Source: Bryobacteraceae bacterium
GTDB taxonomy: Bacteria > Acidobacteriota > Terriglobia > Bryobacterales > Bryobacteraceae
DNA: 64,000 nt
Assembly (NCBI GenBank): GCA_947458745.1
Contig: CANGYQ010000014.1
Location: 61,084 to 125,083, forward strand
Direction: 5' to 3'
Positions 1-64,000 of the stretch are shown here, piece after piece; positions within the stretch are counted from its first letter, which is position 1, and every line of letters starts with the position of its first letter. The position numbers were made by a program, and so were the translations under genes. The notes below the pieces were generated by a model. The model did no database searches and was not told the origin of the DNA. It worked only from the letters and a program-made list of their open reading frames with translations.

Positions 1-286
1 GTTCAGTTTCCTGTTTCCGATTCCGGCCAAGTATTTTGTGATGATCCTGGGCGGCATTGCCTTTCTCTCCACGTTTGGTGCGGGCGGCTCCGGCGTTAGC
101 CATGTGGCGCACCTGGGCGGCATGTTGTTCGGCTTTGGGTATTTCCGGCTGGGGGCGGCCAAGGCTCCGGCGCGGCGGCGCGGACCCGGACTTTGGGCGC
201 AGGCGGAGCAATGGTACAAGGACTACAAGCTTCAACGCGCCAAGCGAAAGTTTGAAGTCTACCTGCGTAAGCATCGCGACGACTAG
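1..286 (+). CDS. rhomboid-family intramembrane protease, C-terminal fragment (5' end outside window)
   Basis: The reading frame is open to the window start. It has hydrophobic helices with 'VSHVAHLGGMLFGFGYF', which resembles the rhomboid TM6 catalytic-His motif (AHxGGxxxG), and a basic C-terminal tail. Motif-level call only. Confidence 0.5.
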   Translation, partial: FSFLFPIPAKYFVMILGGIAFLSTFGAGGSGVSHVAHLGGMLFGFGYFRLGAAKAPARRRGPGLWAQAEQWYKDYKLQRAKRKFEVYLRKHRDD

Positions 287-484
287 TCGCCATCGGGATC
301 GGTTCGGCAGTCCGCTTGCTGACGCGCGCGGCTCGGTACGGCCGCAGCCTTCGTTCGAAGCACTGACAGGTTTTTGTGGGCATGGTCCCGGGCCACTGTG
401 CTCACCCTTCTCCAAACCGCGCTTTTCCCGCTTCATCTTGCAACCACCGCTGCCCAGCCGGGCGTCTGATAGATTAGGGTGATT

Positions 485-1624
485 ATGAAGTCCAGGGCAT
501 TGCTGGTTCTTTGCGCGGGCGGTGTACTCGCGGCTTGTCTGGTGGGATTGATGCCCACGGCTGGTTGGGCGCAGGGCGGTCCGAAGAAAGAGTCCTCTGA
601 GACGGTGGCCCGGCCCCGCAAGAAGGATTCGGCGCAACCGGAGCCGGAGCAGACCAAGATCCCATCGAAGCTCCAGAAGAAGGATCTTCCGGCCGATCTG
701 CCCACCTTCAAGAGCGACGTCACCACGGTGACGGTTGATGTGGCCGTGCTGGACAATAAGGGCCGCTTTATCCCGGGCATCCCCAAGGGCAACTTCCGCA
801 TCCTGGAGGACAACGTTCCACAGCAGATCTCTAACTTCGGCATGGGCGAAGCGCCGATGACGGTGGCGATGGTGATCGAGTTCTCAAACCTGTTCCAGGG
901 CTATTGGACGTATGGCTGGATGGAGACCCTGCAGGCGTCTTACGGCTTTCTGGAAACGCTGAAGCCGGAAGACTACGTGGCGGTGGTGGCCTACGATTTG
1001 AGGCCGGAGATTTTGTCCGACTTTTCCACCGATAAGCGCAAAGCGATGGAAGCGATGCAGCGTCTGCGCATTGCGGCGTATTCGGAATCGAATCTATATG
1101 ATGCCCTTACCGACACGGCGGAGCGGATGTCCGAAATTGAAGGTCGCAAGGCGATCGTGGTGATTGCCAGTGGCATTGACACGTTTTCAAAGCTGACGTT
1201 CGACAAGACCCGGCGCCAGTTGCAAACGGCCGGAGTGCCGATCTATTCGATCGGCATCATGCAGTACATCCGGGAAATCATGGATGCGCGCGGCATGATG
1301 GGCTCCATTGCGCGCCTGGACTTCCTGCAGGCCGACAACCAGTTACGCACGTTCTCCAAGGAGACCGGCGGCCAGTCGTTTTTCCCCCGCTTTGCCGGCG
1401 AGTATCGGGGGATCTTTGGGGCCATCCATGAAGCCTTGCGCAACCAGTACTCGATTGGTTATCAACCCACCAATACGGAGCGCGACGGGAAGTTCCGCAA
1501 GCTGAAGGTGGAACTGGTGGCGCCCGACGGGCAACCCCTCCGCATCACCGATGAGAAGGGCAAACCGATGAAGTATACGATTGTGGCCAAGAGCGGCTAC
1601 AACGCTCCACGCGCGGTGGAATAA
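485..1624 (+). CDS. VWA domain-containing protein (VWFA-related acidobacterial type), secreted
   Basis: Signal peptide MKSRALLVLCAGGVLAACLVG. Next comes 'PTFKSDVTTVTVDVAVLDNKGRFIPGIPKGNFRILEDNVPQQISNF', the N-terminal module recognised from VWFA-related acidobacterial proteins, then an alpha/beta VWA-like region. Paralogous to 14651..16780. ATG 485 preferred over GTG 479. Confidence 0.75.
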   Translation: MKSRALLVLCAGGVLAACLVGLMPTAGWAQGGPKKESSETVARPRKKDSAQPEPEQTKIPSKLQKKDLPADLPTFKSDVTTVTVDVAVLDNKGRFIPGIPKGNFRILEDNVPQQISNFGMGEAPMTVAMVIEFSNLFQGYWTYGWMETLQASYGFLETLKPEDYVAVVAYDLRPEILSDFSTDKRKAMEAMQRLRIAAYSESNLYDALTDTAERMSEIEGRKAIVVIASGIDTFSKLTFDKTRRQLQTAGVPIYSIGIMQYIREIMDARGMMGSIARLDFLQADNQLRTFSKETGGQSFFPRFAGEYRGIFGAIHEALRNQYSIGYQPTNTERDGKFRKLKVELVAPDGQPLRITDEKGKPMKYTIVAKSGYNAPRAVE

Positions 1625-1700
1625 ATTCGCCAGACAGGCCCCGAACAGCGGCCAAAGTCAAGCGAAATAACTATCGCCCTCACAGCCCGATACGAGGCCA

Positions 1701-1730
1701 TTGACAGCTTCGTGATGTGACTGTTACCTT
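1701..1730 (+). promoter_or_regulatory. sigma70-like promoter TTGACA-N18-TACCTT (TG at -15/-14)
   Basis: TTGACA at 1701-1706, 18-nt spacer ending in TGT, TACCTT at 1725-1730. The -10 element ends 14 nt before ATG 1745. Identical architecture at 4202-4231. Confidence 0.4.
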
Positions 1731-1744
1731 CGCAGAGCTTTCTG

Positions 1745-2188
1745 ATGGACGACTCCTCCAAAAAACATACCACCACAGTATTGCTGGTGGACGATAATCA
1801 CGATGGTCTATCGGCGCGCAAGCATGTCTTGGGCGAGCTGGGCTATCGCATACTGACCGCCTCTTCAGCCAAGGCGGCTCTGGAAATATTCCCGCGGGAG
1901 GCCGTGGATCTGGTGGTCACCGACTACAAGATGCCGGACATGAGCGGGATTGAGCTGATTCAGAAACTACGTGCAGTACGGGCGGGCGTGCCCATAGTTC
2001 TAATCTCGGGATTTGTTAACGTCCTGGGTCTGGATGAGCACACGACAGGTGCGGATGTGGTGATGATGAAGAATTCGGCCGAGGTTCCGGTTCTGGTCCG
2101 GAGTGTACAGCGCTTGCTGAACCGCAAACCGCGGAAGCCGGTGGGTACACAGCGGGTTGAGTTGCGGAGCAAGAAGAAGACGGTCTAG
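1745..2188 (+). CDS. response regulator, stand-alone receiver domain
   Basis: 'VLLVDDNHDG', 'DLVVTDYKMPDMSGIELIQKLR' and 'PIVLISG' are CheY-like receiver motifs with the acceptor Asp in VVTDYKMP. No output domain. Confidence 0.85.
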   Translation: MDDSSKKHTTTVLLVDDNHDGLSARKHVLGELGYRILTASSAKAALEIFPREAVDLVVTDYKMPDMSGIELIQKLRAVRAGVPIVLISGFVNVLGLDEHTTGADVVMMKNSAEVPVLVRSVQRLLNRKPRKPVGTQRVELRSKKKTV

Positions 2189-2240
2189 CAGTTTTAAAGT
2201 GCGGTCCCTGGTGGATCGCAAAGAAAATGGTGTTCTTTTG

Positions 2241-2277
2241 ATGGGCGGCTCCCAATCCGGGGCCGCCCATTTTGCTT
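2241..2277 (+). terminator. rho-independent terminator downstream of the response regulator
   Basis: Inverted repeat ATGGGCGGC (2241-2249) / GCCGCCCAT (2262-2270) with a 12-nt loop, followed by TTTGCTT. About 50 nt after the stop codon. Confidence 0.6.
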
Positions 2278-2364
2278 GGCCGCGCTTCGTCTCGCTTTGC
2301 CCGGGGCCAGTGGGTTGGGAAAACAAGACGATGCGATGCCGGTAACGGTACAGTGGGGAGGAAG

Positions 2365-4134
2365 ATGAACGTGCTGAAACTGTTGCCGATGCTGCTGGTG
2401 TTGGCTGGGCCGGGTGGCGCTGTGTCGGCTCCGAAGAAGGCCGCGCCCGCGAAGACGGCTCAAAAGAACGCCCGGACTGGGGCCAAGGCCCAGCCGGTGC
2501 CGGGCCAGGTGCGCCAGTGGATGAACAAGTTGACGCTCCGACAGCAGGTGGCCCAACTGGTGGTCATTCGCTTTTACGGCGACGCGCCGTCATCAAAGAC
2601 CAAGGCGTATCGTGAGTTCAACCGCCTGGTGAAGCAGTCCGGGGTGGGCGGCTTGATTGTGCTGAACCGGGTGCGCAATGGCGTGGTGGTGAATGCTGAA
2701 CCCTATGCGATGGCCGCCTTTCTGAATCGCATGCAGCGGGCAGCGGCGCTGCCGCTGATTGTGGGCGGCGATTTTGAGCGGGGGGCGTCGATGCGGATGT
2801 CGGGAACGGCCAAGTTTCCTCACAACATGGCCTACGGCGCGGCGCGAGATCTGGAGGCGACGCGCTTTCTGGGGCTGCACACCGCGCGGGAGGCGCGCGC
2901 GATGGGCGTGCATTGGATCTTCACGCCGGACGCGGATGTGAACAATAACCCGGACAATCCGGTGATCGGTCTGCGGTCATTCAGCGAGGACCCCGATGAG
3001 GTGGCCAAACACGTGGTGGCCTACATTGACGGCGCACGCAGTGACCCCAAGACCCAGGTGCTGCTCTCCGTCAAGCACTTTCCCGGACATGGCGACACGG
3101 CTGTCGATAGCCACTTTGGCCTGCCGGTGATTGCCGCCGACCGGGCGCGACTGGATGCGGTGGAGCTGAAGCCGTTCCGGGCCGCCATTGCGGCTCAGGT
3201 GGATTCGGTGATGTCGTCCCATTTGCGCGTTCCGGCGCTGGAGCCGGAAGAGATTCCGGGTACGGTCTCAAAGAACATCATGACCAAGCTGCTGCAGGAG
3301 GAGCTGGGCTTTACGGGTCTGGTGACGACGGACGCGATGGACATGCAGGGGCTAACCAAGCTCTATTCCTCCGGTGAGGCGGCGGTGCGGGCGCTGGAAG
3401 CGGGTGTCGATGTCCTGTTGATCCCCTCTAACCCGGACCAGGCGATTGATGGCGTAGTGAAGGCTGTGTCGAGTGGCCGGATCTCCAAGGAACGGCTCCG
3501 GCAGAGTGTCGAGAAGGTGCTGGCGGCGAAGGTCCGCCTGGGGTTGCACAAGAAACGTTTGGTGGAACTGGAAGAGCTGTCGGAGGTTCTCGATTCTGAA
3601 GATGCGGCGGGTCAGGCGCAGCAGGTGGCGGAGCAGGCGTTGACGCTGGTCCGCAACGAGCAGAGTGCGCTGCCGCTGAAGGTGCCGGAAAAAGCCTGCC
3701 TTTACATCTTGAGCGAGAACCGCTATTCGCAGCTGGGGCGCCGGTTGATTGATGAGGTCAAGGAGCAGGCGCCCCGCCTCTATACGCAGTGGCTGGATTC
3801 CACCATGCCGGAGCCGGCCTTTGAGGAAGTGGTGAGGCGTGCCCAAAGCTGCTCCGCCGTGGTACTGGCCGCCTTCAGCCAGCAGCTTTCGGCCGCGCCC
3901 ACCCGCTTTGTGGGGCAACTCCAGCAGGGGCCCGCCCCGGTGGCGTTGATCAGCTTTGGCAACCCTTACTTGATGCGGTCGTTTCCCAGGGTGAACGCCT
4001 ATGTCGCCACTTTCTCGACGGCGCCGACGTCAGAAGCCGCGGTGGCCAAAGCGATTCTGGGTGCCATTCCCTTCCGTGGCCGATCTCCGGTGACGATTCC
4101 CAATCTGGCGGCCTATGGAGCCGGGCTGGACTAG
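2365..4134 (+). CDS. glycoside hydrolase family 3 protein (beta-N-acetylhexosaminidase/NagZ-like), secreted
   Basis: 'KHFPGHGDTAVDSHFGLPV' and 'GLVTTDAMDM' are GH3 catalytic-region motifs. Signal peptide MNVLKLLPMLLVLAGPGGAVSA starts at ATG 2365, preceded by GGGGAGGAAG. The longer track ORF (from 2272) adds no plausible N-terminus. Confidence 0.85.
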   Translation: MNVLKLLPMLLVLAGPGGAVSAPKKAAPAKTAQKNARTGAKAQPVPGQVRQWMNKLTLRQQVAQLVVIRFYGDAPSSKTKAYREFNRLVKQSGVGGLIVLNRVRNGVVVNAEPYAMAAFLNRMQRAAALPLIVGGDFERGASMRMSGTAKFPHNMAYGAARDLEATRFLGLHTAREARAMGVHWIFTPDADVNNNPDNPVIGLRSFSEDPDEVAKHVVAYIDGARSDPKTQVLLSVKHFPGHGDTAVDSHFGLPVIAADRARLDAVELKPFRAAIAAQVDSVMSSHLRVPALEPEEIPGTVSKNIMTKLLQEELGFTGLVTTDAMDMQGLTKLYSSGEAAVRALEAGVDVLLIPSNPDQAIDGVVKAVSSGRISKERLRQSVEKVLAAKVRLGLHKKRLVELEELSEVLDSEDAAGQAQQVAEQALTLVRNEQSALPLKVPEKACLYILSENRYSQLGRRLIDEVKEQAPRLYTQWLDSTMPEPAFEEVVRRAQSCSAVVLAAFSQQLSAAPTRFVGQLQQGPAPVALISFGNPYLMRSFPRVNAYVATFSTAPTSEAAVAKAILGAIPFRGRSPVTIPNLAAYGAGLD

Positions 4135-4201
4135 TCCGCTGAGTCGGGCTTTACCCTGTGTCCGACTGACCCGGGGGCTGGGTCGGCCCGGGCCAGAAGG
4201 C

Positions 4202-4231
4202 TTGACAGATGCATTAATAAATTGTTACCTT
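4202..4231 (+). promoter_or_regulatory. sigma70-like promoter TTGACA-N18-TACCTT (TG at -15/-14)
   Basis: TTGACA at 4202-4207, 18-nt AT-rich spacer ending in TGT, TACCTT at 4226-4231. Followed by a small hairpin, AGGAAG (4233-4238) / CTTCCT (4247-4252). Lies upstream of the M23 peptidase gene. Confidence 0.4.
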
Positions 4232-4300
4232 TAGGAAGCCTGGGTACTTCCTGCGGCAAGTTGGCTAGCCCACGCTGGCGTCAGCCTGGTTGAACACTTC

Positions 4301-5182
4301 GTGCAGCAGCCTTACTTCATTGTCGTCCTCGCCCATTCCCTCCACGGACGCCTGAGACGTGTGCACGTCCCTTATTCAGTCCTTTATTCGGTGATTGCGC
4401 TGGCGCTGGTGGGTGCGATCTCGGTGGTGGGCTTTGTGGGCAGCTATGGCCGCATGCTGCTGAAGGTGAGCAACTACAACGACCTCCGCACGGAAGTGAG
4501 TGCTCTGCGGACCCGTTATGACCGGCTGCGCAAAGAGTCGGAAGAGAAGAATCAGCAGCTGGCCACGTTCCAGATGTATGCACGGGAAGTCTCCACCATG
4601 TTCGGCCTGAAGCCCAAGTTGGAGGGGCCGGTGTCGATCTCAAGCGAAGGCACGTTGATGCCGACGCTGAAAGATTCCGTGGCCGAATACAGCTTTCTGC
4701 GCACGGCGACATTTGCGCAGTTGAACCGCCGGTCGAAACTGGGTCCGGTGGCGCTGCCCAGTTTGTGGCCGGTCAGTGGCCGCCTGATGTCCTTTTTCGG
4801 CAAGCGGACCGATCCGTTCTCTGGTGGCGGGGCCATTCATACCGGTGTCGATATCTCGGTGCCATCCGGCACGGCGGTGCGGGCCGCAGCTGACGGGGTG
4901 GTGACCTACGCGCAGACGTTCTCCGGGTACGGCAAGATTGTGATGCTGGATCACGGTGGTGGTTGCACCACCTATTACGCCCATTTGTCGCGCTATGAAG
5001 TGCTGCCGGGACAGGCCGTGCGGCGCGGCGATGTGATCGCCTATTCGGGCTCCACTGGTCGCACCACCTCGCCCCACTTGCACTACGAAGTCCGCATGAA
5101 TGGCATGCCGGTGAACCCGTATCAGTATCTGGCCCGGTCGGCGCTTTCATCCTCGCCCGCTAAGCGCGATTTCCCGTTCTAG
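4301..5182 (+). CDS. M23 family metallopeptidase (LytM/EnvC-like), membrane-anchored
   Basis: 'HTGVDISVPSGTAVRAAADGVV', 'GYGKIVMLDHGGGCTTYYAHLS' and 'GSTGRTTSPHLHYEVR' carry the HxxxD and HxH zinc motifs of peptidase M23. There is an N-terminal TM helix and a coiled-coil stretch. The GTG start at 4301 is uncertain. Confidence 0.85.
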   Translation: MQQPYFIVVLAHSLHGRLRRVHVPYSVLYSVIALALVGAISVVGFVGSYGRMLLKVSNYNDLRTEVSALRTRYDRLRKESEEKNQQLATFQMYAREVSTMFGLKPKLEGPVSISSEGTLMPTLKDSVAEYSFLRTATFAQLNRRSKLGPVALPSLWPVSGRLMSFFGKRTDPFSGGGAIHTGVDISVPSGTAVRAAADGVVTYAQTFSGYGKIVMLDHGGGCTTYYAHLSRYEVLPGQAVRRGDVIAYSGSTGRTTSPHLHYEVRMNGMPVNPYQYLARSALSSSPAKRDFPF

Positions 5183-5212
5183 TTTCGGGCCTCACTTCAG
5201 CAATCCCGGCCG

Positions 5213-6445
5213 CTAGCCCTCAAGCGAGTGGGTGTGTTCTTCACTCACCACCACGACGCCGTTCTCCGTGACCGTGTAGCCGCGCGAGCGGTCGGCTTCG
5301 GGATCCATGCCTAACTGAGTGCCTTCGGGCAGGACGACGCCGGTATCGATGATCGCGCGCTTAATGCGGCTGCCGCGGCCCACCCAGACGTTGGGCATCA
5401 GGATGGAATCCTCTACCTCGCAATAGCTGTTGACGCGGACGCCGGGCGATAGCAAGCTGCGGACCACGCGGCCGCCGGAAACAATGCAACCATGGGCGAC
5501 GATGGAATCGACGGCCACCCCCATGCGCTGTCCCTGCTGGCCAAAAACGAATTTGGCCGGGGGATTCAGGCTCATGTGGGTGCGGATGGGCCAGGCCCGA
5601 TCGTAGAGATTGAACTCCGGCGTTACTTTCACCAGATCCATGTTCGCTTCATAGAAAGCGTCAATGGTGCCGACGTCGCGCCAGTAGTGGGCACTCTTGC
5701 CGTTGAGGTCGCGGAAGTCATAGGCCACAACCTTGCTCCGCTGGACGAGGCGCGGGATGATGTCTTTGCCGAAATCGTGGGATGAGTGCGGGTCGTCGGC
5801 ATCTTCGAGCAATGCCTTCAGCAGAATGGGCGTGGAGAACAGGTAGACGCCCATCGAGACGGAGACTTTGTCGGCATTGAAGATACTGCGCGTGGGATGG
5901 TCATGCTTGGGCTTTTCCTCAAAGCTCCGGATGCGGTAGTCGGCATCGATGGCGGCGACTCCGAAATGGACCGCCTCGGCGGGGTCCACCTGGATGGTGG
6001 CGATAGTGAGGTCCGCTTGCTGCTGCCGGTGCCAGTTGAGCATCTCGGCGTAGTTCATCTTGTAGATGTGGTCGCCGGAAACGATCAGCGTAAACACCGG
6101 GGCTTCGGCGATGATCGATTCTATGTTCTGATAGACCGCGTCGGCGGTGCCCAGATACCAATCGGAATGGATGCGCTTCATGGGCGGCACCACTTCGATG
6201 AACTCGCCCATGGAGGAGGAGAAGATGCTCCAGCCGTCGCGGATGTGGCGCGACAGTTCCAGCGATTTGTACTGCGTCAGGACGAAGATGCGCCGGATGT
6301 TGGAGTTCACGCAATTGGAGAGCGTGAAGTCGATGATCCGGTAAATGGCGCCGAACGTAACAGCCGGTTTCGCCAGATTGCGCGTCAGGGGTGATAGCCG
6401 TTCGCCGGCCCCACCCGCCAGAAGAATCGCCAGGACGTTTTCCAT
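5213..6445 (-). CDS. glgC: glucose-1-phosphate adenylyltransferase
   Basis: 'LAILLAGGAGERLSPLTRNLAKPAVTFGAIYRIIDFTLSNCVNS' is the ADP-glucose pyrophosphorylase N-terminal signature, and the C-terminus has beta-helix repeats. Start set at MENV (6445); the 61 extra upstream codons of the track ORF are not protein-like. Confidence 0.9.
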   Translation of the reverse strand: MENVLAILLAGGAGERLSPLTRNLAKPAVTFGAIYRIIDFTLSNCVNSNIRRIFVLTQYKSLELSRHIRDGWSIFSSSMGEFIEVVPPMKRIHSDWYLGTADAVYQNIESIIAEAPVFTLIVSGDHIYKMNYAEMLNWHRQQQADLTIATIQVDPAEAVHFGVAAIDADYRIRSFEEKPKHDHPTRSIFNADKVSVSMGVYLFSTPILLKALLEDADDPHSSHDFGKDIIPRLVQRSKVVAYDFRDLNGKSAHYWRDVGTIDAFYEANMDLVKVTPEFNLYDRAWPIRTHMSLNPPAKFVFGQQGQRMGVAVDSIVAHGCIVSGGRVVRSLLSPGVRVNSYCEVEDSILMPNVWVGRGSRIKRAIIDTGVVLPEGTQLGMDPEADRSRGYTVTENGVVVVSEEHTHSLEG

Positions 6446-6484
6446 CCTTCTTGATTGTCCCAGGCTTGCAGGCCGGCGGGGCCC

Positions 6485-6514
6485 TTGCATCGCCGCGGGG
6501 AACTGGCGTATAGT
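6485..6514 (+). promoter_or_regulatory. sigma70-like promoter TTGCAT-N18-TATAGT
   Basis: TTGCAT at 6485-6490, 18-nt spacer, TATAGT at 6509-6514. Lies in the divergent glgC / DAHP-synthase spacer. The -10 element ends 9 nt before the leader-ORF ATG. Confidence 0.5.
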
Positions 6515-6523
6515 AAAAGCGCT

Positions 6524-6583
6524 ATGCGCGCCTTTTATGGCAACTCGTTTCGATTTTGGTCCTGGTATTCGCCTGGGCCCTGA
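6524..6583 (+). CDS. candidate leader peptide MRAFYGNSFRFWSWYSPGP (19 aa, 7 aromatic codons)
   Basis: Hand translation: atg cgc gcc ttt tat ggc aac tcg ttt cga ttt tgg tcc tgg tat tcg cct ggg ccc tga. It has 3 Phe, 2 Tyr and 2 Trp codons. It sits between a promoter and a terminator hairpin upstream of DAHP synthase. Too short for the ORF track. Confidence 0.5.
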   Translation: MRAFYGNSFRFWSWYSPGP

Positions 6584-6619
6584 CGAGTAGCGCATCCACC
6601 GATTCGCACTATTCCTCAA

Positions 6620-6658
6620 GCGGCCCACTCAGCAAAGAGTTGGGCCGCTTTTGTTTTT
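6620..6658 (+). terminator. intrinsic terminator in the 5' leader of the DAHP synthase gene (attenuator candidate)
   Basis: GCGGCCCA (6620-6627) / TGGGCCGC (6641-6648) with a 13-nt loop, followed by TTTTGTTTTT (6649-6658). No plus-strand gene lies upstream to terminate. It is about 40 nt before the DAHP synthase start. Confidence 0.6.
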
Positions 6659-6697
6659 GCCGGACAGATTTCTTGATCGAAGGAGTTGGGACAAATT

Positions 6698-7750
6698 ATG
6701 GTGATCTCCCTGAAGAGACATGCGACTAAAGAGCAGATCGAAGAGGTTTGCGACCGGATTCGCGATTTTGGCTACAAGATTCATGCCAGCGAAGGCGCAG
6801 AGCGCGTCATCATTGGCGCCGTTGGCGTAGGCGATGTGTCGCACTGCCTGGATTCGCTGCGCGCGATGCCTCAGGTGGAGAAGGCGGTGCGGATTTCGGC
6901 ACCCTATAAGTTTGTCAGCCTCGAATACAAGGAGAGCCCCACCGTGGTCCGCATCCCGGTTGTCCGCGGCTCTGCCATTGAGATCGGCGGCGATGATTTC
7001 ACGGTGATGGCCGGCCCGTGCTCAGTGGAGAGCGAAGCGCAGATCATGCAGTGCGCCGAGGAAGTGGCCGCGGCCGGCGCGCGCATTCTGCGTGGTGGCG
7101 CGTTTAAGCCGCGCACGTCGCCCTACGACTTTCAGGGCATGGCCGAGGAAGGCTTGAAGCTGCTGGCCAAGGCGCGCCAGCATACCGGTCTGGCGATCGT
7201 CACGGAAGTGATGTCGGACCGGGATGTGCCGCTGGTGGCGGAGTACGCCGACATCCTGCAGATTGGCGCGCGCAACATGCAGAACTTTGCACTGCTGAAG
7301 GAACTGGGCACCTGCGGGCGCCCGATTCTGCTGAAGCGGGGCTTAAGCTCGACGATCAAGGAGCTGTTGATGTCGGCCGAGTACATCGTCGCGCATGGCA
7401 ACCCGAACGTGATGTTGTGCGAGCGGGGCATCCGCACCTTTGAGACCGCGACCCGCAACACCTTCGACATCTCGGCCGTACCGGTGCTGAAGGAGTTGAC
7501 GCATCTGCCCATCATCCTCGACCCTAGCCACGCCACCGGCAAGCGGAGCCTGGTGCCGCCGCTGTGTCGCGCCGCAGTAGCAGTGGGTGCCGATGGCATC
7601 ATCATCGAGATGCATCCGCACCCGGAAAAGGCCGTCTCCGATGGTGCACAGTCACTGGACTTCAACCAGTTCAACACCATGATGCGCGACATCCAGCCGT
7701 ACGTAGCGCTGTGGCGCCAGAGCCGCGAAAGCATGCTGGCCCTGGCCTAA
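6698..7750 (+). CDS. aroF: 3-deoxy-7-phosphoheptulonate (DAHP) synthase, type I-beta with N-terminal ferredoxin-like regulatory domain
   Basis: Core motifs '[16 protein letters not shown]', '[16 protein letters not shown]', 'CERGIRTFE' and 'DPSHATG' belong to the DAHP/KDO8P synthase TIM barrel. An extra N-terminal domain of about 70 aa is present. AGGAG at 6681-6685 precedes ATG 6698. Confidence 0.85.
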
Positions 7751-7825
7751 GCCCGGGCGGTGAGGGTGTGGGAAGTGGCGGGAGCCAAGGTGGGCGCAAC
7801 AGCCTGCTAAGCTACGAATAGCGTG

Positions 7826-8743
7826 ATGCGCCTTGGACCTTGGAGTCTCGCTACTTTGCTCATCCTGCTTTGCCTAGCAGTGGGCGGTGGCATTTTCTAT
7901 TTTCGGAGCGCGGACATGCCAGTCCATGAGCTGGCGCGTTACCTGCCGGCCAAAGACGCGGTCGTGATCTCGATTGACGTCAAGTCACTGCGCTCAGCGG
8001 GACTGCTGGAGGCGTTGGCGGGATCCCGTGTCACCGAGGAAGCCGACTATCGCTCCTTCGTCGATATTACTGGCTTTGACTACCGCACCGATCTGGACGC
8101 GCTCCTGTATTCCTCCAGCAACGGCAACATCTATCTGCTGGCGTCGGGCCGGTTCGATTGGAACGCCATCACCAGCTATGCCAGCGGGCAGGGCGCATCA
8201 TGCCGGTATGCTTTTTGCCGGATGCGGTCCAGCCAAGCGGGCAAGTGGCTTTCATTTTTCCCTTTGCGGTCGAACGTAGTGGGTTTTGCGGTGTCGTCGG
8301 ATGAGTTGGCGGCTTTGGAATTGCAGAAGCAATCGGATCCGCTGCCCGCCGGGGCGTTCGCCGATCAGGCCTCGATTGCCGTGCCCGCGCGGCTGTTTAA
8401 GGCCGATGCCACGGATGTGCCGGCCAGCCTATCGCCTTGGTTTAAGTTGCTGGCGGGTGCTCAGTCCGCCCGCTTTGCGATGGGGATGCGCAACGGCGAT
8501 TTTGAGATTAAGATGCGGGTGGAGTGCCCGTCAGCACAATCAAGCGCCAGCGTCGCCCAGCGATTGAACGAGGGTCTGCGGCAACTGCGCGAGGCTTCAC
8601 CGGGGCCTGAAGGAGACGCCCCGGTGACGGGTCTGCCGCTGATGCTTTCGCGCGGAGACGTCAAGCAGGAAGACCGCGCGGTGGTGGCCACCTGGTCCGT
8701 GAATCAGGGACTAGTCGAGTCTCTGCTAAGCGGCCGGATCTAG
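7826..8743 (+). CDS. hypothetical membrane-anchored protein
   Basis: N-terminal TM helix (LATLLILLCLAVGGGIFYF) and GC3-rich codon usage. No motif recognised. Confidence 0.55.
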   Translation: MRLGPWSLATLLILLCLAVGGGIFYFRSADMPVHELARYLPAKDAVVISIDVKSLRSAGLLEALAGSRVTEEADYRSFVDITGFDYRTDLDALLYSSSNGNIYLLASGRFDWNAITSYASGQGASCRYAFCRMRSSQAGKWLSFFPLRSNVVGFAVSSDELAALELQKQSDPLPAGAFADQASIAVPARLFKADATDVPASLSPWFKLLAGAQSARFAMGMRNGDFEIKMRVECPSAQSSASVAQRLNEGLRQLREASPGPEGDAPVTGLPLMLSRGDVKQEDRAVVATWSVNQGLVESLLSGRI

Positions 8744-8770
8744 GGCGAGCAGGCGGCCCGAGCGACACTC

Positions 8771-9646
8771 ATGAGCGCGTGTCTGGTGGCCGGCAACATT
8801 GTGGTGGACACGCTGGTCCGCCCGGTGACCAAGATCCACTGGGGGACGACGCAATGGGTGGATGCGATCGCCCAAAGCCTGGGTGGCAATGGCGCCAATA
8901 CGTCGTTTGCGCTGGGCATGCTGGGCTTCCCGGTGCGGCTGATGGGCGACGTGGGCGATGATCCGGCGGGCGAGTTTGCGCTGGCTGAGCTGCATCGCGC
9001 CGGAGTGGCTACGAAGCACGTGCAGCGCACCACCGCTGCGACAGCCGCCACGGTAGCGTTGGTCGATCCTGAGGGGCGGCGGGCATTGCTGCATGTGCCG
9101 GGGGCCAGTGCGGAGGCATTTCGGGAAGTGCCGCTGGTGTGGCCGAACGACGTCACGCACCTCCACATCGCCAATCCTTATGCGGTGCCGCACCTGCGGC
9201 AGCATGCGCCGGCGATGCTGCGCCGGGCGAAGGAACGCGGGATGTCCACATCGCTCGATTGCGGTTGGGATGCGCGCGGGGAGTGGAACATGGTGCTGGA
9301 CCCGTGCTTGCCGTTCACCGATCTCCTGTTCCTGAACGAAAGCGAAGCCGAGCATTTGGGAGATCCGCAAGCCCCGGTGGTGGTGAAGAAACTGGGTGAG
9401 CGCGGCTGTTCGGTGAATGCCCAACTGGTGCCCGGCTTTGCGGTGGCCGCGGTGGATTCGACCGGTGCCGGGGACTGCTTTGTCGCCGGCTTTCTGGCCG
9501 CCCGGCAGCGCGGATCGACGATGATGGAAGCCGCCCGCTTCGCCAACGCGGTGGGCGCGTTGAGCGTCTCTCAGCTGGGTTCAGTGGCGGGCGTAATCAA
9601 TTACGCCGAGACGCAGGCCTGGATCAGCCGTCAACCCGCGCGCTAG
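8771..9646 (+). CDS. PfkB-family carbohydrate kinase
   Basis: 'DSTGAGDCFVAGFLAA' is the PfkB/ribokinase signature, and 'GGNGANTSFALGMLG' is the N-terminal sugar-kinase motif. Confidence 0.85.
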   Translation: MSACLVAGNIVVDTLVRPVTKIHWGTTQWVDAIAQSLGGNGANTSFALGMLGFPVRLMGDVGDDPAGEFALAELHRAGVATKHVQRTTAATAATVALVDPEGRRALLHVPGASAEAFREVPLVWPNDVTHLHIANPYAVPHLRQHAPAMLRRAKERGMSTSLDCGWDARGEWNMVLDPCLPFTDLLFLNESEAEHLGDPQAPVVVKKLGERGCSVNAQLVPGFAVAAVDSTGAGDCFVAGFLAARQRGSTMMEAARFANAVGALSVSQLGSVAGVINYAETQAWISRQPAR

Positions 9647-9650
9647 ACGC

Positions 9651-9851
9651 CTACCGGCCCGCGATCATCTGGCCCAACCGGAAGGGCAGGGTACAGATGC
9701 CCCAGATCAGGCTCAGCACGCCACCCACGGCCACACCCACGATCTTGAACGGCAACAGCAGAAGCCAGACCAGCGGGTAGAGCACCAGGGCCACAATCGC
9801 CAGCGGCGCGCACAGCATGAAGAGGACGCACCACAACAGAAATCCGATCAT
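9651..9851 (-). CDS. small hypothetical membrane protein (66 aa)
   Basis: Two hydrophobic helices. It lies 40 nt downstream of the cytochrome c gene on the same strand. Short ORF with weak support. Confidence 0.4.
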   Translation of the reverse strand: MIGFLLWCVLFMLCAPLAIVALVLYPLVWLLLLPFKIVGVAVGGVLSLIWGICTLPFRLGQMIAGR

Positions 9852-9891
9852 CAGCCTAGACTACGTGTTGGCGAAGGAGTTTGTTCCCTGA

Positions 9892-10347
9892 CTACGGCTT
9901 GGGTTTCGCTTCCGGCTTCTCGGCGTCGATTTTGATCTGTTTCAGCATCTCGGCATCGGGCGGCATCTCTTCTTTGCCAGCGGGGAACTTGCCCATGCTG
10001 AAAATGTAAGCCAGGATGTCGGCGTTGGTCTGGCGGGACAGCGTTTTCGGTTTGCTGATGGGCATGGTGGTGCGGATGCGCTCGAATAGATCGCCCACTG
10101 TCAGACCGTTCCAGTTGGCCAGAAATTCGCCACCGGTCAGCGGCGGCGACATCTCGCCCCCGCTCATCAGGTCGCCATGGCAACTAGCGCACTCTTTCTT
10201 ATAAAGCGGCTGGCCCCGCTGGGCCTGCTCGTCGGTGTAAATACCGTCCCAGGTGGATTGCGTGGGCTCCGGGGCCTGGGCCGCGACAACTACGAGGGAG
10301 AAAGCGAGCGTGCCCGCCACCAGGGCGTAGGTCAGGTTCCGGTTCAT
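9892..10347 (-). CDS. c-type cytochrome (mono-heme), periplasmic
   Basis: Signal peptide plus a single heme motif CASCH ('YKKECASCHGDL'). Starts 16 nt downstream of the PQQ dehydrogenase stop. Confidence 0.8.
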   Translation of the reverse strand: MNRNLTYALVAGTLAFSLVVVAAQAPEPTQSTWDGIYTDEQAQRGQPLYKKECASCHGDLMSGGEMSPPLTGGEFLANWNGLTVGDLFERIRTTMPISKPKTLSRQTNADILAYIFSMGKFPAGKEEMPPDAEMLKQIKIDAEKPEAKPKP

Positions 10348-10363
10348 GACTGTTGCTGCCAGT

Positions 10364-12493
10364 TTAGCGCTGTGCTCCGCCGCCCGCCACGCCTTGGCTG
10401 GGCGAACGCTCCTCGGTGGCCGGCAGCGTGAAGGCGATGTACTCGCCGGAGTACGCGCCGCCGCTGACTGCGACGATGATGTACTGCTTGCCGTTCAACA
10501 TGTAGGTCATCGGCGAACCGGTCTGTGGAGCGGGCAGATAGACCGCGCCGACCTCTTTGCCGTTGCCCTTGTCATAGGCGCGCAGCATCGCCCCGCGAGC
10601 GCGGCCCGGAGGGCTGGTGACGGCGCCGTCTCCGGCGATCACCAGCGTCTTGGTGACCAGTGTGCCGACATTGAAGCCCGATTGTCCGGTGCGCGGAATG
10701 GTCAGGCCTTTCAGGGCGGGATGGTTGCGGATGAAGTCCGGCGTTTCGCCATGGGCGATCTGCCAGACGATCTCGCCGCGGTCCAGGTTGATGGCGGAGA
10801 TGGTGCTGTAGGGCGGCTTGATCAACGGCAAGCCATCGACGTTCAAGGCTCCACCACCGCCGCCAGCGGGCGGGGCCGCGGGGCGACGCGTGGGCAGGGG
10901 GGAATCGGCACCAGCGCCTTCACCGGGGCCGGTGCGGAGGCGAATCTCCTGTCCGGCGGTGCCCGCAAAGTAGTCCACCTCGGAAATCTCCTTGGGTGGC
11001 TTGATCAGCCCGATGGGCGTCAGGCAGGCGTTGCAGGCGAAGGCGTAGATGGTGTGAGTTTCCGGGTCATAAGAAGCGCCCGGCCAGTTGGTACCGCCGC
11101 TGGCCGTGCCCAGCGTCAGGGTGGCCAGCGGGCCTTCGACCTTGCTGACTACCGGCGGCGTATAGACCGGGCCCAGCTTGTACTTGGACGCGATTGCCAG
11201 GCCCTTCTCCTTGAGGGCGGGCGTGAAGTCGATCAGGTCTTCCTTCGTCACGCCGTTGCGGCTATAGACAGGCGGCTTGCTGGGGAAGGGCTGGGTGGGT
11301 GCGTACCATTCACCCGGGACATCGCCCTTCTCGACGGGCTTTTCGACGATGGGCCAGACCGGATTACCAGTGACGCGATCAAACACGTAGAGGAATCCCT
11401 GTTTACTGGGCTGGGCGACGGCCTTGATGTTCTTGCCGTCCACGGTGATGTCGGCCAGGATGGGGGCGGAGGAGATGTCCATGTCCCAGATGGGGTGGTG
11501 GACCAGTTGGTAGTGCCACTTGCGCTGGCCGGTCTTTAGGTCGACGCAGACTAGGCTTTCGCCATAGAGGTTGTCGCCCGGGCGGTGGCCGCCGTAGTAA
11601 TCCGAGGTGGGGGATTCCACCGGCAGATAGGCCAGGCCCAGTTGCTCGTCCACGGTCATCTGGGTCCAGACGCCATTGTTGCCGGTGTACTCGGCGGAGC
11701 CGTTCAGCCAAGTGTCGTAGCCGTGCTCACCCTTTTTGGGGATGGTGTGGAAAATCCACAGCCGCTTGCCGGTACGGACGTCGAAGCCGCGCACGTAGCC
11801 TTTGTTGTTGGTCTTGGTCTTGGGCGTCATGCCTTCGCGGAAGGCCGCGCCGATGATGACGGTGTCCTTGGCCACGACGGGTGCGGACTGGAGGCCCACT
11901 TCGCCGGTGGTCAGGTCCGGCATGATGGTCTGGTCCATTTCGAGCTTCAGGTCGACCGAGCCGCCTTTGCCGAACGTGGGCACGGGCGCACCGGTCTTGG
12001 CATTGAGGGCGATCAACCGATAACCCGGCGTCACATAGAGGACGCGCTCCTCCTTGCCATCGGACCAGTAGGCTAAGCCGCGGCCGGACAGCTGGCGGGG
12101 GGCCGCCGCGCCGCGTTCGCCTTCACGTTCGCCATGCACCCACATCAGTTCGCCAGTGGCGGCGTCGAGAGCCACCACGGCCCGGCGTGAACCGGCCGTC
12201 GCGTAGACCACGCCACCCACCATCAACGGCGTGCCTTCCAGCTTGAACTCCGGCCGGTTGCCCAGGCTATCGGTCTTGAAGCGCCAGGCGACCTCCAGCG
12301 TCTTGAAGTTGCCGGCGTTGATCTGGTCGAGCGGCCGGTAACGGGTGCCAGCCAAATCCGCGGCGTAGGTGGGCCATTCGGTGTCTTTGGGTTTGAACTG
12401 CGCGGCGGCGGGCAGTGCGTTGATGGACAGCAGTGCCAGCGCCAGAATGGCGCGCGGTGCCTGGACCTGCAGGTGGCGAGGCGAACAGGGCAT
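10364..12493 (-). CDS. PQQ-dependent dehydrogenase (quinoprotein beta-propeller), periplasmic
   Basis: Signal peptide, N-terminus 'WPTYAADLAGTRYRPLDQINAGNFKTLEVAW', and repeated propeller blades ('VYATAGSRRAVVALDAATGELMW', 'LVCVDLKTGQRKW') typical of quinoprotein dehydrogenases. GAGGAG lies 8 nt before the ATG. Confidence 0.8.
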   Translation of the reverse strand: MPCSPRHLQVQAPRAILALALLSINALPAAAQFKPKDTEWPTYAADLAGTRYRPLDQINAGNFKTLEVAWRFKTDSLGNRPEFKLEGTPLMVGGVVYATAGSRRAVVALDAATGELMWVHGEREGERGAAAPRQLSGRGLAYWSDGKEERVLYVTPGYRLIALNAKTGAPVPTFGKGGSVDLKLEMDQTIMPDLTTGEVGLQSAPVVAKDTVIIGAAFREGMTPKTKTNNKGYVRGFDVRTGKRLWIFHTIPKKGEHGYDTWLNGSAEYTGNNGVWTQMTVDEQLGLAYLPVESPTSDYYGGHRPGDNLYGESLVCVDLKTGQRKWHYQLVHHPIWDMDISSAPILADITVDGKNIKAVAQPSKQGFLYVFDRVTGNPVWPIVEKPVEKGDVPGEWYAPTQPFPSKPPVYSRNGVTKEDLIDFTPALKEKGLAIASKYKLGPVYTPPVVSKVEGPLATLTLGTASGGTNWPGASYDPETHTIYAFACNACLTPIGLIKPPKEISEVDYFAGTAGQEIRLRTGPGEGAGADSPLPTRRPAAPPAGGGGGALNVDGLPLIKPPYSTISAINLDRGEIVWQIAHGETPDFIRNHPALKGLTIPRTGQSGFNVGTLVTKTLVIAGDGAVTSPPGRARGAMLRAYDKGNGKEVGAVYLPAPQTGSPMTYMLNGKQYIIVAVSGGAYSGEYIAFTLPATEERSPSQGVAGGGAQR

Positions 12494-12693
12494 GGACAGG
12501 GCTCCTCATGTACTGGGCGGACCACTGGGTACGCTCAGGCGATCTTGCCGAACTCGGGCAGTGGGACGCAGCGCGACGGCGTCGGGAGGGTAGCCCAACA
12601 ACGACCCGCAGGTCCGGATAGATCGTATTACAAGGCTTACGAGAACGCAAACGGCTTACCGGCCCGGAGGTGCGTTGGGGCACGGACCTTCCC

Positions 12694-13962
12694 CTAAGTT
12701 TCAGAGCCGAGCCAAGTGCCCGGGGTTGACCGGAAGTCCGGTTCCACCGTGCCGTGTGCGGTGACGAACTGGCCATACAGATCAAGAAACTGGCGTGCCA
12801 CCACCGGCCAGTCAAGCGACGCTGCCGTCGCCAAGGCCCGGGCGCGGCGCTCTTCACGGTCAGGAGACTGGAAGGTATCTAGCACCGCTTGCGTAAACAC
12901 GCCAGCTTCCGGCGCGGCCAGCCAGGCATTGCCGGCATGGGCAAACGACGTGATGCCTCCTCGATCCGGTGCCACCAGCGGCGTGCCGCTGGCCATGGCT
13001 TCCAGTGGCGCAATGCCGAAGGGCTCGGCTGGATTGGTGTGGACGAACACGTCGGCATTCGCGTAGAGCCCGGCCAGTTCCTCCCGCCCGGCCATGTGGC
13101 CCAGAAAATGAGCGTAACCCGGGAAGCGGGCTTCGGCGGCCTGTGTGAGTGCGGCGCGCTCTACGCCGTCGCCCGCCACCAGCAGCCGGTAGTCGTGCTC
13201 AAAGTCCTGGCGCAGCAAGCGTTCAAAGGTATCGAGCAGCAGCGGCAGATTCTTCTCTTTGGCCAGACGGCCGGCATACAGGACCAGCCGTGAATCGGGA
13301 TTGCCACCGGCGGCCTGCGCCAAGCGGGTATGCTCCGCTGCGGTGCGGTGTTGGGGGCTGAACCGCTTGAGATCGACACCGTTGGGACGGATCCAGATGC
13401 CGCGCTCCCGCACGTGGCCGCGCGAGGCGATGCGTAGTTCGTCGGCCGTATGATGCGACACGGTGACGTGGTGATCAAAGAAAGCGAAATAGACCCACTT
13501 CATGTACCAACGCGCAAAGGCCTGGCCCCAGGAGGAGTGCGTGAGATAGACCGCTAAGTTGTCGTCCATCCGCTCGCAACTCATGCCCACCAGCACCGGG
13601 CGCTTGTGCAGGCCCGGGAAGAGCCCGCGCCGGATGGCACCGGCCAGATAGTGGAGGCAGTACTTATCGCAGACCTCAATCAGGTCCGGCTGTTCCGCCC
13701 GGACGATCTCCGCCACGCGATGATGCACGCCGGGCCAGCGGTTGGGGTAGATCACCCGGTACCCGGGGTTCATCCGGGTGGACGGCGCGGCCACGGTGTA
13801 GAGCCGCGTGTGCTGGCGCCGCTCAAAGCCATCCTGCTCGCCGGGTACCACCAGCACCTTCTGCCGCCCATCCTGCTCCGCGGCTTCCAGCAACGCCCGG
13901 TAGTAGGTGGCAATCCCGCCGGACTTGGCGTGCCAGGCATTGGTCAGGTGCAGGGAGATCAT
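12694..13962 (-). CDS. glycosyltransferase family 4 protein
   Basis: 'LVLYAGRLAKEKNLPLLL' and 'FVHTNPAEPFGIAPLEAMASGTPLVAP' form the GT-B/GT4 C-terminal signature. ATG 13962 overlaps the upstream stop (ATGA). The 36 extra codons of the track ORF are discarded. Confidence 0.8.
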   Translation of the reverse strand: MISLHLTNAWHAKSGGIATYYRALLEAAEQDGRQKVLVVPGEQDGFERRQHTRLYTVAAPSTRMNPGYRVIYPNRWPGVHHRVAEIVRAEQPDLIEVCDKYCLHYLAGAIRRGLFPGLHKRPVLVGMSCERMDDNLAVYLTHSSWGQAFARWYMKWVYFAFFDHHVTVSHHTADELRIASRGHVRERGIWIRPNGVDLKRFSPQHRTAAEHTRLAQAAGGNPDSRLVLYAGRLAKEKNLPLLLDTFERLLRQDFEHDYRLLVAGDGVERAALTQAAEARFPGYAHFLGHMAGREELAGLYANADVFVHTNPAEPFGIAPLEAMASGTPLVAPDRGGITSFAHAGNAWLAAPEAGVFTQAVLDTFQSPDREERRARALATAASLDWPVVARQFLDLYGQFVTAHGTVEPDFRSTPGTWLGSET

Positions 13963-14552
13963 CGCGGTGCAACCGCGCTGCGCAATCCAGCGGTGGACCG
14001 CCAGACCAACTTGGGGCCGCTGGCCACAAAGCCCACCAGCAAGGCCGGAAAGCGGGCGATGTCCCGCCACAACGGTTGGGCACCTACGCCCACGATCAGC
14101 GACCCACGGCGCATCGAATAGAGGTTGAACAACGTCGAGAAGACCGTGAAGATCATCGAAACCAGAATCGACGGCAACAGCTTGGGCGTGCCCCGCAGCC
14201 AGTGGATCAGAAACTCAATGCCGTGCTGGAAGATGGGCAGCAGGAACATGGCCGTGAGGTTGGCCAGCCAAGCGGGTTCCGCGCGGCGGAAGGCCTGCGT
14301 CATGGAGCCATAGCAGCCGGAAGCGATCAGGCGATAGGCAAACTCGGCCAACGCCGCACCCCAGGCCGCATCCAGGCCTGATGAAAGGTTCACTCCGAAA
14401 AACAGGGAGAAGCGGATCAGCGCGCTGAACAGCGACGCCTTCCAGTGCCAGCATTCGATCAAGTGATAGCCCGGGCGGCGGAGCAGGTCAGCCAACACGT
14501 TCTGTACCGTTACGGTGCCGGGGGCGAGGGGGGAAGGGGACTCAGGGGACAT
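13959..14552 (-). CDS. hypothetical polytopic membrane protein, translationally coupled to the GT4 gene
   Basis: 197 aa with several hydrophobic helices. Its stop overlaps the GT4 start. No motif recognised. Confidence 0.55.
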   Translation of the reverse strand: MSPESPSPLAPGTVTVQNVLADLLRRPGYHLIECWHWKASLFSALIRFSLFFGVNLSSGLDAAWGAALAEFAYRLIASGCYGSMTQAFRRAEPAWLANLTAMFLLPIFQHGIEFLIHWLRGTPKLLPSILVSMIFTVFSTLFNLYSMRRGSLIVGVGAQPLWRDIARFPALLVGFVASGPKLVWRSTAGLRSAVAPR

Positions 14553-14607
14553 CCTGTTTCAGGGTAGTGACATCGCATTTCCATTCAATGACGGATGCTT
14601 GAAGGCC

Positions 14608-14621
14608 CCGATAATTATCGG
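14608..14621. promoter_or_regulatory. perfect 14-bp palindrome CCGATAATTATCGG (operator candidate)
   Basis: Read directly from the sequence. It lies in the 98-bp spacer upstream of the membrane-protein/GT4 operon, just upstream of a TTGAAT-N16-TACCCT promoter-like element on the minus strand. Confidence 0.3.
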
Positions 14622-14650
14622 TGAGAGTTTGGTCACGAACCGGCGTGAGG

Positions 14651-16780
14651 CTACGGCTGAGATGCGATAGCGGACGCGGGGTCCGCCACAATCATCAGCG
14701 AGGTCCGGGGGAAGGCGAACTTCTTGCCCAGTTCGTCGATGACGTTCACCTGGCAGACGTAGGTGCCGGGCTTCAAGTCCTTCAGCGGCAACTGGAGCCG
14801 CAAGGGCACGGTATTCTCGCCCCGGGTTCCGATGCGGAAGGCGCGCGCCGGGGCCGATTCGGCCATCTTGCGATTCTCCTGCAGCAACGACAAACTGGCC
14901 GACACGCCCACCATGCCCGCGGGTCCTAGAGCATTTTCGGGCGCGGTGGGGTCGTACAGTTCGAGATAAGCAAACAGCGTCTGGCCGGACCGGAACGCAC
15001 GGGTCACGTTGGGCACCAGCTTCTGGCCGTCCGCCGAAATCAGTGGATTCTCCTGCACCAGTTTCTTCTTGTTGGTGGCTCCGGCCAGTTGCTCCTTGAC
15101 GGGCTGGCGTTGGTTCGAGAGCACCACGGAGCTGAGCCGCAGCGACGTTTCTGCGGCCAGTTCCGGAATGATGACGCTGGTTTCAAACGTCCCGGTCTTG
15201 CCTTCGCCATTCTCGCGGGCGATGAAGCGGAGGACATACTTGCCTGGGGTGAGGGTGAAGCCGGTGTCGTACTGGATCTGCTTGCGGGCTACTTCTCCGG
15301 CGGTGGCCTGATCGAGCTTCAAGGGAATCGTATCGCGCACCACGGAGGAGACGCGGCCCTTGGAATCCTTGAACTGGGCAATAAAATCAAGCTCGGTGGC
15401 CGCCTTGGAACCTTTGTTGCGGAACGCGAGAGCCGCTCCGGAAATACGCACGGTGACGGGCACGAAGTACTTGGTCTTGGAGAGGCGGAAGTAGTCGATC
15501 TCGACCGCCAGGGGCAACTCAGTGGAGCTGGTCTCGCTCGACAAGGCCTGCTGCAACTGGGTCTCTTTGTCGCTGCCGGTCATGGTCTTGAAGGTGGACG
15601 CCGCGAAGTAGCCTTGCCGGTAGTCGAGCTTGGCGCGGAGCGCGGCCTGCCCGGGGGCAAGCTTCACCTGTACCTTGCGGTAACGGCCATCGTCAGCAGT
15701 GTTCAAGCTGACGTAGCTCAAGATGTAGTAGCTATCGATGCTCTTCTGGACTTCGCGCAGGCCCACGGTGAGGTCATTGCCATCGAGCAGTGCCTTGCCG
15801 CCCGTATCGGCGGCCAGCGAGTAGAGCGTTTCCTGCTGATTGTTGAAGCTATCGGAGCGTTGGCGCTGGCCTCGGCCACTGGCCAAGGACGTGCCGGAAG
15901 CACCGGCCTGGCTGGCGTCGCCACCGGGAGCAGATGCCGACAGGCCACGCGCATCGATCGGGTAGAACGAGACATTGGCCCGCACGGCGGCGGCCACGGT
16001 GGAACGCAGCTGGGATTGGTTGTCGACGCCGGTCTTTTCGACACCGCTTGAAAAATAGACCAGCGCCTTCTTCTGTGGATACGGAGAAAGCTTACGCGCG
16101 GCGTCTTCGAGGGCGGCCAACTTGCGGTCCGTGTTGAAGATGTTGAACTCGGTATCGTCGGCAACGAAGGCTCCGCTTTGGTCTTCGGCGTCGACTCCGG
16201 TTTCGGCCAGGCCCGCCTGCTCGCTGGCTTCGCCGACGCGGATGCTCTTGATGGTGGCCAGCAGCAGTTCGCGATCCGCGGTGAAGTCGAGCACGGTCTT
16301 GAGCGACGTGGAGAACGTCATCACGGAGACGACGTCGGAGGCGGAAAGCTGAGTGGAGATGAACTTCTGTGCGGCTTCCACGGCGCGGAACTGTTCGGCC
16401 GGCTGCATGGAGGATAGATCAAACATCATCACCATCAGGCGGCGATTCTGGTACTGTTCCTTCAACTCATCACGCTGGGCGGCGGTGACCGGGCGCGGTG
16501 CGGCGGGCTTCTGGCGTAGCGCGAAGGTGGGCCCGATGGCCGGCAGCGGGTCAGTGCCCAGGCGTTGGAAATCGAGCGAGCGGATCTGCTGCGGCTTGCT
16601 GTCTTCCAGCAGCACGAAATCATCCTTGGACAGCTTGTCGAGCGGCTGCCCGTCTCGGGTGGTGACGGTGACGTTGATGATCACCACCTTGACGTCGGAC
16701 TTGAACACCACGTCCTGCGCGGCGGCGCGCGGCGGCAGGGCGATCACGAGTGCGAGCAGTGTGGCCAGTGCGGGTTTCAG
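14651..16780 (-). CDS. VWA domain-containing protein (VWFA-related acidobacterial type), secreted
   Basis: 'DVVFKSDVKVVIINVTVTTRDGQPLDKLSKDDFVLLEDSKPQQIRSLDF' plus 'LMVMMFDLSSM' (MIDAS-like). The only start that yields the signal peptide (KPALATLLALVIALPPRAAAQ) is CTG at 16780-16778. The 144 extra codons of the track ORF overlap the upstream OMP gene. Confidence 0.75.
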   Translation of the reverse strand: MKPALATLLALVIALPPRAAAQDVVFKSDVKVVIINVTVTTRDGQPLDKLSKDDFVLLEDSKPQQIRSLDFQRLGTDPLPAIGPTFALRQKPAAPRPVTAAQRDELKEQYQNRRLMVMMFDLSSMQPAEQFRAVEAAQKFISTQLSASDVVSVMTFSTSLKTVLDFTADRELLLATIKSIRVGEASEQAGLAETGVDAEDQSGAFVADDTEFNIFNTDRKLAALEDAARKLSPYPQKKALVYFSSGVEKTGVDNQSQLRSTVAAAVRANVSFYPIDARGLSASAPGGDASQAGASGTSLASGRGQRQRSDSFNNQQETLYSLAADTGGKALLDGNDLTVGLREVQKSIDSYYILSYVSLNTADDGRYRKVQVKLAPGQAALRAKLDYRQGYFAASTFKTMTGSDKETQLQQALSSETSSTELPLAVEIDYFRLSKTKYFVPVTVRISGAALAFRNKGSKAATELDFIAQFKDSKGRVSSVVRDTIPLKLDQATAGEVARKQIQYDTGFTLTPGKYVLRFIARENGEGKTGTFETSVIIPELAAETSLRLSSVVLSNQRQPVKEQLAGATNKKKLVQENPLISADGQKLVPNVTRAFRSGQTLFAYLELYDPTAPENALGPAGMVGVSASLSLLQENRKMAESAPARAFRIGTRGENTVPLRLQLPLKDLKPGTYVCQVNVIDELGKKFAFPRTSLMIVADPASAIASQP

Positions 16781-19700
16781 AAACGGTACCTCAGGACAGC
16801 GGTCATCTGCCGCATGAGGGCGGCGGCGGTGGGGGCACCGTAATTGATCGAATTCACCACCGTGCTGACGTTCGAGAAGTTGGTCTGGTTCAGCATGTTG
16901 TTGGCTTCCATGCGCAGTTCCAGGCGGCGCCGGGTTTCGCCCAGGGCGAATGATCGGCCGAAGCTCATGTTCACCACCAAGCTGCCCGGTCCGGTGATGG
17001 TGTTGCGGCCGGAGTTGCCCAAGGCTCCGTTGGCGGGAACGGCAAAGGCGGCTGGATTGAAGAAGCCGCCGCCACTGTTCACCGGCAGACCCGTCGCATC
17101 CGCGCGACGGCTGCCGGTGCCGGAGGTCTGCGCCAGTTGCGTGCCATTGCCCAGGATGCGCGCGGTCAGGGGTGTCCCGGTCTGCGCCGTCAGTGATCCC
17201 GACAAGGTCCACTCGCGCAAGGCCCGCGTCAAAACACCACCCGGCGCGCCTCGCGTAGCGCGGGAGCCGATGGGCGAGGTCAACAGCCAGTTCGTGTCGA
17301 ACACGTGCGCGCGGTTAAAGCTGGACAGGCCACGCTCCGCACTCAAGTCCTGCCAGTTCTGCGCCACGGTGTTGCCCGCGCCGCCGAAGGTGGAGGAGTT
17401 GTCGATCGACTTGGACCAGCGGTAAGTTGCCCCAAACGCCACGCCGCGCCGGAAGCGTTGTGTCAGGCGTGAGCTGAATGAATGGAGAATCGAATTGCCG
17501 TTCGAAGAATCGTAGACGAAGCCGGTCGCGTTGCCCACCTGATTGCGCGATCCACTGGTCTGCTGGCCCAGGCTATTAGGTGTGGTCTGGACATCCAGGC
17601 GCGTGCCCTTGGTGCCCAGATAGGAGAGCTCCGTGAACAGGCCGCGAGGTAGGTCGTGCTGGAGCGAGAAGTTCCAGGTCTGGACGTAGGGCGTGCGGAA
17701 GTAGCGGTCAATGGCGATGGTGTTGGTGACATCACCGGGCCGGACGGAGGTGAAGCTCTGCGCCAGTGGTAGTGAATTCTGTGGGGTCGAGTTCACCGTA
17801 AAGGACGTGGCAAACGGCGGCTGTTGTGCCAGACGGTTGGCGAAGCCGTTGTAGATCTGGCCGTTGTAGTAAACACCGTAACCCGCGCGGATGATGGTCG
17901 ATCGCTTCACCCGCGGCAACTTCCAGGCCAGCGCCACGCGCGGCGCAAAGTTGTTGCGGTCCGGGTTCACCAGGCCCGCCGGGAAGGCGCCGGAGAAGCT
18001 GCCCGCCTGCCCCGGCGTCACCACCGAGACGGCCGAGAAATTGGGGCCGATTTCGAGGTTGGCCAAGTGGCCGCGCATTTCCTCGACGGGCGAAAAGTAC
18101 TCATAGCGCAGGCCGAAGTTCAGTGTCAGCCGGGCGTGGACCTTGAAGTCATCTGAGACGAATGCCGAGATGTTGTTCTGCCGGAAGTAGGTGCTGGTAT
18201 CGCCAAAGCGAATGGAGCTGGATTGCGCATAGCCGTAGAGGTAATCGGCCAGATCGAAGCCCGTGCCGGCCACCGGTGTCCCGGCAGCACTCAGTTGGCT
18301 GGTGGCTTGCCCGGTGAAGTTCAGCGTGCCACGGGCATTAGGGTCGGTGCGGTTGGATGGACTGGCTCGCCGGTAGTCGACGCCGGAGGTGACGGAATGG
18401 CGTCCGTAGATGAACGTCAGCCCTTCCCCCAGGCCCAGCGTCTGAGTGCGGTTCAGCGACGGATTACCGTCGGATAGCGCTCCAAAGTTGGTGAAGTTCA
18501 GGTTTGGTGGGCCGAAATTGAGCGGGTTCCTTGACGTGCCCGCGATGCCCGCTTGTGTTGCCACATCCGGGCCGAAGGCGAAGTAGGGCACCAGTTCATT
18601 GCGGTTGCGATTGAACGTCACCCGCGCGTTGCTGATGATGCGCTTGGCCAGATTCCGGGTCCAGCTCAAGTTGGTGTTCAAGCCGCTGCCGGATGAAGTG
18701 TCGCTGAAGGTATAGGGCTGCAGGTTGGTGCCATCACGGGTCTGCAGGCCCAGGTTGAGCGCCAGGCGGTCTTTCTTGGTGACGGTGCGCTGCAACCGGA
18801 GATTCAGGTTCACGCTATCCTGCGCGGCCGCGCCGTAGAAGGCGTAGTTGTTGACGCGGGCTTCGGTGGTGGGGCGGGGAATGTAGCTGAGCAGTTTCTG
18901 CGCGATCGGGTCCAGGCGTGAAGCCGGGATGAGGTTGCCCGTCAATGGCTGGCGGGACGCCGGGTCAAACAGTTGCACCGGGCTGGTCCCTTGCAGGCTG
19001 TGCGAGAAATCGCCAGATCTCTCCGCGTCCGTCGGTACGGTGGCGAAGGCGGAATAGGGCTGCCGCGAACGCGTGAGGAAGAAGTTGACGGTGAAAAACG
19101 TGCTGGAGTCCTTGATCAACTTGCCGATCACCAGCGGCCCGCCCAGCATGACGCCGAAGCGGCTGGTGGCATAGGCGGGCTGGCGCAGGTTGTCGCCGGA
19201 AATCGAGAATGGTTTCGCATTCCAGACCGAATTGTTCAGCGTGAACGAGAACATTCCGCGAACCCCCGCGGTGCGGTTGGCTCGATTGCCGAACTGCGTG
19301 CCGCCGGAGGGGTTGGGCCGCCGTCCGCGCTGGGCCGCGGCAGCAGCGGGGCCGCCCCGCCCTCCACCAAATCCCCCACCGAACCCACCGCCACCACCTG
19401 TTCCGCCAAAGCCACCTCCGAATCCACCGCCCGGACCGCCGCCACCAGGGCCACCTCGTCCGGGAAGGCCGGCCAGTGGTCCGCCTTGCCCACCAGGAAC
19501 ATCGGTGCGGCCGGGGCCGCCTGGTCCACCGAAGCCGCCCATGGCACCCATGCCGCCGGGACCGAACTCACCTTCCGGGCGGAAGCCGCCCATCGACGGA
19601 TCAAACCGCATGGCGGAATCCATGCCATCCGGCCCCGCATTCTGCCCCAAGCCTTGGCTCAAACTGCCGGAGACCAGAAAGGCTTCGCTGAAAGTGGCTG

Positions 19701-20136
19701 CCCCGGCTGGACCAGTGCCAGCCAGAGTAGTGCCGTTGTCGGGCACCGCGAACTCAGGCATCTCGGTACTCTCCGGGGCGGCGGCACGGTTGGCACCAGG
19801 GCCCATCGCCATCCGGCGCGCCAACTGCGATTCCGCCAACTTCAAGACCACCTCGACGGGTGCAATCGGCCCCAGCACTAGCGCTGTCTGGCGGTATGGT
19901 TGGAAGCCAAACATCCGTACTTCCAGATCCACCGTGCCTGCCGCTGCCGCGGGGAGACGGAAGTGGCCATCGGGGCCCGTCACTGTCTCAAAAGCCTGAC
20001 CACTGAGAGTGGCCCTGACGGTGGCCCCCGGAATCGGTTGATTACCGGAAAGCACCCGTCCTGACTGGCTCCACGCCACCAGGGGCAGCAGGGCGACGGC
20101 GCCAAAGCGAATGAACGGCATCAAGCGTGAAATCAA
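16777..20136 (-). CDS. CarboxypepD_reg-like / TonB-dependent-receptor-like outer-membrane protein with Gly-rich insert
   Basis: Signal peptide, N-terminal beta-sandwich ('GRVLSGNQPIPGATVRATLSGQAFETVTGPDGHFRL'), a long beta-barrel region, and a C-terminal ...LRYRF. GAGGAGA SD precedes TTG 20136. Confidence 0.8.
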   Translation of the reverse strand: MISRLMPFIRFGAVALLPLVAWSQSGRVLSGNQPIPGATVRATLSGQAFETVTGPDGHFRLPAAAAGTVDLEVRMFGFQPYRQTALVLGPIAPVEVVLKLAESQLARRMAMGPGANRAAAPESTEMPEFAVPDNGTTLAGTGPAGAATFSEAFLVSGSLSQGLGQNAGPDGMDSAMRFDPSMGGFRPEGEFGPGGMGAMGGFGGPGGPGRTDVPGGQGGPLAGLPGRGGPGGGGPGGGFGGGFGGTGGGGGFGGGFGGGRGGPAAAAAQRGRRPNPSGGTQFGNRANRTAGVRGMFSFTLNNSVWNAKPFSISGDNLRQPAYATSRFGVMLGGPLVIGKLIKDSSTFFTVNFFLTRSRQPYSAFATVPTDAERSGDFSHSLQGTSPVQLFDPASRQPLTGNLIPASRLDPIAQKLLSYIPRPTTEARVNNYAFYGAAAQDSVNLNLRLQRTVTKKDRLALNLGLQTRDGTNLQPYTFSDTSSGSGLNTNLSWTRNLAKRIISNARVTFNRNRNELVPYFAFGPDVATQAGIAGTSRNPLNFGPPNLNFTNFGALSDGNPSLNRTQTLGLGEGLTFIYGRHSVTSGVDYRRASPSNRTDPNARGTLNFTGQATSQLSAAGTPVAGTGFDLADYLYGYAQSSSIRFGDTSTYFRQNNISAFVSDDFKVHARLTLNFGLRYEYFSPVEEMRGHLANLEIGPNFSAVSVVTPGQAGSFSGAFPAGLVNPDRNNFAPRVALAWKLPRVKRSTIIRAGYGVYYNGQIYNGFANRLAQQPPFATSFTVNSTPQNSLPLAQSFTSVRPGDVTNTIAIDRYFRTPYVQTWNFSLQHDLPRGLFTELSYLGTKGTRLDVQTTPNSLGQQTSGSRNQVGNATGFVYDSSNGNSILHSFSSRLTQRFRRGVAFGATYRWSKSIDNSSTFGGAGNTVAQNWQDLSAERGLSSFNRAHVFDTNWLLTSPIGSRATRGAPGGVLTRALREWTLSGSLTAQTGTPLTARILGNGTQLAQTSGTGSRRADATGLPVNSGGGFFNPAAFAVPANGALGNSGRNTITGPGSLVVNMSFGRSFALGETRRRLELRMEANNMLNQTNFSNVSTVVNSINYGAPTAAALMRQMTAVLRYRF
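19348..19593 (-). repeat. low-complexity glycine-rich coding repeat (about residues 182-263 of the OMP)
   Basis: 'GGFRPEGEFGPGGMGAMGGFGGPGGPG...GGPGGGGPGGGFGGGFGGTGGGGGFGGGFGGGRGGP'. The DNA is an imperfect GGN/TTY tandem array and produces a Pro-rich mirror ORF on the plus strand. Confidence 0.8.
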
Positions 20137-20346
20137 GCGTCTCCTCAGGCTGACCCGATTCCATCCACGCTACGCGTAGTCTTAATTGAGCGGCTCATCA
20201 TCAGGCGAACACCACGTTGCCACAAATGTTGCTATTACATCGGCCAATAGACGGAAAATCGGCCGGGTGATGGCGTCACACGTTGAATATCTTCCCGCGT
20301 TGCTTGATTCGCGTGAACTGCTCAAAGACCCCTTCGAAGGGCCGAT

Positions 20347-20739
20347 ATGCGCTCCATGGAAGAGTTCATGAATTTCGACGAGGTCCTTGAGAATCATCGA
20401 CAGTGGCAGTCGCGTATGGAGATGTACTTCAAGAACCCGGACTATTCCATCGATACGCGTCTTATCCTCAACGGTAAGGCGTTCCCAATCTGGAAATGGT
20501 TTCGCGACAACGGACACTTGTTCATCAATCTTCCGCAGTACGCCACCCTGGTGGAATCGCAGACCCGCTTCCGGACCGCGTTGGCGGATGCCGTGGTGAA
20601 GGCCAACAGTCTGGTGGTCCGCAACCCGGAGTTCGTTATTGGGGAGCAGAGCGAGTTTGGACGCGCGCTGTCCTCCTTTGAACGAGATTTGAAGGAGTTC
20701 CGGAGCCGCACCAAATGGATGACTGGCACCGCCGTTTAG
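20347..20739 (+). CDS. hypothetical helical protein (130 aa), orphan in a lower-GC spacer
   Basis: GC3-rich codons on the plus strand favour this ORF over the overlapping 225-aa minus-strand ORF. 'ENHRQWQSRMEMYF...FPIWKWFRDNG' vaguely resembles a degenerate four-helix CZB-type bundle; this is very tentative. Confidence 0.5.
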   Translation: MRSMEEFMNFDEVLENHRQWQSRMEMYFKNPDYSIDTRLILNGKAFPIWKWFRDNGHLFINLPQYATLVESQTRFRTALADAVVKANSLVVRNPEFVIGEQSEFGRALSSFERDLKEFRSRTKWMTGTAV

Positions 20740-20808
20740 CGCGGCGCACACGACGGCGCACGTGACGGCCGCAGGTGACGGTGTGATCACGCTCATGTTC
20801 CAGTCCAA

Positions 20809-20837
20809 TTGCCAAATCTCGACCACCGGGTTATCAT
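20809..20837 (+). promoter_or_regulatory. sigma70-like promoter TTGCCA-N17-TATCAT
   Basis: TTGCCA at 20809-20814, TATCAT at 20832-20837. Lies upstream of the OMP gene (GGGGAGG SD, ATG 20874). Confidence 0.35.
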
Positions 20838-20873
20838 TCAGAAAATCCAGGTCGATCATTTTGGGGAGGTTTC

Positions 20874-23800
20874 ATGAGGCGCTTGCTCGCAGTGTCCCTA
20901 TTCAGCGTGTTGGCATTGCCCGTGCTGAATGCTCAGATTCAAAGCGCCCGCATTGAAGGCACCGTGGAAGATACTTCCGGCGCCGTCATTCCGGGAGCTA
21001 AACTGCTGATTGTCAACAACAAGACCCAGGTGAAGGCCGAAGCCGAATCGGATCCGGCGGGATACTATGTTTTCCCGACGCTGACGCCCGGCTTCTACAC
21101 CTTGACGGCGGAGACCAATGGTTTCCGCAAAGCGACCATCACCAACATTGAAGTGAACGTTGGCGTCAGCATCCGCCAAAACATCAAGCTGGAAATCGGC
21201 ACGGTCACCGACACGATTCAGGTGGAATCGAACACCGTTCGTGTCCAGACCACCGATGCCACCATCCAGCGCGCTGTCACCATGAAGGACATCGACACGC
21301 TGCCGCAGTTGGGCCGTGGTCCGATTGCGCTGGCGACGTATCAGCCGGGCGTGCAGTTGGGCACTAGCCCGAACGATCCCAGCTTTGCGCGTGTCAATGG
21401 CATGCGCCAGGGGTCGAATAACAATACTCTCGACGGCATTGAAGTGAACGATCCGGTGTCGCCCCGCCTGGGCCTCACCATGAACGCTAACAATACCGAT
21501 TCGGTGGAAGAGTTCCGCATCATCACCAACGGCGCCAAAGCCGAGTACGGCCGCAATGCGGGCGGCACGGTGGAATTGATCACCCGCTCCGGCACCAATC
21601 AGTTCCGCGGCAACCTGTTTGAGTACCACCGCAACACGGTGCTGAACGCGAACAACTTCTTCAACAAGTCCTCCGGTACTGAGCTGGCCCGGCCCAAGTT
21701 CATCCAGAACCAGTTCGGCGGCTCCATTGGTGGCCCGGTGATGATTCCGAAGGTTTTCAACGGCAAGGACAAGCTTTTCTTCTTTTACAACTTCCAGGGC
21801 TCGCGCGTGGCGCAGGAAGTGGTTCGCAACCGCACCGTGCTGACCCCGGAAGCGAAGGCTGGACTTTTCCGCTGGGTGGTCCCGGCGGGCCAGCCGAATG
21901 CTGGGTCGACGCAGAGCTTTGACATCGTCCGCAATGACCCTCGCGGTTTGGGTATCGACCGCGCCGTGGCCGCCAACCTGGCGCTGCTGCCAGCTCCGAA
22001 CAACTTTGACGTAGGCGACCGCTTGAACACCGCCGGATTCCGCTTCAACGCCATGGCCAACACGCAGGGCGACCAGCACACGATGAAGACCGATTGGAAC
22101 GCCACGTCATCCATCCGGGCCTACTTCCGCTACTCCTGGTTCAAGACGCTGACCCCGGCGGATTCACTAAACGGCGCGGAGCAGACGTTCCCGGGCCAGC
22201 CCAATGGCACCCAGGGTGGCATCCGCGCCGGTTACTCGACGGGCGTCAACTGGACGGTGAAGCCGACTCTGATCAATGAGTTCCTGATCGGCGTTCAGGG
22301 CTCGTCGGTGGAGTTTGGCCGCGTGCGGAGCTTCGCCTACCCGGGTGTCTCCCTCATCGCGGCAAACCTGTTCACGAATCCCATTCCGACCGGTTTCGCG
22401 TCCGCTCGGTATTCGCCGGTGCTGCCGCAGATCTCCGACAACGTGTCCTGGATCAAGGGCAAGCACACCTACAAGTTCGGCTTCCGTTATGCCCGGATCA
22501 ACCAGTTCCAGACGAGCGATGCCAACATCTGGCCCACCATTGGGTTGGGGCAGGGAAATGGCAACGCGGCGCCGGGCAACATTGGACCGACGGGCGGCAT
22601 CATCGGTTCCGCTGACCGCCAGCGCTTCGACAATCTCTACAACGACCTGCTGGGCCGCGTCAGCTCCATTCAAACGACGTTCTATAGCGACCTGTCTAAA
22701 TTCCAGACGTTCGGCACACCGCGCGTACGCAACTTCCTTTTCAATGACTACGCCGGGTACTTCCAGGACGACTGGCGGGTGACGAACAATCTGACGCTGA
22801 ACGTCGGCTTGAGGTATGAATTCTACGGTGTACCCCGGGAGCGCGATGGGCTGCAGGGCAATATCCAGCAGGCCGCCGCGGGCTTGGTGGGGACGGGCAC
22901 GCAGGCTTTGGATCTCACCGTGGTGAAGTCCAATGGCTGGTTCAATACGGATAAGAATAACTTTGCGCCGCGATTTGGTTTTGCCTGGACGCCGTTTAAG
23001 GACGGCAAGACCTCCATTCGCGGCTCCTGGGGCATGTTCTATGATCGCGTCGTCGGTACGGCGGCCATTGATCCTGATGCCACGACGCCGGGCTTTGCTC
23101 AGTCGATCTCGGTGTTCCCCAATCAGAATCTCACCGACGTTCGCGTCAGTGACCGTCCGGCCCTGCCCACGCCTCCGGCGACGCCGACTTTGACGCCCGC
23201 CGCCAACCGGGTATTTGGTGCGATCAACCTGTTTGATCCCAACTTCCGCCAACCCTACGTGATGCAGACCAACCTGACCATCCAGCGGGAGATTCTGCGC
23301 AACACGGTGCTGGAAGTGGGCTACGTGGGCAATCGCGGGGTTAAGCTGCTGCTCGATCAGAACGTCAACCAGACCCGCATCTATACGAGCGGCTTCCTGC
23401 GAGACTTCAACGAACTGCGCGCCTTCCAGGCCAACGGTATGGCCACTTCGCCGGGCAATGATCTGGTGCGGATGTTCGGCACAGCGACGACGGCCATCAA
23501 CACTATCGGCGCGACGCCGATCCGCCAGGGGGCGGTGGGTTTGGCGGCCAACACCGTCGACACGAATAACTTCCAGCGCTACGCCGGCGCGGGGATCTCG
23601 CAGTTCTACCTGCGCAACTTCCCGCAGTTCACCAACGTCTGGCAGACCAATAACTCCGGCCGTTCCACCTACGATTCACTTCAGGTGAGCATCCGGCGTC
23701 AGGCCGGTGCCTGGAAGGGTGCGTTGAACTACACCTGGTCCAAGAACATCGACAATGCCTCGGTGGATGGCGGCGGCAACACCGGCCCGCTCGACAACTA

Positions 23801-24443
23801 CAACTTTGCTCTCATGCGCGCGCGCTCCGACGCGGACCGCCCGCACACGGTCAGCTGGACTTTGGTCTACACGCTGCCGATTGGGACCGGGAAGCTGATT
23901 GGCCGAAACATGCCGGGCTGGCTGGATCGCATCGCGGCGGGTTGGGAAGTGGGCTCGTTGGGCATTATCTCATCGGGTCAGCCGTTCAGCGTTTCTTCGG
24001 GTGTGCTGACTGGACCCAATACCACTGACTTTGGTCCACTGGGCAGCAATGTGGGTGCCTTGGCCGACTTCTCCGGAACCGACCGCAATATCGGCAAAAT
24101 TGAACGCTTCGGCGGCGGAGTCCGCTACTTCACGCCGGAGCAGACCCGGTTGTTCTCGGTGCCGGCCCCGGGTTCTACGGGGAATTCCGGCCGCAACACC
24201 TTCCGCGGACCGGGCTTCTTCAATACCGATCTGTCGGTCGTGAAGCGCTTCCGGTTGGCGGAGCGGACGTTCATCACGTTCCGCGCCGAAGGCTACAACC
24301 TGCTGAACACGGTGAACTTTATCCCAGCGGCGATCAACCTGCAGACGCCGCAGACGTTCGGGATCATTTCCGCCACTCCGACGGGCGCGTCGAACCAGTC
24401 CGGCGCCCGCATTCTGCAGTTCGCACTGCGGTTTGACTTCTAA
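20874..24443 (+). CDS. CarboxypepD_reg-like / TonB-dependent-receptor-like outer-membrane protein
   Basis: Signal peptide MRRLLAVSLFSVLALPVLNAQ. 'ARIEGTVEDTSGAVIPGAKLLIVNNKTQVKAEAESDPAGYYVFPTLTPGFYTLTAETNGF' is the CarboxypepD_reg domain and 'GGTVELITRSGTNQFRG' is a plug-like motif. C-terminal ...LRFDF. Confidence 0.85.
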   Translation: MRRLLAVSLFSVLALPVLNAQIQSARIEGTVEDTSGAVIPGAKLLIVNNKTQVKAEAESDPAGYYVFPTLTPGFYTLTAETNGFRKATITNIEVNVGVSIRQNIKLEIGTVTDTIQVESNTVRVQTTDATIQRAVTMKDIDTLPQLGRGPIALATYQPGVQLGTSPNDPSFARVNGMRQGSNNNTLDGIEVNDPVSPRLGLTMNANNTDSVEEFRIITNGAKAEYGRNAGGTVELITRSGTNQFRGNLFEYHRNTVLNANNFFNKSSGTELARPKFIQNQFGGSIGGPVMIPKVFNGKDKLFFFYNFQGSRVAQEVVRNRTVLTPEAKAGLFRWVVPAGQPNAGSTQSFDIVRNDPRGLGIDRAVAANLALLPAPNNFDVGDRLNTAGFRFNAMANTQGDQHTMKTDWNATSSIRAYFRYSWFKTLTPADSLNGAEQTFPGQPNGTQGGIRAGYSTGVNWTVKPTLINEFLIGVQGSSVEFGRVRSFAYPGVSLIAANLFTNPIPTGFASARYSPVLPQISDNVSWIKGKHTYKFGFRYARINQFQTSDANIWPTIGLGQGNGNAAPGNIGPTGGIIGSADRQRFDNLYNDLLGRVSSIQTTFYSDLSKFQTFGTPRVRNFLFNDYAGYFQDDWRVTNNLTLNVGLRYEFYGVPRERDGLQGNIQQAAAGLVGTGTQALDLTVVKSNGWFNTDKNNFAPRFGFAWTPFKDGKTSIRGSWGMFYDRVVGTAAIDPDATTPGFAQSISVFPNQNLTDVRVSDRPALPTPPATPTLTPAANRVFGAINLFDPNFRQPYVMQTNLTIQREILRNTVLEVGYVGNRGVKLLLDQNVNQTRIYTSGFLRDFNELRAFQANGMATSPGNDLVRMFGTATTAINTIGATPIRQGAVGLAANTVDTNNFQRYAGAGISQFYLRNFPQFTNVWQTNNSGRSTYDSLQVSIRRQAGAWKGALNYTWSKNIDNASVDGGGNTGPLDNYNFALMRARSDADRPHTVSWTLVYTLPIGTGKLIGRNMPGWLDRIAAGWEVGSLGIISSGQPFSVSSGVLTGPNTTDFGPLGSNVGALADFSGTDRNIGKIERFGGGVRYFTPEQTRLFSVPAPGSTGNSGRNTFRGPGFFNTDLSVVKRFRLAERTFITFRAEGYNLLNTVNFIPAAINLQTPQTFGIISATPTGASNQSGARILQFALRFDF

Positions 24444-24455
24444 TGGGCTAGTCCC

Positions 24456-24496
24456 GGGAAACCACGGCTTCGCTTACTGCGCGGTCGTGGTTTCCC
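24456..24496. terminator. 11-bp perfect inverted repeat at a convergent gene junction (possible bidirectional terminator)
   Basis: GGGAAACCACG (24456-24466) / CGTGGTTTCCC (24486-24496) with a 19-nt loop. There is no U-tract, and the 3' arm lies in the last codons of the minus-strand gene. Confidence 0.3.
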
Positions 24497-24860
24497 AAGT
24501 TCCCTGATCCACTTCCGAAGACTCGCCTGCCATCCGGGTGACGTACTTTCCCGATAACTTGGTGCCCTTCATCGCGCCCTCAATGGTTGATTCCAGGCGG
24601 TTGCCCTGGATGTCGAATGAGTACACCACCTTTATCTTTTCACCATCGACCGCGATGGACTTCACGGTGCAGGGTACGTCCTGGCCGCCGATGGTGAACG
24701 AGACCGAGGCTTTCCACTGGCCGTCGGCCTGCTGCATGGTCAACCGGATATCGCCCGAGGCGGAGCCGCCCTCCCACTTGCCGCGGTAACTGCCGGAAGC
24801 GACTGGCTCCGCGCATGCGGCCAGCGCCGCCAGGGTTAGAACTGCGATGGGTTTCCACAT
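24474..24860 (-). CDS. hypothetical secreted protein/lipoprotein (128 aa)
   Basis: Signal/lipobox-like N-terminus MWKPIAVLTLAALAACA and a beta-rich body. Start moved to the second Met (24860). Confidence 0.55.
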   Translation of the reverse strand: MWKPIAVLTLAALAACAEPVASGSYRGKWEGGSASGDIRLTMQQADGQWKASVSFTIGGQDVPCTVKSIAVDGEKIKVVYSFDIQGNRLESTIEGAMKGTKLSGKYVTRMAGESSEVDQGTWETTTAQ

Positions 24861-24864
24861 AGGG

Positions 24865-25065
24865 CTAGATCTCCGGGTAGAACTCAAAGAAGGCATCGAG
24901 CGACTGCATCAGTTGAGCGCGGATCTCGGTCTCGCCGCCTTCCAGCAAATGCATCGTGACGTGGGCCGTTTGGCCGTTGGTCAACTTCACTTCCGCTTCG
25001 CCCACTTCTGCCACATCATCGGCCGGCAGTAGGCGCAGGCCATACACTAACGCGAGTTTTGCCAT
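24865..25065 (-). CDS. hypothetical small protein (66 aa)
   Basis: ORF ending 4 nt upstream of the next minus-strand gene. Acidic composition, no motif recognised. Confidence 0.35.
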   Translation of the reverse strand: MAKLALVYGLRLLPADDVAEVGEAEVKLTNGQTAHVTMHLLEGGETEIRAQLMQSLDAFFEFYPEI

Positions 25066-25226
25066 TCGCCTTGATGGTAGCGCGCGGGCGAATCGTGCCT
25101 GTGACAGCCGAGTGAATCGATTCGCAAAAGCCAGTGGCCAGAGGTTCCCGGCGTCCGCTGGCTTGCGCGCGCGGCTCGGTAAGCTTCAGAGGTGCGACGG
25201 CAACGGAGCGGTCATGTGGAGGCCCG

Positions 25227-26861
25227 CTACGGCTTCTGGTAGCCCGGGCCGCGGAGCACTTGGCCGGGCAACGCTCCGGTGTGGTGTTCGCCTTCGAGCA
25301 CCAGCTTGCCGTTCACCAGCACGTAGGCCATACCGACGGCATACTGGTGGGGCTTGTCGAAGGTGGCGCGGTCGCCAATGGTCTTCGGATCGAACACGGC
25401 GACGTCAGCCCAGTAGCCTTCCTTCAGCAAACCGCGATCCTTTACGTTGATCTTGTCCGCGTTGAGACTGGTCATCTTCTGGATGGCGGCTTCCATGCTG
25501 ACCGCCTTCTGCTCTCGCACATAGCGGCCCAGCACCCGCGCAAAGGTGCCATATGAGCGGGGGTGCGGATTGAGCCGCGATTGCGGGCCGTCGATCGACA
25601 TGGCCGAGCCATCGGAGCCGATCGAGACATAGGGCTGTTTCATCGCATACGTCATGTCGGCCTCCGAGTGGTGGAAGAAGACCGTGGGCACGCTGCCGTT
25701 CTCTTCAAGCAGGATGTCGAAGAACGTCTCCACCGGGTCACCGCCGCGCGCGGCCAGCAGGTCACTCATCCGTTTGCCGACGAACGGCTGGCTCTTGGGG
25801 TTTTTGAGTGACACGAGAATCATCCCCTGCCACCCGCCGCCGGTGGCGGTGTAGTGGTTGTACCAGCCGGGTAGGCCTTCCAGAACTTCCTTTTTCATCC
25901 GCGCGCGCAGGGCGGGGTCGCGCAGCCGTTCCAGCATCTTCTGATTGCCGCCATCGTGGGCCCAAGGCGGGATGATGGCGCGCAAATTGTTCTGGCCCGC
26001 GGTGTAGGGGTAGACATGGGCGCGGATGTCGAAGCCTTCGCCGCGCGCCTTGTCGATCATCGAGATCACTTCCTTCATCTGGCCCCACAGCTTCTGGTCC
26101 GCCACTTTCAGGTGGATGATGTCGACGCGGATGTTGGCGCCCTTGCCGATGGCGATGGCTTCCTCGATGGACCGGAACACGCCCAGACCCTCGTCGCGAA
26201 TGTGCGTCGAATAGATGCCACCGTACTGCTTGGCCACCTTCGCCAACTCCACCAGTTGCGGCGTGGTCATCAAGCTGGAGGGCGGCATCAGCAGCGATGA
26301 GCTTAAGCCCATCGCGCCATCCCGCATCGCTTGCCCGACTTCCTTGGCCATGGCCGTCACTTCAGCCGGACTTGCGCCGGTCATGCCGTATCCTTTGACA
26401 TGCGTCCAGATCTGCGTCTGGCCCACGTAGCTGGCGATGTTCGTGGCGACGCCCCGCTTGGCAACAAAGTCAAAGTATTGGCCCAACGTCGACCATTCGC
26501 GCAGCCCCGGCTTGATGGGCCCGGCCGACCCACCTTCTCCCAGCACCATCGTCGTGACGCCTTGCCGGATCATGCTTTCGCACTTCGGCTCATCCACCAG
26601 CGTGTCGTCGGAATGATTGTGCATGTCGATGAAGCCGGGGGCCACCACCAGCCCCTTGGCGTCAATCGTGCGGGAGCGCGCCGCGCTCTTCAGGTCGCCG
26701 ATCGCGGCGATGCGGCCTCCGCGAATACCGACATCCACGGACCGCGCCGGGCCACCGGAGCCATCAACAACGATGCCGCCGATGATGACGACATCAAAGG
26801 TCTGTTGCGCGGTGGCAGAAGCGGCCAGCGGGAGAATCGAGAGAAAGCGGCGGCGGATCAT
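25227..26861 (-). CDS. D-aminoacylase / N-acyl-D-amino-acid deacylase family amidohydrolase
   Basis: 'FDVVIIGGIVVDGSGGPARSVDVGIRGGRIAAIGDL' and 'VAPGFIDMHNHSD' form the metal-dependent amidohydrolase (D-aminoacylase subfamily) N-terminal signature. Signal peptide present. Confidence 0.8.
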   Translation of the reverse strand: MIRRRFLSILPLAASATAQQTFDVVIIGGIVVDGSGGPARSVDVGIRGGRIAAIGDLKSAARSRTIDAKGLVVAPGFIDMHNHSDDTLVDEPKCESMIRQGVTTMVLGEGGSAGPIKPGLREWSTLGQYFDFVAKRGVATNIASYVGQTQIWTHVKGYGMTGASPAEVTAMAKEVGQAMRDGAMGLSSSLLMPPSSLMTTPQLVELAKVAKQYGGIYSTHIRDEGLGVFRSIEEAIAIGKGANIRVDIIHLKVADQKLWGQMKEVISMIDKARGEGFDIRAHVYPYTAGQNNLRAIIPPWAHDGGNQKMLERLRDPALRARMKKEVLEGLPGWYNHYTATGGGWQGMILVSLKNPKSQPFVGKRMSDLLAARGGDPVETFFDILLEENGSVPTVFFHHSEADMTYAMKQPYVSIGSDGSAMSIDGPQSRLNPHPRSYGTFARVLGRYVREQKAVSMEAAIQKMTSLNADKINVKDRGLLKEGYWADVAVFDPKTIGDRATFDKPHQYAVGMAYVLVNGKLVLEGEHHTGALPGQVLRGPGYQKP

Positions 26862-26963
26862 TCCAGATCAGTGTATCTGCCAGCCGGGACGGATGGCGAA
26901 TCCTGGCGTTCGCGTCCATGCAGAATGAGGTGGCGGATGACCGACGAAAGCGCGGCGGCCAGG

Positions 26964-27404
26964 CTACGGCGCGATCTTAGTGGCCTGCCGGGCCACCAGT
27001 TGCCAGCCTTGCGGTGTGCGGGTCCAGACATAGAGCACGTTCAAATGGAGCAGGGTCGGGCTGCCGTCGGCGGCCTTGCTGCCGACGTCCATGTTGCCGC
27101 GGACGATGGCGGTCTGGCCCAAAAACATCACTGGTTGGTCGCCCAAGGTGGCCATGGACGTGTTGGGCAGCTTCCTCGCTTTCGCCAGATTGACAATGTC
27201 GGCCTTGGATTCCAGGCGTCCGCTGGAGTGGCTGTAGATCAACTGCGGATGGAGCAGCCGTTCCAATGCCGCGGCGTCCTGCGCCAAGGTAGCGACACGC
27301 CACGCCTCCATCGCCTCGCGCACTTCACCCGCTGGCTTCCCTGGCGGATCGGCGGCCACGGTTAAGGCGGCAGTGGCGAGGATAGCGGCGACGGTGCGAA
27401 TCAT
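26964..27404 (-). CDS. SnoaL/NTF2-like (DUF4440-type) secreted protein
   Basis: Signal peptide MIRTVAAILATAALTVAA. 'EAMEAWRVATLAQDAAALERLLHPQLIYSHSSG' and 'VLYVWTRTPQGWQLVARQAT' follow the NTF2-like fold pattern. Start at ATG 27404. Confidence 0.65.
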   Translation of the reverse strand: MIRTVAAILATAALTVAADPPGKPAGEVREAMEAWRVATLAQDAAALERLLHPQLIYSHSSGRLESKADIVNLAKARKLPNTSMATLGDQPVMFLGQTAIVRGNMDVGSKAADGSPTLLHLNVLYVWTRTPQGWQLVARQATKIAP

Positions 27405-27495
27405 GGCCCTGCCAGTATATGCAACGCAGCGGAGTCCCTCAGCCGGGCTGTTTGGGGAAATGATTGCCGGGCCGGATGCAAAGTTGAGCTGGCTT

Positions 27496-27504
27496 TGGTA
27501 TGAT
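27496..27504 (+). promoter_or_regulatory. extended -10 element TGgTATGAT upstream of tRNA-Lys
   Basis: TGGTATGAT at 27496-27504, 24 nt before the tRNA 5' end. No good -35 element. Confidence 0.3.
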
Positions 27505-27528
27505 CTTAAAAGTCCCACCTGAAGAGCC

Positions 27529-27604
<76 letters not shown>

Positions 27605-27651
27605 CTCATAATAAAGAACTTAGGGATTCAGTCCTTCTCCCAAAATGGCCG

Positions 27652-27673
27652 TGTGGTAGCAGTTGTGGTAGCA
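27652..27673 (+). repeat. tandem 10-bp direct repeat TGTGGTAGCA x2 (12-bp register) between tRNA and integrase
   Basis: Copies at 27652-27661 and 27664-27673, read directly. They lie in the AT-richer stretch between the tRNA 3' end and the integrase stop. Confidence 0.6.
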
Positions 27674-27704
27674 ACTTGATGGCAGGGACTTTGAAGCTTG
27701 GCCG

Positions 27705-28928
27705 TTAGGCCTTCTCTTTGCGCCCCAGCGGGACGACCTTGCCGCTATCTGGCTGCGCCGGTCGTTTGGAGCCGAACAGCCGGTCCATGTGGTCCGCTGC
27801 CTCACGATCACTACCCTCGAACAGATGGCCGTAGGTGTCCATGGTCAACTTGATCGACGCGTGGCCAAGTCGTTCGGCGATGAGTTTGGGATGCATGCCT
27901 GCGGCGATGAACAGGGACGCGTGGGTGTGACGAAGATCGTAGAAGCGGAGCTTGGGTAGCCCTGCTTCGACTGACAGCTTTTGAAACCTGTGCAGCACGT
28001 TCGAGACATCGAGCGGTGTGCCTTTGGTGGAGGGGAATACGAAGTCGCCTTCGATCCAATCGTCGCCGACGAATGCCTTGAGTTCCTGAATCTTGTCCTG
28101 CTGCCGGTGAAGGGCTGCGACGGTCACGTCGGGAATGCTGAGGGTTCTGCGGCTTCCGGTATTCTTCGTCGTGCGGAGTAGCCAAGTGGCGCCGGGCTCG
28201 TCTTTCTTCTTCTTGGTCCGGTGCAGGGCGCGCATCAGCGTGATGCGGCCAGCGTCGAGATTCACTTCACTCCACTTCAGGCCGAAGAGTTCGCTGGGGC
28301 GGGCCCCGGTGGTTAGCGCCGTCGTGAAGAGGGCTTCAAACTTGTCGCCGCAAATCGCAGCCAGAAAAATGTCCGATTGCGCCGGGGTGAAGAACTTGAG
28401 TTGATCAGGCTTGCTGCTGACCGCCTTGCGGCGTTTGGCGGTCCGCATGCGGGCCGAGGCCGGATTGCGCTCGATGACGTTCCAGTCGACCGCAAAGTTG
28501 AGGGCTCGCCGCAAGACACGGTGCATGTACTCCACGGTGGCGACGGCGAGTCCAATGTTGCTCTTGGACTTCAGAAATTGATCCACGTCACGGGTGCTGA
28601 TCTCGCGCACACGCTTTGCTCCCAGTGCCGGTACGATGTGCTTTTCCGTGTGGTAGCGATAGTCCTGATGAACGGACGGCGACACGCCGTACTCGTTGTC
28701 ATCGTTGGGCTTGATGTGTTCGAGAAAACGCTTCATGAAGTTGGTGAGCGTCTCGGTCTTGGCAGCCGCTTCCAGACCAATGCCCAGCAGGCGCTCCTCT
28801 TCGATGGCCTTGTCTTCCGCCTCGCGCTTGGTCTTGGCCCAAACCCATTTGCGTCCGCCGGCCGTTAGCCGGACAGCGCAGCGGTAGTATTCGTTGCGGC
28901 CATTGCTGGCCTTAAATGCTCGCGGCAT
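27705..28928 (-). CDS. tyrosine-type site-specific integrase
   Basis: C-terminal catalytic region 'YDLRHTHASLFIAAGMHPKLIAERLGHASIKLTMDTYGHL' (R..HxxR..H..Y), plus 'ALTTGARPSELFGLKW' (first Arg) and an N-terminal SAM-like domain. Adjacent to the tRNA. Start at MPRAF (28928). Confidence 0.9.
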   Translation of the reverse strand: MPRAFKASNGRNEYYRCAVRLTAGGRKWVWAKTKREAEDKAIEEERLLGIGLEAAAKTETLTNFMKRFLEHIKPNDDNEYGVSPSVHQDYRYHTEKHIVPALGAKRVREISTRDVDQFLKSKSNIGLAVATVEYMHRVLRRALNFAVDWNVIERNPASARMRTAKRRKAVSSKPDQLKFFTPAQSDIFLAAICGDKFEALFTTALTTGARPSELFGLKWSEVNLDAGRITLMRALHRTKKKKDEPGATWLLRTTKNTGSRRTLSIPDVTVAALHRQQDKIQELKAFVGDDWIEGDFVFPSTKGTPLDVSNVLHRFQKLSVEAGLPKLRFYDLRHTHASLFIAAGMHPKLIAERLGHASIKLTMDTYGHLFEGSDREAADHMDRLFGSKRPAQPDSGKVVPLGRKEKA

Positions 28929-29017
28929 GACGCTAATCTCCCTTTCGCTCCAGGTCTCGGCGGATGATCTCAACGAAAGACGGCACTGCCTTGCCGAGGA
29001 CATCGAGTTGAGCCTCG

Positions 29018-29551
29018 ATGGATCGGCCACCCGAGGCCGTGGGGCGGCAACTCACGCTGGCCGCTTCCGATACGCGCATCCGCATCCTGGAAGGAGCCAG
29101 GGAGATCGCACGGCACACGCGCAGCTATGATCGCGGCCAACTGGTGCTCGATCCCGCGCATCAGGATGCGGTGCTCAAAAGCAAGCGCAAGGCGATGCAC
29201 TCGTCTCCCACCGGCCGCCTGGAGCAGCTTGTGCCGGAGAGCAAAGCGTTTCTTGACCAAGCCTTCGCGCATGGCGAATCGGCGGCGCACGAAGCGGTCC
29301 GCTTGAGCAAATTGCTCGAACAGTACGGCGCTCATGCGTTGCGGCGGGCCATTGCCGAAGCACTCAAACGCTCTACGCCGCGGTCGACCTCCGTGGCGTT
29401 CCTTCTGCGCCGTCAACCGCGTTCGATGCCGCTGGCGCTCGACTTGAGCCGTCATCCGCAAGCGCAATCGCTCGATGTCCGGCCGCACGATCTGGAGACC
29501 TACGATGAACTCGCTCAAAACAAAACCGACGGCACCGAAAATGAGCAGTGA
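29018..29551 (+). pseudogene. istA: IS21-family transposase IstA, C-terminal fragment only
   Basis: 'GRQLTLAASDTRIRILEGAREIARHTRSYDRGQLVLDPAHQ' matches the conserved IstA C-terminal region. The HTH and DDE catalytic parts are absent. Confidence 0.7.
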
Positions 29552-30296
29552 CCTGGCCGCGCAACTGAAACACGTCGGTCTGTGTGCCGTGCCCGATGCG
29601 CTGGATGACTTTCTAGCTCGTGCCACCAAGTCGCGCTGGTCTGCCGTGCAGATCCTGGAAGCTCTGGCCCAGGCCGAAGCGCAAGAGCGTTCCAAACGCA
29701 GCCTGGAGCGGCGTCTGCGCATTAGCGGCCTGAAGTCCTTCAAGCCCATGGCTGACTTCGACTGGTCCTGGCCGAAGAAGATCGAGCGCGACATCATCGA
29801 CCGCGCCTTCACGCTCGACTTCCTCAGAGAGGCGCGCAACCTCGTGCTCGTGGGCCGCAATGGCTTGGGCAAAACGATGATCGCGCAGAACCTCTGCCAC
29901 ACCGCCGTACTCGCCGGCCACTCCGTGCTGTTCCGGTCCGCCGCCGCCCTGCTGGAGGAACTTCATCGCCAATCGCCCGAGGGCCGCCGCCGCAAACTTC
30001 GCACTTACGCCAATGTCGGACTGCTCTGTATCGATGAGGTTGGCTATTTATCCTTCGACGACAAGGCCGCCGACCTGCTCTATGAAGTCGTCAACTGCCG
30101 CTACGAACGCAAACCGCTGATCATCACCACCAATCGTCCGTTCAAGGAGTGGAACGAGGTCTTCCCCAACGCGACCTGCATCGTTACGTTGCTGGATCGC
30201 CTGCTGCACCACGCCGACGTCATCCTCGTCGAAGGCAACAGCTATCGCGTCCGGGAAAGCGAACAGGAATCCGCCGCGCGGAGGAAAAAGAAATGA
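29505..30296 (+). CDS. istB: IS21-like helper ATPase IstB
   Basis: '[18 protein letters not shown]' (Walker A), '[10 protein letters not shown]' (Walker B), '[14 protein letters not shown]' and '[12 protein letters not shown]' are IstB/DnaC-like AAA+ motifs. Confidence 0.9.
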
Positions 30297-30607
30297 GCGA
30301 AGCCGAATACGTCGCCGCGTTGCTCACGCTCTACGCCGACTTGCCCGACACGCCACTGCGACCCAGCCCCGCCGATCAGTCGCTCGCACGGAAGTTGTTT
30401 ATCGACGCTGTGCCCTTGCCGCTGATCGAATCGGCGGTGTTGCTGGGCACCCTCCGCCGCTTGAGCCGCGACCCCGTTCTGCCGCCGCTCCCCAAGATCC
30501 GCTCTCTGGCCTACTTCTTGCCCGTCATCGAAGAACTCAAACTCCAGCCGCTACCCGCTGGCTACCTTGACTACCTTCGGCTGAAACTCCGTCGGCTGTC
30601 GGCCTGA
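30293..30607 (+). CDS. hypothetical protein (104 aa) translationally coupled to istB
   Basis: ATG 30293 overlaps the istB stop (ATGA). Pro/Leu-rich, no motif recognised. It lies inside the IS remnant. Confidence 0.45.
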
Positions 30608-32262
30608 TGCTCAGAAAAATACGTTTTCAAGTGATCGTTAACATTCACCGGAACCGCGCCGAAGCTGAAGTTGGGCAGATAGTCCGAGGGACAGTTCACC
30701 GGGCAGGATCCTTTCGCCGACTCAGGCGCCGTTGGCAACGGGAATAGCCGGGGCGGATTTCCAAGCAACGAGTTCAGGGGTTGTTTGCCGGGCGGTGAGA
30801 ACCAGCCCCAGACGGTGTCGCTCATTCCCATGGTCGCCTCGTTCACTAATGTCGGGCTGATCGTGTAGTTGATGGTGCCCGAGACGCCGAAGCCGGGATT
30901 CGGGTGGTCCACGGGATAGCCATCGAACTGCGTGCTTCGGAAGACGGCAAGCTGATCGTCGGTGTCCTTCACGTAGCGGACGTAGCCATTGATCTTGGAC
31001 GTGAGGTAGAAATCTCCGCGGACCATGTCGTTGCGGCGTGGATGGCGGCCGCTGGTGTTCTGCTGGAAGTTTGCCTGGTTGAAGAAGATCGTGCCAGGCG
31101 CCGGGCTGAAGTTAGGCAGTGGGAAGAAGTCCAGCATCGCCTTGCCGTACCGATTGGCCCGGGTGGCGGGGATCCGGTTACCCGCGAACGGCGTGTTGCC
31201 CGATGCCGGGTCGCGCACCACGATCAACGCTCCCCTGCCATCGACGCTCTGTGAATAGTCTCCGTTACGTTCGAGTGCCGTCGGCATATAGCGTGTCTGG
31301 GTCGGGTTGCTCTCCAGTTGCCGCGTGTACTCCTGGGAGGCAAAGAAGAAGAGCCGCTGGCGTTGGGTGTTGAAGAGCTTCGGTATCGTCACCGGGCCAC
31401 CCACACTGAATCCTGCGACATTGTAGCGATAGCGCGCCCGCGGAAGCCCGGTCTGGTTGTTGAAAAAGCTGTTGGCATTGAATTGTTCATGCCGGTGCGT
31501 CCACCAACCGGTTCCGTGAAATTCCCGACCGCCCGATTTGGTGACCACACTGATTTGACCGCCGGAGCCGCGTCCGAACTCCGCCTGATAGTTCGAAGTG
31601 AGAACGCGTATTTCGGAAATCGTGTCCAGGTTCGGCACGTAGGACGCCACGCAATTGTTGCAGCCGGTATCCAGGGACGTGATGCCATCCACGGTGAAGT
31701 TCTTTCCCGTGTTGTTGCCATTGATCGTCAAGCCGCCAATGGCGCCGGGAGCGGTAACGTCGCGCCCCATCTGGGTGTCGACCACACCTGGAATGAGCCT
31801 CATGAAGCTGAACATATCCCGTCCCTTGATGGCGACATCGGTGAGTTGCTTGCCGTCGATGAGCGAGGATTTCTCGCTCGACGCCGTCTGAACGGGAGTC
31901 ACCTGAGCGCCGACCGAGATGGTCTGGTCAACGCTGCCGATCGTGAGCACAATACGCCCCAGATCGCGGGTTTCGCTAGAGGCAAGTTGCAGCCCGGATT
32001 GCGTCTGAGTCTTGAATCCCTTGGCGGCGATGGACAGTTGGTAGAGGCCAGGCGGCAGGTTGTTCAGCCGGAATAAGCCGGAATCATTCGCCCTCGTGGT
32101 CCGCTCAGCGCCGGATGCCTGCTCGACCAGCCGGATTTCGGCGCCGGGCACGACGGCATCCGCCGGATCCACCGCTACGCCGACGATGTTGCTGGAAATA
32201 CTTTGCGCAACGATGGAGCACACCGATAGGGCTGCTGCGAGTACATGCCGGGGCTGAAACAT
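30571..32262 (-). pseudogene. CarboxypepD_reg/TonB-dependent-receptor-like OMP, N-terminal half only (truncated by the IS21 remnant)
   Basis: Signal peptide MFQPRHVLAAALSVCSIVAQ, CarboxypepD_reg domain ('VGVAVDPADAVVPGAEIRLVEQASGAERTTRANDSGLFRLNNLPPGLYQL') and plug motif 'GGQISVVTKSGGREFHG'. The frame runs into IS sequence after about 540 aa, whereas paralogs are 1100-1200 aa. Confidence 0.7.
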
Positions 32263-32281
32263 TCGTAATTCTCCTTTGGAG

Positions 32282-33646
32282 CTAATTCGCCAGGATTCCC
32301 CCGACCACGTGGCCATGCACATCCGTCAAGCGGCGGCGGGTGCCGTTGTGGTAGTAAGTCAGCTTCTCGTGATTCAGCCCCAAAAGATGCAGGGCTGTCG
32401 CGTGGAAGTCGTAGATCGACACCGGATTCTCGGCGGGTTTGTAGCCGAGGTCGTCTGACTCGCCATAAGCGAAGCCCGGCTTCAACCCCGCGCCCGCCAT
32501 CCAGCAAGTGAAACAATCCGGATGATGATCGCGGCCGGCTGTCTTGCCGGAGCCCTGCGAGACCGGCGTCCGGCCGAACTCCGTCACGCCCATCACCAGC
32601 GTGTCCTTGAGCAACCCGCGTGAATCGAGATCCTTCAGCAAGGCGCCCACTGGCTGATCGTAGCTCTTCGCATTCTCCGTGTGATTCGTGATCAGGTTGC
32701 CGTGGGCGTCCCAGTTGTTGCCGGCGCCGCCGTGGAAAATCTGCACGAAGCGTACACCCTTTTCGAGCAGCCTTCGCCCCAGCAGGCAATTGCGCGGCAG
32801 GCCGGAGGTGTTCTTGTCATCGAGACCATACATCTTGCGCGTGGCCTCGCTTTCCTGACTCAAGTCGGCGATGCCTGGAATGCTGAGTTGCATACTCGCC
32901 GCCAGCTCGTAGGTCCGGATTCGCGCGTCGAGCGTGCTGTCGCCCAGATGCGTCTCGGCATAGGTGCGGTTCATCCGGTCGAGCCAGTCCATGCCAGCCT
33001 TGCGCGCGCCGAGGTCAAGATCTTTCGGATTGGAGAGATCGGGCACCGGATCGCCTTCGCTGCGGAACGGCGTGCCTTGCACCGCCGCCGGCAGGAACCC
33101 GTTCGACCATTGGAGACTTCCGCCCCAGGGCTGGCTGCGGGCGTCCGGCAGGACGACGAACGCGGGCAGATTCTCGTTCTCGGCGCCAAGCGCATAGGTC
33201 ACCCACGCGCCCATCGCAGGGAAGCCGCTCAGAATGAACCCGGTATTCATCTGCGCGATGGCTGGCATGTGGTTGGCGCTCTTGGCCACCATACTGCGGA
33301 TCACGGTGAGCTTGTCGGCGGATTCGGCGATTTGCGGCAGCAGGTCGCTCACCCAGAGCCCGCTTTGGCCGCGCTGCTTAAACTCCCACGGGCATCCCAT
33401 CAGGTTGCCGCCCTGTCCGAAGAAGGTCGGCATATCGAATGGCTTGCCGCTGCGCCTGGTCAACTCGGGTTTCGGATCGAAGGTGTCGATGTGGCTCATG
33501 CCGCCGACGGCGAAGATCTGAATCACTCGCTTGGCTTTTGGCGCAAAATGCGTTTTCGCGGAGGCGTTCAACACCGACAGCGCCAGCCAGCCGAATCCGG
33601 CGCCCGTATCGAGCAGCATTCTCCGCCGCGTCATCTCATTCGACAT
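32282..33646 (-). CDS. DUF1501 domain-containing protein (sulfatase-fold-like, Tat signal)
   Basis: 'MTRRRMLLDTGAGFGWLALS' is a twin-arginine-type signal. 'IQIFAVGGMSHIDTFDPKPEL' and 'GRDHHPDCFTCWMAGAGLKPG' are the DUF1501 hallmark motifs. Confidence 0.8.
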   Translation of the reverse strand: MSNEMTRRRMLLDTGAGFGWLALSVLNASAKTHFAPKAKRVIQIFAVGGMSHIDTFDPKPELTRRSGKPFDMPTFFGQGGNLMGCPWEFKQRGQSGLWVSDLLPQIAESADKLTVIRSMVAKSANHMPAIAQMNTGFILSGFPAMGAWVTYALGAENENLPAFVVLPDARSQPWGGSLQWSNGFLPAAVQGTPFRSEGDPVPDLSNPKDLDLGARKAGMDWLDRMNRTYAETHLGDSTLDARIRTYELAASMQLSIPGIADLSQESEATRKMYGLDDKNTSGLPRNCLLGRRLLEKGVRFVQIFHGGAGNNWDAHGNLITNHTENAKSYDQPVGALLKDLDSRGLLKDTLVMGVTEFGRTPVSQGSGKTAGRDHHPDCFTCWMAGAGLKPGFAYGESDDLGYKPAENPVSIYDFHATALHLLGLNHEKLTYYHNGTRRRLTDVHGHVVGGILAN

Positions 33647-36626
33647 AGAGAAACTCGCTTGTGTTCAAGAGTCCCCAGCACAACGTTTCCAGGCCGCTCT
33701 CCTTCACGAGCTTGGCGCTGGCTTCCATCTCCCAGGCTTGCGGCTTCCGGCCGAGCGCCAGCGCAAATGCCCGGTTGATCTGGGCCTCGGCGGCGCCGGT
33801 CTCTTGGCGCAGCCGCGCGGCGAATGCCTTCGCCTGCTGATGCACAAAGCCGTTGTTCATGAGGCTGAGCGCTTGCAGGGCCGTGGTGGTGGCGGCGCGT
33901 TTCGGCATCTTCACCGCGGGTAACGGGCAATCGAGCGCCTCGAGCATCGGGCTACCGGCCGTGATCACGTTCATCCGATATATGGTTCGCCGCAGTTGAT
34001 CAGGCTCGCTCGATTCGTTCAACTGATAGGCGCGATAGCTTCCCTTGGTGTCCGCAATTTTGAACGGCTGGAAGCCCTTGCCGAACATCTGTGGATTCAA
34101 CTGCCCGCTGACACTGAGCATCGAATCTCGCACAACCTCACCCTGCACACGGCGCGGCGCAAATCGCCACAGCAGCCGGTTATCGGCGTCTTTCTTTGCC
34201 GCCTCGGCGTTGAACGCAGATGACTGCTGGTAGGCTTCCGTCATTAGGATCATCTTGTGCAGAGCTTTTAGCCGGCCGCCGCCCGCACGAAACTCCGTCG
34301 CGAGCCAATCGAGCAACTCGGGATGGCTCGGCGGGCCGCCATTGTATCCGAAGTCATTCGGGTTCTCCACCAGCCCGGTGCCGAAATGGTGGTGCCAAAC
34401 GCGGTTGACGATCACTCGCCAGAACAGCGGATTGTCCTCCGCCGTAATCCAGTCCGCCAGCTTGCGGCGCTTGTCTGTGTCGGAAGCGTCAGGCGCGAGA
34501 CCGAAATCCGCAGTGACGCCTTTCACCGCCGAGACGCCGCCCGGGGTCACCACGTCGCCTTTCTTGTTCACATCGCCGCGGGCAAGCACATGCGTCGGCG
34601 CGGCCGGACGCACCGAAGCGATCCAGGCCGGTTCCGGTGTTGGGATCTCCGCCAGCCGCTTCCTCTCCGCTTTCAGACTCGCCTCGGCCGACTCCAGTTC
34701 TGCCCGCTGCTCGCCAGTCATGCGCGGGCGCAACGCGCCGGCCGGATAGTTCACCACGCCTTGCGAAAACGAAGCCAGCAAGTCCGCTGCGCTCAGCGCC
34801 CGGTCATACAGTCGGGCTTCTTCGATCTGCAACTCCGGAGTCACGGTGAAGCGGACCACGGCGTCGTTAGCGAAATAGGTTTGCAGCTTCGCCGAGGCCG
34901 TGCCCTGCTCCGGCAGATAGGCAGCGCCGTACGGTTTCCCGTTACGGTAGATCTGAATGCGATCGTCCGATGAATAGACAATCGCCACGTGCAGCAGACC
35001 ACCTTCGGCGGTGTCCTCCGGCAGGCCGTTCACGTCCGCTGAACGAAACCGGCCGATCGACTGGTTCTCCCACTGGCGGTTCTTTCCCGCCACGTACTGC
35101 ATTCCGTCCACGCTTGACCCGCGGAACCCACTGCGATTGCGGAGCGTGAAAACCTGCACGGTGGTGGATGGCAGTTTCTTAACTCGAATCCACGCTTCCA
35201 GCGTCTTCTCTCGAATCTCCTTCTCCAGGGGCGAAGTCGTGAGCACGACGCTCTCCACCTTGTCCGCCGGCGCGAGTACGCCACCTTCGATACGCATTTT
35301 GCCGGTCAAGCTTCCCTGCAATCCCGCGCCGTCGTTGCGAGCGTCCACGTCAAAGGTCCAGCGGGCGTAAGGCTGCGCAGTGGCCGGGCGCTCCACCGGC
35401 CTCGCCGCCCGGTACGCACCGGCAATCTTCCTCTCCCATTCGGCGATCCGCGCGCGAACTGGATTCACGCGTTCGTCGTACGCGCGCTGTTCCTCCGGAG
35501 TCAACAGCGGCAGTGAGGACGGATTCGGGTCGATGACGTTGGGGTCGCGCCCGATCGTCGGCCACACCGAAGAGAGGGTCGACCGCAGGCGATAGTATTC
35601 ACGCTGCGGGATCGGATCGAACTTGTGATCGTGGCATCGAGCGCAGTTCACGGTGAGGCCGAGAAACGTCTGCCCGACTACGCCGAGCATCTCTTCGAGC
35701 ATGTCCTCGCGCACCGCCTCGCGTTCGGAATCCACAGCCGACGTCAGCCCGATCGCATCGGTAGGCCCCATCGTCAGGAGCGCCGTGGCGAGCATGCTTT
35801 CCTGCGTGGGCTTTTCCAGGACATCGCCCGCAATCTGCTCTCGGGCGAACTGCGCGTACGGCTTGTCGCCGTTCAGGCTGCGAATCACGTAGTCGCGATA
35901 CTTCCAAACGTTCTCGCGCAATTGGTCGCGCTCGTAGCCCTCGCTTTCGGCGTAGCGCGCCAGGTCGAGCCAATGCCGCGCCCAACGTTCACCGTAGTGC
36001 GGAGAGGCCAGCATCTGATCCACCAGCCGCTCATAAGCGTCGGCTCGCGTATCTGCTAGGAAAGCGTCCACGGCCGCCGGATCCGGCGGCAGACCCAGCA
36101 GGTCAAAACTCAGCCGGCGGATCAAGGTCCGCCGGTCGGCGGCCGGTGACGGCGAAAGTCCGGCTTTCTGCAGTCCCGCGTAAACCCAACGATCAATGGA
36201 CGACCGCGCCCAGCGCGCCGGCGTCTCCGGCGCAGTGGAGTTCCGCAGCGGTTGCAGGGACCACCAGTCCGTTCCGGCTCGCTTCTCAACGATCGGCGCG
36301 GACCAAGGCGCTCCGGCTTCGATCCACTCCCGCAGCGTGCGCCGCTCTTCGACCGGCAAGGGCGCCGAGGGCGGCATCTGCCCCTTCTCGATGCGCTCCC
36401 ACAGCAGGCTTCCCGCCAACTCCGCAGGCTTCAGGCCGGGGCCGCGCAGGCCGCCTTGGATCGCAGTTTCGCGCCGGGTCAAATCGAGCTTCGCCATCTT
36501 CACTTTGGCGCTATGACAGCTTATGCAGCGCCGTTGCAGGATCTCGGTGGCCGACGTTTCGAGTTCGGCGGCCGCCAAGCTGGGGGCAATAGCAAGAATC
36601 GTGACAAACGAAGCCGGTTGGCGCAT
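33636..36626 (-). CDS. PSCyt1/DUF1549/DUF1553 (PSD1) domain protein with internal LamG-like insert
   Basis: 'RCISCHSAKVKMAKLDLTRRE' is the planctomycete cytochrome-C-like domain, 'RRLSFDLLGLPPDP' belongs to DUF1549, and 'NPLFWRVIVNRVWHHHFGTGLVENPNDFG' to DUF1553. The central 'LHVAIVYSSDDRIQIYRNGKPYG' is LamG-like. The stop overlaps the DUF1501 start by 11 nt. Confidence 0.8.
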   Translation of the reverse strand: MRQPASFVTILAIAPSLAAAELETSATEILQRRCISCHSAKVKMAKLDLTRRETAIQGGLRGPGLKPAELAGSLLWERIEKGQMPPSAPLPVEERRTLREWIEAGAPWSAPIVEKRAGTDWWSLQPLRNSTAPETPARWARSSIDRWVYAGLQKAGLSPSPAADRRTLIRRLSFDLLGLPPDPAAVDAFLADTRADAYERLVDQMLASPHYGERWARHWLDLARYAESEGYERDQLRENVWKYRDYVIRSLNGDKPYAQFAREQIAGDVLEKPTQESMLATALLTMGPTDAIGLTSAVDSEREAVREDMLEEMLGVVGQTFLGLTVNCARCHDHKFDPIPQREYYRLRSTLSSVWPTIGRDPNVIDPNPSSLPLLTPEEQRAYDERVNPVRARIAEWERKIAGAYRAARPVERPATAQPYARWTFDVDARNDGAGLQGSLTGKMRIEGGVLAPADKVESVVLTTSPLEKEIREKTLEAWIRVKKLPSTTVQVFTLRNRSGFRGSSVDGMQYVAGKNRQWENQSIGRFRSADVNGLPEDTAEGGLLHVAIVYSSDDRIQIYRNGKPYGAAYLPEQGTASAKLQTYFANDAVVRFTVTPELQIEEARLYDRALSAADLLASFSQGVVNYPAGALRPRMTGEQRAELESAEASLKAERKRLAEIPTPEPAWIASVRPAAPTHVLARGDVNKKGDVVTPGGVSAVKGVTADFGLAPDASDTDKRRKLADWITAEDNPLFWRVIVNRVWHHHFGTGLVENPNDFGYNGGPPSHPELLDWLATEFRAGGGRLKALHKMILMTEAYQQSSAFNAEAAKKDADNRLLWRFAPRRVQGEVVRDSMLSVSGQLNPQMFGKGFQPFKIADTKGSYRAYQLNESSEPDQLRRTIYRMNVITAGSPMLEALDCPLPAVKMPKRAATTTALQALSLMNNGFVHQQAKAFAARLRQETGAAEAQINRAFALALGRKPQAWEMEASAKLVKESGLETLCWGLLNTSEFLYVE

Positions 36627-36627
36627 A

Positions 36628-36640
36628 CTGGTATGACCAG
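36628..36640. promoter_or_regulatory. inverted repeat CTGGT-ATG-ACCAG (GntR/FadR-type operator candidate)
   Basis: Lies 1 nt upstream of the DUF1553 start codon and fits the GntR-family GT-Nx-AC operator pattern. Flanked by GGTATG (36630-36635) and GGTATA (36645-36650) direct repeats. Confidence 0.4.
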
Positions 36641-36644
36641 ATGA

Positions 36645-36674
36645 GGTATATCACGTCGGAAATGCCGAAGTCAA
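36645..36674 (-). promoter_or_regulatory. sigma70-like promoter TTGACT-N18-TATACC (TG-extended) for the DUF1553 operon
   Basis: The minus strand reads TTGACT (36674-36669), an 18-nt spacer ending in TGA, then TATACC (36650-36645). There are 18 nt between the -10 element and the ATG. Confidence 0.35.
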
Positions 36675-36793
36675 TCCATCTGAGGGCGGAGCCGATAGGG
36701 CCAACGCCACACTCGGGGGCGTGGCGTCCGTGGCGCCATGGGACTGACCACTCCGATCCAATGACGACGCCAGCCAAGGTCACTACTACCTAG

Positions 36794-37504
36794 GTGCTTT
36801 TCGATGAGATGCTCCGGCGCATCCAGACCGGCGAATGGCCGGTGGGCAAGCCCATCCCGGCCGAACGGACGCTCATTACGGAATTGAACGTAAGCCGCAT
36901 CGCCCTGCGCGAGGCGCTCAGCATGCTCCGCTCGCTCGGTGTTCTCGACACAAGCCACGGGCGCAAGTCGATTGTCCGTCAGGTGGGCACCGAGCTTTTC
37001 GACCGGATCGTTCCTCGTATCTTCTCGTTGGAACCCGTCAGCGGCTTTCACCAGGTCTTCGAAATGCGCCTTGCGATCGAGGTGCCGGATGCGGCCCTGG
37101 CGGCGCAGCGCCGCACGGAGGGTGACCTGGCCAAGCTTGATGCGCTTGCCGCCGAGTACGCGCTCCAGGACAGTGTGGAGGTAGATCACTACCAGAGAAC
37201 CGATCTCGAGTTCCACCTGCAAATCGCGCGCGCGACGCAGAATCCGCTCTTTACAGCGATGCTCAACTTCATCTCCCGGTACGTCATCGCCGGCCAGCAG
37301 CAAAGCTGGGGATCGAGCCGCCCGGTCGCCTGGGACCGCGCCAAGCGCGCCCACTTCGCGATTTTCGAAGCGATTCGAGACCAGGACGGCAGCCGCGCTC
37401 GGGTCGAAATGGAGGCCCACTTGCGCTACACCGCCTCGCTCGTCCCGCGAATCGATAGCGCATCGGGCGAGCTCTGGGCATACCAGATCACTTGTCGACC
37501 GTGA
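36794..37504 (+). CDS. GntR family transcriptional regulator (FadR subfamily, FCD domain)
   Basis: 'PIPAERTLITELNVSRIALREALSMLRSLGVLDTSHGRKSIV' is the GntR wHTH, and the C-terminus is an all-helical FCD-like domain. GTG start. Divergent from the DUF1553 operon. Confidence 0.8.
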   Translation: MLFDEMLRRIQTGEWPVGKPIPAERTLITELNVSRIALREALSMLRSLGVLDTSHGRKSIVRQVGTELFDRIVPRIFSLEPVSGFHQVFEMRLAIEVPDAALAAQRRTEGDLAKLDALAAEYALQDSVEVDHYQRTDLEFHLQIARATQNPLFTAMLNFISRYVIAGQQQSWGSSRPVAWDRAKRAHFAIFEAIRDQDGSRARVEMEAHLRYTASLVPRIDSASGELWAYQITCRP

Positions 37505-37517
37505 GCCAAGTCCCCGC

Positions 37518-37547
37518 TTGACTTCGACTTGAAAAGCCGAATACACT
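37518..37547 (+). promoter_or_regulatory. sigma70-like promoter TTGACT-N18-TACACT
   Basis: TTGACT at 37518-37523, TACACT at 37542-37547. Lies upstream of the OMP 5' remnant. Confidence 0.35.
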
Positions 37548-37630
37548 CCGTGTGTCTGTATTACAGTTGATCGGTCCGTATTGTGGACCTTTTTTGGGGG
37601 CCAATCCCAACCAAGAGAGTCCTTTGCGCC

Positions 37631-37747
37631 ATGTTGCTATTTCGCGGTTTTATCGTCATTTCGTTGTCAACAGCTATTGCCCTTGGACAGACGGTCCAGA
37701 TGACCGGAAGAGTCGCGGACTCGAGCCAAGCGGTGGTCCCAAACGTA
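37631..37747 (+). pseudogene. 5' remnant (about 39 codons) of a CarboxypepD_reg/TonB-receptor-like OMP gene
   Basis: 'MLLFRGFIVISLSTAIALGQTVQMTGRVADSSQAVVPNV' is a signal peptide plus the first strand of the CarboxypepD_reg domain seen in the paralogs. Homology then stops. Confidence 0.55.
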
Positions 37748-37879
37748 TTCCTGAACGATCTCCTCCGCGATTTCGACATTTCCCGTCAACCGGCTGGCGA
37801 AGCGAACCATCACTGAGTACCAGGACTGGTACAGTGCGGTCACCGCCGACGCGTGCGCTTGGTCGCGAACCAGAACCAA
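37739..37879 (-). pseudogene. 5' remnant (about 47 codons) of an ECF sigma-70 factor gene
   Basis: AGGAGG then TTG 37879. 'ALYQSWYSVMVRFASRLTGNVEIAEEIVQE' is the sigma-70 region 2 pattern of ECF sigma factors. The frame then reads antisense OMP remnant and stops. Confidence 0.5.
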
Positions 37880-38248
37880 GTTCCTCCTAACTGGTAGTGT
37901 CGAATTTGATTCAGTATGTATACACGAGAGCGAAACGTGCTTCGGCTTGGGAGCGGTCTGCCAAACTCCCGGTCACGCCCAAGGATCTTAACGCCGGTCG
38001 CGGGGCCGCCCGGAACCAGGTGATCGGCCTCGCATTGTCGCTCGTGGAGGATGGAGAAGAGGAACTGGTTCGAACGGCGAGGGAGTCGCGACGATCTTGT
38101 CGCCCGACTTTGGGAAATGCGGAGGCAGAGCCCGGGTAGGTCGCCTGATCCGGCCGGATTCGCTTAGCGCCCTAAGCGCGTTGAATGTTTCTCAAATCGT
38201 GGCTCGGCATCGAGGCGGAGGCGTTCGCCAGTGGGCTTCGCGATGCCT

Positions 38249-39001
38249 TCAGCGGGAAGTTCGTCGCTGCGATTCGCCCTTGGCTCGCTGCGGCCCGCGG
38301 AGCATGCGCGCCGGTTCTGCCGCCATAGCCTTCGATCTCTCCATCGCCTCGTTGATCCGGAAGCGGACGTGGGTGCGCATGGCCTCGGCGGCTTCGGCCG
38401 GTGTTCCCGTAGTGAGCACCTGAGCCAAATCACGATGCCAGCGTTCAGGGAAGGGATCAAATGCCGGCACGCGGGAGAACAGCCAGTTGAAGAGCAACAC
38501 GCGGCTACGTTCGACGGCGCTGGAGAAAGCGGGCACGCCCACCGCGCGCGCGATCAACATATGGAAGTCCATGTGTTGGCGCTCCGCGGCGGCGCCGCGC
38601 TCTGGCGCTACGAAGGGCTTGCGGGCCAGCGCGTTGTAGTTCAGGTCCAGCCGCTCGGCCGCTCGCAACAGACCCTTGCGCTGTGCCGCGGTGGCCGATT
38701 CGGCAAAAAGCCGCGCCGAATGCGTCTCCAGCGCCTCACGGAGAACATAGTTGCCGAGGATCTCTTCCGCCGTGGCAAGGCGGACCCGCGTTCCGGCACG
38801 CGGACGGCTCTCCACCAGGCCCTCTGTCTCCAGGCGTGCGATGGCGTCGCCTACGGGAACGGCGCTCATGCCCAAACCATCGGCCAACTTTCGCCGGGAG
38901 AGCGGTGTCCCGGGCGTCAAACGGCCTTCGAGAATCGCTGTCCGGATGGACTCATAGGCCAAGTCGGAGAGGGTGGTCCCGTTGGTTCGCTTCATTGACA
39001 C
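38249..39001 (-). CDS. GntR family transcriptional regulator (FadR subfamily, FCD domain)
   Basis: 'LSRRKLADGLGMSAVPVGDAIARLETEGLVESRPRAGTRV' is the GntR wHTH, followed by a helical FCD-like C-terminus. It is the last gene of the minus-strand GH/OMP operon. Confidence 0.85.
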   Translation of the reverse strand: MSMKRTNGTTLSDLAYESIRTAILEGRLTPGTPLSRRKLADGLGMSAVPVGDAIARLETEGLVESRPRAGTRVRLATAEEILGNYVLREALETHSARLFAESATAAQRKGLLRAAERLDLNYNALARKPFVAPERGAAAERQHMDFHMLIARAVGVPAFSSAVERSRVLLFNWLFSRVPAFDPFPERWHRDLAQVLTTGTPAEAAEAMRTHVRFRINEAMERSKAMAAEPARMLRGPQRAKGESQRRTSR

Positions 39002-39014
39002 TTGAAACTCGATC

Positions 39015-40718
39015 TTACGACACCACTTCGATCTTCAGCACCTGGTTTCCGGTGGCTGTGGCGGGCAGGCTCTTGGCTTCGCGACCATTGGTGGTCAATT
39101 TGCGCACCGTTTGGCCCGCGCCAGTGATTTCGATCTGGAGCAGTGCGCCGCGATACGGCAGGTCCTGGAGTACGATTGGGCCGAGACCCGGCGGAACGCA
39201 AGGCTGGAAGGTGAGCCCGCTGGGCTGCATCCGTATGCCGATCAGTCCGTGCAAAACCGTGCGTAAGAAAGCCGTGGCGCTAAACGTGTTGCGTCCGCAG
39301 GCCTGCCGGCGATTGATGCCGGGCTTGCCGGCCTCCGGCGGAAAAAGCTTCGTCAGTGCTTCGGGCGTCGCCTCTCCGGTTCCGCCGAGACGAGCTTCCA
39401 CAAAGGCGCGCATGGCCAGGCCTGCGCGGGCGGTGCGGCTCTCCTGAATGCCGCCGTAGATTTCGCCGGTGACGGGATGGTAGATTTCGGCAAACTGATT
39501 GTCGCGGCAGGCGCGGTCGGCCATTGACTTCAGCTCGTGGGCGAATTGTTTCATGTGGCCGTGACGGGCGGCGGCCTCGGCCCACAGGCCGCAGACGGGC
39601 GGCCAGACCGTGGCGTTGTGATTCCCGAACGACATGCTATCCGCCGACGCGTAACGCGGATAGACCGGCCAGTTCAGCGGAATCCCGTGCGGTGTGATGT
39701 GCATCCCGTCGAAGATTCTTCTCGTTTGCTCCGGACTGGCAATGCCGAAGAGAACGGCGAAAGTATTGCCGAAGCCTTCCTGCTGATCGCTGCCGCCGAA
39801 CGGATCCACGATGTAGCGATAGAGCCCGGCGTCCTCGCGCCAGAAGTGTTGGTTGATCGCCGCTTTCAAACGAGCTGCCTTCTGTTCGATCGACGTATCC
39901 ACCGGCAGCCCCAGTTCGCGCTGCATCAGCGCCGCTATGACGTAGGCCTGATAGTTCACGCAATTGGTGGAGAGCACGTGCATCGGCAAGCCCATACCCG
40001 TGGGCACCTTGTGTTCGGGGTGGTGTTCGGGCCACTTGCGGATGTGTCCCACGCCGGGAGTGTCCTTTACCCAGAAGTCGGGGTAAGACGAAATGCCATC
40101 GCCAATCACGGCCGCGCCGCGAAAGAGATTCAGCTTGGCATCGAATTCCTCGCGCTCCATGTGCTCAAAGGCCGCCAGTGTAGCGGTGAGCGCGACCTTC
40201 AGAAATGGCCGGTTGCCCGTACACAAATAATGCTGCCAGGCCCCGAGCGTCCAGCCAAAGCCGGAGATCCAGTAGTCGGCCCGCAGACCCCGGTCGTCGG
40301 GAAGCAGGTTTGCCAGCAGCGATCCGGTGACCGCCTCAGGATGCAGAAAGCTTGCCCCGTCCCACGCATGCATCATCACGTCAAACGAATAGAGGCCGTA
40401 GTCCAGACCGGACAGCAAGAACGACAGCGGCGACGGGATCACGTCGCGCGTACCAGCCACTTGGATAATCCGCTGCGAGAGCGTCTCCCACTTCTTCGCC
40501 GGCAGCGGAATCGGCAGCGACGTGATGGCCGGCCAGGGCACGATGTTGCTGCGGAGATCGCCGCAGGCAATGCGAAAGGCGCGGCTCAAGTTTGGGTCGC
40601 TGGTGGTGAGGAATGGCTGCCAGCCGTTGCGCGGAGCCGCGAGCTTTTGTGCGGGCGCGCTACTGGCCAGGGCCGTAGCGGTCAGGCCGGATGCTTTTGC
40701 AAAGGTACGACGGTTCAT
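39015..40718 (-). CDS. putative (alpha/alpha)6-barrel glycoside hydrolase, Tat-exported
   Basis: Tat-like signal 'MNRRTFAKASGLTATALASSAPAQ'. Helical-repeat body with 'FGNTFAVLFGIA' and 'FAEIYHPVTGEIYGG', reminiscent of six-hairpin glycosidases (GH63/GH78-clan-like). Family not assignable by eye. Confidence 0.5.
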   Translation of the reverse strand: MNRRTFAKASGLTATALASSAPAQKLAAPRNGWQPFLTTSDPNLSRAFRIACGDLRSNIVPWPAITSLPIPLPAKKWETLSQRIIQVAGTRDVIPSPLSFLLSGLDYGLYSFDVMMHAWDGASFLHPEAVTGSLLANLLPDDRGLRADYWISGFGWTLGAWQHYLCTGNRPFLKVALTATLAAFEHMEREEFDAKLNLFRGAAVIGDGISSYPDFWVKDTPGVGHIRKWPEHHPEHKVPTGMGLPMHVLSTNCVNYQAYVIAALMQRELGLPVDTSIEQKAARLKAAINQHFWREDAGLYRYIVDPFGGSDQQEGFGNTFAVLFGIASPEQTRRIFDGMHITPHGIPLNWPVYPRYASADSMSFGNHNATVWPPVCGLWAEAAARHGHMKQFAHELKSMADRACRDNQFAEIYHPVTGEIYGGIQESRTARAGLAMRAFVEARLGGTGEATPEALTKLFPPEAGKPGINRRQACGRNTFSATAFLRTVLHGLIGIRMQPSGLTFQPCVPPGLGPIVLQDLPYRGALLQIEITGAGQTVRKLTTNGREAKSLPATATGNQVLKIEVVS

Positions 40719-40721
40719 AGA

Positions 40722-43700
40722 CTAGAAGAGGATCTTGAGTGCCACCTGAAGCTGGCGTGGTGTGTTCTGCTGCGCCGTGATCTGCCCAAACGCGTTGTTA
40801 CCGGCGGTAGTGTTGGGCGCCGCGAACTGTACGCGGTTGAAAGCGTTGAACGCTTCAAAACGGAACTGCGCGCGGACGGATTCTTTCAACGGGAAATTCT
40901 TGAACAGCGAAAGGTCGTAGTTGGCCGTGCCGTGGGTACGGAAGTCCGGCGTGGTGCGGGAGCTATTGCCGAACGTGAAGGCTGCCGGTACGGCGAAAGC
41001 CGAGGTGTCGAACCAGCGGGTGAGGCGCTCCTGCGCGGGGCCCGTGAGCTTGGACCCGGTGCTGGTCCGGTTGGGGCGCGTCCCCCCGGTCGATCCCATG
41101 ATCAGCGGGAAGCCGCTCTGGAAGCTGCCGATTCCATTGACCTGCCAGTTGCCGAGGAGCAGATCGGCCCAGCGAGACATGTTCCTGCCGACGAGCTTGC
41201 CGCGGCCGAACGGCAGCTCATAGAGGCCCGACAGCGCCAAGCGCTTGGAGACGTCCTGCGGATCGAGCGAGCGTTCCAGGCGGAGGTTGTAGTGATCGAG
41301 GATGCCGGCGCTGGGGCCGGAGGCATCCTGCCCGGTATCGTTGATGTTCTTGGCGATGGTGAGTGCGCCCAGGGCCGTGAAGCCCGTAGCGAAGCGCTTC
41401 TCCACGCGCATTTGGAGCGAGTGATACATCGAGTTGCCGATGCTCGGGTTCACCGCCGTGACCTGCGTGTACTGCGGATACGGGCGGATGAGCTGCCCGC
41501 GCGCTACGGTGCGCTGGCTGAGCGGACTGGTTGGGTCGGCGATGACTCCGAAGAATGGATTTTCCACCAGTTGGTTGTTCACGGTGCCGAGCGCCAGTTG
41601 CTCGCGGGTCAGGTCGTTCAGATTCACCGCTCCGAATTGCGTCTTATTCCCCTTGTTGGCCGCGTAGGTTGTTTCGATGATCGTGTTTTGTCCTACGCTT
41701 CGCTGAATCGAGAAGTTCCAGTTCTGGAAGTACGGCGTGGCCAAGCCGATGATGGCGGAGCGGTGTGCCTGGCCAAGCTGGACGGACGAAGTGAGCTGGT
41801 TGCCCCGCAACGGAGCGTTCATCCCGTTCGGAAAGGGGTTGGCCAGGTTCACGATTGGGGTGATGCCGTCGAGCGACGTGATGATGTTGGTGAGGCCGGT
41901 GAAACCGTCGGCGAAACCGCCCTGCGGCCCGGACGCATCGGTTGGCGAAAGGCCGAAGAAGACACCGTAACCCGCGCGCAGGGTGATGCGGTCGTTCAGT
42001 TGATAGGCCAGTCCGATGCGGGGCGCGAAGTTGTTCTTATCGGTGGCATAGATCTCGCGGCCAACGCCGCCAGCGCCGGTAAAGGTCATGGCTCCCCGTA
42101 GATTGGGAAAGGCCGGGACGCGTCCTGCGATGGGTGACGCGGCGTTGGCATCGAAGATGCTGTTGCGGTCGTAGCGCTCGGTCCGCGGAAGGTTGAGATC
42201 ATAGCGCACACCGGCATTGATCGTGACCTTGCGGCTGATCTTGTAATCCTCCTGCAGGAAGAAGGCGGCGTAGTTCGATTTGGATGCCATCTCCGGCAGA
42301 TTTGAGATCAGGCCCCCTGGAATACCAAGGAGGAAGGTGGCATAGCCAAGTCCGCCGGTGGCCGAGGCCTGGAATGGGTTGGGACCCTGCGTGAAGGTCT
42401 GAGTGAAATTGAAATTGCCACTGGCTTGGCCATTGCCCAGTCCATTCAGGAGATAGCCACGAAAATCGGCGCCGAATTTCAGCGTGTGTTTCCCGGCGAT
42501 CTCGGTGAGAGCACTCTGCATGGTGTGGCCTGTCTGGGTGCTGTAGTTCTGCACACCGTTGGCAATCGGCGACATACCGGTGATGGAGGTGGGCGGAATG
42601 GCCCGAACCTGTTGGGCGTCGCGGACGTTGGCGGCGAGGCCAATCGTGGTGACGTCGAATCCATCGCTCCAAGCCTGGCGCGTGCCAAACATTCGCGAGA
42701 CGCCGTAGTTGATATTGAGGATCAGGCTGGGGCTGAAGGTGTACGTGTCCTGCAGCGTGAACGAGTGGCGGCGCTGGGTGAGCGGCGGATTCGAGGAGTT
42801 GCCGATGTTGCCGTAGTAGTTCGGCTCACCGACCGACGGATACTGAATCGAGTAACGGCCAAAGATCTTGTGCCGCTCGGAGAGATTGTGGTCGAGCCGG
42901 ACGTCGCCGGTGTCCGTGACGTTCTTGCGTGATGCGCCGACATCGAGGTTGCCGACGAGGCGGTTATTGGAGGGATTCGGATAGTACTGGGCGAGCGCCC
43001 GCGCCACCGGGCTAATGCGCGGCGCCGGAATGCTATTGCCGGGAAACGGCAAGCGCGTGAAGGCGCCGGGGCTGGCTTCCCGCAAGGTGGACGGATCGTA
43101 GACGACGATCAGCGCCCCGGCGGGCGTCGTGCTGCGGGAGAAGTCACCTGCCCGTTCGAGCGCGGTGGGCACCGTGAAGTTGGCGGTGGCCAGTTGGGAC
43201 TCCCGGAAACCCTCGTAGTCGATGAAAAAGAATGTGCGATCGCGGCCCCGATAGAGCTTCGGCAGAACCACCGGACCGCCGAGCGTAAATCCGAACTGAT
43301 TGCGCTTCAGTGCGCCGAGCGGAACACCGGCGCGATTGGCGAAGAAGCTGTTGGCGTCCATCTTCGAGTTGCGCAGGAACTCATAGACGGAGCCGTGGGG
43401 TTGATTGGTGCCGGACTTGGTGATGACGCTGATCACTCCGCCGTTGAAGCGCCCGAAACTCCGCCGACAGCGCGTTGGTTTCCACCTTGAACTCGCTGAC
43501 GGCGTCGACGCTTGGCGTGTAGATCAGAAAACTGTTGCGGGTGGCGCCGCGGGGCGTGGTATTCGGCACGCCGTCCACCGTCACCTCGCTGGTGAAATTA
43601 CTGGCGCCGTTTATCGAGGGGACGCTGCCGCCGAGGTGCACGAAGCCGGCAGATGGCGTGGGCAGTACACCCGGAGACAATGCCGCGAGCGAAAAGGGTT

Positions 43701-44151
43701 CCCGGCCGTTGAGCGGAAGTTCAATGATGCGGCGATTCTCGATCACCTGGCCGAGCGTGGCGTTGGTGGTGTTGACCAGTGGCGCCGTGGCCTCGACGTT
43801 GACTCGATCGGTGGCCGCGCCCACTTCGAGGCTGATGTCGAGCGACACGCGATCGCTGACCTGCAGAAGCACGCGGTTGCGCGCGGCCGCCTTGAATCCG
43901 GTCTTGCTGACCTCTAAGCGATAGGTGCCAGGGCGTAGCAGCGGGAACGAGTAAAGGCCTGCGTCCGCGGTGGTGAAGCGGCGCGTGATGTTGGTGGCGA
44001 GGTCAGTGATACTCACCTCCGCGCCCGGAATCGCGGCGCCGGTGGGATCGGTGACCAGGCCTTGCAGCGTAGCCGTCGACGATTGGCCGAAGGTCGCGTT
44101 GGCGAGCGCCAACAGGAGCAGGGTCGCAAGAACGCTAATGGATTTCGACAT
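40722..44151 (-). pseudogene. CarboxypepD_reg/TonB-dependent-receptor-like OMP split by a +1 frameshift near 43465
   Basis: Track ORFs 43381..44241 (N-terminus: signal peptide, 'LQGLVTDPTGAAIPGAEVSITDLATN...') and 40722..43436 ('[V]ISVITKSGTNQPHG...') are two halves of one gene. The conserved 'SAEFGRFNGGVISVITKSG' motif is broken at gagTTTCggg. Confidence 0.75.
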
Positions 44152-44234
44152 GGGGATGCACCTCTCTGAAGTAATACTGATGTAACAGTTTATCGGGAAA
44201 AACTCTGGCGTCATGGACCGGCAGTCGGCTCTGC

Positions 44235-46868
44235 CTAGCACCGCCTCAGGGTCAGCGTGACCGTTTCATCGGCCGGCAGACGGTACCGGCCGCGGCCAAT
44301 AGCCGGGAGATCGAGCTTCTCCTCGGGCGGAACGACGAGTTCGCCGGCGGCGTCCGGCGGGAGCGTCAAACGTAGAGTTCGATTGCCCAGCGTGCCTTGG
44401 CCCGCGAAGTGGATGACCCCGTGACGCGTCTGCACCTTCATCGAAAGGTCGGGAAGATCGCCCAGCTGGGGCTGCACTTCGTAGCGGTCGAAACCTGGTG
44501 ACAACGGGCGAATGCCGGCCAGACTCATGACCGCGACGTAGAGCGGCGCGCAACAGACGTGGCTCCAATTGTTGGGCGTATCCGGCTTGTTGCTTCCCCC
44601 GTAGAATTCTTCGATCGAGTTGTTCTGCAGCACGGAGGGCATCGTCGCATAACGTTCACGGAGTTCCTTGAGCAGGGCGTCCACGCGTCCGCCCTTGGCC
44701 AGCGCCCACAATCGCCAGGCGACTGGCTCGGTGGAGTTGTCGATACCGACGTTCTTGGGCAGCGTCGCCAGCAATTCGACGCTGCGCCTGATGTCGCCGC
44801 CAGGGCACAGGCCCAGTTCCACGGAGATGCCCAGCGTCATTTCGCTGTAATGCACATCACCGTCCTCGCGCCACCAGGGCAGGTTGTCGACAAACGCGCC
44901 GTGCTCCCGGCTCCAGAAGCGGGCGACCGTGGCTTTCAAAACGCGCGCACCGAGTTGCTCCAACTCCGCGGCGAGTTGGGTGTCGCCAAAGGCCCGGCAC
45001 ATCGGGGCCATTGCCTGGCTGAGACTGGCGGACCAAAGCAGGTTGAACGCGCATTGGCGGTCGCGTTGATTCGGATAACACCCGGCAAAACCCACATACA
45101 CAATCGGGAAGCCATAGTCCTCCTGATCCACCGGCAGAAGGCCATCCGCCTTCATCTTGCTTCGTAGGTACTTCACTTGACGCAGCAGCCGCGGATAGGG
45201 CTCCTGGAGCGGACCCAGGTCAGCGGTGTAGCGGTAGTAGTCCCAGCAGTCGAACGCGAACCGGACTCCGATATCGAGAATCGCGCCGCAGTGAGTGACT
45301 TCCAGCATTCGTTGGCCCAGGCGCGTAATCCGGTCATGTGATGGCCAGTTGTCCAGGAAGTAGCCCTCGGGAGTGCATCCCTGGCTGAAGCTCCGCAGGA
45401 AGCGCGCTACCTGGCGGTTCTCACCGGCAAGCGTTTGAATGGCATGCCGACCCAAAGACATCCCTCCGGAGTATTGATTGCGCTCCCGGCTCATGCCGTC
45501 AACGAAGGCTTCCTGGGCGGCGTTGCGCATGGTGTTGGTGGCGGCGTCGAAAACGCGCTGCAGCGGCGCCTCGCTGGTGATCACCCGTGGCTCGTGCGGC
45601 CACGGATACTCGCGTTTCAGAAGGCCTGGATTCGACACGGTGACGCTGCCCTTGCCCGGGTGCAGATGCACCTGCAGCCAACGGAGGCAGTCGAAGTCGA
45701 ACCAGCGGAAATGATTGACGCCTTCGCGGCAGATGAAGCGCGCCCACTTGTGATAGTGCGTGTTGAGAAGCGCCGGACCGCCAATCTTGTGCCCGTCCAG
45801 CGTCATCATCTCCAGTGTCACCCCGGCGGGCGCCTCAATTGTCACCGAGGGCCAGCCTACCGCTTGCTCTGGGAGCGCGAAGGTTAGCGTAGTGCCGCGT
45901 TCGGGGTCGAGTTCGACGCGCCACACATTCTCCCCGGCCGGCTGCACCGCTTGCGTCACCTCGGCTTGGTAAGCATTCGGCGGACGCACCGCGAAGTACT
46001 CGGCTATCGGCCGCCGCCACCGGATGCGATGCTGCTCGACCAGTGGCGCCGCTGAGACCCAGGTCTCGCGCATCAGCGGAATTGGGCGCGGGCGCAGCTC
46101 AAACTTGGAGCGGGCTTCGGCACCGTAGATGAACTTTCGCGGGCCGTGGATCCAGTTCATCACTTCGTTCGTCGGGTCAGCGAAAATCGGCAGGTTCGCG
46201 GGGCAGGGCGGAAAGTAGGGCTCCAGCCAATCCTCGTTTTCGGTGAAGCCCGCCTGGCTCCATCCCTGTGGATGCAGGCGCGCATCAAACTCCTCCTGCA
46301 GAGCGCGCATGAAGAACATGCGATGCTGCCCCGGTTTCCAAGCCTGCGACAGGTGGACGCGCCACGTGCCATCGGAGCCGATCACTTCCTTCCGGCCATC
46401 AGCGAACTCAAGTTCGAGCCGAAAGATGAAGCCCGGCCGTCCCATCGGGTGCGTGGCGTCGCCCTGGCCGAAATGCAGCACGGTGGCGCCGATCACGTTC
46501 TCACCTTTCGTAAGCACGGCGGTGAGGTCGGTGTGGTCCACCTCGGGCCAGCGCGGGTCGTGCGGCGCCGGTCCCCATTGAATGCGGCCGCCGTTCACCT
46601 CTAGCAGATACCGGCTGTCGCCGTGGATCCAGCCGGTGGCCTTGCGCGGCTTCTCGGTGAGCTGCAGCACGCGGCGGAAGAGGACGAACGTATTCGGCAG
46701 CATGCGCTCGCCGGGGTACCACAGCCACTTAGCAGGCGAAAGGTCCAGCGTGGGGGCAGCCGGCGCGGGCCGGGCCGGATCCGGGGTGTTCTGAGAATTC
46801 GCCTGTTCCGCGGAGAGTGCGGCCACGGCACAGGCATCAAGGATCTTGAGAAATCTACGGCGTTCCAT
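44235..46868 (-). CDS. alpha-L-rhamnosidase-like (GH78-like) six-hairpin glycoside hydrolase, Tat-exported
   Basis: 'MERRRFLK' is a Tat-like signal. 'AKWLWYPGERMLPNTFVLFRRVLQL...GDSRYLLEVNGGRIQWGPA' matches the N-terminal pattern of bacterial rhamnosidase-family proteins, and the C-terminal half is helical-barrel-like. Confidence 0.55.
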   Translation of the reverse strand: MERRRFLKILDACAVAALSAEQANSQNTPDPARPAPAAPTLDLSPAKWLWYPGERMLPNTFVLFRRVLQLTEKPRKATGWIHGDSRYLLEVNGGRIQWGPAPHDPRWPEVDHTDLTAVLTKGENVIGATVLHFGQGDATHPMGRPGFIFRLELEFADGRKEVIGSDGTWRVHLSQAWKPGQHRMFFMRALQEEFDARLHPQGWSQAGFTENEDWLEPYFPPCPANLPIFADPTNEVMNWIHGPRKFIYGAEARSKFELRPRPIPLMRETWVSAAPLVEQHRIRWRRPIAEYFAVRPPNAYQAEVTQAVQPAGENVWRVELDPERGTTLTFALPEQAVGWPSVTIEAPAGVTLEMMTLDGHKIGGPALLNTHYHKWARFICREGVNHFRWFDFDCLRWLQVHLHPGKGSVTVSNPGLLKREYPWPHEPRVITSEAPLQRVFDAATNTMRNAAQEAFVDGMSRERNQYSGGMSLGRHAIQTLAGENRQVARFLRSFSQGCTPEGYFLDNWPSHDRITRLGQRMLEVTHCGAILDIGVRFAFDCWDYYRYTADLGPLQEPYPRLLRQVKYLRSKMKADGLLPVDQEDYGFPIVYVGFAGCYPNQRDRQCAFNLLWSASLSQAMAPMCRAFGDTQLAAELEQLGARVLKATVARFWSREHGAFVDNLPWWREDGDVHYSEMTLGISVELGLCPGGDIRRSVELLATLPKNVGIDNSTEPVAWRLWALAKGGRVDALLKELRERYATMPSVLQNNSIEEFYGGSNKPDTPNNWSHVCCAPLYVAVMSLAGIRPLSPGFDRYEVQPQLGDLPDLSMKVQTRHGVIHFAGQGTLGNRTLRLTLPPDAAGELVVPPEEKLDLPAIGRGRYRLPADETVTLTLRRC

Positions 46869-46879
46869 GGCTTGTAAAA

Positions 46880-46895
46880 AACTGCGATAGCAGTT
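46880..46895. promoter_or_regulatory. operator candidate AACTG-CGATAG-CAGTT
   Basis: 16-bp inverted repeat lying 12 nt upstream of the GH78-like start (46868) and downstream of the minus-strand -10 element. Same arms as the site at 46995-47010. Confidence 0.45.
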
Positions 46896-46903
46896 GTGAG
46901 GTT

Positions 46904-46932
46904 AGAATATCGGAGTCGCCTGGCATTGTCCA
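46904..46932 (-). promoter_or_regulatory. sigma70-like promoter TGGACA-N17-TATTCT (minus strand)
   Basis: The minus strand reads TGGACA (46932-46927), a 17-nt spacer, then TATTCT (46909-46904). Confidence 0.35.
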
Positions 46933-46957
46933 GGGGAATTCTGCCAGGAGGCTGCGC

Positions 46958-46986
46958 TTGACAACGGCCCAAGAGTCCATTAGGCT
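46958..46986 (+). promoter_or_regulatory. sigma70-like promoter TTGACA-N17-TAGGCT
   Basis: TTGACA at 46958-46963, TAGGCT at 46981-46986. Lies upstream of the OMP gene that starts at 47026. Confidence 0.4.
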
Positions 46987-46994
46987 CAATCAGA

Positions 46995-47010
46995 AACTGA
47001 CGTACCAGTT
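46995..47010. promoter_or_regulatory. operator candidate AACTG-ACGTAC-CAGTT
   Basis: 16-bp inverted repeat starting 9 nt downstream of the plus-strand -10 element and ending 15 nt before ATG 47026. Confidence 0.45.
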
Positions 47011-47025
47011 GGGAAGGTGTCGCGC

Positions 47026-50000
47026 ATGAAAACGAAGGTCCTGTTATGTCTTCTGCCCCTGCCGCTGCTCGCCCAAGAACATCACGGGTTCGTTGCTCGG
47101 CAATATCACCGACCCCAGCGGCGCTCCGGTGGCCAAAGCTTCGGTGGAGATCACTAACATCGATAGCAACCAGTCGGTGAAGGCGGAATCCGATGCCGCC
47201 GGTCTCTACCAGTCGCTCTATCTGCGCCCGGGCACCTACCGGATTCGCGTGAGCGCCAGCGGCTTTAAACAGTCGTTGCGCGAGAGTGTGGCGATTCAGG
47301 TGGAATCCACGGTTCGCGCGGACTTTCAAGTGCAACTGGGTGAGGCGAGTTCCACGGTGACCGTCAGCGGCGAGGCGCCGCTCATCGAATCAGAGACCGC
47401 GTCCCTAGGCCAAACGGTCTCTTCCCGCACCATTGAAGAACTGCCCATCCAAGGCCGCAACGTCTTCGACCTCGCCGGCCTCACGGCGGGCGTCCAGGTG
47501 AACCCTCGCGCCGTGGGCGGCACGGCTTCTACTGGCGATAACGCCACGCCGCTCTTCGTGCAGTCCGATATTTCGATCAACGGTGGGCGCTTCCGGACCA
47601 ACGAATACCTGGTGGACGGCGTCAGCATCATGTTGCCCGAGAACAACAATTTTGCTTTCTCACCGAACCCGGATGGCACGCAGGAGTTCAAGGTGTTGAC
47701 CAACTCCTTCGGGCCGCAGTACGGAAGGTCAGGCGGCGGCGTGATCAACGTGGTGACCAAGGGCGGGTCGAACGACTTGCACGGCACGGTCTACGACTTC
47801 TTCCGCAACGATCGATTGAAGGCGAACAACTTCTTCTCGAATGCCAGGAATCAACGGCGTGCCACCTCTCACTTCAATCAGTTTGGCGGCGTTGTGGGCG
47901 GGCGCATCGTGCGCGACCGCACGTTCTTCTTCGCCGACTATCAGGGGCATCGCGAGGGCTATGCGGGCATTGCGGGAATCCTTACCGTACCCACCGCGGC
48001 CGAGCGTTCCGGCGACTTTTCTCGCACGCGAGTGGCGAACGGCAACTTGATCAACATCTACGATCCGCTCTCCACCACCGAAGTGAACGGATTGTTTCAG
48101 CGGACGCTGTTTCCTGGCGCCGTCATCCCGCTCGATCGCCAGTCCAAAGTGGCTCGCAACATGGTCGGCTACTATCCGATGCCGAATCGCACCGGCGACA
48201 CGGCGGCGCTGGTCAACAACTACGTCTTCGGGCCCTCGGGATACGTCAACTCCGACCAGTACTCAGGTCGCATCGACCATAAGCTCAGCGCCCGCAATTC
48301 ACTGTTTGGCCGCTACACCTTTAACACCGGCGAGACCCTCACGTCCGGTCCCTATGGCAACATCGCCGAGAACACTACCGGCGTGAATACGAACCGTGTG
48401 CACGCTGTTTCCATCAACCTCACCACCATCGTGAATGCAACTCGCATTCTGAACTTTCGCCTTGGTGCCACTCGGCGCTTTGAAGGGCGGCTGCCTCCTT
48501 CGGCCGGCAAGGTGGATCTGGTCGCCTTGGGCTTCCCAGCAGCTTACCAGGCACAGGTGGACGAGATCGCCTTTCCCACCACGACGGTGGTTGGATATGG
48601 ACAACTCGGCGGTGCTGACCGCATTCGCCGCGGCAACGGTGTCTATACCCTGGTGGGAGAGCAGACCGAGATTCACGGCCGGCACACGCTGGTCTACGGT
48701 GCCGACGTACGGCTCTATGATCAATCTCCTTATCAAGCTGGCAATCTATCCGGCAACTTCGGCTTTGCACTCTCCCAGACGCAGGGCCCGAACGCACAGG
48801 TGGCGGCCGTCGGCTCCGGCAATGGCCTCGCGTCGCTGCTGATCGGTTTCGGTGGCGGCGGGCATACCTCAGTGCCGGCGCTCCGCATCAAGAACTGGTA
48901 CGCGGGCGCGTTCATCAATGACCAGATCAAATTCAAGAAGCTGACGGTGAATGCCGGCGTGCGCTGGGAGTACGATCAGCCGCGCGTGGAGAAGTACAAT
49001 CGCTTCGCCAATTTTGATTTCAATGCGCCCTTCCCGATCCAGGTACCTGGGATCGGTCCGCTGACCGGTCTGCTTCGTTATGCTGGGCGCGACGGCGTGC
49101 CGCGCGGGCAGAACGACAGCACCTACAAGAACTTCGGGCCGCGCGTCGGCCTGGCCTACCGTGTGAGCCCGACGTTTGTGGTGCGCGCGGGATACGGCAT
49201 CTTCTTCGCTCCGCGCTTCGGCACCACCTCGGCGGGGAACTACGGCACCAGCGGATTCACCATCACCACGCCCTGGGTCTCTACGACCGCCGATGGAATC
49301 GGCTTTGGACGCTCGCTGGACGATCCGTTCCCCAACGGCCTGGCTGGCCTGCCGACCTCGCAGGCGGAGCGCCTCTTGCTGGGCCAGACCATCCAGTTCA
49401 TGGATCGCGGCAATGTGGCCAACATCTACAACCAGCAATGGAGCTGCACCATCCAGCGCCAATCGTTCGCGGGTATTCTTCTCGAAATGGGTTACGCCGG
49501 AAACCGCGGCATAAACATTCCCGTCTCGCGTGACTTCAATCAGATCGACCCCAAGTATCAAGCTCTCGGCAACGCCCTTTCTCAAACCGTCGACAATCCC
49601 TTCTTCGGCTTGGTGACGCTGGGTAATCTCTCCCTGCAACGTGTCTCGCGCGCTCAACTGCTACGCCCATACCCCCAGTACGTTGGCGTCAACACGAACT
49701 CGCCGGCGGTCGCACAGAACATGGGCATCTCCGGCTATCATTCGCTGCAACTTCGCGCGGAGAAGCGCTTCGCGCGCGGCTACAACGTGACCATCGTCTA
49801 CACAAAGGCAAAGCTGATCGACAACGGCTCCGGTCGCATTTTCGGGGAGAGCGCGTTCGTTCCTCCTGTCCAGAACGCTTACGATCTGGCCGCGGAGCGC
49901 TCGATCTCGGAGGGCGATGTTTCCCAGCGCCTGGTGATTTCGCATGCGGTGCAGATCCCGGTGCGCCGCATCCATCCGGTACTTGACCATGCTACGCGCG

Positions 50001-50446
50001 GTTGGTCGGCGTCGGGGCAGTTCTCCGCGAATACCGGCTTTCCGCTGGTGCTCTCTTCGATCGGAAACTCCGGCGTGGGCGGCGGCATCCTGCGGCCGAA
50101 CTCGACTGGTGTCTCCGCCAAGTTGAACGGCGATCCGCAGACGCGGCTGCTCCGTTACTTCGATACCAGCCAGTTCACCGTGCCACCGGCCTTCACTTTC
50201 GGCAATACGAGCCGCACACTGCCGGACGTCCGCGGCCCGGGGCGCGTGGCCTACAATGCGTCGCTGCAGAAAGCGTTCCCGATTCGCGACACGATCAAGG
50301 CGCAGTTCCGTGCCGAAGCATTCAATCTGACCAACACGCCCTTCTTTGGAAGGCCGGCGCAGCAACTTGGCGGTCCGGGCTTTGGCGTGATCAACTCGGC
50401 TAGCGGCGAACGCCAAGTGCAGCTATCGCTAAAAGTGAACTTCTAA
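47026..50446 (+). CDS. CarboxypepD_reg/TonB-dependent-receptor-like OMP (apparent frameshift between signal peptide and mature domain at about 47075)
   Basis: ATG 47026 (GGGAAGG SD) encodes MKTKVLLCLLPLPLLAQ in frame 1. The body ('NITGSLLGNITDPSGAPVAKASVEITN...', 'GGVINVVTKGGSNDLHG', ...SLKVNF) is in frame 2, which has no ATG or GTG before TTG 47093. Confidence 0.75.
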
Positions 50447-50454
50447 GGGGCACA

Positions 50455-51684
50455 TTGACACGCCGCGACCTTCTCACCTTTCCCTGGCTCTCGCCGTTGG
50501 CGCTTCGTGGGGCTCAAACCGCCGCGCCGAAGCGGCTGGTCTGCATCGGGCTCGATCTATCAATGCGCCCTGAGCAGTTCTTTCCCGTGGGCGAGTGGCC
50601 GGACTACCAGTTGAGCCCCTTGTTGCAGCCGCTTGCTCGCTGGCGGCAGCAACTCACCGTCTTCTCACATCTGGATCATCCTGGCGTCAGCGGCGGACAC
50701 TACGGCGTCCACGCGTTTCTAAGTGGCGTCCGGCGTGAACAGGGGAGCGGTTTCGCCGATGGCTGTGTCTCGATTGATCAGCTAGCCGACGAGCAAGTCG
50801 GCAAACAAACCCGATTCTCTTCGCTTTGCCTGGGCGTGGGCGGCGGGGACAATATTTCCTGGACACGGTCCGGCATCGCCGTGCCGAAGCTCGAGGATCC
50901 ATCAGCAACCTTCGATCTCTTGTTCCGCCCACCGACTCAGGGAGTGACGGAGGCCCGGCGATCCCGGCTTGCGGAAAACCAATCCATTCTGGCCCTGCTC
51001 CAACCGCAGGCGAAGCGGCTGGGTCCGCAACTCGATCGTTGGGACCGCGAGAAGCTCGACGAGTTCATCACCGCTCTGCGCGACTTTGAGCGCACGACGG
51101 AAGCAAGCGCTGCCTGGCTCGACAAGCCGCTGCCCAAGACTGCCGGCGACCGCCCGGTGTGGTCGCCATCCGGATGCATGGACAAGGTGCGGGCCACCTT
51201 CGAAGCGATGGCGCTGGCGCTCCAGGCGGACGCCACGCGAATCATCAGTTTCAACATCGGCACCGGTTTGCCGGTGACGAAGATTCCCGGCGTGTCCCGC
51301 AGCTATCATGACCTCTCCCACAGCGGGCAAGATCCGGACAAACTGCGCCAACTCCATTTGATCGAGTTGGCGCTGGTCGGCGAATTGGATCGCTTCCTGG
51401 GGACGTTGGCCGAACGCAAGGACATCGGCGGTGGCACGCTGCTCGATCACACCACGGTGATTTTCGGCAGCGGCATGGGTAACGCTAGTTCCCACTCGAA
51501 CCTCGACCTACCTGTGCTGGTGGCCGGCGGCGGCTTCCGGCATGGGCGGCATCTCTTCTTCCCCAAGCAGGGGCGCAAGCAAACACCGCTGTGCAACCTC
51601 TATGTCAGCCTGCTGCAGAAGATGGGCATCGAGCGTGACCGCTTCGGGTCGAGCAACGGGAATCTAAATGAGTTTCTGGCGTAA
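50455..51684 (+). CDS. DUF1552 domain-containing protein (Tat-type signal)
   Basis: TTG start after AAGGGG; 'MTRRDLLTFPWLS' signal. 'SYHDLSHSGQDPDKL' and 'LLDHTTVIFGSGMGNASSHSNLDLPVLVAGGGFRHGRH...PLCNLYVSLLQKMGI...FGSSNG' form the DUF1552 pattern. Confidence 0.75.
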   Translation: MTRRDLLTFPWLSPLALRGAQTAAPKRLVCIGLDLSMRPEQFFPVGEWPDYQLSPLLQPLARWRQQLTVFSHLDHPGVSGGHYGVHAFLSGVRREQGSGFADGCVSIDQLADEQVGKQTRFSSLCLGVGGGDNISWTRSGIAVPKLEDPSATFDLLFRPPTQGVTEARRSRLAENQSILALLQPQAKRLGPQLDRWDREKLDEFITALRDFERTTEASAAWLDKPLPKTAGDRPVWSPSGCMDKVRATFEAMALALQADATRIISFNIGTGLPVTKIPGVSRSYHDLSHSGQDPDKLRQLHLIELALVGELDRFLGTLAERKDIGGGTLLDHTTVIFGSGMGNASSHSNLDLPVLVAGGGFRHGRHLFFPKQGRKQTPLCNLYVSLLQKMGIERDRFGSSNGNLNEFLA

Positions 51685-54229
51685 GCTCCTCCCGCTGGCC
51701 GTCGCAGTCGTCGCGCCGATGTCCCCGGCCGCCGCGGCGCAACCAACGCCGCTGAAGGCGGATGCCTTTCTCGCTCGCTACTGCGTGGCCTGTCATGGCG
51801 GTGCGATGCAGAAGGCCGGCCGCCGCTTTGACGACCTCCCTTTGCGCGCCGGCGCCGACCTGCGCATCGCCGAACGTTGGGAGCAGATTCTGCATCAAAT
51901 CCAACTCGGGCAGATGCCTCCCGCCAAGATGCCGCAACCCTCCGCGCAGGAGCGTCAGGCGTTAACGGCCTGGATCGAGAATCTATTGACGGACGCGCGC
52001 CAGGCTGCGATCCCGGGCAACGGCCGTGTGGTCCACCGCAGGTTGAATCGTCTGGAGTATCTGAACACTATTCGCGATCTGTTCGGCTTTCGCGAAGGCG
52101 ACTTCGACCCGACTACGGCCTTTCCCGCCGACGAGGAGGTGGATGGCCTCCGCAACATCGGTTCGGCGCTACGCGTCTCTCGTCATCACGTGGAGCAGTA
52201 CATGAGCGCCGCCGACCAAGTGCTGGCTTACGCCTACGACGTGGCCGGCGTGAACGGCATTCCGAAGCCTGGCAGTTGGGCCGACACGCCGGAAACCCTG
52301 CGGTCCGGCCTGATGGCGTATGGCACTGGCGTTGTCAAGGCCGAGAAAGCGAATGGTCCGGCTTACATCCACCTGAGCCACGGCATTCGCAATCTTGAGC
52401 AGAACTACGACGCCAAGCTTTTCTTGGACGCCCTGCCGCAAGGCGTGCCGCACTCCGGTTGGTACGATATCGAGATCGAAGCCACTGCCGCGAACCGCCA
52501 TCATCCATACGGCAAAGAACTCATGATGCCGTTGACCATGCGCTACTACCCGGACTTGAAGTCGTTCTACGACGAGTCCCAGCCCATGCGCTTGGGTGTC
52601 GGACGGCAGAAGGCCACCCGCCAGAGCGAATGGAAGCGGGTAGCGCCCAACCTGGTCCACGCCGTGGACCTTCCCGACGAGAGATATGAGACCGTGCGTG
52701 CACGTGTCTGGCTCGACCAGGGCGCCGCGCCGTATCTCGCCTTCGTCAACGGGCCGCCGAAGGGCACGAAGCCGCAGTTCGTCTCCACCAAGCTCGATCG
52801 CTTCGATCCGACGGTCCCCAAGATCGACCGCAAGGTCTGGGAGAATCTCACGCTCCGGGCCGAACGCGACGAGCACTACTATCACTTGTACAAAGGCCCT
52901 GAGATTCGCATTCGCCGCTGGCAAGTGACGGGCCCCATGGCCGGCACAACGAAGCACGCTGCCCAGTCGCTCTTGTTCTCGTCCGTCGCTCCGGACGAGA
53001 ACAAGGTGAGCGATGCGAAGCTGTCCGCCGCGCTTGCGCAACTCGCCTCCACGCTGTTTCGCCGCCGCACCTCCGCCCAGGACGTGGCGCCGTACGTCGT
53101 GGCGGTGCGGCAGCGCTTAGACGGCAAGACCCGTTACGCCGAAGCGGCACGGCCCGTCCTCAAGGCTTTGCTGTGCGCTCCCGAGTTTTTGTTCCATACC
53201 GAGCGGGCAACGGCAGCAGGAACGTTGTCGGGAGAAGAGTTCGTCAACCGCCTCTCGTACTTTCTCACTGGCGGACCGCCGGACTCCACCCTGCGCGGTC
53301 TCGCCGTGCGCGGTCCGCTCGGCGGCGCCGCGCTGCGCGCGCAAACCGATCGCTTGCTTGATTCGCCAAACGCCGACCGCTTCTTCAGCATGTTCGCCGC
53401 CCAGTGGTTGGGCCTGAACCAACTGGGGACGATGCCACCCGGGCAGGAGGAATTCCCCGGCTACTACATCGACCGGCTGGAGCCCGCTATGAGGGAAGAG
53501 ACCTGGCGCTTCGTGGCCGAGTTGATGCGGTCCCGTCGCCCAGTAAACGATTTGGTGAACGCCGACTTCGCGTATGTGAATGAAGCGTTGAACCGGCGTG
53601 TGTACGGGTGGACCGGCGCAAAGGGCGATGACGTTGAGCGCGTCACACTCCCGGGCCACGTTCCGCGTCTCGGGCTGCTTCGGCAGGCCAGCGTACTCAC
53701 GGTGACCGCGAATGGCGTCGAAACGTCGCCCGTGAAGCGTGGCGTCTGGCTGCTGGACAAGATCTTTGGCACTCCGCCCAGTCCGCCGCCCCCTGATGTG
53801 CCGCCGCTCGAACCCGACATTCGCGGCGCCGCCACCGTGCGGCAACTGCTCGCCAAGCACCGCGCGAACGCAACCTGCGCCGAGTGTCATCAGAAGATCG
53901 ACCCGCTTGGTTTTGCTCTGGAGGGCTATGACCCCATGGGCCGGCCTCGCGAGAATTATCCAAGCGGGGCCAAGATCGACACCACGGGCGAGTATCGCGG
54001 GCACGGTGTCGCCAGTGCGGTGGAGGTGCGGGATTACCTGCTGGCCCATCCGGAATTGCTGGCGAACAACCTCGCCACTCGCTTGACCACCTACGCGCTC
54101 GGCCGGTCGCTCAGTTTGGATGACCGTGCCGCCGTCCGGCAACTAGTGGCCGTTTGGCGAAGCAAGGGCTACGCGCTTCGCGAGTTGGTTCATCTCATCA
54201 CTTCCGGCGAACCTTTCCGCCGGCCCTGA
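51668..54229 (+). CDS. DUF1587/DUF1592/DUF1595/DUF1588/DUF1585-type protein (cytochrome-c-like CxxCH motifs)
   Basis: 'FLARYCVACHGG' is the N-terminal PSCyt-like motif. 'CAECHQKIDPLGFALEGYDPMGRPR' and the C-terminal 'LATRLTTYALGRSL' belong to the DUF1588/DUF1585 region. Overlaps the DUF1552 gene by 17 nt. Confidence 0.75.
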   Translation: MSFWRKLLPLAVAVVAPMSPAAAAQPTPLKADAFLARYCVACHGGAMQKAGRRFDDLPLRAGADLRIAERWEQILHQIQLGQMPPAKMPQPSAQERQALTAWIENLLTDARQAAIPGNGRVVHRRLNRLEYLNTIRDLFGFREGDFDPTTAFPADEEVDGLRNIGSALRVSRHHVEQYMSAADQVLAYAYDVAGVNGIPKPGSWADTPETLRSGLMAYGTGVVKAEKANGPAYIHLSHGIRNLEQNYDAKLFLDALPQGVPHSGWYDIEIEATAANRHHPYGKELMMPLTMRYYPDLKSFYDESQPMRLGVGRQKATRQSEWKRVAPNLVHAVDLPDERYETVRARVWLDQGAAPYLAFVNGPPKGTKPQFVSTKLDRFDPTVPKIDRKVWENLTLRAERDEHYYHLYKGPEIRIRRWQVTGPMAGTTKHAAQSLLFSSVAPDENKVSDAKLSAALAQLASTLFRRRTSAQDVAPYVVAVRQRLDGKTRYAEAARPVLKALLCAPEFLFHTERATAAGTLSGEEFVNRLSYFLTGGPPDSTLRGLAVRGPLGGAALRAQTDRLLDSPNADRFFSMFAAQWLGLNQLGTMPPGQEEFPGYYIDRLEPAMREETWRFVAELMRSRRPVNDLVNADFAYVNEALNRRVYGWTGAKGDDVERVTLPGHVPRLGLLRQASVLTVTANGVETSPVKRGVWLLDKIFGTPPSPPPPDVPPLEPDIRGAATVRQLLAKHRANATCAECHQKIDPLGFALEGYDPMGRPRENYPSGAKIDTTGEYRGHGVASAVEVRDYLLAHPELLANNLATRLTTYALGRSLSLDDRAAVRQLVAVWRSKGYALRELVHLITSGEPFRRP

Positions 54230-54242
54230 GGACTTTTTTCCC

Positions 54243-56009
54243 ATGCGATTCTTTACAACCCTTCTCCTCGTCTCCACCGCCTTCACTCAAGTGCATGACC
54301 CGCGCAATATCGTAACGGGCACCGTGATCCCCGATGAGTTCTACGCCGACCAGCCCTATATCGTCAAGACCAACGACGGCGCCTGGCTGTGTGTCATCAC
54401 GACCGGCCCGGGCCAGGAAGGCGCCGGCGGCCAACACGTGGTCAGCCTGCGCAGCACCGACCAGGGCAAGACGTGGGAGAAGGCCGTCGACATTGAGCCC
54501 AACGACGGCCCCGAAGCTTCTTACGCCGTGATGCTGAAGGCCACCTCCGGCCGCGTCTACGTCTTCTACAACCACAACACCGACAACATCCGCCGCGTCA
54601 TCGGCGACAAACCCGCCTACAAAGACGGCTGGGTGACGCGCGTCGACTCGCTCGGCCACTTCGTCTTCAAGTACTCCGACGACCACGGCCGCACTTGGTC
54701 GAAGGAACGCTACGAGATTCCGCAGCGTGACTTCGAGATCGACCGCAAGAATCCCTACCAGGGCAAAATCAAGTTTTTCTGGACCGTCGGCAAGGCCTTC
54801 GCCCACAAGGGGGCTGGCTATGTGCCGCTCCACAAGGTGGGCGGCTTCGGCGATGGATTCTTCACGTCGAGTGAAGGCGTGCTGCTGCGTAGCGCGAACA
54901 TCATGACCGAGCGGGACGCAAAGAAGATCACGTGGGAGACGCTGCCCGACGGCGACATCGGCATCCGTACGCCGAAAGGCGGTGGCACCATCGCCGAGGA
55001 GCATTCGTTCAGCGTGATGAGCGATGGCTCGATCTTCTGCGTCTTCCGCACCATCGACGGCCATGCCGCCCATACCTACAGCCGCGACGGCGGCCGCACC
55101 TGGGAGCCCTCGCAATACATGCGCTTCGCCGACGGACGCCTAATGAAGCATCCGCGTGCGGCGAACTTCGCCTGGCGCGCCGAGAACGGCAAATACCTCT
55201 ACTGGTTCCACAATCACGGCGGACGCTTCATCCGCGAGCATCCGCGCCAGCGCACCAACGCTTATGAGGAGCGCAATCCCGTCTGGCTTTCGGGCGGCGT
55301 GGAAGCGGATGGCCCCATGGGCAAAATCATCCGCTGGTCGCAACCGGAGATCGCGCTTTACGACGACGACCCCATCATCCGCATGAGCTATCCGGATCTC
55401 GTCGAAGACGGCGGCAAGTACTATCTCACCGAGACACAAAAGGACGTCGCCCGCGTGCATGAGATCGATCCGGGGCTGCTAGTCGGCCTCTGGGGTGCTG
55501 CTGAACGCCCCGTGCCGGGCCAGGCCGCCACAAACGTCGTCTTCTTCCAGCGCTCCAAGCGCGCCGACCATGGCAAGGAAGATCTGCGAGCGAGTTTCTC
55601 GCTGGATCTTTGGGTTAACCTCTCCAGCCTTGAGGCCGGTCAGACGCTGCTCAGCAGCGCCGGCATGGCGCTGCGTACCATTGCTGGTGGCGCAGTGGAA
55701 CTCACGCTGAACGATGGCCGCTCGGAAAGCCGTTGGGCGTCGGACCCGGGTTCGCTTGCCGCCGGCAAACCTCAGCACATTGTAGTGATCGTGGATGGCG
55801 GGCCGAAGATTATCAGCTTCGTCACCAACGGCCAATTCAACGATGGCGGCGAGCACCGGCAATACGGCTGGGGCCGCTTCAGCCCGAACCTCAAGAACGT
55901 GATGGGTCTGGGCGAGCTAGCGAAGTCGCCGGCGGTGCTGAAGCTCAAGGTCTTCAATCGCTACCTCCGCACCGCGGAGGCCATTGCCAGCTATCGCGCA
56001 GGCCAATAA
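54243..56009 (+). CDS. BNR/Asp-box repeat glycosidase (sialidase-like) with C-terminal LamG-like domain
   Basis: Three Asp-boxes: 'STDQGKTW', 'SDDHGRTW', 'SRDGGRTW'. The C-terminal 'LDLWVNLSS...HIVVIVDGGPKIISFVTNGQFNDGG' is concanavalin/LamG-like. No FRIP motif seen. Confidence 0.7.
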   Translation: MRFFTTLLLVSTAFTQVHDPRNIVTGTVIPDEFYADQPYIVKTNDGAWLCVITTGPGQEGAGGQHVVSLRSTDQGKTWEKAVDIEPNDGPEASYAVMLKATSGRVYVFYNHNTDNIRRVIGDKPAYKDGWVTRVDSLGHFVFKYSDDHGRTWSKERYEIPQRDFEIDRKNPYQGKIKFFWTVGKAFAHKGAGYVPLHKVGGFGDGFFTSSEGVLLRSANIMTERDAKKITWETLPDGDIGIRTPKGGGTIAEEHSFSVMSDGSIFCVFRTIDGHAAHTYSRDGGRTWEPSQYMRFADGRLMKHPRAANFAWRAENGKYLYWFHNHGGRFIREHPRQRTNAYEERNPVWLSGGVEADGPMGKIIRWSQPEIALYDDDPIIRMSYPDLVEDGGKYYLTETQKDVARVHEIDPGLLVGLWGAAERPVPGQAATNVVFFQRSKRADHGKEDLRASFSLDLWVNLSSLEAGQTLLSSAGMALRTIAGGAVELTLNDGRSESRWASDPGSLAAGKPQHIVVIVDGGPKIISFVTNGQFNDGGEHRQYGWGRFSPNLKNVMGLGELAKSPAVLKLKVFNRYLRTAEAIASYRAGQ

Positions 56010-56026
56010 GGACGCGCCGTCAGTTA

Positions 56027-57739
56027 TTGGCGGTCCCGGCCGTGGCGGCCGCCCAAACACGTCCGCCTAATATTGTTTTGATCCTCACCGACGACCAGGG
56101 CTGGTGGGACGTAGGCCGCAATGGCAACACGGCGATCGAAACACCGGCGATGGACCGCCTGGCCGCCGAGGGCGTCAGCTTCCAGCGCTTCTACGCCTCG
56201 CCGGTGTGCGCGCCCACACGGGCCAGCATCATGACGGGCCGCTACTATCTGCGCACGGGAATCTACAACACACGCTTCGGCGGCGACACCCTGGATGCGA
56301 ACGAGATCACCATTGCTCAACTGCTGCAGACGCGAGGTTACCGCACGGGGCTATTCGGCAAGTGGCATCTGGGGCACTATCGTCGCTTCCATCCGGATCG
56401 GCGTGCCTTCCACCGGTGGGTCGGCTTCACGCAAGGGCACGTGGAGCGCTACTTCCATCCCGATCAGTTGCTCGACAACGGCAAGCCCGTCAAGGCGCGC
56501 GGCCACCTCACCGATCTCTTCACCGATTGCGCCATCGATTTCGTCAAGGACAATCGCGAGCGCCCGTTCTTCCTCTACCTGGCCTATAACGTGCCCCATT
56601 CGCCCAACTACGTCGAGAATCGTTGGACCGAGCGCTATCTCAAAAAAGGAGTGCCGCTCGAAGATGCGCAAATCTACGGCATGCTCTCGCACTGCGACGA
56701 GAACATTGGCCGCTTGCTGCGTACGCTGGACGACCAGGGCCTGCGCGATAACACACTGGTTGTCTTCCTTTCCGACAATGGTGGCGTCAGCAAGTACTTC
56801 AAGGCCGGATTGCGGGGCCAGAAGGCCAGCGCCTACGAAGGCGGTATCCGCGTGCCGTGCTTCCTCCGCTGGCCGGGACGCATCGAGCCGGGCACCGAGG
56901 ACAAGTCAGCGCGTGCGGCCATGGATCTGTTTCCCACCATCGCCGAAGTGGCTGGTGTGCCCATGCCGAAGGATCGCCCCATCGATGGCAAGAGCCTGCT
57001 GGCGCCGCCGCCGGATCGAGCGCTGTTTCACATCTGGGACCGCTTTCAGCCAAGCCTGAGGAGCAATTGGTCGATCACGCGCGGCCGCCATAAACTGACT
57101 CGCACGGAGCTCTTCGATCTGGAGGCCGATCCATCTGAAAAGGTGAACCTCAAGGCACAACAGCCAGAAGTTGCCGCCCGTCTGCAGCGCGAGTTTGAAA
57201 CATGGCTCGCCGAGATGACGCGCGGCCGCCGCTTTGAGCCCGCCGCCATCGAGGTCGGCCGCGCAGATGACAATCCCGTGGAGTTGCATCCGAGTTGGGC
57301 CATCGTGCCGGGTACCAACGTCACCTGGGCCTCGCCCGGTGGAACGCCTTCCAAGCCCGAGGCGTTGCCGCGAAGCGGCGCGTCCACCGTCAACTACAGT
57401 TTCGCGGGCTACGACTGGGACACCATTGACAGTTGGCGCAAACCGGGCGATGGCGCGGAGTGGAAACTCAACGTAGTGGCGGCCGGCCGCTATCGGGTGC
57501 GATTCGCGTACGGCTGTCGTGCTTCGGCGGCGGGCGGCCGATGGCGCCTTGAGGTCGGGCGTTCCGTGCTCGAAGGAGTTGTCTTGGCAACGCCCGGCCG
57601 CAACGTGTTCCAGGAGTTCGACGTCGGCGAACTTCGTCTGGCTGCGGGGCTAGTCATCGCCCGCATCTCGGTGACCCAAGAGCGTAAGGAGGAACTAATG
57701 GCTCTGAACAGGATCTGGCTGGAGCGCATCGGCCGGTGA
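56027..57739 (+). CDS. arylsulfatase-family sulfatase with C-terminal beta-sandwich domain (start codon ambiguous)
   Basis: 'PNIVLILTDDQGWWD' and 'SPVCAPTRASIMTGRY' (CxPxR formylglycine motif), plus 'GKWHLG'. In-frame start candidates are TTG 56027 and ATA 56006. Confidence 0.85.
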   Translation: MAVPAVAAAQTRPPNIVLILTDDQGWWDVGRNGNTAIETPAMDRLAAEGVSFQRFYASPVCAPTRASIMTGRYYLRTGIYNTRFGGDTLDANEITIAQLLQTRGYRTGLFGKWHLGHYRRFHPDRRAFHRWVGFTQGHVERYFHPDQLLDNGKPVKARGHLTDLFTDCAIDFVKDNRERPFFLYLAYNVPHSPNYVENRWTERYLKKGVPLEDAQIYGMLSHCDENIGRLLRTLDDQGLRDNTLVVFLSDNGGVSKYFKAGLRGQKASAYEGGIRVPCFLRWPGRIEPGTEDKSARAAMDLFPTIAEVAGVPMPKDRPIDGKSLLAPPPDRALFHIWDRFQPSLRSNWSITRGRHKLTRTELFDLEADPSEKVNLKAQQPEVAARLQREFETWLAEMTRGRRFEPAAIEVGRADDNPVELHPSWAIVPGTNVTWASPGGTPSKPEALPRSGASTVNYSFAGYDWDTIDSWRKPGDGAEWKLNVVAAGRYRVRFAYGCRASAAGGRWRLEVGRSVLEGVVLATPGRNVFQEFDVGELRLAAGLVIARISVTQERKEELMALNRIWLERIGR

Positions 57740-58929
57740 TTACTCGGCGCAACCTGCTGGCCGCGCTTGCGCCCGCGCCGCCCCAGCTCAACTACATCCT
57801 GGTGCTCGCCGATGACATGGGCTACGGCGACGTCGGCCCGCACACGCCACATCTGAACCGGTTGGCGGCCGATGGCGTACGCCTCAAGGATCACTACTTG
57901 TGCTCGCCCGTCTGCTCGCCGGCCCGCGCCGGGCTGATGACGGGTTTGGTGCCCGATCGCGTCGGGATCACGGGTGTGCTGCGCGAACAGCACGACGCCC
58001 ATCATGGCCTGGCGCTCGGCGCTAAAACAATGGCCGACCACTTTCGCGCTCGCGGCCTCAAAACCGCCCTGCTCGGCAAGTGGCACCTCGGCATGAGTGC
58101 CCCGTATCATCCCAATCGCCGTGGCTTCGACTACTTTTGGGGCTACCTCAACGGCATGCACGACTACCGTACGAACCTCTCCGCTGGTGGAGGCGGCAAG
58201 GGCACAAGGCAGACGTACGAGAACGAAACTCCCGTCGAGCTCAAAGGCTACTTGCCCGAGTTGCTGACCCGTAAAGCGGTGGAGTTCGTCGAGCAGCATC
58301 GCAATCAACCCTACTTTCTCTACCTGGCCCATCCGCTGCCGCACGCCCCGTTGCAGGCTCCAACCGGCTTCGCGTCGCAGGAACCGCGCGACGTCTATGG
58401 CGCTATGCTTTCGGCGCTGGATGAGACGATCGGCGCCGTGCGCGGGGCGCTCGAACGGACGGGGCAATGGGATCGCACGGTGATGGTCTTCCTGTCCGAC
58501 AACGGGTGGGTCAAGAAGGTCTCGCCGGATCAGGCCCCGCTCGGCAGCAACGGACCGTTCCGCGGAGGCAAGTACGAACTATTCGAAGGCGGCATCCGTA
58601 GCCCTTGCATCGTTCGTTGGCCGGGCCTATCGCGGCCCGGCACCATCGCTAAGACGCCCACCTGGTTCGCCGATTGGCTGCCGACCTTCACCGGCGTCAA
58701 GACGCGCGCCGGCCGCGATATCCGCGACGTTATCGCCGGTCTCAAAGGGGATGAAAAACGGCTGCTGGCCTGGCGCTTCGAAGACGCGCTTGTCAAGACG
58801 CCGCTAACCTTCGCTGCCCGCCAGCGCAAATGGAAGCGGCTCAATGACGATGTCTACGATCTTGCCGCGGACCCGGGTGAGCAATATCCCATCCGGTCGA
58901 ACAGGCTGGAGAAAGAGCTCAATGAGTGA
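57736..58929 (+). CDS. arylsulfatase-family sulfatase
   Basis: 'NYILVLADDMGYGDVG', 'SPVCSPARAGLMTG' (CxPxR), 'GKWHLG' and 'VMVFLSDNG'. The GTG start overlaps the upstream stop (GTGA). Confidence 0.85.
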   Translation: MITRRNLLAALAPAPPQLNYILVLADDMGYGDVGPHTPHLNRLAADGVRLKDHYLCSPVCSPARAGLMTGLVPDRVGITGVLREQHDAHHGLALGAKTMADHFRARGLKTALLGKWHLGMSAPYHPNRRGFDYFWGYLNGMHDYRTNLSAGGGGKGTRQTYENETPVELKGYLPELLTRKAVEFVEQHRNQPYFLYLAHPLPHAPLQAPTGFASQEPRDVYGAMLSALDETIGAVRGALERTGQWDRTVMVFLSDNGWVKKVSPDQAPLGSNGPFRGGKYELFEGGIRSPCIVRWPGLSRPGTIAKTPTWFADWLPTFTGVKTRAGRDIRDVIAGLKGDEKRLLAWRFEDALVKTPLTFAARQRKWKRLNDDVYDLAADPGEQYPIRSNRLEKELNE

Positions 58930-59320
58930 AAGGCGCAACTCGCCACGCCGGTGTAATCTCGGAGGGCGAATGGCGCGTATCGTACAGATTTTGAGGCGTT
59001 TGCGATGAGCTCGGGTCTTTCTCGCTTTTCGGGTCCCTGCGGCGCGGGACACCCTCGCGGAGGGGGGAGGCGCGTTTCGGATTTGCGTGAGGGTGTTTGA
59101 ATTGTGATGAATCGCGGCCAAGGCGCACAGCCCCCTCCACTTTATCGTTGCACGCGAGAGGCTAAGAAATTGCGGCTACGCGCGTAAGTGATAGGAGTAT
59201 CGGACGAAAGAAGCCCAGAGTGTGAATCGTAAACGACGGCCTAGCGCTTTCCTAGCGAGCCAGAATCTGATATAACAATTTCTCGATTGGTAGGCGACTC
59301 GAAATGGGATTGCACTTCTG

Positions 59321-59833
59321 ATGAACTTTTCCGCCTTCGTTCAGTGGCTCGATGCGACACCGGGCAGTGTTGCCTTGCGCGAGTCGATGCTCGGCTATCC
59401 GATGATCGAGACCATGCATGTGCTGACGCTCTGCTTGTTCCTGGGTATGATTGCGCTGGTCGATCTCCGGCTGCTCGGTCTCGGTTTTCAGTCTATTCCG
59501 GTATCGGAGGTTGCCGGGCGGTTGCTCCCCATCGGGCTCGCCGGCTTCGTTCTGATGGCTGTCAGCGGCGCCCTGCTGTTCTATTCCGGGCCGATCCGCG
59601 CCTACGGCAATATCTTCTTCCGTATCAAAATGGCGCTGATTATGCTAACCGGCATCAACGCGCTGGTCTTCCACTACACCATTTACAAGCGCGTGGCCAG
59701 TTGGGATCGCGATCCCATTCCGCCTCTGCGCGCACGGCTTGCCGGACTGTGTTCGCTGGTGCTTTGGAGTGCGGTTGTGGTGTGCGGCCGCATGCAGGCC
59801 TACAATTGGTTCGAAAAAGCGCCGGGAGCGTAG
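59321..59833 (+). CDS. hypothetical 4-TM membrane protein (DUF6644-like; assignment from memory), paralog 1
   Basis: Four hydrophobic helices. Shares 'RES..(5)..P(M/V)IE..H' and 'VDLRLLG(L/F)G' with the next gene. Confidence 0.6.
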   Translation: MNFSAFVQWLDATPGSVALRESMLGYPMIETMHVLTLCLFLGMIALVDLRLLGLGFQSIPVSEVAGRLLPIGLAGFVLMAVSGALLFYSGPIRAYGNIFFRIKMALIMLTGINALVFHYTIYKRVASWDRDPIPPLRARLAGLCSLVLWSAVVVCGRMQAYNWFEKAPGA

Positions 59834-59842
59834 AGCATCACC

Positions 59843-60307
59843 ATGGACCTTCTTCCCTTTTTCCAGCAGCTCGAAGCCACCACCGTCGGCCGCGTGGTCC
59901 GTGAATCGCTTTGGATGTTCCCCGTGATCGAATGCGTGCATCTGCTTGCGCTGGCGCTGCTGGGGGGCGCGGTGCTGCTGGTCGACTTGCGGTTGTTGGG
60001 CTTTGGCTTGGTGAATCAACCGGTGGATCTACTTGCCCGCAAAGCCGACCCGTGGCTGCTGGCCGCTTGGATGGTGATCATCGCTACCGGCATCCCCATG
60101 TTCCTTTCCGAAGCGACCAAATGCTACTACAGCCCTCCGTTCTTTTACAAGATCGGTCTGTTGGTGATTGCTTCCGTCTACACCTTCACCTATCGCCGGC
60201 GGGTGACCAGGGAATTGGCGTATGGGCGAGCCCCGCTGACCGCGTGCGCTTCGCTGGCGCTATGGTTCGGGGTTGGCTTCGCCGGCCGTTGGATCGCTTT
60301 TTACTAA
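59843..60307 (+). CDS. hypothetical 4-TM membrane protein (DUF6644-like), paralog 2
   Basis: Tandem paralog of 59321..59833, separated by a 9-nt gap. The track ORF 59911..61146 is an out-of-frame shadow. Confidence 0.6.
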   Translation: MDLLPFFQQLEATTVGRVVRESLWMFPVIECVHLLALALLGGAVLLVDLRLLGFGLVNQPVDLLARKADPWLLAAWMVIIATGIPMFLSEATKCYYSPPFFYKIGLLVIASVYTFTYRRRVTRELAYGRAPLTACASLALWFGVGFAGRWIAFY

Positions 60308-60318
60308 GGCAGGATGAA

Positions 60319-61146
60319 ATGACGCGCCTATTGTTGATTGCAGCATTGATGTTCGCCGCACCTGGCGCTCCGGCTCAGGTGCGGCTTCCCCGTTTGCCCA
60401 ACGGCAAGCCGGACTTCAACGGCATCTGGCAGGCGGCCAGTTCCGCCCACTTCGATATCGAACGCCACATGGCCCGGCACTCCCTGATGTTGCGCGACGG
60501 TCCCTACGGTCCGTTGCCTGCGGTGCCCACACTGGCACTCGGCGCCGTGGGCGCGGTTCCAGGCGGCATGGGTATTGTGGAGGGCGGCAAGATTCCCTAC
60601 AAGGCGGAGGCGCTGAAACTACGCGACGAGAACCGCCAGCACTGGATCGAGCGAGACCCGGAGGTGAAGTGCTATCTCCCCGGGATTCCGCGCGCCAACT
60701 ACATGCCGTTCCCGTTCGAAATTGTGCAGAACGCGAGCCAGTTCTTTTTCTCCTATGAATACGCAGGCGCCCATCGCGACGTGCTCTTCAAAGATCCGGG
60801 GCCGGCCGAAACCGACACTTGGATGGGACAGGCGGTGGGCAAATGGGAGGGCGATACGCTGGTGATCGAAAATTCGGGTTTCAACGACCAAACTTGGTTT
60901 GATCGCGCCGGCAATCATCACTCCAGCCAACTGAAGGTGGTGGAGCGGCTGAAACTGATGACGCCTTACCACATCCAGTACGAAGCAACCATCACCGACC
61001 CCGAAGTGTTTACCGGCCCCTGGAAAATCGCGCTGCCGCTCTATCGCCGGATGGAGAAGGACCCGCGCATCATGGATTTCCGTTGTGTCGAGTTCGTCGA
61101 GGAGCTAATCTACGGCGAGCACCGGCGCAATCCGCTGAAACGTTAG
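60319..61146 (+). CDS. hypothetical periplasmic protein, paralog A
   Basis: Signal peptide MTRLLLIAALMFAAPGAPAQ. The motifs 'GKPDFNGIW', 'WEGDTLVIENSGFNDQTWFD' and 'LKVVERL' are shared with the next gene. Real start at ATG 60319. Confidence 0.65.
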   Translation: MTRLLLIAALMFAAPGAPAQVRLPRLPNGKPDFNGIWQAASSAHFDIERHMARHSLMLRDGPYGPLPAVPTLALGAVGAVPGGMGIVEGGKIPYKAEALKLRDENRQHWIERDPEVKCYLPGIPRANYMPFPFEIVQNASQFFFSYEYAGAHRDVLFKDPGPAETDTWMGQAVGKWEGDTLVIENSGFNDQTWFDRAGNHHSSQLKVVERLKLMTPYHIQYEATITDPEVFTGPWKIALPLYRRMEKDPRIMDFRCVEFVEELIYGEHRRNPLKR

Positions 61147-61162
61147 TTGAGGAGGATGGAAG

Positions 61163-62173
61163 ATGCGTAGCACCGTCATCAGTTTATTGTTTGCGCTGGC
61201 GGCGAACGCCGCCGATGGCCCGCGCACCCCCGAGGGTAAACCCGACTTCTCGGGCGTCTACGACATTGCGTCGCTCACGCCTTTGGCGCGCCCCACGCAA
61301 TTCGGCACGCGGCTGGAGTTGACCGATGCCGAGGCGGAGGCGCTGGCGAAGAAGGTGATGGCCGCCGTGGCCGCCGACAGTCGCGCCAGTGACCCCAACC
61401 GCAAAGCGCCTACCGCGGGTGGGGATGTTGGCAACTACAACCAGCTCTGGTACGACCGCGGGACCATGGCCGTGAAAATCGGCGGCAAGTGGCGTACCTC
61501 CATCATCACGGACCCGCCCGACGGCCGCCTGCCCGAGCTCACGCCAAAGGGCAAGGAGATTGCGGCCCGAAACGCACTACAGAACCGGACCACGGGCGCC
61601 GCGTTCTGGATTACGGAGAACTTGAAGCCGGGTCCGTTTGACGATCCAGAACTTCGTCCGCTCACCGAACGCTGCCTGGGCACCTTCGGTACGTCGGCCG
61701 GCCCGCCCATGTTGCCGGCCGGCTACAACAACCTCAAACAGATCGTGCAAACCAGAAACCGGGTTCTCATCCTGAACGAAATGATTCACGACGTACGCAT
61801 CGTCCGGATAAACGCCGAGCACGACCCGCCCGACATGCGCCGATGGTTCGGCGATTCGGTGGGCCATTGGGAAGGCGACACGCTGGTGGTGGATACCACC
61901 AACTTCAACGACACACCCGGGCTTTTCTCGGCTTCTCGCAACCTGCACGTAGTGGAGCGCTTCACCCGTCTAGACGCAAATACGCTCAGCTACAAGTTCA
62001 CCGTGGAAGATCCGACGATATGGGCCAAGCCCTGGAGTGGCGAGGTGGCCTGGCCAAAGACCTCGCAGCGGCTCTTTGAATACGCTTGCCACGAAGGCAA
62101 CTACTCGTTCATGGGCATTCTGAAAGGTGCGCGAATGCTGGAGGCGGAAGCGCTCCAGAAGACGTCGAAGTAA
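61163..62173 (+). CDS. hypothetical periplasmic protein, paralog B
   Basis: GAGGAGG SD and signal peptide MRSTVISLLFALAANAA. Motifs 'GKPDFSGVY', 'WEGDTLVVDTTNFNDTPG' and 'LHVVERF'. Confidence 0.65.
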   Translation: MRSTVISLLFALAANAADGPRTPEGKPDFSGVYDIASLTPLARPTQFGTRLELTDAEAEALAKKVMAAVAADSRASDPNRKAPTAGGDVGNYNQLWYDRGTMAVKIGGKWRTSIITDPPDGRLPELTPKGKEIAARNALQNRTTGAAFWITENLKPGPFDDPELRPLTERCLGTFGTSAGPPMLPAGYNNLKQIVQTRNRVLILNEMIHDVRIVRINAEHDPPDMRRWFGDSVGHWEGDTLVVDTTNFNDTPGLFSASRNLHVVERFTRLDANTLSYKFTVEDPTIWAKPWSGEVAWPKTSQRLFEYACHEGNYSFMGILKGARMLEAEALQKTSK

Positions 62174-62191
62174 GAAGGAGGAGAAGGATCG

Positions 62192-62626
62192 ATGAAGAGA
62201 AAGACCGTTTTGATTGCACTCGCGGCCAGCGCGCTCCTGTTTGTCCGGGTAGGCCAGGTGGAGGCTCACCACGCCTTCGGCGCGGAGTTCGATCCGAATC
62301 GCCCCATACTGCTCAAGGGACCCGTGAAGCGCGTCGAGTGGATCAACCCGCATACCTGGATCCATGTCGAGCACACCGACGAGAAGGGGAATAAGGAAAT
62401 CTGGATGGTGGAAGGCGGTACGCCCAACAGTCTGCTGCGGCGTGGCCTGAAGCGCGACTCCCTCAAACTCGGCCAGATCGTGATTGTCGATGGATATCAG
62501 GCGAAGGACCGCTCCCATCGCGCCAACGGCCGCGATGTTACGCTCCCCGACGGCCAGAAGTTTTTCATGGGCTCTTCCGGCACCGGCGCGCCCTATGATC
62601 AACCCGGCAAGGACCAGCGCAAATGA
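62192..62626 (+). CDS. small periplasmic protein (DUF6152-like; assignment from memory)
   Basis: AGGAGGAG SD. Signal peptide ends ...VGQVEA, so the predicted mature N-terminus is HHAFGAEFD. Beta-rich body of about 120 aa. Confidence 0.6.
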   Translation: MKRKTVLIALAASALLFVRVGQVEAHHAFGAEFDPNRPILLKGPVKRVEWINPHTWIHVEHTDEKGNKEIWMVEGGTPNSLLRRGLKRDSLKLGQIVIVDGYQAKDRSHRANGRDVTLPDGQKFFMGSSGTGAPYDQPGKDQRK

Positions 62627-64000
62627 GCAAGGCCGCATTGTGCCTGGCCTTGCTCAGCCCGCTTCTCGCCCAACATACTGCCGTCCCGGCGCGCACCGGA
62701 GGATTCAGCCAGGCGCAGGCGCAGCGCGGCGAGAAGCAGTACGCGGCGCTGTGCAAGAACTGCCATGGATCCGATCTCGCCAACGGCGTGGCGCTACCGC
62801 TGGCGGGCGCGTCGTTCCTGGAGAATCGGGGGTCCAGGCAGCCCTACTGGCTTTGGCGCAACGTTCAGAGGATGCCTCCCGGCGGCGGTCTTCTTCCCGC
62901 CGGTCAGGCGCTCGACGTGACTGCTTACATCCTGCAGTATAACGGCCACGCGCCGGGTGACGAGGAGTTAAAGGAGGGCACGCCCTGGATGACGACCGCC
63001 ACGATAGTACCCCCCGCCGGTTCCAAGGGCCGGAACTTGACTCCTCCCGCTTTCATCCCCGGTGAGCCCAGCGCCACTCCGCGTCAGGGCGCCGGGCCAT
63101 CGCAAGCGGAGCTGAACAACGCTTACTCGTCGAAGAGCGATTGGCTGTATCACACGCACGACTATTCCGGAGCGAGGTTCGTGCAGTCGGCGCAAATCAC
63201 GCCGGCCAACGCAGCCCAACTGCGTGTGGCCTGCCTCTTTCAGTTCGGCGAACAGAGCAATTTTCAAACGGGGCCCATCGTCTATCAGGGGCGCATGTAT
63301 CTCACCGGACTCCGCACGACGGCGGCCATCGACGCACGCAACTGCGAATTGATCTGGAAGCACGAATGGGTGCCCCGCGCCAAGGAAGCCTGGCAATTCA
63401 ATCGGGGCGTGGCCATCAAGGATGGCTACCTGGTTCGCGGAACAGTGGATGGCTATTTGGTGGCGCTCAACATGGAATCTGGCAGCTTGATCTGGGCACG
63501 GCGTGTCGCCGACTCGAGCATCGGAGAAGCCTTCACGATGCCACCGGTGATCTTCGAAGACAAAATCATCGCCGGACCCGCCGTCAGCGAGGCTGGGATT
63601 TCCGGCTGGGTGGGAGCCTTCCGCCTCACCGACGGTACGCCGCTGTGGCGATTCAACACCGTACCAAAGGCGGGCGAGCCGGGGTCCGAAACGTGGAAGA
63701 ATCCGAACAACCTGGTGATCGGCGGAGGGGGCACCTGGACGCCCTACGCGCTCGATCAAGAGAAGGGCGAAGTGTTCGTTCCGGTGGCAAATCCGATTCC
63801 AGACTTTCAACCTCATCTCCGCGGGGGAGACAATCTCTATACGAACTCGGTGGTCGCGCTCAGTGCCCGCACGGGCAAACTGGTCTGGCATCGCCAGACC
63901 GTGCACCGGGATTCTCACGACTGGGATCTGACTCAGGCGGGCCCGCTTTATCAGGCCAACGTCGGCGGCAGAGATGTGAAGGTGGTGGTTTCCGCCGGCA
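62623..64000 (+). CDS. cytochrome c - PQQ-dependent dehydrogenase fusion (3' end outside window; not in the ORF track)
   Basis: Hand translation from ATG 62623, which overlaps the upstream stop (ATGA). Signal peptide MSKAALCLALLSPLLAQ, heme motif 'LCKNCHGSD', a Pro-rich linker, then propeller blades ('IVYQGRMYLTG', 'GYLVALNMESGSLIW', 'SVVALSARTGKLVW'). The frame stays open to 64000. Confidence 0.75.
   Translation, partial: MSKAALCLALLSPLLAQHTAVPARTGGFSQAQAQRGEKQYAALCKNCHGSDLANGVALPLAGASFLENRGSRQPYWLWRNVQRMPPGGGLLPAGQALDVTAYILQYNGHAPGDEELKEGTPWMTTATIVPPAGSKGRNLTPPAFIPGEPSATPRQGAGPSQAELNNAYSSKSDWLYHTHDYSGARFVQSAQITPANAAQLRVACLFQFGEQSNFQTGPIVYQGRMYLTGLRTTAAIDARNCELIWKHEWVPRAKEAWQFNRGVAIKDGYLVRGTVDGYLVALNMESGSLIWARRVADSSIGEAFTMPPVIFEDKIIAGPAVSEAGISGWVGAFRLTDGTPLWRFNTVPKAGEPGSETWKNPNNLVIGGGGTWTPYALDQEKGEVFVPVANPIPDFQPHLRGGDNLYTNSVVALSARTGKLVWHRQTVHRDSHDWDLTQAGPLYQANVGGRDVKVVVSAG

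Follow-up and report, generated by a model that had tools for sequence, protein, structure and literature searches.

In the trpL and pheL leaders of E. coli (Rfam RF00513, Trp_leader, and RF01859, Phe_leader), a ribosome stalled on the leader peptide coding sequence frees segment 2 of the leader RNA to pair with segment 3, while a ribosome at the stop codon blocks segment 2. The DAHP synthases of E. coli are under the control of the TyrR and TrpR repressors (PMC11802643). The element that we describe here, upstream of a DAHP synthase gene of a Bryobacteraceae bacterium, would follow the same four-segment logic as trpL and pheL, and in our folding model the stalled ribosome and the ribosome at the stop codon have the same two effects. 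While trpL and pheL have Shine-Dalgarno sequences and regulate terminal branches of the pathway, the leader mRNA described here is probably leaderless, the gene it precedes catalyzes the common first step, and three different amino acids are proposed to be sensed. Here the control codons lie about 17 nt from region 2, a spacing similar to that in trpL.

The original study of a leader peptide before a DAHP synthase gene, that of aroR in Corynebacterium glutamicum, is reportedly by Neshat et al. in 2014. In PMC11802643 and PMC4046766, aroR-aroF is a tested case of leader-peptide attenuation of a DAHP synthase gene, in which ribosome stalling under Phe limitation raises transcription of the operon; PMC4046766 also cites the C. 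glutamicum ilvB leader, whose peptide is made without a ribosome-binding site. According to the same papers, aroR is likewise a short leader with aromatic codons (Phe-Tyr-Phe) before the DAHP synthase gene aroF, but its control tract is F-Y-F only and Tyr supply reportedly has no effect, whereas Phe, Tyr and Trp are all present in 41 of the 43 distinct leaders found here. Furthermore, aroR is from Actinomycetota and has no detectable sequence relation to the present leader, aroR having been compared by its description, and the enzyme here is of the I-beta type with a ferredoxin-like domain. The earlier note on this DNA was aware of no described leader-peptide attenuator on this step. In fact, aroR-aroF precedes it, and the idea of DAHP synthase attenuation is itself known, while the acidobacterial leader family appears to be undescribed.

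Codons for several end products are mixed in one leader in the enterobacterial ilvGMEDA (Leu, Val, Ile) and thr (Thr, Ile) systems; the mixed-codon logic is common to these and to the present leader, while the pathway, the phylum and the sequences differ. The mycobacterial polycysteine leaderless short ORFs (Canestrari et al., bioRxiv 10.1101/834739) are also first cistrons rich in end-product codons that sense supply by stalling, whereas the canonical hairpin and U-tract found here point to transcription termination. In Firmicutes, T-box leaders before aromatic genes perform the same task, but they read uncharged tRNA directly and have no leader ORF. One such T-box (RF00230, 130.9 bits) lies before the orthologous DAHP synthase gene of a Halothermotrichaceae assembly (L024). 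Attenuators have also been predicted before DAHP synthase operons in Vibrio (aroF-tyrA), in Thermus thermophilus (an I-beta DAHP synthase followed by tyrA) and in Bacteroides (PMC1173090); these are predictions of terminators and antiterminators, some of them for I-beta enzymes, for which no leader peptides are described there, and none is from Acidobacteriota. In a 2010 survey, almost no predicted Acidobacteriota attenuators had an associated function (PMC2965389).

The window analysed here is a stretch of 64,000 nucleotides, in which the leader elements and the DAHP synthase gene given below are on the plus strand. The gene at 6698..7750 encodes a type I-beta 3-deoxy-7-phosphoheptulonate (DAHP) synthase, as identified from its orthologues and from the Pfam domains DAHP_synth_1 (E = 2e-82) and DAHP_snth_FXD (E = 1.5e-18), the latter being an N-terminal ferredoxin-like domain. 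To judge from the Thermotoga enzyme, control by this domain is probably also allosteric, a feedback that would come on top of the attenuator. The gene has a Shine-Dalgarno-like sequence, GAAGGAG, at 6679..6685. Its neighbours are a glgC-like nucleotidyl transferase gene upstream, a gene for a protein without a Pfam hit and a pfkB kinase gene. Because the glgC-like gene is divergent, no plus-strand gene ends ahead of the leader, in line with the earlier note. A RiPP precursor peptide was considered for the short ORF in the spacer and rejected, as genes for modifying enzymes are absent among the adjacent genes. We propose, with a probability of about 0.82, that the spacer holds a ribosome-mediated (leader-peptide) transcription attenuator of the trpL/pheL type acting on the DAHP synthase gene, a proposal that draws on sequence comparison and on folding models.

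Searches of Rfam at E <= 10 gave no match, T-box included, for window positions 6300-6800. At the gathering score, 13 acidobacterial, Gemmatimonadota and unassigned relatives likewise gave no match, and the matches among 18 relatives were one T-box, in the Firmicute orthologue, and one tRNA. These searches ruled out known leader families, riboswitches and the T-box for the window, and no TRAP-like (G/U)AG repeats were seen on reading the leader. Judged from its sequence, the element would work like the amino-acid leaders of Rfam and lies outside every curated family.

The leader ORF (6524..6583) starts at ATG 6524 and encodes MRAFYGNSFRFWSWYSPGP, followed by the stop codon TGA at 6581-6583, 114 nt upstream of the DAHP synthase ATG. 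Phe, Tyr and Trp together take up seven of the 19 codons (F4, Y5, F9, F11, W12, W14 and Y15), the same count as in the earlier note, and every Phe or Tyr codon is the rarer form, TTT or TAT. Among 517 ATG-started short ORFs (1,762 with any start) in the six frames of the window, this ORF is the densest in aromatic codons, with seven in 12 codons compared with five for the runner-up. In the family, aromatic codons make up 34% of the leader frame but 8% and 6% of the other two frames; the window's long ORFs have about 8%. None of 19 leaders has an internal in-frame stop, while the other two frames are interrupted in 6 and 7 of the 19. The wobble-read TTT accounts for 99 of 130 Phe codons in the leaders, compared with about 27% in the window's long ORFs. 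The motif [FY]-R-F-[WST] is kept, with its Arg codon varying synonymously among CGA, CGG, CGC, CGT and AGA, and aromatic positions swap among F, Y, W and S. The frame-specific enrichment, the open frames and the synonymous variation thus show that translation is under selection.

Upstream of the ORF are a -35-like hexamer, TTGCAT (6485..6490), and a -10-like hexamer, TATAGT (6509..6514), with a spacer of 18 nt; the latter ends 9 nt ahead of the leader ATG. The earlier note had called this a good promoter. The hexamers are indeed present at 6485-6514, but the consensus promoter scan did not call them, because TTGCAT matches TTGACA at three of six positions. Five relatives (L001, L004, L006, L017 and L022) have TTGCAT or TTGCNN 17 nt ahead of a TAnnnT hexamer. 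In 41 of 43 distinct leaders, the stretch between the end of the TAnnnT hexamer and the start codon is 6-12 nt long, too short for a Shine-Dalgarno sequence. This spacing points to a leader mRNA that is probably leaderless or nearly so, with its start site placed from sequence.

The terminator claimed by the earlier note also stands, as a hairpin and U-tract at 6620-6658. Region 3, the terminator 5' arm (GCGGCCCACTC / GCGGCCCACUC, 6620..6630), has a CCCACUC core that is nearly invariant in the family. It is followed by the loop AGCAAA, by region 4, the 3' arm (GAGTtGGGCCGC / GAGUuGGGCCGC, 6637..6648) with one bulged U, and by the U-tract TTTTGTTTTT (6649..6658), where premature 3' ends are predicted. 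The hairpin has an energy of -20.2 to -22.1 kcal/mol. When both strands of the 64 kb were scanned by U-tract search and RNAfold, this was the sole strong hairpin with a U-tract; the next best T-rich site had -12.7 kcal/mol and its hairpin did not abut the T run. Because of its loop and bulge, the terminator escaped a scan for strictly perfect stems, which had no hit in the window, and a consensus terminator scan picked up its inner part only. The terminator (CCCACUC/GAGUGGG) is conserved in all leader-bearing relatives, and all of them also repeat its 3' arm close to or at the end of the leader ORF. No further copy of the hairpin motif turned up in the rest of the window or in the DNA flanking the loci examined, and there is therefore no sign of a wider regulon in this DNA. 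An A-rich tract upstream of the terminator was also considered as a partner of the leader UUUUGG; it is better explained as an A-tract/U-tract extension of the terminator stem, an extension that is absent in the window.

The combination of a short F/Y/W-rich ORF with a hairpin and U-tract, which the earlier note expected to be conserved if it mattered, was clearly recovered: homologous leader ORFs, 43 of them distinct, precede orthologous DAHP synthases (56-83% identity) in sequences drawn from assemblies, mostly of Bryobacterales/Terriglobia, and from soil metagenomes. A strict automatic detector was positive in 33 of 153 upstream regions and in none of the 153 reverse-complement controls. 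The leader is present in all seven of the closest relatives, whose enzymes are 80-83% identical and which have the same synteny, and about a quarter of the close orthologues are without it. An Arg residue beside aromatic residues recurs in the leaders of Terriglobales type and of Gemmatimonadota.

Folding of 6515-6665, the region singled out in the earlier note, gave a structure more stable than those of dinucleotide shuffles (z = -3.7). In the minimum-free-energy structures, region 1a, ACUCGUU (6543..6549, codons N7-S8-F9), pairs with GACGAGU (6582-6588) as the outer helix of an anti-antiterminator. Region 1b, GGUCCUGGU (6558..6566, codons W12-S13-W14), is the 5' arm of a hairpin that sequesters region 2, GCCUGGGCC (6571..6579), which covers the last sense codons; in L169, both arms of the equivalent hairpin are changed, to GGUUCCGG/CCGGGGCC. 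The antiterminator 5' arm, UGGGCC (6574-6579), thus has two alternative partners, region 1b and GGCCCA (6622-6627). Since the anti-antiterminator is inside the ORF, the modelled layout is the full four-segment one, with region 1 within the coding sequence. RNAalifold on the eight closest sequences returned the 1:2 helix, with columns 16-28 paired with 61-72, together with the terminator.

The earlier note had proposed TGGGCC as the antiterminator arm. Its complementarity to 6622-6627 is as claimed, but the pairing is a derived feature common to the window and L169 only, and the TGGGCC:GGCCCA duplex with its extensions scores no better in RNAduplex than shuffles of the upstream sequence do (-13.9 kcal/mol, z = +0.2). 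The other members of the family have CGAGUGG or CGAGGGGC as the arm, at or just past the stop codon. L163-L168 have GACGAGUGGYGU at the corresponding position, complementary to CCACUCG of the terminator 5' arm. In the window, the sequence there, GACGAGUAGCGC (6582..6593), is a decayed copy of this canonical arm (CGAGUGGYG), reading CGAGUAG, and it still pairs with region 1a.

For the family, the antiterminator duplex has a mean z of -2.5 and energies of -14 to -26 kcal/mol, similar to those of the terminator. In 18 of 19 sequences, the terminator 5' arm finds its best partner within -23 to +21 nt of the leader stop codon. With the window duplex not significant, the case for the antiterminator leans on this position and on the family. 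Because a plain MAFFT alignment of 19 whole leaders misplaced the CGATTT block in three rows, pairs were counted after conserved motifs had been used to anchor segments of fixed length, with pairless AAAA linkers between them. In these, 84.6% and 76% of the antiterminator helix cells were paired, compared with at most 48% when the partner columns were slid, a control that is biased because the structures came from the same sequences. In one relative, L006, the three strands have changed together (to CCCGCUC, GAGCGGG and GAGCGG). Covariation is modest overall, with most pairs invariant and a handful of compensatory changes, and with so few changes it was set aside as proof of the antiterminator.

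When the ribosome footprint was masked during folding, region 2 of the window was free with the A site at F9, F11 or W12, and blocked with the A site at W14, Y15 or the stop codon, which agrees with the claim of the earlier note that the arm is masked once translation has proceeded to the stop codon. W14 and Y15, two of the seven aromatic codons, are predicted to be too near region 2 for inducing stalls. The gap between the terminator and antiterminator folds of the window was 13.1 kcal/mol without a ribosome and 2-3 kcal/mol with a ribosome at F9, F11 or W12. The antiterminator probability was high with the ribosome at aromatic codons and lower at the last codons or the stop codon; among the relatives, the drop at the stop codon was incomplete in L002, L006, L008, L013 and L017. 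In a truncated-transcript ensemble of the window, the antiterminator reached 0.47 without a ribosome and about 0.55 with a stalled one; in this model of the thermodynamics, therefore, the outcome is not decided by the anti-antiterminator.

From these data we infer the following mechanism. Transcription would begin about 7 nt past TATAGT, at or near the leader AUG, and the AUG would be translated without a Shine-Dalgarno sequence. The leader RNA could take either of two exclusive folds. By default, region 1 (6543-6549 and 6558-6566) would hold region 2 (6571-6579 and 6582-6588), leaving the terminator (6620-6648) and its U-tract free, and transcription would halt ahead of the gene. When charged Phe-, Tyr- or Trp-tRNA is scarce, a ribosome would stall at F9, F11 or W12, melting region 1 and stopping short of region 2; the freed UGGGCC would then pair with GGCCCA before the 3' arm is made, and the polymerase would read through. 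With the three charged tRNAs plentiful, the ribosome would reach the stop codon and cover region 2, and the terminator would form. The response to amino-acid supply is thus a predicted one. Since the leader mixes Phe, Tyr and Trp codons, a shortage of any one of them should open the common first step. Both the conservation among relatives and the alternative pairings computed support the leader-peptide attenuator proposed by the earlier note.

Among the alternatives, the one that survives best, although improbable, is that the short ORF acts via its nascent peptide, or the RNA via a bound ligand or protein, and not by counting charged tRNA. In the peptide version, free aromatic amino acids would cause the ribosome to arrest on [FY]-R-F-W, in the manner of TnaC; in the RNA version, a protein or metabolite bound to the conserved UUUCGAUUUUGG would set the choice between terminator and antiterminator. 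Such a reading would fit the R-F core, which is kept at the peptide level through synonymous Arg codons, the over-representation of Arg (13.7% of leader residues) and the recurrence of the Arg-aromatic adjacency in the distant leaders mentioned above. It would also fit the 18-nt block AACTCGTTTCGATTTTGG, which is invariant at synonymous sites in eight sequences whose enzymes are only about 80% identical. Against it, the peptide outside the core varies in sequence and in length (open frames of 14-27 codons across the 43 distinct relatives), aromatics swap freely, and the core itself varies (YPFW, GFGFW, YRYW and WYCFW). Conservation lies in where the stop codon falls with respect to the antiterminator and not in a fixed length of the peptide, and Rfam returned no riboswitch or protein-binding leader. 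The nucleotide conservation derives in part from the 1:2 helix and a preference for slow codons, and 1:2 pairing accounts for part only of the invariance of AACUCGUUUCGAUUUUGG at synonymous sites.

A related thought, unlikely but a little less so, is that the leader of the proposed attenuator may be more than a counter of charged tRNA and include a programmed slow-decoding or nascent-peptide arrest module. The hints are the near-invariant Arg-Phe core, mostly encoded by the slowly decoded CGA and then UUU, and the 18-nt block. If true, the module might set the pace of the ribosome relative to that of RNA polymerase on a transcript that is leaderless, or could sense free aromatic amino acids in the exit tunnel, like TnaC.

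It is less probable still that termination is partial and either constitutive or regulated in another way, for example by RNA polymerase speed, ppGpp or NusA/NusG, with the aromatic ORF untranslated or irrelevant. Three relatives (L009, L018 and L081) lack the leader ORF while retaining a promoter and this hairpin, so the presence of the hairpin does not require the ORF, and the antiterminator of the window is statistically weak. An irrelevant ORF, however, is difficult to reconcile with frame-specific aromatic codons, open frames and synonymous variation, with the silence of all 153 reverse-complement control regions, or with an antiterminator arm that keeps its position relative to the stop codon.

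We give slightly less weight again to the notion that the promoter, ORF and terminator form an independent gene for a small RNA or a 19-residue peptide, with the DAHP synthase gene transcribed separately. The unit has promoter-like elements of its own, a strong terminator and a conserved peptide core, as such a gene would. Yet the U-tract is 39 nt from the DAHP synthase ATG in the window, 11-40 nt from the gene start in most members and 11-27 nt in many, and this short gap also holds the Shine-Dalgarno sequence, which leaves no room for a separate promoter. In the window and the flanks examined, the promoter-ORF-terminator unit occurs once per locus and always before DAHP synthase, and an independent gene would have no use for the terminator-arm mimic that is conserved at the stop codon. 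Finally, a chance coincidence of ORF, hairpin and pairing, for which the equality of the window TGGGCC:GGCCCA duplex with shuffled sequence might speak, is effectively refuted by the comparative sequences, since neither the ORF nor the terminator has a counterpart elsewhere in the window and their combination recurs in 43 distinct relatives and in none of the controls.

Gene regulation has hardly been studied in the Acidobacteriota, a phylum abundant in soil. The leader described here is a concrete and widely conserved candidate attenuator in this phylum, placed at the step that first commits carbon to the shikimate pathway, with Phe, Tyr and Trp codons combined in one leader peptide. As the mechanism is the textbook one and Corynebacterium offers a precedent, a specialist may find the result satisfying more than surprising. 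The leader ORF and the terminator merit annotation; otherwise the 252-nt spacer looks empty and the terminator ownerless. The leader also suggests that leaderless translation operates in Acidobacteriota in the service of regulation. If the arrest module proves true, the family would be a hybrid of tRNA sensing and peptide sensing in Bryobacterales, Terriglobales and perhaps Gemmatimonadota.

Every one of the features that the earlier note had listed was present in the 252-nt spacer that separates the DAHP synthase gene (6698-7750, plus strand) from a divergent glgC-like gene (5213-6445, minus strand), whose product Pfam confirmed as a GlgC-type nucleotidyl transferase. On the plus strand, a -35-like TTGCAT (6485-6490) and, after an 18-nt spacer, a -10-like TATAGT (6509-6514) are followed nine nt later by ATG 6524, which opens the leader ORF MRAFYGNSFRFWSWYSPGP with its stop codon TGA at 6581-6583. 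Also read from the sequence were a hairpin GCGGCCCACTC/AGCAAA/GAGTtGGGCCGC (6620-6648), the U-tract TTTTGTTTTT directly after it (6649-6658) and a Shine-Dalgarno-like GAAGGAG (6679-6685). Both hexamers of the promoter proposed at 6485-6514 were present, but a simple consensus scan did not call it, because TTGCAT agrees with TTGACA at just three of six positions. Pfam matches to DAHP_synth_1 with a ferredoxin-like N-terminal domain confirmed that the downstream enzyme is a type I-beta DAHP synthase. The following gene (7823-8743) encodes a 306-residue product with a hydrophobic N-terminus and no Pfam match; since a protein of ~300 residues also follows the DAHP synthase gene in all seven of the closest relatives, it may be co-transcribed and co-regulated with DAHP synthase.

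A protein-guided scan, with one genome per species, gave 80 loci. Among the close loci (56-77% identity; assembly labels Bryobacterales, Bryobacteraceae, Solibacteraceae, Terriglobia or Acidobacteriota), 18 of the 23 whose upstream regions were read had a window-like arrangement: a TAnnnT hexamer, ATG or GTG 7-11 nt further on, an F/Y/W-rich ORF of 14-27 codons with a conserved core around TTT-CGA-TTT-TGG (F-R-F-W), a CGAGUGG-like or CGAGGGGC-like element at or near the leader stop codon, and a terminator CCCACUCG-loop-CGAGUGGG-Un. Metagenome contigs added 19 leaders, and further metagenome scaffolds encode the window's exact enzyme behind an identical leader. All seven closer relatives found through a protein index (enzymes 80-83% identical) had the leader, most of them with glgC synteny kept, and their peptide consensus is M-R-x-[FY]-Y-A-N-S-F-R-F-W-[FY]-W-[FY]. 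In total, there were 43 distinct leader ORFs, 41 of which contain Phe, Tyr and Trp together; aromatic residues make up 34% of leader residues, and the distance from the end of TAnnnT to the start codon is 6-12 nt in 41 of 43. A strict automatic detector (an ORF of 10-40 codons with at least five aromatic codons in 12, then a perfect-stem terminator, at most 350 nt from the gene) was positive in 33 of 153 upstream regions and in none of the 153 reverse complements. The short aromatic ORF with hairpin and U-tract, which the earlier note had drawn from a single sequence, is thus conserved in relatives.

About a quarter of the close orthologues had no leader. In two such loci, L020 and L107, the gene lies downstream of an apparent other aromatic gene; the preceding ORF, within 150 nt of the gene, ends in ...HPWEYSFYVDF..., which we take to resemble a prephenate dehydratase ACT domain, and the spacer has, in the leader's place, short repeats in an inverted array (CCCATAAGTCCCATAAGTCCC, or GGGAGTGATGGGA with TCCCATCACTCCC). 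Three other loci, L009 (~2400-2480), L018 (~820-880) and L081 (~500-560), have a promoter-like -10 and, almost immediately after it, the conserved CCCACUC/GAGUGGG hairpin with a U-tract, with no leader ORF between the -10 and the hairpin; such loci may carry attenuators that have decayed, or may use the hairpin differently.

Several features point to selection on translation of the leader. Aromatic triplets account for 34% of codons in frame versus 8% and 6% in the other two frames, and no leader has an in-frame stop, versus 6 of 19 and 7 of 19 leaders in the other frames. Most leaders encode Arg in the R-[FY] core by CGA and others by CGG, CGC, CGT or AGA, synonymous differences which indicate that the amino acid is kept, while aromatic positions swap among F, Y and W, and occasionally S, between close relatives. 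The spacing between the -10-like hexamer and the start codon is fixed as well and leaves no room for a Shine-Dalgarno sequence, which would imply leaderless initiation.

The leaders strongly favoured rare, wobble-read codons: of 130 Phe codons, 99 are TTT, and of 114 Arg codons, 49 are CGA, versus ~27% and ~9% in the window's long ORFs. These counts come from related sequences and so do not represent independent events. Slowly decoded control codons sharpen attenuators, as in the leu leader. Of all leader residues, 13.7% are Arg, and CGA-TTT encodes the Arg-Phe core (6548-6559 in the window) in 33 cases among 43 leaders. In eight sequences whose enzymes are ~80% identical, the 18-nt block AACTCGTTTCGATTTTGG shows no variation at synonymous sites. 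Its ACUCGUU part is accounted for by the helix between regions 1 and 2 (1:2; regions 1 to 4 are numbered as in trpL). The CGAUUUUGG part lies outside that explanation and remains unexplained; it is the basis for a reading by nascent peptide or slow decoding. A nascent-peptide or ligand-sensing variant of the switch is the least improbable of the alternatives, yet we consider it unlikely beside a conventional attenuator.

The alternative pairings that such an attenuator would use recur across the family. For the 5' arm of the terminator, the strongest pairing partner in the upstream RNA lies -23 to +21 nt from the leader stop codon in 18 of 19 genome-derived leaders. The antiterminator duplex (-14 to -26 kcal/mol) is similar in energy to the terminator hairpin (-15 to -24), with a mean z of -2.5 against shuffled upstream sequence. 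In one class, GAGUGG-N-GUUGG just past the stop codon pairs with CCAAC-CCACUC; in the other, GCGAG-GGGC within the last codons pairs with GCCC-a-CUCGC and extends into the terminator loop. In segment alignments, made of fixed-length pieces with artificial AAAA linkers between them, 84.6% and 76.0% of cells were paired in the two classes versus 28-48% with partner columns slid, a control biased by the derivation of the structures from the same sequences. True compensatory changes were few: L017 has UA to CG at one pair, L002 and L003 have GC to CG at a pair located in the terminator loop, and an outer pair is CG, UA or GC. L006 is informative, with matching changes in all three strands: CCCGCUC in the 5' arm, GAGCGGG in the 3' arm and GAGCGG upstream. 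The covariation is therefore supportive, not decisive, for the antiterminator. RNAalifold on the window's clade predicted two helices, the terminator and one of 12 pairs that joins ACGCCAACUCGUU of the ORF to GACGAGUGGUGU at the stop codon, which in this model is the classical 'off' conformation of 1:2 and 3:4. Regions 1 and 3 have CCA/CACUCG in common, and regions 2 and 4 CGAGUGG.

The window and L169, another Bryobacteraceae assembly, have a derived form of this switch. The canonical region 2 has decayed (CGAGUAG in the window, CGAGCGC in L169), the terminator stem is lengthened (GCGGCC...GGCCGC, with one bulged U), and the last sense codons contain a GGGCC complementary to what the 5' arm has gained. 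The antiterminator that had been proposed from TGGGCC is in the right place for the family logic, but taken alone it was no better than shuffles (z = +0.2). In the minimum-free-energy fold, 6543-6549 pairs with 6582-6588, and inside this helix GGUCCUGGU (6558-6566) pairs with GCCUGGGCC (6571-6579), hiding UGGGCC. Constrained folding with a 28-nt ribosome footprint gave terminator and antiterminator folds of -53.3 and -40.2 kcal/mol without a ribosome, -39.8 and -36.7 with the A site at F9, -36.4 and -34.4 at F11, and -39.3 and -37.1 at W12. The predicted termination bias, for which the earlier note had suggested this comparison, thus falls from 13 kcal to 2-3 kcal with a stall in F9-W12, and the antiterminator would be favoured kinetically, as its partner is the first to be transcribed. 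Once the A site has reached W14, Y15 or the stop codon, the antiterminator is sterically blocked and the terminator forms, so that in this model W14 and Y15 cannot serve as inducing stall sites. With the 3' arm absent from the transcript, upstream pairing of the 5' arm had a probability of ~0.55 for the A site up to S13, 0.29 at W14 and 0.1 or less from Y15 to the stop codon; the value without a ribosome, 0.47, means that 1:2 pairing is not dominant in that model. Most relatives showed a similar step-down near the stop codon, and in five the drop was incomplete.

The U-tract ends 39 nt before the DAHP synthase ATG in the window and 11-27 nt before it in many relatives, a stretch that includes the Shine-Dalgarno sequence. 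A separate promoter would not fit there, which means that transcription of the gene has to pass the terminator. In the window and the flanks of the loci, the hairpin motif occurs once per locus, solely before DAHP synthase. A partial terminator that acts independently of translation is an unlikely reading, slightly less probable than the nascent-peptide variant, and an independent small gene is less probable still.

Chance can be dismissed almost entirely: the leader ORF is the densest in aromatic codons among the window's short ORFs in six frames (12-40 codons; n = 517 with ATG, n = 1,762 with any start), with 7 aromatic codons in one 12-codon stretch against 5 in the next best, and relative to dinucleotide shuffles the 6515-6665 fold has z = -3.7. 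The two strands of the 64 kb (128 kb of sequence) together have only ten T-rich 10-mers (at least 8 T). The hairpin before 6649-6658 (-22.1 kcal/mol) is by far the strongest, and the runner-up (-12.7) does not adjoin its T run. The window's sole canonical intrinsic terminator is thus a 5' leader element, which bears out the earlier remark that it has no upstream gene to terminate, and such terminators seem rare in this genome.

Taken together, the sequence elements, their conservation, the translation-type constraint, and the alternative pairings with their geometry best support a ribosome-mediated transcription attenuator of the trpL/pheL type on DAHP synthase, with a probability of about 0.8. 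All of these were shown computationally; from them we infer where transcription would begin, that it would terminate at the U-tract and that it would respond to amino acid supply.

Other leader types precede orthologous genes. Seven Terriglobales-like loci (L039, at ~2310-2450, L040, L046, L050, L120, L121 and L137) have a second type, with a peptide MTRF[ST]..F..GRYWF.. (e.g. MTRFTYFVSSFGCYSFRVAAPTER...) and a terminator GCCGCGAU-loop-AUCGCGGC-Uttt, with an upstream GCGGC-containing mimic of its 3' arm. In the 200 nt before the gene in L048 and L059 (Gemmatimonadota), ORFs just past a TTGACA-N17 promoter-like site (MHMHTRGYRYYRFAPM..., MPSPARRYRTYWYTLL...) contain YRYYRF or YRTYWY and are followed by GC-rich hairpins, with a weak U-tract in L059; the same strategy may exist in this second phylum. 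Arg beside aromatic residues recurs in Bryobacterales-type, Terriglobales-like and Gemmatimonadota leaders. Upstream of more distant orthologues in L142 (~1025-1200), L061 and L062 (Bacillota) and L112, aromatic-rich short ORFs (MDLRHLWSWWFYFSG..., MGFYQFGWYRVDY...) adjoin terminator-like hairpins; these ORFs could be chance or further leader types.

Rfam gave no match to the window at E <= 10 and, at gathering score, none to 13 relatives (acidobacterial, Gemmatimonadota and unassigned); the window leader is outside every curated Rfam family. In contrast, a Halothermotrichaceae (Firmicute) locus has a T-box before the orthologous gene (L024, 2202-2448; RF00230, 130.9 bits), a different device for the same regulatory task. 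A DAHP synthase gene under leader-peptide control is established in Corynebacterium glutamicum, where the aroR peptide before aroF contains Phe-Tyr-Phe and responds to Phe limitation (PMC11802643; PMC4046766). Attenuators have been predicted before DAHP synthase operons in Vibrio, Thermus and Bacteroides (PMC1173090), leaderless sensory short ORFs acting on translation are documented in mycobacteria (bioRxiv 10.1101/834739), and according to a 2010 survey almost none of the attenuators predicted in Acidobacteria could be linked to functions (PMC2965389). The earlier note knew of no such attenuator; open-access text gave no description of an aromatic leader attenuator in Acidobacteria, but aroR-aroF is a precedent elsewhere. 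The window leader would work as trpL, pheL and aroR do: starting from a leaderless transcript, it would read the supply of charged Phe-, Tyr- and Trp-tRNA jointly and so set transcription of the first committed shikimate enzyme. Its distinctive features are a leader for three amino acids, a probable leaderless start and wide conservation in Acidobacteriota.

Follow-up and report, generated by a model that had tools for sequence, protein, structure and literature searches.

What a DUF1552 protein and the dihaem PSCyt3 protein encoded next to it contribute to glycan utilization is the question raised by the operon described here. It occupies positions 47026-58929 of the window, the whole 64,000-nucleotide stretch of DNA that was analysed, and the initial annotation placed the two proteins in the slot of accessory components of a TonB-dependent glycan importer. 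We consider it probable, if far from certain, that the locus is a GntR/FCD-controlled glycan regulon, led by a TonB-dependent-receptor-type OMP (TBDR) and holding a mobile DUF1552/PSCyt3 pair, in a freshwater Bryobacteraceae-like acidobacterium. The ORF listing and the Pfam domains gave six plus-strand genes in the following order:

47026..50446, plus strand: TBDR-type OMP (Pfam CarboxypepD_reg, Plug and OMP_b-brl_4, E 6e-197; barrel ORF 47093-50446)
50455..51684, plus strand: DUF1552 (HXXSHH) protein (Pfam E 7e-65; Tat-type signal MTRRDLL)
51668..54229, plus strand: 853-aa dihaem protein with PSCyt1/cytochrome c, DUF1587, DUF1595, DUF1592, PSCyt3/DUF1588 and DUF1585 domains (Pfam), predicted to be periplasmic
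54243..56009, plus strand: GH33-like (sialidase-superfamily) beta-propeller with a C-terminal LamG domain (Pfam BNR_2 and Laminin_G_3; Sec signal), the BNR enzyme
56009..57739, plus strand: type-I sulfatase 1 (CAPTR; Pfam Sulfatase E 1e-64; C-terminal extension of ~170 aa)
57736..58929, plus strand: type-I sulfatase 2 (CSPAR; Pfam E 2.6e-49; Tat-like signal MITRRNLL)

The junctions agree with those listed initially: a gap of 8 nt between the OMP ORF and the DUF1552 gene, a 17-nt overlap between the DUF1552 and PSCyt3-DUF1592 genes, a 13-nt gap before the BNR gene, a 17-nt gap from there to sulfatase 1 when measured to the TTG at 56027, and a 4-nt overlap between the two sulfatase genes. The sister contig L082 carries the identical six genes in the identical order, with 89% nucleotide identity over window positions 46948-58951, and the arrangement is therefore not due to chance. 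An operon-like unit within a glycan-utilization locus is thus upheld by gene order, domains and conservation in L082, and the spacing, the conservation and the shared operator sites suggest that the six genes are co-transcribed. No inner-membrane transporter was recognized in the cluster.

The window copy carries several lesions. The signal peptide of the first TBDR, read from the ATG at 47026, is out of frame with the mature part, and one extra base is present near 47074-47077 relative to L082, whose orthologue is intact (1139 aa); the protein is 96% identical to that of L082 and 77% identical to the TBDRs of L087 and L091. In sulfatase 1, the ancestral ATG is AGG (56009-56011), and the next start is the TTG noted above, whereas in L082 the ATG overlaps the BNR stop codon (TAATG), giving MTRRQLLAVPAVAAAQ. 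Given the frameshift in the receptor and the lost ATG of sulfatase 1, this copy may be undergoing decay or may reflect a faulty assembly. The second TBDR of the window is also broken by a single frameshift, near 43456-43460, where blastx aligns residues 17-229 of the homologue in one frame and then moves to the next frame for residues 228-1132.

The initial annotation had also listed a GH78-like gene, another OMP, a six-hairpin GH and a GntR regulator on the divergent side, and a second pair of a CxxCH giant and a Tat-exported partner, and Pfam located all of them. The features on this side are:

32282-36626, same 64-kb window: PSCyt2/DUF1553 + DUF1501 module copy (Pfam), a TBDR adjoining this pair as it does the first
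38249..39001, minus strand: GntR/FCD-family regulator (Pfam GntR and FCD)
39015..40718, minus strand: MGH1-like (alpha/alpha)6 glycoside hydrolase, the six-hairpin GH (Pfam MGH1-like_GH and a GH65 C-terminal domain; Tat signal MNRRTFAK)
40722..44151, minus strand: second TBDR-type OMP (Pfam; likely ATG 44151)
44175..44190, unstranded: operator motif copy with one mismatch, TACTGatgtaaCAGTT, ~24 nt upstream of the likely ATG of the second TBDR
44235..46868, minus strand: GH78-like (distant alpha-L-rhamnosidase-type) enzyme (Pfam Bac_rhamnosid_N/6H/C, E 1e-10 to 1e-12; Tat signal MERRRFLK)
46880..46895, unstranded: operator-like palindrome AACTGcgatagCAGTT, an exact motif match 12 nt from the GH78-like start codon
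46995..47010, unstranded: operator-like palindrome AACTGacgtacCAGTT, an exact motif match 16 nt upstream of the OMP ATG at 47026

The palindrome AACTG-N6-CAGTT has only two exact copies in the window, both inside the 158-nt divergent intergenic region, where about 0.1 exact matches would be expected from its 10 specified bases; shuffled sequences gave a mean of 1.0 when up to one mismatch was allowed. In L082, where the GH78-like gene likewise adjoins the operon, a separate site precedes every one of the three units, and the arms at 46995..47010 are conserved at the matching place. In L087, L091 and L092, an orthologue of the GntR/FCD regulator (64-91% identity) diverges from a neighbouring BNR-containing operon and the motif separates the two; the motif adjoins the GntR orthologue in the intergenic region of L087/L088, L091 and L092, compared with only 2 of ~85 unrelated loci. 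Because it always accompanies a GntR/FCD orthologue, AACTG-N6-CAGTT is the probable operator of this regulator, which is probably a repressor. It would bind 12-24 nt before the first genes of three units, namely OMP-DUF1552-PSCyt3-BNR-Sulf1-Sulf2, the GH78-like gene and TBDR-GH-GntR, and a carboxylated sugar would probably lift the repression.

The enzymes encoded in the cluster hint at the substrate. The description of the BNR protein as sialidase-like is borne out by its family profile, which matched only sialidases (GH33) in the PDB (best E 5.7e-15), and by the invariant residues R21, E253, R269, R344 and Y383, which fit the sialidase catalytic Arg triad, Glu and Tyr; its orthologues (68-95% identity) are found in Acidobacteria/Bryobacteraceae MAGs. 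In a comparison with the GH33 sialidase NanB of Streptococcus pneumoniae, E253 and R269 fall on E541 and R557, which we take to be catalytic, the invariant R21, R344 and Y383 come in the order expected of a sialidase, and a lectin-like domain is attached to both proteins. On the other hand, the overall identity is very low, a single-sequence search finds Asp-box segments only, and the LamG domain of the BNR protein is C-terminal. Neu5Ac, Kdn, Kdo and other ulosonic acids are its candidate substrates. Both sulfatases were confirmed as CxPxR type-I enzymes and are closest to Gal/GalNAc-sulfate sulfatases: the best PDB relatives of sulfatase 1 are the S1_16 kappa-carrageenan sulfatase, S1_19 and GalNAc-6-sulfatases, and those of sulfatase 2 are S1_16/S1_19. 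As judged from these sequences, the substrate is probably an anionic glycan that bears sulfate and has a sialic-acid-like ulosonic acid as its cap. Its oligosaccharides would be imported via the TBDR and processed in the periplasm by the GH33-like exo-ulosonidase, the two formylglycine sulfatases, the GH78-like enzyme and the six-hairpin GH, nearly all predicted to be exported through Tat-type signals and the BNR protein through Sec.

The pair itself looks like a mobile two-gene module. Orthologous acidobacterial operons without it have a divergent GntR gene followed by TBDR (77%), BNR (79-81%) and Sulf2 (71-74%), their lone sulfatase being the orthologue of sulfatase 2 (74% in L087, 71% in L091). 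Beyond the sister lineage, the nearest relatives of the pair are in PVC bacteria (Verrucomicrobia and Planctomycetes; 57-72% identity for DUF1552, ~60% for PSCyt3), while the acidobacterial paralogues reach only 39-43%. Since pair-less acidobacterial operons exist and the closest kin are PVC proteins, the pair was probably inserted into an older operon rather than lost elsewhere, a direction read from identity levels and not from a tree. A PVC-type donor probably supplied it, and it would have been placed between the receptor and sialidase-like genes of a TBDR-BNR-sulfatase operon. In our neighbourhood survey, whose counts are all raw, come from a custom, crude gene caller and are not set against a genome-wide background, DUF1552 was followed by PSCyt3 in 72 cases, and in 35 of 57 the stop and start codons lay between -17 and +3 nt apart. 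The two genes form a translationally coupled module. Its surroundings are rich in sulfatases (23 of 39 distant loci), GH28-like beta-helix proteins occur near it in 12 of the 23 close loci, and esterases, BNR_2 proteins and ECF sigma factors are further recurrent neighbours.

The hydrolase fold proposed for the Tat-exported partner was borne out. DUF1552 is confidently modelled with an alkaline-phosphatase/sulfatase-superfamily fold (AF2 pLDDT 87.9), for which Foldseek returned steroid sulfatase, PsFucS1, phosphonate monoester hydrolase and NPPs as top matches (probability about 1.0), and hhalign matched the sulfatase family at E 5e-5. The motif scan of the protein found no [CS]xPxR. DUF1552 is only a putative catalytic protein, because neither the classical metal-ligand Asp/Asn nor the nucleophile motif is conserved in the family; a His-rich pocket is conserved, and the RR pair of the Tat signal is nearly invariant among relatives. 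The PSCyt3 protein has CxxCH motifs at residues 39 and 737; in its family, C737/C740/H741 and M83-P84-P85 are invariant and C39/C42/H43 are at least 90% conserved. Its AF2 model is poor (pLDDT 49), and no sequence relative was found in the PDB. The two haem sites argue for electron transfer over a passive scaffold.

Based on these features, we tentatively propose, as the likeliest mechanism though one well short of an even chance, that the two proteins may form a complex in the periplasm and act there as an accessory enzyme of two subunits on anionic glycans. DUF1552 would be the catalytic subunit, with a His-rich site and no formylglycine, folded or cofactor-loaded ahead of Tat export, and would strip or alter an ester-type substituent. 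The dihaem partner would move electrons to or from the DUF1552 metal centre, by analogy with the cytochrome domain of Cellvibrio Cbp2D that serves LPMOs, and may add substrate binding. We know of no alkaline-phosphatase-superfamily enzyme that needs an electron donor.

This accessory-enzyme reading fits better than an accessory of the TonB receptor. The latter, in which the CxxCH giant would be a scaffold that binds or senses glycan and the Tat partner a subunit bound to it, the two filling a SusD/E/F-like role, is improbable. A TBDR gene does adjoin such pairs repeatedly in Acidobacteria (both pairs of the window, L082, L090 and L092), and LamG/CBM-like domains occur on PSCyt2-type giants (PMC5615132; PMC3542564). 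However, this recurrence makes receptor co-transcription a lineage habit rather than a requirement, and since TBDRs account for ~10% of the window genes, the adjacency here is cheap. Of the surveyed DUF1552 loci, 62 had six or more genes, and only 4 of these had a TBDR within 10 kb; none of the large unidentified neighbours that were checked was a TBDR, and the orthologous TBDR-BNR-sulfatase operons do without the pair, all of which leaves the proposed accessory slot weak. The scaffold role is weakened as well by the export signals, Tat for DUF1552 and Sec for PSCyt3 with a lipobox in neither, which are periplasmic rather than surface signals, and by the haem sites and the His-rich pocket in an enzyme fold, which favour chemistry over passive binding. 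A Tat-exported catalytic subunit with a Sec-exported cytochrome c subunit is the typical design of periplasmic dehydrogenases. The pair could accordingly be a periplasmic oxidoreductase, with DUF1552 acting oxidatively or reductively on a sugar or substituent and the dihaem partner wiring it to the respiratory chain, which would provide an oxidative glycan route parallel to the glycoside hydrolases. The conserved haem sites and the recurrence of GFO_IDH_MocA oxidoreductase and 3-keto-disaccharide-hydrolase genes close by agree with this idea, as do the enrichment of PSCyt genes in oxic-layer genomes, anticorrelated with GH density (PMC5615132), and the electron-transfer role proposed for the DUF1501 module (PMC3542564). 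Nevertheless, the superfamily indicated by the model comprises hydrolases and transferases, none of them known to be a redox enzyme, and the Pfam search gave no flavin, molybdenum, PQQ or Fe-S signature, so that we regard it as rather unlikely, if less so than the importer accessory.

Two further explanations have still lower probabilities. The pair might be a horizontally inserted passenger, functionally unlinked to its neighbours in a decaying operon, as its presence/absence polymorphism, its PVC-like affinity, the frameshifted receptor, the lost sulfatase 1 start codon and the second frameshifted TBDR could suggest. This is very unlikely, given that in L082 all six genes are intact and the pair retains 88-92% amino acid identity and the same tight junctions, that three other acidobacterial arrangements also place the two pair types next to BNR/sulfatase clusters, and that the PVC pair loci contain BNR_2, GH28-like and sulfatase genes. 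Least probable of all, and hardly to be expected, is a role in periplasmic sulfatase maturation or reactivation, with formylglycine made or repaired by haem-delivered redox equivalents. The sulfatases that flank the pair at the 23 of 39 distant loci are most frequent immediately next to it (+1, 26%; -1, 19%; as against ~10% at +/-6), and FGE-sulfatase-domain genes recur close by, but the closest PVC relatives of the pair are nearly devoid of adjacent sulfatases (0-9%), and a sulfatase is still present in the pair-less operons. Moreover, the Tat-type signals on the window sulfatases imply that they are folded, and presumably matured, before export.

Among the closest known systems is that of PSCyt3 proteins with an adjacent partner in freshwater Verrucomicrobia (He et al. 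2017, PMC5615132); the domains were originally described from Rhodopirellula baltica. PSCyt genes were linked to sulfatases and carbohydrate modules in earlier literature (PMC5615132; PMC3542564), and PSCyt-sulfatase neighbourhoods are already published for Verrucomicrobia (PMC5615132). The window pair shares with these the Pfam architecture PSCyt1, PSD3, PSD5, PSD4, PSCyt3, PSD2, the adjacent DUF1552 partner, the sulfatase and LamG/CBM neighbourhoods and the predicted periplasmic location. In contrast, it lies within an acidobacterial operon led by a CarboxypepD_reg-type TBDR and placed under a GntR/FCD regulator with an identifiable operator, and pair-less orthologous operons exist. The PVC module of DUF1501 with PSCyt1/PSCyt2/PSD1 (DUF1549/DUF1553) (Kamneva et al. 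2012, PMC3542564) likewise joins a ~450-aa Tat partner to a CxxCH giant; the giants have their N-terminal cytochrome c region in common (hhalign 92%), and DUF1501 (E 9e-9) and DUF1552 (E 5e-5) align to the same C-terminal sulfatase region. However, the giant gene comes first in that module and the partner gene in ours, the remaining giant domains differ, and the two partners can hardly be aligned with each other (E 4.6e-5, across just ~80 columns).

Cellvibrio japonicus Cbp2D (CBM2-X158-FN3-X183 cytochrome c-DUF1587-X132 cytochrome c; Branch et al. 2021, PMC8981238) provides, through electron donation by X183 to an LPMO, the sole experimentally shown activity among the relatives, and a Cellvibrio CBM2 protein annotated 'DUF1592 domain-containing' was recovered bound to lignocellulose (PMC6004670). 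Compared by domain description rather than alignment, Cbp2D and the PSCyt3 protein are both secreted, with two single-CxxCH cytochrome domains, DUF1587 and a link to polysaccharide breakdown, whereas Cbp2D has CBM2/YceI/FN3, no described DUF1552 partner and an extracellular location on cellulose. As in Bacteroidota PULs and proteobacterial TBDR 'CUT' loci, a TBDR is grouped here with glycan enzymes, sulfatases and a dedicated regulator, and imported oligosaccharides would be processed in the periplasm. The window locus differs from them in lacking a SusD-like gene and a recognizable inner-membrane transporter, in its acidobacterial CarboxypepD_reg/OMP_b-brl_4 receptor and in its GntR/FCD regulator, in place of HTCS or ECF/anti-sigma. 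What is new here is the AACTG-N6-CAGTT palindrome, the pair-less acidobacterial operons, and the DUF1552 fold with the BNR sialidase residue set. Rather than a new type of system, the locus offers a natural test case for the DUF1552/PSCyt3 genes.

The initial annotation had read the plus-strand genes around the DUF1552/DUF1592 pair as a single six-gene unit, and this is borne out by an ORF listing together with Pfam scans, from which the operon genes were defined as follows.

Genes of the operon
47093-50446, plus strand: ORF of a TonB-dependent-receptor-type outer membrane protein (TBDR; Pfam CarboxypepD_reg, Plug and OMP_b-brl_4)
50455-51684, plus strand: DUF1552/HXXSHH protein (Pfam)
51668-54229, plus strand: 853-aa PSCyt3 protein (PSCyt1/cytochrome c, DUF1587, DUF1595, DUF1592, DUF1588 or PSCyt3, and DUF1585)
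54243-56009, plus strand: BNR_2 and Laminin_G_3 protein, hereafter the BNR protein (Pfam)
56027-57739, plus strand: sulfatase 1 (Pfam)
57736-58929, plus strand: sulfatase 2 (Pfam)

The junctions measure, in order, +8, -17, +13, +17 and -4 nt. On the divergent side, Pfam also recovered the GH78-like gene, the second TBDR, the MGH1-like six-hairpin glycoside hydrolase and the GntR/FCD regulator that had been described there. The window is a section of a 209.5-kb metagenome scaffold (ENA ERZ28613002), and a sister contig, L082 (JGI 3300020214), retains all six operon genes in unchanged order, with 89% DNA identity to window positions 46948-58951 and 88-96% protein identity. Because the sister contig keeps both the genes and their order, the arrangement is real and conserved. 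Gene order within the wider regulon is fluid: in the sister contig, the GH78-like gene and the operon are separated by an additional intact gene for a 1132-aa TBDR (1743-5141, minus strand), which has an operator copy of its own, whereas in the window the two diverge with no gene between them (46868-47026).

The window copy carries several lesions, which may reflect either assembly error or pseudogenisation. The receptor of the sister contig is intact (1139 aa, N-terminus MKTKILLGLLPLPLLAQNITGSLLGN); relative to this orthologue, the window receptor has one extra base near 47074-47077, and therefore the ATG at 47026 and the signal peptide are read in a different frame from the barrel ORF at 47093-50446. 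Sulfatase 1 of the sister contig starts at an ATG overlapping the BNR stop codon (TAATG) and has the N-terminus MTRRQLLAVPAVAAAQ. The window reads AGG in place of this ATG at 56009-56011, and the remaining start, TTG at 56027, would truncate the predicted signal by removing its twin-arginine part. A single frameshift near 43456-43460 divides the divergent second TBDR (40722-44241, minus strand) into two ORFs, with homologue residues 17-229 and 228-1132 in adjacent frames. Just downstream of a DUF1553/DUF1501 pair lies a third TBDR (30571-32322), which breaks off after about 390 residues.

The DUF1552 protein matches PF07586 at 220 bits (cut-off 30; E 7e-65) over profile positions 1-302 of 307, and its HXXSHH motif reads HDLSHS. 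A profile search found no meaningful sequence relatives in the PDB. Its AlphaFold2 (AF2) model has a pLDDT of 87.9 and a pTM of 0.87, and the first 17 PDB matches by Foldseek all belong to the alkaline-phosphatase/sulfatase superfamily, the top six with E values of at most 1e-3 and a probability of 1.0 at modest TM-scores of 0.36-0.43. These matches include steroid sulfatase (E 8e-6), the fucoidan sulfatase PsFucS1, a phosphonate monoester hydrolase, LtaS-like enzymes and NPPs; the first rank of steroid sulfatase is probably explained by a long helical hairpin modelled at residues 162-222. Comparison of family profiles by hhalign agrees with this assignment, aligning DUF1552 with the sulfatases at E 5e-5 and with DUF1501 at E 4.6e-5, and DUF1501 with the sulfatases at E 9e-9; all three alignments share a C-terminal strand-and-helix region. 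The core alpha/beta fold of the superfamily was thus recovered by AF2, Foldseek and hhalign, and the earlier proposal that the Tat-exported partner is a hydrolase-fold protein gains support from the predicted structure. The [CS]xPxR motif was sought in DUF1552 and is absent. In the hhalign alignment, a metal-binding Asp of the sulfatases corresponds to the invariant N343 of DUF1552, and the His of the DUF1501 'DH' motif to H347. The invariant residues also include S71, H82, D108, H285, H289 and N349, and conservation is at least 90% for H75 and for the twin arginines of the Tat signal.

The partner displays the 'planctomycete' cytochrome architecture, with PSCyt1/cytochrome c, PSD3 (DUF1587), PSD5 (DUF1595), PSD4 (DUF1592), PSCyt3 (DUF1588) and PSD2 (DUF1585), all six Pfam models scoring above their cut-offs. 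Its CxxCH motifs, at residues 39 and 737, are both conserved across 51 homologues, and it keeps a Met-Pro-Pro motif typical of class-I cytochrome c. The AF2 model of this 853-aa protein is poor (pLDDT 49, from a shallow alignment of 56-88% identity). Its profile found no meaningful matches among PDB sequences, and a relaxed Pfam scan of the unannotated middle, residues 190-450, was empty. The protein shares its N-terminal cytochrome region with a second giant of the same window, whose pairing with another Tat-exported protein had likewise been noted and was found again here.

Second pair
32282-36626, minus strand: PSCyt1-PSCyt2(DUF1549)-LamG-PSD1(DUF1553) giant and DUF1501 protein (Pfam)

This giant is 996 aa long and carries CxxCH motifs at residues 34 and 328, and its gene overlaps that of the 454-aa DUF1501 protein (signal MTRRRML) by 11 nt.

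Our survey covered 80 DUF1552 loci from GTDB species representatives, in which genes were predicted with an ORF caller of our own, labelled by phmmer, clustered and checked against Pfam; its counts, taken without a genome-wide background, are associations and not statistics. DUF1552 was followed by PSCyt3 in 72 cases. The spacing between stop and start lay between -17 and +3 nt in 35 of the 57 measurable pairs, and this tight spacing suggests translational coupling and a stoichiometric complex. For the close group, at 57-72% identity, a GH28-like beta-helix gene lies immediately upstream in 9 of 27 loci; the recurring neighbours are ECF sigma factor, BD-FAE and Peptidase_S15 esterase, GH28, GHL10 and BNR_2 genes, with few sulfatases (0-9% at each position). 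The distant group (41-48% identity) has sulfatases at 26% of the +1 positions, 19% of the -1 positions and about 10% at +/-6, and FG-GAP, GFO_IDH_MocA, FGE-like and 3-keto-disaccharide-hydrolase genes recur. One locus, L094, reads sulfatase-x-PSCyt3-DUF1552-sulfatase-BNR_2-DUF1552(69%)-PSCyt3. When loci of six or more genes are counted, one or more glycan-degrading-type genes are present in 16 of 23 close-group and 25 of 39 distant-group loci, but a TBDR occurs in only 2 of 23 and 2 of 39, respectively, so that the pair is not, in general, an accessory of such a receptor. The large unannotated neighbours of the pair were also considered as TBDRs missed by phmmer; they turned out to be efflux pumps, MacB-type permeases, a glycosyltransferase, FG-GAP proteins and others.

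The distribution of the other operon genes bears on how the pair came to be here. BNR orthologues are abundant in metagenome-assembled genomes (MAGs) of Acidobacteria/Bryobacteraceae (68-95% identity), in varying contexts, and this affinity also assigns the host of the window to that group. In L087/L088 and L091, a GntR gene is divergent from a TBDR (77%), followed by the BNR gene (79-81%) and a sulfatase 2 orthologue (71-74%), without the DUF pair and without sulfatase 1. In L092, the GntR gene is divergent from BNR-sulfatase 1-sulfatase 2, with a TBDR-PSCyt2-DUF1501 operon upstream and a paralogous PSCyt3-DUF1552 pair downstream, and in L090 the BNR gene adjoins esterase-TBDR-PSCyt2-DUF1501-PKD. 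The window DUF1552 and PSCyt3 proteins have their nearest relatives outside the sister lineage in freshwater Verrucomicrobia and Planctomycetes, at 57-72% identity for DUF1552 and about 60% for PSCyt3, while the acidobacterial paralogues reach only 39-43%. Given that the pair is closest to relatives of the planctomycete/verrucomicrobial (PVC) group and that orthologous operons lack it, the simplest reading would be the insertion of a PVC-type module into an older TBDR-BNR-sulfatase operon. Loss of the pair from the other lineages could also account for operons without it. In L084-L086 the TBDR and BNR genes lie 1.5 kb apart, and tblastn and ORF listing found no decayed DUF1552, or anything else, in this interval.

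A profile built from 50 members of the BNR family (35-51% identity) had no PDB matches other than GH33 sialidases (best E 5.7e-15). R21, E253, R269, R344 and Y383 are invariant and D36 is at least 90% conserved, and their succession along the chain matches that of the Arg triad, acid, Glu and Tyr of sialidases. Only two of them were aligned to known catalytic residues, E253 to E541 and R269 to R557 of NanB. The label 'sialidase-like' is thus justified, and an ulosonic acid as substrate would be a reasonable inference. 'QPY' had at first been taken for a degenerate RIP motif, and a single-sequence PDB search that matched only the Asp-boxes had cast doubt on the label; the family profile and the invariant residues overturned this. 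The BNR/LamG family comprises about 1,700 representatives at 50% clustering, and elsewhere the unit is fused to an FAD-dependent oxidoreductase with Golvesin_C, to a right-handed beta-helix or to Amidase_3 (homologues P0375, P0415 and P0384).

Both sulfatases are type-I formylglycine (S1) enzymes, with PF00884 matches at E 1e-64 and 2.6e-49, the motifs CAPTR and CSPAR, and PDB relatives at E 3e-67 and 4e-53 for sulfatases 1 and 2, respectively. For both, the nearest solved relatives are S1_16 and S1_19 carrageenan sulfatases and GalNAc-6-sulfatases. A relaxed Pfam scan of the sulfatase 1 C-terminal extension found nothing, and NCBIfam added no names for the OMP, DUF1552, PSCyt3 and BNR proteins. 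Tat-type twin-arginine signals are present in the GH78-like (MERRRFLK), MGH1-like (MNRRTFAK), DUF1552 (MTRRDLL) and sulfatase 2 (MITRRNLL) proteins, and in the ancestral sulfatase 1 preserved in the sister contig (MTRRQLL); the signals of the BNR and PSCyt3 proteins are of the Sec type and lack a lipobox. From these signals, the chemistry is predicted to be periplasmic, and the heavy use of Tat signals across 38249-58929 suggests the export of pre-folded enzymes.

The regulator combines a GntR winged helix-turn-helix (PF00392, E 1.7e-16) with an FCD domain (PF07729, E 3e-12). The palindrome AACTG-N6-CAGTT has exactly two copies in the 64 kb, both within the 158-nt intergenic region between the GH78-like and OMP genes, 12 and 16 nt from the respective start codons, and another copy, with one mismatch, is found about 24 nt ahead of the probable start codon (ATG) of the second TBDR. 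In the sister contig, the motif precedes each of three transcription units. Two copies separate the GntR orthologue from the TBDR in L087/L088 and L091, and one copy separates it (91% identity) from the BNR gene in L092. The candidate operator and the GntR orthologue co-occur in five loci, and the palindrome is present in only 2 of about 85 unrelated loci. Since it precedes the units and tracks the GntR orthologue, the palindrome supports their co-regulation by the GntR/FCD protein, with the motif as predicted operator. FCD-type regulators usually sense carboxylates, and an acidic sugar therefore fits as inducer. A consensus scan for promoters and terminators performed no better than on shuffled sequences.

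The initial annotation had proposed an acidobacterial PUL-like locus for a sulfated glycan. What stands is a PUL-like regulon for an anionic glycan, probably sulfated and ulosonic-acid-bearing, and it lacks SusD: Pfam gave no SusD-family match in the genes at 36-62 kb, and hence no adjacent SusC/SusD pair. Of the components of a TBDR-led carbohydrate-utilisation (CUT-like) locus, TBDRs, four enzyme types and a GntR regulator are present, but no part of the cluster yielded a recognisable inner-membrane sugar transporter, and no transporter domain was found in the ORFs at 59287-62173 and 36671-37546, which have no Pfam matches. Two of the downstream ORFs at 59287-62173 have weak DUF6644 matches in the precomputed annotation of the source contig. 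The region at 1-26900 is likewise rich in carbohydrate-related and outer-membrane genes.

Other genes of the window
2272-4134: GH3
10364-12493, minus strand: PQQ dehydrogenase
12694-14070, minus strand: GT4
16777-20136, minus strand: full-length TBDR-type OMP
20874-24443, plus strand: full-length TBDR-type OMP
25227-26861, minus strand: amidohydrolase

An 853-aa ORF (14651-17212) shares about 430 nt with the TBDR ORF at 16777-20136, at the 3' end of the latter. A tRNA-Lys (27529-27604), the only match of an Rfam scan, is followed by a tyrosine-recombinase integrase (27705-29030, minus strand), a layout typical of an integrated element.

Taken together, the pair is a periplasmic module of two proteins that can move between loci and accompanies those for anionic glycans in three phyla. 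The mechanism we prefer, albeit tentatively, has a catalytic subunit of the alkaline-phosphatase fold working with a dihaem subunit that transfers electrons. A bolder and rather improbable extension is that DUF1552/PSCyt3, and by analogy DUF1501/PSCyt2, might constitute a new class of periplasmic anionic-glycan enzymes, in which a formylglycine-free alkaline-phosphatase-fold subunit would be activated by a dedicated dihaem cytochrome or exchange electrons with it; one possible form is a de-esterase or desulfatase that is redox-gated and needs no formylglycine. If true, such a class would explain why Planctomycetes, Verrucomicrobia and Acidobacteria have hundreds of these pairs alongside, or in place of, sulfatases and glycoside hydrolases. 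Both kinds of pair, PSCyt/DUF1552 and PSCyt/DUF1501, are among the most abundant unexplained gene modules of these phyla, and their function has been a puzzle since 2004. The locus does not solve the function of the pair, but it provides an unusually clean handle on it: the operon is small, its other parts are readable (a receptor, a sialidase-like enzyme and two carbohydrate sulfatases), a single GntR-type regulator has a recognisable candidate operator, and closely related natural operons without the pair allow a with/without comparison of the module's contribution. It also adds an acidobacterial example of a compact freshwater regulon predicted to serve sulfated sialoglycans.

A full-text literature search turned up no functional study of DUF1552. 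Genes for PSCyt2 and PSCyt3 each adjoin a distinct uncharacterised family, commonly have sulfatases and LamG/CBM domains as neighbours and encode apparently periplasmic products, whose role was proposed to mirror that of glycoside hydrolases through different chemistry (He et al. 2017, PMC5615132). A preprint on mat MAGs reported the PSCyt association again (10.1101/2022.05.18.492586). For the DUF1501 module, electron transfer coupled with a Tat-exported cofactor enzyme was proposed (Kamneva et al. 2012, PMC3542564). In Cellvibrio, a CBM2 'DUF1592 domain-containing protein' was recovered bound to lignocellulose (PMC6004670), and Cbp2D combines DUF1587 with two single-haem domains, its X183 domain reducing LPMOs (PMC8981238). 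Among relatives, Cbp2D is the only experimental anchor.

Follow-up and report, generated by a model that had tools for sequence, protein, structure and literature searches.

Within the 64,000-nt stretch of DNA analysed here (the window), six tightly packed genes, g1 to g6, occupy positions 59321-64000, all on the forward strand, as established from the ORF listing, the translations and direct reading. The intergenic gaps from g1 to g5 are 9, 11, 16 and 18 nt; a 4-nt overlap (ATGA) joins g5 to g6. This spacing matches the initial annotation exactly. That annotation had treated all six genes as one unit; the operon is as it described, but the conserved unit, judged from synteny over 160 loci, comprises five genes (g1-g5). 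Upstream, a 391-nt spacer (58930-59320, forward strand) separates g1, which starts at 59321, from a sulfatase ORF ending at 58929, and is presumed to be the promoter and leader of the operon. An Rfam search of this spacer returned zero matches, and its RNA fold is ordinary (z -0.31).

The first two genes encode paralogous 4-TM proteins (32% identity, E 2e-17) of the DUF6644 family. The g1 protein (59321-59833, 170 aa) is of the 'long' type with the C-terminal sequence GRMQAYNWF, and the g2 protein (59843-60307, 154 aa) is of the 'short' type, ending in GRWIAFY; their Pfam scores are 30.7 and 73.8 bits, respectively, at a cut-off of 27 bits. The TM segments of g1 span residues 34-52, 61-79, 98-116 and 138-156, and its TM3-TM4 loop is K/R-rich. 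The motifs previously listed for this pair, RES, P(M/V)IE..H and VDLRLLG(L/F)G, were all found. In the family alignment, H33 (codons 59417-59419 in g1 and 59939-59941 in g2), K103, S137, W141 and G148 are invariant, and D48, R50 and R149 nearly so. The 'intramembrane Glu/His' proposed as conserved therefore stands in part: the His is invariant family-wide, but some members have Q, G or M in place of the Glu.

Genes g3 (Xa; 60319-61146, 275 aa, start MTRLLL) and g4 (Xb; 61163-62173, 336 aa) encode secreted proteins, the former with a signal peptide followed by GKPDFNG. In their C-terminal 128 residues, the two show 30% identity (E 8e-15), and they also share the N-terminal GKPDF(N/S)G, so that sequence alignment upholds both paralogous pairs that had been proposed, g1/g2 and g3/g4; the other motifs noted for g3/g4, WEGDTLV(I/V), FND and VVER, are likewise present. 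The family assignments proposed earlier were right for g1 and g2 (DUF6644) and for g5 (DUF6152) and wrong for g3 and g4, which matched no family in Pfam or NCBIfam, even at E<=5 across 48 relatives. They constitute a separate, unnamed family (X) that is neither DUF6644- nor DUF6152-like, and Xb has more than 8000 relatives, all of them unnamed and lacking a Pfam domain. The AlphaFold2 models of g4 and g5 are of moderate confidence. For g4 (pLDDT 74.4), the model suggests a calycin/FABP-like beta-barrel in the C-terminal half, with FABP/CRBP matches in Foldseek at E about 1e-3 and a target-normalised TM of about 0.5. The conserved Xb cysteines C171 and C309 probably form a disulfide; apart from this pair, His, Met and Cys residues suited to metal binding are not conserved in the alignments of X proteins, and many of the invariant residues are charged (D161, E163, E206, R212, E265, D283, R303 and E311).

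The fifth gene, g5 (62192-62626), encodes a 144-aa DUF6152 precursor (Pfam, 99.4 bits). Its signal peptide (62192-62266) ends in VEA and is followed by HHAFGAEFD, with the His-His codons at 62267-62272, which confirms the His-His mature N-terminus noticed earlier. In each of 35 DUF6152 sequences, from several phyla, the predicted cleavage site is immediately followed by HH; the tandem-repeat DUF6152 protein P0440 also has an internal HH, which could not be an N-terminus. H26, H27, N52-P53-H54, W71 and E74 do not vary, even in comparisons of subfamilies with ~28% identity. The AlphaFold2 model is a 5-stranded barrel (pLDDT 66.5), so that mature g5 is predicted to adopt an OB fold, and Foldseek matched it to generic OB folds only. 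The His-His segment is unmodelled and the invariant segments have low pLDDT, as is expected of interface or ligand regions in a monomer model.

Co-inheritance of g1-g5 across phyla

Synteny was analysed over 160 loci; one set consists of 80 genome loci with a relative of Xb as anchor, another of 51 metagenome loci with DUF6644 as anchor. Among the Xb-anchored loci, 31 of 80 hold Xa, Xb and DUF6152 together, and Xa co-occurs with DUF6152 (Fisher p=2e-15; DUF6152 is present in 31 of the 34 loci holding Xa), while solo X paralogues are found in 43 of the 80. DUF6644 pairs occur in these loci only alongside this core. Reciprocally, where a DUF6644-anchored metagenome locus extends 1.5 kb or more to each side (20 loci), X or DUF6152 genes are present in 19; 20 of 35 DUF6152 genome loci, meanwhile, are without a DUF6644 gene within 10 kb. 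The five proteins keep 45-70% identity across phyla. Co-conservation in other genomes, the test named in the initial annotation, is thus shown for g1-g5, which are co-inherited across Acidobacteriota, Gammaproteobacteria and Gemmatimonadota with both the duplicated membrane and the duplicated periplasmic components. The oldest unit is shown to be a secreted X protein with a DUF6152 protein, and a minimal pair of a short X and a 123-aa DUF6152 protein is present in all marine gammaproteobacterial contexts inspected. Since these minimal pairs have no nearby cytochrome or DUF6644 gene, the ancestral function need not be redox.

The same data bear on whether the six genes were merely packed by chance in a compact genome and are functionally unlinked. 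Gene density is high window-wide and such genomes often have short intergenic gaps, but the order and content of the cluster are conserved across phyla with strong statistics. This makes chance packing extremely improbable overall, with synteny ruling it out for g1-g5 and leaving it a reduced likelihood for g6. We conclude that g1-g5 are one conserved envelope module and that g6 is a lineage-specific partner. The module is widespread but unstudied: family, structure and literature searches found no characterised homologue, solved structure or paper for its proteins, in agreement with the earlier statement that the first five genes are uncharacterised.

The quinoprotein and other cytochrome partners

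Gene g6 (62623-64000, forward strand) runs past the window end, with 459 of its 663 codons inside; the full 663-aa protein was obtained from identical contigs (L001-L003). It joins an N-terminal cytochrome c domain (about 62713-62931, haem motif CKNCH at 62752-62766) to a PQQ-type 8-bladed propeller (from about 63142). Pfam places Cytochrome_CBB3 at residues 31-103 (27.8 bits) and PQQ from residue 174 (175 bits), which substantiates the proposed heme c-PQQ propeller fusion; the full-length protein scores below the NCBIfam cut-offs of TIGR03075 (319.7 bits, cut-off 480) and TIGR04528 (301 bits, cut-off 650). Its nearest solved relative is the quinoprotein ethanol dehydrogenase 6zcv (E 6.5e-51), and 1kv9 matches at E 1.8e-47. 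The propeller is of the type found in ADH IIB (1kv9), PedH/PedE-type enzymes (6zcv) and XoxF, and the alignment matches the metal-binding Glu and Asn and the catalytic Asp, with an Asp-x-Asp at the catalytic site that we take to be as in lanthanide-type enzymes. A haem c domain for electron output is likewise common to g6 and the quinohaemoprotein/quinoprotein alcohol dehydrogenases, but in the quinohaemoprotein enzymes it is C-terminal rather than N-terminal, and the vicinal Cys-Cys of the quinoprotein alcohol dehydrogenases is Ala-Trp in g6.

If the five genes were a dedicated accessory system of this quinoprotein, they would supply its cofactor or metal (PQQ, Ca, lanthanide) or form a private electron-transfer chain. 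The g5/g6 overlap and the matched metal-binding and Asp-x-Asp residues are consistent with such a role, as are three other loci in which, as in the window, PQQ-like genes with a fused or neighbouring cytochrome c lie beside the module: a 57% identical orthologue of the g6-type propeller adjoins it in a Gemmatimonadota locus (L083), and in L090 and L086 a PQQ-like gene lies downstream in the position that g6 has here. These placements, together with an excess of PQQ-like genes no further than 1 kb from the module (8 observed vs 2.8 expected, P=0.008), speak for a redox link in general, though part of this adjacency could be chance, because PQQ-like genes are numerous in these genomes. Against the accessory role, the module-adjacent PQQ proteins are mutually non-orthologous, those in L090 and L086 showing 23-30% identity; a PQQ-like gene occurs in one of the 51 DUF6644-anchored loci and is absent from the other 50, from the module in the closest complete relatives (L007 and L009) and from the marine minimal pairs. 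Furthermore, the genome has further PQQ dehydrogenases, and the second one in the window (10364-12493) is accompanied by a cytochrome of its own but by no such module. This distribution largely refutes the idea that the module serves the quinoprotein, one of the proposals of the initial annotation, and we regard it as very doubtful.

Another cytochrome recurs beside the module. A class II cytochrome c-like lipoprotein is encoded in 42 of 115 module loci vs 0 of 45 solo-X loci (p=1.2e-7), nearly always adjacent to the module and at times in the same operon. In the alignment of this family, the C-terminal CxxCH and Met38, in the N-terminal helix, are invariant, features common to class II cytochromes c (cytochrome c', c-556), and the family has weak but consistent matches to PF01322, below the cut-off (best 25.1 vs 26.5 bits), and to many solved class II cytochromes. 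Unlike these, it falls below the Pfam cut-off and most members carry a lipoprotein-like signal. The window contains no member of the family, and no remnant was found in the 58930-59320 spacer, the site of the gene in relatives; g6, with its N-terminal domain, supplies the only haem c nearby. Thus, c-type cytochromes recur directly beside the module, which makes the redox connection suggested earlier plausible.

Proposed function of the module and its alternatives

The predicted barrels raise the possibility of a carrier for a hydrophobic or amphipathic molecule (quinone, isoprenoid or lipid), in which Xa and Xb would bind the ligand, DUF6152 would be an adaptor and the DUF6644 pair a membrane acceptor. 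An analogy exists in the lipocalin-like YceI, which is encoded beside the 4-TM cytochrome b561 YceJ. The FABP/CRBP-like barrel of Xb fits this arrangement, as do the numerous solo X paralogues, usual for binding-protein families, and the frequent lipid/CoA metabolism genes (acyl-CoA dehydrogenase, SDR, CoA transferase) among the neighbours in Gammaproteobacteria. We nevertheless consider a carrier distinctly unlikely: the Foldseek matches are weak, the many charged invariant X residues suggest a polar or catalytic site more than a pocket for lipids, and neither the invariant His-His N-terminus nor the cytochrome association would be explained.

The invariant mature N-terminal His is consistent with acquisition of copper or another metal. 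Here the DUF6152 N-terminal histidines would capture Cu(II) and hand it to the DUF6644 pair for passage across or into the inner membrane, with Xa and Xb as accessory periplasmic proteins and the cytochromes and quinoprotein as clients or chance neighbours. Precedents are CopC/CopD (E. coli YobA/YebZ) and YcnI/YcnJ, which likewise combine a small secreted N-terminal-His copper protein, whose first mature residue is the metal-binding His, with a nearby membrane protein of the CopD superfamily (PMC8424229, PMC12362106, PMC8689200). Eight of 20 DUF6644 members match DUF2214 weakly (best 2.9e-5), weak CopD matches also occur (best 3e-4), and hhalign placed His33 on the YebZ His within a common H-x8-G motif, without significance. 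In addition, one DUF6152 protein carries a fused Metal_resist domain, and near the minimal pair L094 and L097 have a multicopper oxidase at a distance of 2-3 kb, while L093 has a MerR-type regulator. However, the profile comparison of DUF6644 with YebZ gave a probability of 0.9%, leaving homology to CopD unconfirmed, and that of DUF6152 with YobA was not significant; DUF6152, with its predicted OB fold, is not CopC-like, whereas CopC and YcnI are beta-sandwiches. Unlike in CopC/CopD and YcnI/YcnJ, it is the X family and not a membrane protein that DUF6152 has as its obligatory partner, and DUF6644 differs from their membrane proteins in having 4 TM helices and forming a paralogous pair. Each DUF6644 subunit offers one invariant His and one invariant Lys, and no Met/His/Cys-rich path. 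Moreover, copper regulators or efflux genes do not recur near the module, and its strong association with cytochromes c, a further difference from the two precedents, is left unexplained. Altogether, metal acquisition appears rather unlikely.

We tentatively favor a reading in which the module is a periplasmic, metal-dependent redox system and electrons are exchanged between it and cytochromes c. The small DUF6152 protein, with its predicted OB fold, would form a periplasmic complex with Xa and Xb, with a putative metal site composed of the mature N-terminal His-His, the NPH histidine and Glu74; such a site would be of the 'histidine brace' type and most likely bind copper, although the predicted OB fold is unlike known histidine-brace folds, and the internal HH of P0440 and the lack of conserved metal ligands in the X proteins speak against it. 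The Metal_resist fusion, the low pLDDT of the invariant segments and the CopC/CopD and YcnI/YcnJ precedents favor a metal site in this reading too. A small ligand or substrate may occupy the calycin-like barrels of Xa and Xb. The DUF6644 pair, for which the weak DUF2214 and CopD matches count here as well, would assemble into a 4+4-TM heterodimer, with His33, Lys103 and the nearly invariant Arg149 directed towards the periplasmic leaflet; there, these residues may provide the docking site of the complex or, alternatively, bind haem b or a metal as cofactor. Electrons would be exchanged with a c-type cytochrome, which in most relatives would be the class II cytochrome c-like lipoprotein; in the window, the haem c domain of g6 may take the role of the missing gene. 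With this haem c as the partner, electrons from an alcohol, aldehyde or sugar would pass from PQQ to haem c and on to the module, so that the proposed acceptor of g6 would be an uncharacterised module instead of the azurin or cytochrome c550 used by quinoprotein alcohol dehydrogenases.

Two known systems resemble this redox arrangement. In the membrane urate oxidase PuuD, a DUF989 membrane domain fused to a cytochrome c makes a complete oxidase, and short 4-TM versions of the membrane domain exist (PMC4562309). The resemblance, a small helical membrane domain of unknown fold with a periplasmic c-type cytochrome, is by analogy only, and neither g1 nor g2 matched DUF989 at E<=5. Fungal LPMOs, which have a histidine-brace copper, are fed by cellobiose dehydrogenase or a PQQ-dependent pyranose dehydrogenase, both cytochrome-domain enzymes. 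These fungal systems are unrelated to the module in sequence and fold, and the module differs in being bacterial and periplasmic, in its extra X barrels and membrane pair and in its metal being putative. In the window, however, the gene of a secreted protein with an invariant N-terminal His adjoins that of a cytochrome-domain PQQ-type dehydrogenase, and the logic of dehydrogenase to haem to metal centre would be the same.

Protein families of the cluster

The cluster consists of six genes on the plus strand, namely g1 (59321-59833, 170 aa) and g2 (59843-60307, 154 aa) for the DUF6644 membrane proteins M and M', g3 (60319-61146, 275 aa) and g4 (61163-62173, 336 aa) for Xa and Xb of a family that we call X, g5 (62192-62626, 144 aa) for the DUF6152 protein O, and g6 (from 62623 to beyond the window end) for a fusion of cytochrome c and a PQQ propeller. 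Within g1-g5, successive genes are 9, 11, 16 and 18 nt apart, and g6 overlaps g5 in ATGA. The full length of g6, 663 aa, was read on identical contigs from other metagenomes (L001-L003; L-numbers denote fetched loci with homologues). In L001, a short gene called after g6 at the contig end lies on the opposite strand, and the cluster thus ends with g6. The contig belongs to an acidobacterium, the nearest relatives bearing the labels Acidobacteria or Bryobacteraceae. Upstream, a 391-nt spacer separates g1 from a sulfatase gene. Rfam gave no match to the spacer and its fold was unremarkable, indicating no riboswitch or structured leader, and scans for promoters and terminators gave internal sites at a level not above the shuffled-sequence expectation.

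DUF6644 for g1 and g2 and DUF6152 for g5 had been proposed in the initial annotation, and both assignments were right. PF20349 (DUF6644), which covers a ~155-residue four-TM domain with a gathering cut-off of 27 bits, scored 73.8 bits for g2 and 30.7 bits for g1, and PF19649 (DUF6152; gathering cut-off 27 bits) scored 99.4 bits over residues 21-108 of g5. The DUF6644 model was also matched by all 20 of the 20 relatives (best E 1.7e-33). In the family alignment, an invariant His marks the start of TM1 and an invariant Lys that of TM3 in each DUF6644 subunit, and the end of TM4 carries a nearly invariant Arg; judged by the Lys/Arg-rich loops, these three residues would be located at the periplasmic face. 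Membership of CopD (PF05425) fails, with g2 at 15.3 bits against a cut-off of 32.1 and just 2 of the 20 relatives matching (best E 3e-4), and we rejected it, the hhalign comparison with E. coli YebZ being not significant (probability 0.9%). Meanwhile, DUF2214 was weakly matched by 8 of the 20 relatives (best 2.9e-5), through which a superfamily-level link to CopD is possible. DUF989, the membrane domain of PuuD, was not among the Pfam matches listed at E<=5 for g1, g2 or the 20 relatives, and a DUF6644 profile search of solved structures returned nothing significant.

The g3 and g4 proteins are paralogues of one very large family with more than 8000 relatives, every one labelled 'hypothetical'. 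Their earlier likening to DUF6644- and DUF6152-type families did not hold, as no Pfam or NCBIfam family matched them; neither library has a model for the X family, and Pfam at E<=5 on 48 members produced scattered noise. Invariant positions of the family include one pair of Cys and many charged residues. Searches of solved structures with the g4 sequence and the X profile gave nothing significant. The AlphaFold2 model of Xb (pLDDT 74.4, above 90 across most of residues 190-300) predicts a C-terminal beta-barrel at high confidence, for which Foldseek detected a weak likeness to FABP/CRBP calycins (best E 1.2e-3, target-normalised TM 0.45-0.55); at the sequence level, the calycin superfamily had no match to the X family. 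A hydrophobic-ligand carrier, the reading on which this barrel bears, seems to us distinctly improbable.

The DUF6152 family comprises 12,477 clusters at 50% identity. In 35 of 35 sequences from several phyla, HHAFGAEFD directly follows the predicted cleavage site of the signal peptide, and the mature N-terminal His is the first residue after the predicted site in both subfamilies. Across these subfamilies, which are ~28% identical, H26, H27, N52-P53-H54, W71 and E74 are invariant. The AlphaFold2 model of g5 (pLDDT 66.5) predicts a five-stranded OB-like barrel with low confidence at the most conserved segments (the N-terminus, TPNSLLR and the SSGTGAPYD tail), as would be expected of interface or ligand regions. 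Foldseek matched this model to generic OB folds and nothing else, and the g5 sequence found nothing significant among solved structures. A CopC-like identity was rejected on account of the hhalign comparison with YobA, which was not significant (probability 6%), and the predicted OB-like fold; DUF6152 has the N-terminal His in common with CopC and histidine-brace proteins, whereas neither its sequence nor its predicted fold is CopC-like. In CopC/CopD and YcnI/YcnJ, a protein with an N-terminal His is paired with a membrane protein of the CopD type, and the pairing of DUF6152 with DUF6644 is analogous. We regard a CopCD-like metal-acquisition system as unlikely.

Co-inheritance and recurrent partner genes

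Conservation of the neighbourhood, proposed as a check in the initial annotation, was confirmed for the g1-g5 genes, which are co-inherited across phyla. In 80 genome loci anchored on Xb relatives, with ORFs labelled by iterative profile search, we found a solo X gene in 43 and Xa, Xb and DUF6152 together in 31; Xa and DUF6152 co-occur with a Fisher p of 2e-15. DUF6644 tandem pairs were located solely beside the Xa/Xb/DUF6152 core (15 of the 35 DUF6152-bearing genome loci), on either strand. In the reciprocal test, which used 80 metagenome loci anchored on g2-like DUF6644 genes, X or DUF6152 genes were present in 19 of the 20 loci flanked on either side by 1.5 kb or more. The rival that the genes stand together by chance is extremely improbable. 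Furthermore, all five proteins of the module (g1-g5 and their counterparts elsewhere) are 45-70% identical between Acidobacteriota, Gammaproteobacteria and Gemmatimonadota.

A smaller unit occurs in marine Gammaproteobacteria, where a divergent 123-aa DUF6152 subfamily always lies 3' of a short X-like gene (218-232 aa; hhalign probability 94% and 49% against the X profile). These minimal pairs stand without an attached DUF6644, cytochrome or PQQ gene. The pair indicates that the oldest unit is X + DUF6152, and the module of the window is an elaborated form, M-M'-Xa-Xb-O.

By clustering the neighbours of 85 module loci, we found a ~150-aa family resembling class II cytochromes c (alignment A7). 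Its signal sequence ends in Cys in most aligned members, as in lipoproteins, and both a C-terminal CxxCH and a Met of the first helix are invariant. Five of six members matched Cytochrom_C_2 (Pfam) weakly and consistently (best 3.8e-5, below the cut-off), and many solved class II cytochromes c were matched in the same weak, consistent way. The gene is present in 42 of 115 module loci versus 0 of 45 solo-X loci (p=1.2e-7) and in 11 of the 15 genome loci with DUF6644 pairs, nearly always adjoining the module directly. The observed orders are Xa-Xb-O-cyt in L018, cyt-M-M in L141 and L150, and cyt-Xb-Xb-Xa-O-M-M on a single strand in L110 and L142; in L007 (8058-8651), L009 (8059-8535) and L090 (5697-6197), the cytochrome gene is on the minus strand, divergent from the M pair, and 39 further loci carry one. 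The family is absent from the entire window, with no remnant in the spacer 5' of g1, and the sole c-type haem next to the module there is the N-terminal domain of g6.

The g6 protein has a haem c motif, CKNCH, at residues 44-48 and a propeller from residue 174. The truncated sequence scored 175 bits with the Pfam PQQ propeller model (cut-off 26.7). Among solved structures, g6 comes closest to quinoprotein ethanol dehydrogenases (E 6.5e-51). Full-length g6 is below the cut-offs both of TIGR03075, the methanol/ethanol family (319.7 bits against 480), and of TIGR04528, acido-empty-quinoprotein group A (301.2 bits against 650). In the alignment with 6zcv, the vicinal Cys-Cys is Ala-Trp, and the metal-binding Glu and Asn and the Asp-x-Asp at the catalytic position (HDWD) are kept; this Glu/Asn/Asp-x-Asp pattern, which we take to be typical of lanthanide-type enzymes, is a lead drawn from sequence. 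The closest analogues of g6 are the quinohaemoprotein alcohol dehydrogenases, although the cytochrome c domain of the type II enzymes is C-terminal of the propeller and that of g6 is N-terminal.

Does the module serve the quinoprotein, as had been suggested? Within 1 kb of the module, PQQ-like genes show a mild excess (8 where 2.8 are expected, P=0.008), and a g6 propeller orthologue, 57% identical, adjoins the module in L083 (Gemmatimonadota), where the cytochrome c is a separate gene. L090 has the same six-gene order as the window, with a PQQ-like protein that is 23% identical to g6 and has an N-terminal CATCH. L086 carries the closest relative of g4 (86% identity) and lacks DUF6152; in this locus (6138-15584), Xa-Xb precedes, in this order, a dihaem-like cytochrome c (244 aa), a PQQ alcohol dehydrogenase of canonical type (528 aa, TIGR03075 555 bits, 30% identical to g6) and a 1136-aa TonB-like outer-membrane protein. 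L007, L009 and L088 have no PQQ gene, and a PQQ-like gene is present in just 1 of 51 metagenome loci anchored on DUF6644. In addition, the window contains a second, canonical PQQ dehydrogenase (709 aa; full-length Pfam PQQ match, 592 bits) followed by a separate 151-aa cytochrome c, the two together at 9892-12493 on the minus strand, with no X, DUF6152 or DUF6644 gene nearby, showing that there are several cytochrome-linked quinoproteins in the genome. The rarity of PQQ genes, their non-orthology in L090 and L086, and the second quinoprotein argue that the module does not exist to serve the quinoprotein, and a dedicated accessory system is very improbable. Cytochrome-linked quinoproteins are one among several recurrent partners of the module. 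A complementary pattern, with a PQQ-linked haem domain solely where the class II cytochrome is missing, was dropped because of the CATCH motif in L090.

Proposed working of the module and its place among known systems

The five-gene co-inheritance, the minimal X + DUF6152 unit, the invariant His-His and the recurrent adjacent cytochromes c form the observed base of our best reading, a tentative one that falls somewhat short of probable: a metal-dependent periplasmic redox module that exchanges electrons with c-type cytochromes. Xa, Xb and O would form a periplasmic complex, in which the X barrels may hold a small ligand. The candidate metal site would consist of the free N-terminus and the conserved histidines of O, by analogy with histidine-brace proteins, to which CopC and YcnI belong (PMC8424229, PMC12362106, PMC8689200). 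The DUF6644 heterodimer would dock the complex or carry a cofactor at the periplasmic face, and the module would exchange electrons with a c-type cytochrome; in the window, electrons would pass from the PQQ dehydrogenase through the fused haem c domain to the module. The weak points of this reading are the minimal pairs without a cytochrome, the internal HH in one tandem-repeat DUF6152 and the abundance of PQQ-like genes.

A more specific proposal, which we consider quite unlikely, is that X and DUF6152 constitute an unrecognised class of periplasmic metalloenzyme. It would have an N-terminal-His copper centre on an OB fold and bind its substrate in the calycin-like barrels; its form in the window would be Xa-Xb-DUF6152 with the DUF6644 heterodimer, reduced by dedicated c-type cytochromes or, in the window, by the cytochrome-fused PQQ dehydrogenase. 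If so, the LPMO/dehydrogenase redox couple would have a bacterial equivalent made of unrelated folds; the likeness of the module to the fungal couples is in functional logic only. Beyond our best reading and its four rivals, the rest of the probability is reserved for functions other than those considered here.

PuuD, in which a small membrane domain and a cytochrome c work as an oxidase (PMC4562309), offers a further analogy. The core proteins of the module pass no membership test for the CopCD, quinohaemoprotein, LPMO or PuuD analogues, and our search of the literature turned up no paper on DUF6152 or DUF6644. We therefore rate the module, whose function we infer, as falling outside every described kind of system, judged by its absence from the libraries searched.

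The families of the five core proteins are very large, with no function, structure or paper found for any of the five, and their carriers are abundant soil Acidobacteriota and marine Gammaproteobacteria. The invariant His-His and the repeated occurrence beside cytochromes c raise the idea that aerobic heterotrophs which degrade complex organic matter possess a new metal-dependent redox activity in the periplasm. If true, a new fold would join the short list of N-terminal-histidine metal centres, the DUF6644 membrane proteins, possible CopD relatives, would gain a role, and many orphan cytochrome-linked PQQ-type dehydrogenases of Acidobacteria would gain an electron acceptor. Even with the mechanism wrong, two units are defined, one of five genes and a minimal one of two, and both are ready for experiments.

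Variant arrangements and other neighbours

The make-up of the module varies (L051, 7669-12069; L030, 8952-15538; L140 and L166), and the variants include two DUF6644 pairs around one Xa-O-Xb, extra Xb copies and two Xa-O sets per locus. An acidobacterial clade (L050-L055) has the order Xa-O-Xb rather than Xa-Xb-O. The core proteins of L011, L013, L018 and L032 are 50-69% identical to those of the window in comparisons of Acidobacteriota with Gammaproteobacteria, a high level for phyla so far apart, which suggests horizontal transfer of the module, strong sequence constraint, or both. A gene for a 184-aa protein (L095, 4737-5291; L096, 6770-7324) lies before the minimal pair of some marine Gammaproteobacteria and overlaps it; the protein has a single hydrophobic segment, at its N-terminus, and matches no Pfam family, and its identity as DUF6644 was rejected, the two being unrelated. 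Long DUF6152 'fusions' were mostly frameshift-like read-through artefacts, the exceptions being one Metal_resist fusion and some tandem repeats. In P0430, which came from the representative search, DUF6152 with its SSGTGAPYD tail is fused to a Metal_resist (Spy/CpxP/ZraP-like) domain; P0440, from the same search, has two DUF6152 repeats, the second opening with an internal EHHSYSETYD.

One apparent neighbour family, 'cluster 1', was false and consists of antisense ORFs of X genes in high-GC DNA; in L006-L085, gene calling by length only turns these long ORFs into a false conserved neighbour. No consistent link to the module was found for other neighbour families, among them TonB-like outer-membrane proteins, kinases, SDR, CoA transferase, ThDP enzyme, metallo-beta-lactamase fold, amidase or peptidases. 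Upstream, on the opposite strand, L086 has two unannotated genes of 166 and 105 aa. In the window, the segment that precedes the cluster (40722-58929) resembles a polysaccharide-utilisation neighbourhood, with two CarboxypepD_reg/OMP_b-brl_4 TonB-like outer-membrane proteins, a rhamnosidase-like protein, a DUF1552 (HXXSHH) protein, a PSCyt/PSD 'planctomycete cytochrome' protein, a BNR/sialidase-like protein with a laminin-G domain and two sulfatases. Lastly, a ~480-aa CxxCH family lies within 10 kb of X genes in seven loci (L027, L036, L037, L052, L057, L062 and L083; for example, L083 16341-17795) and has a weak match to copper type II monooxygenases at their C-terminal domain.
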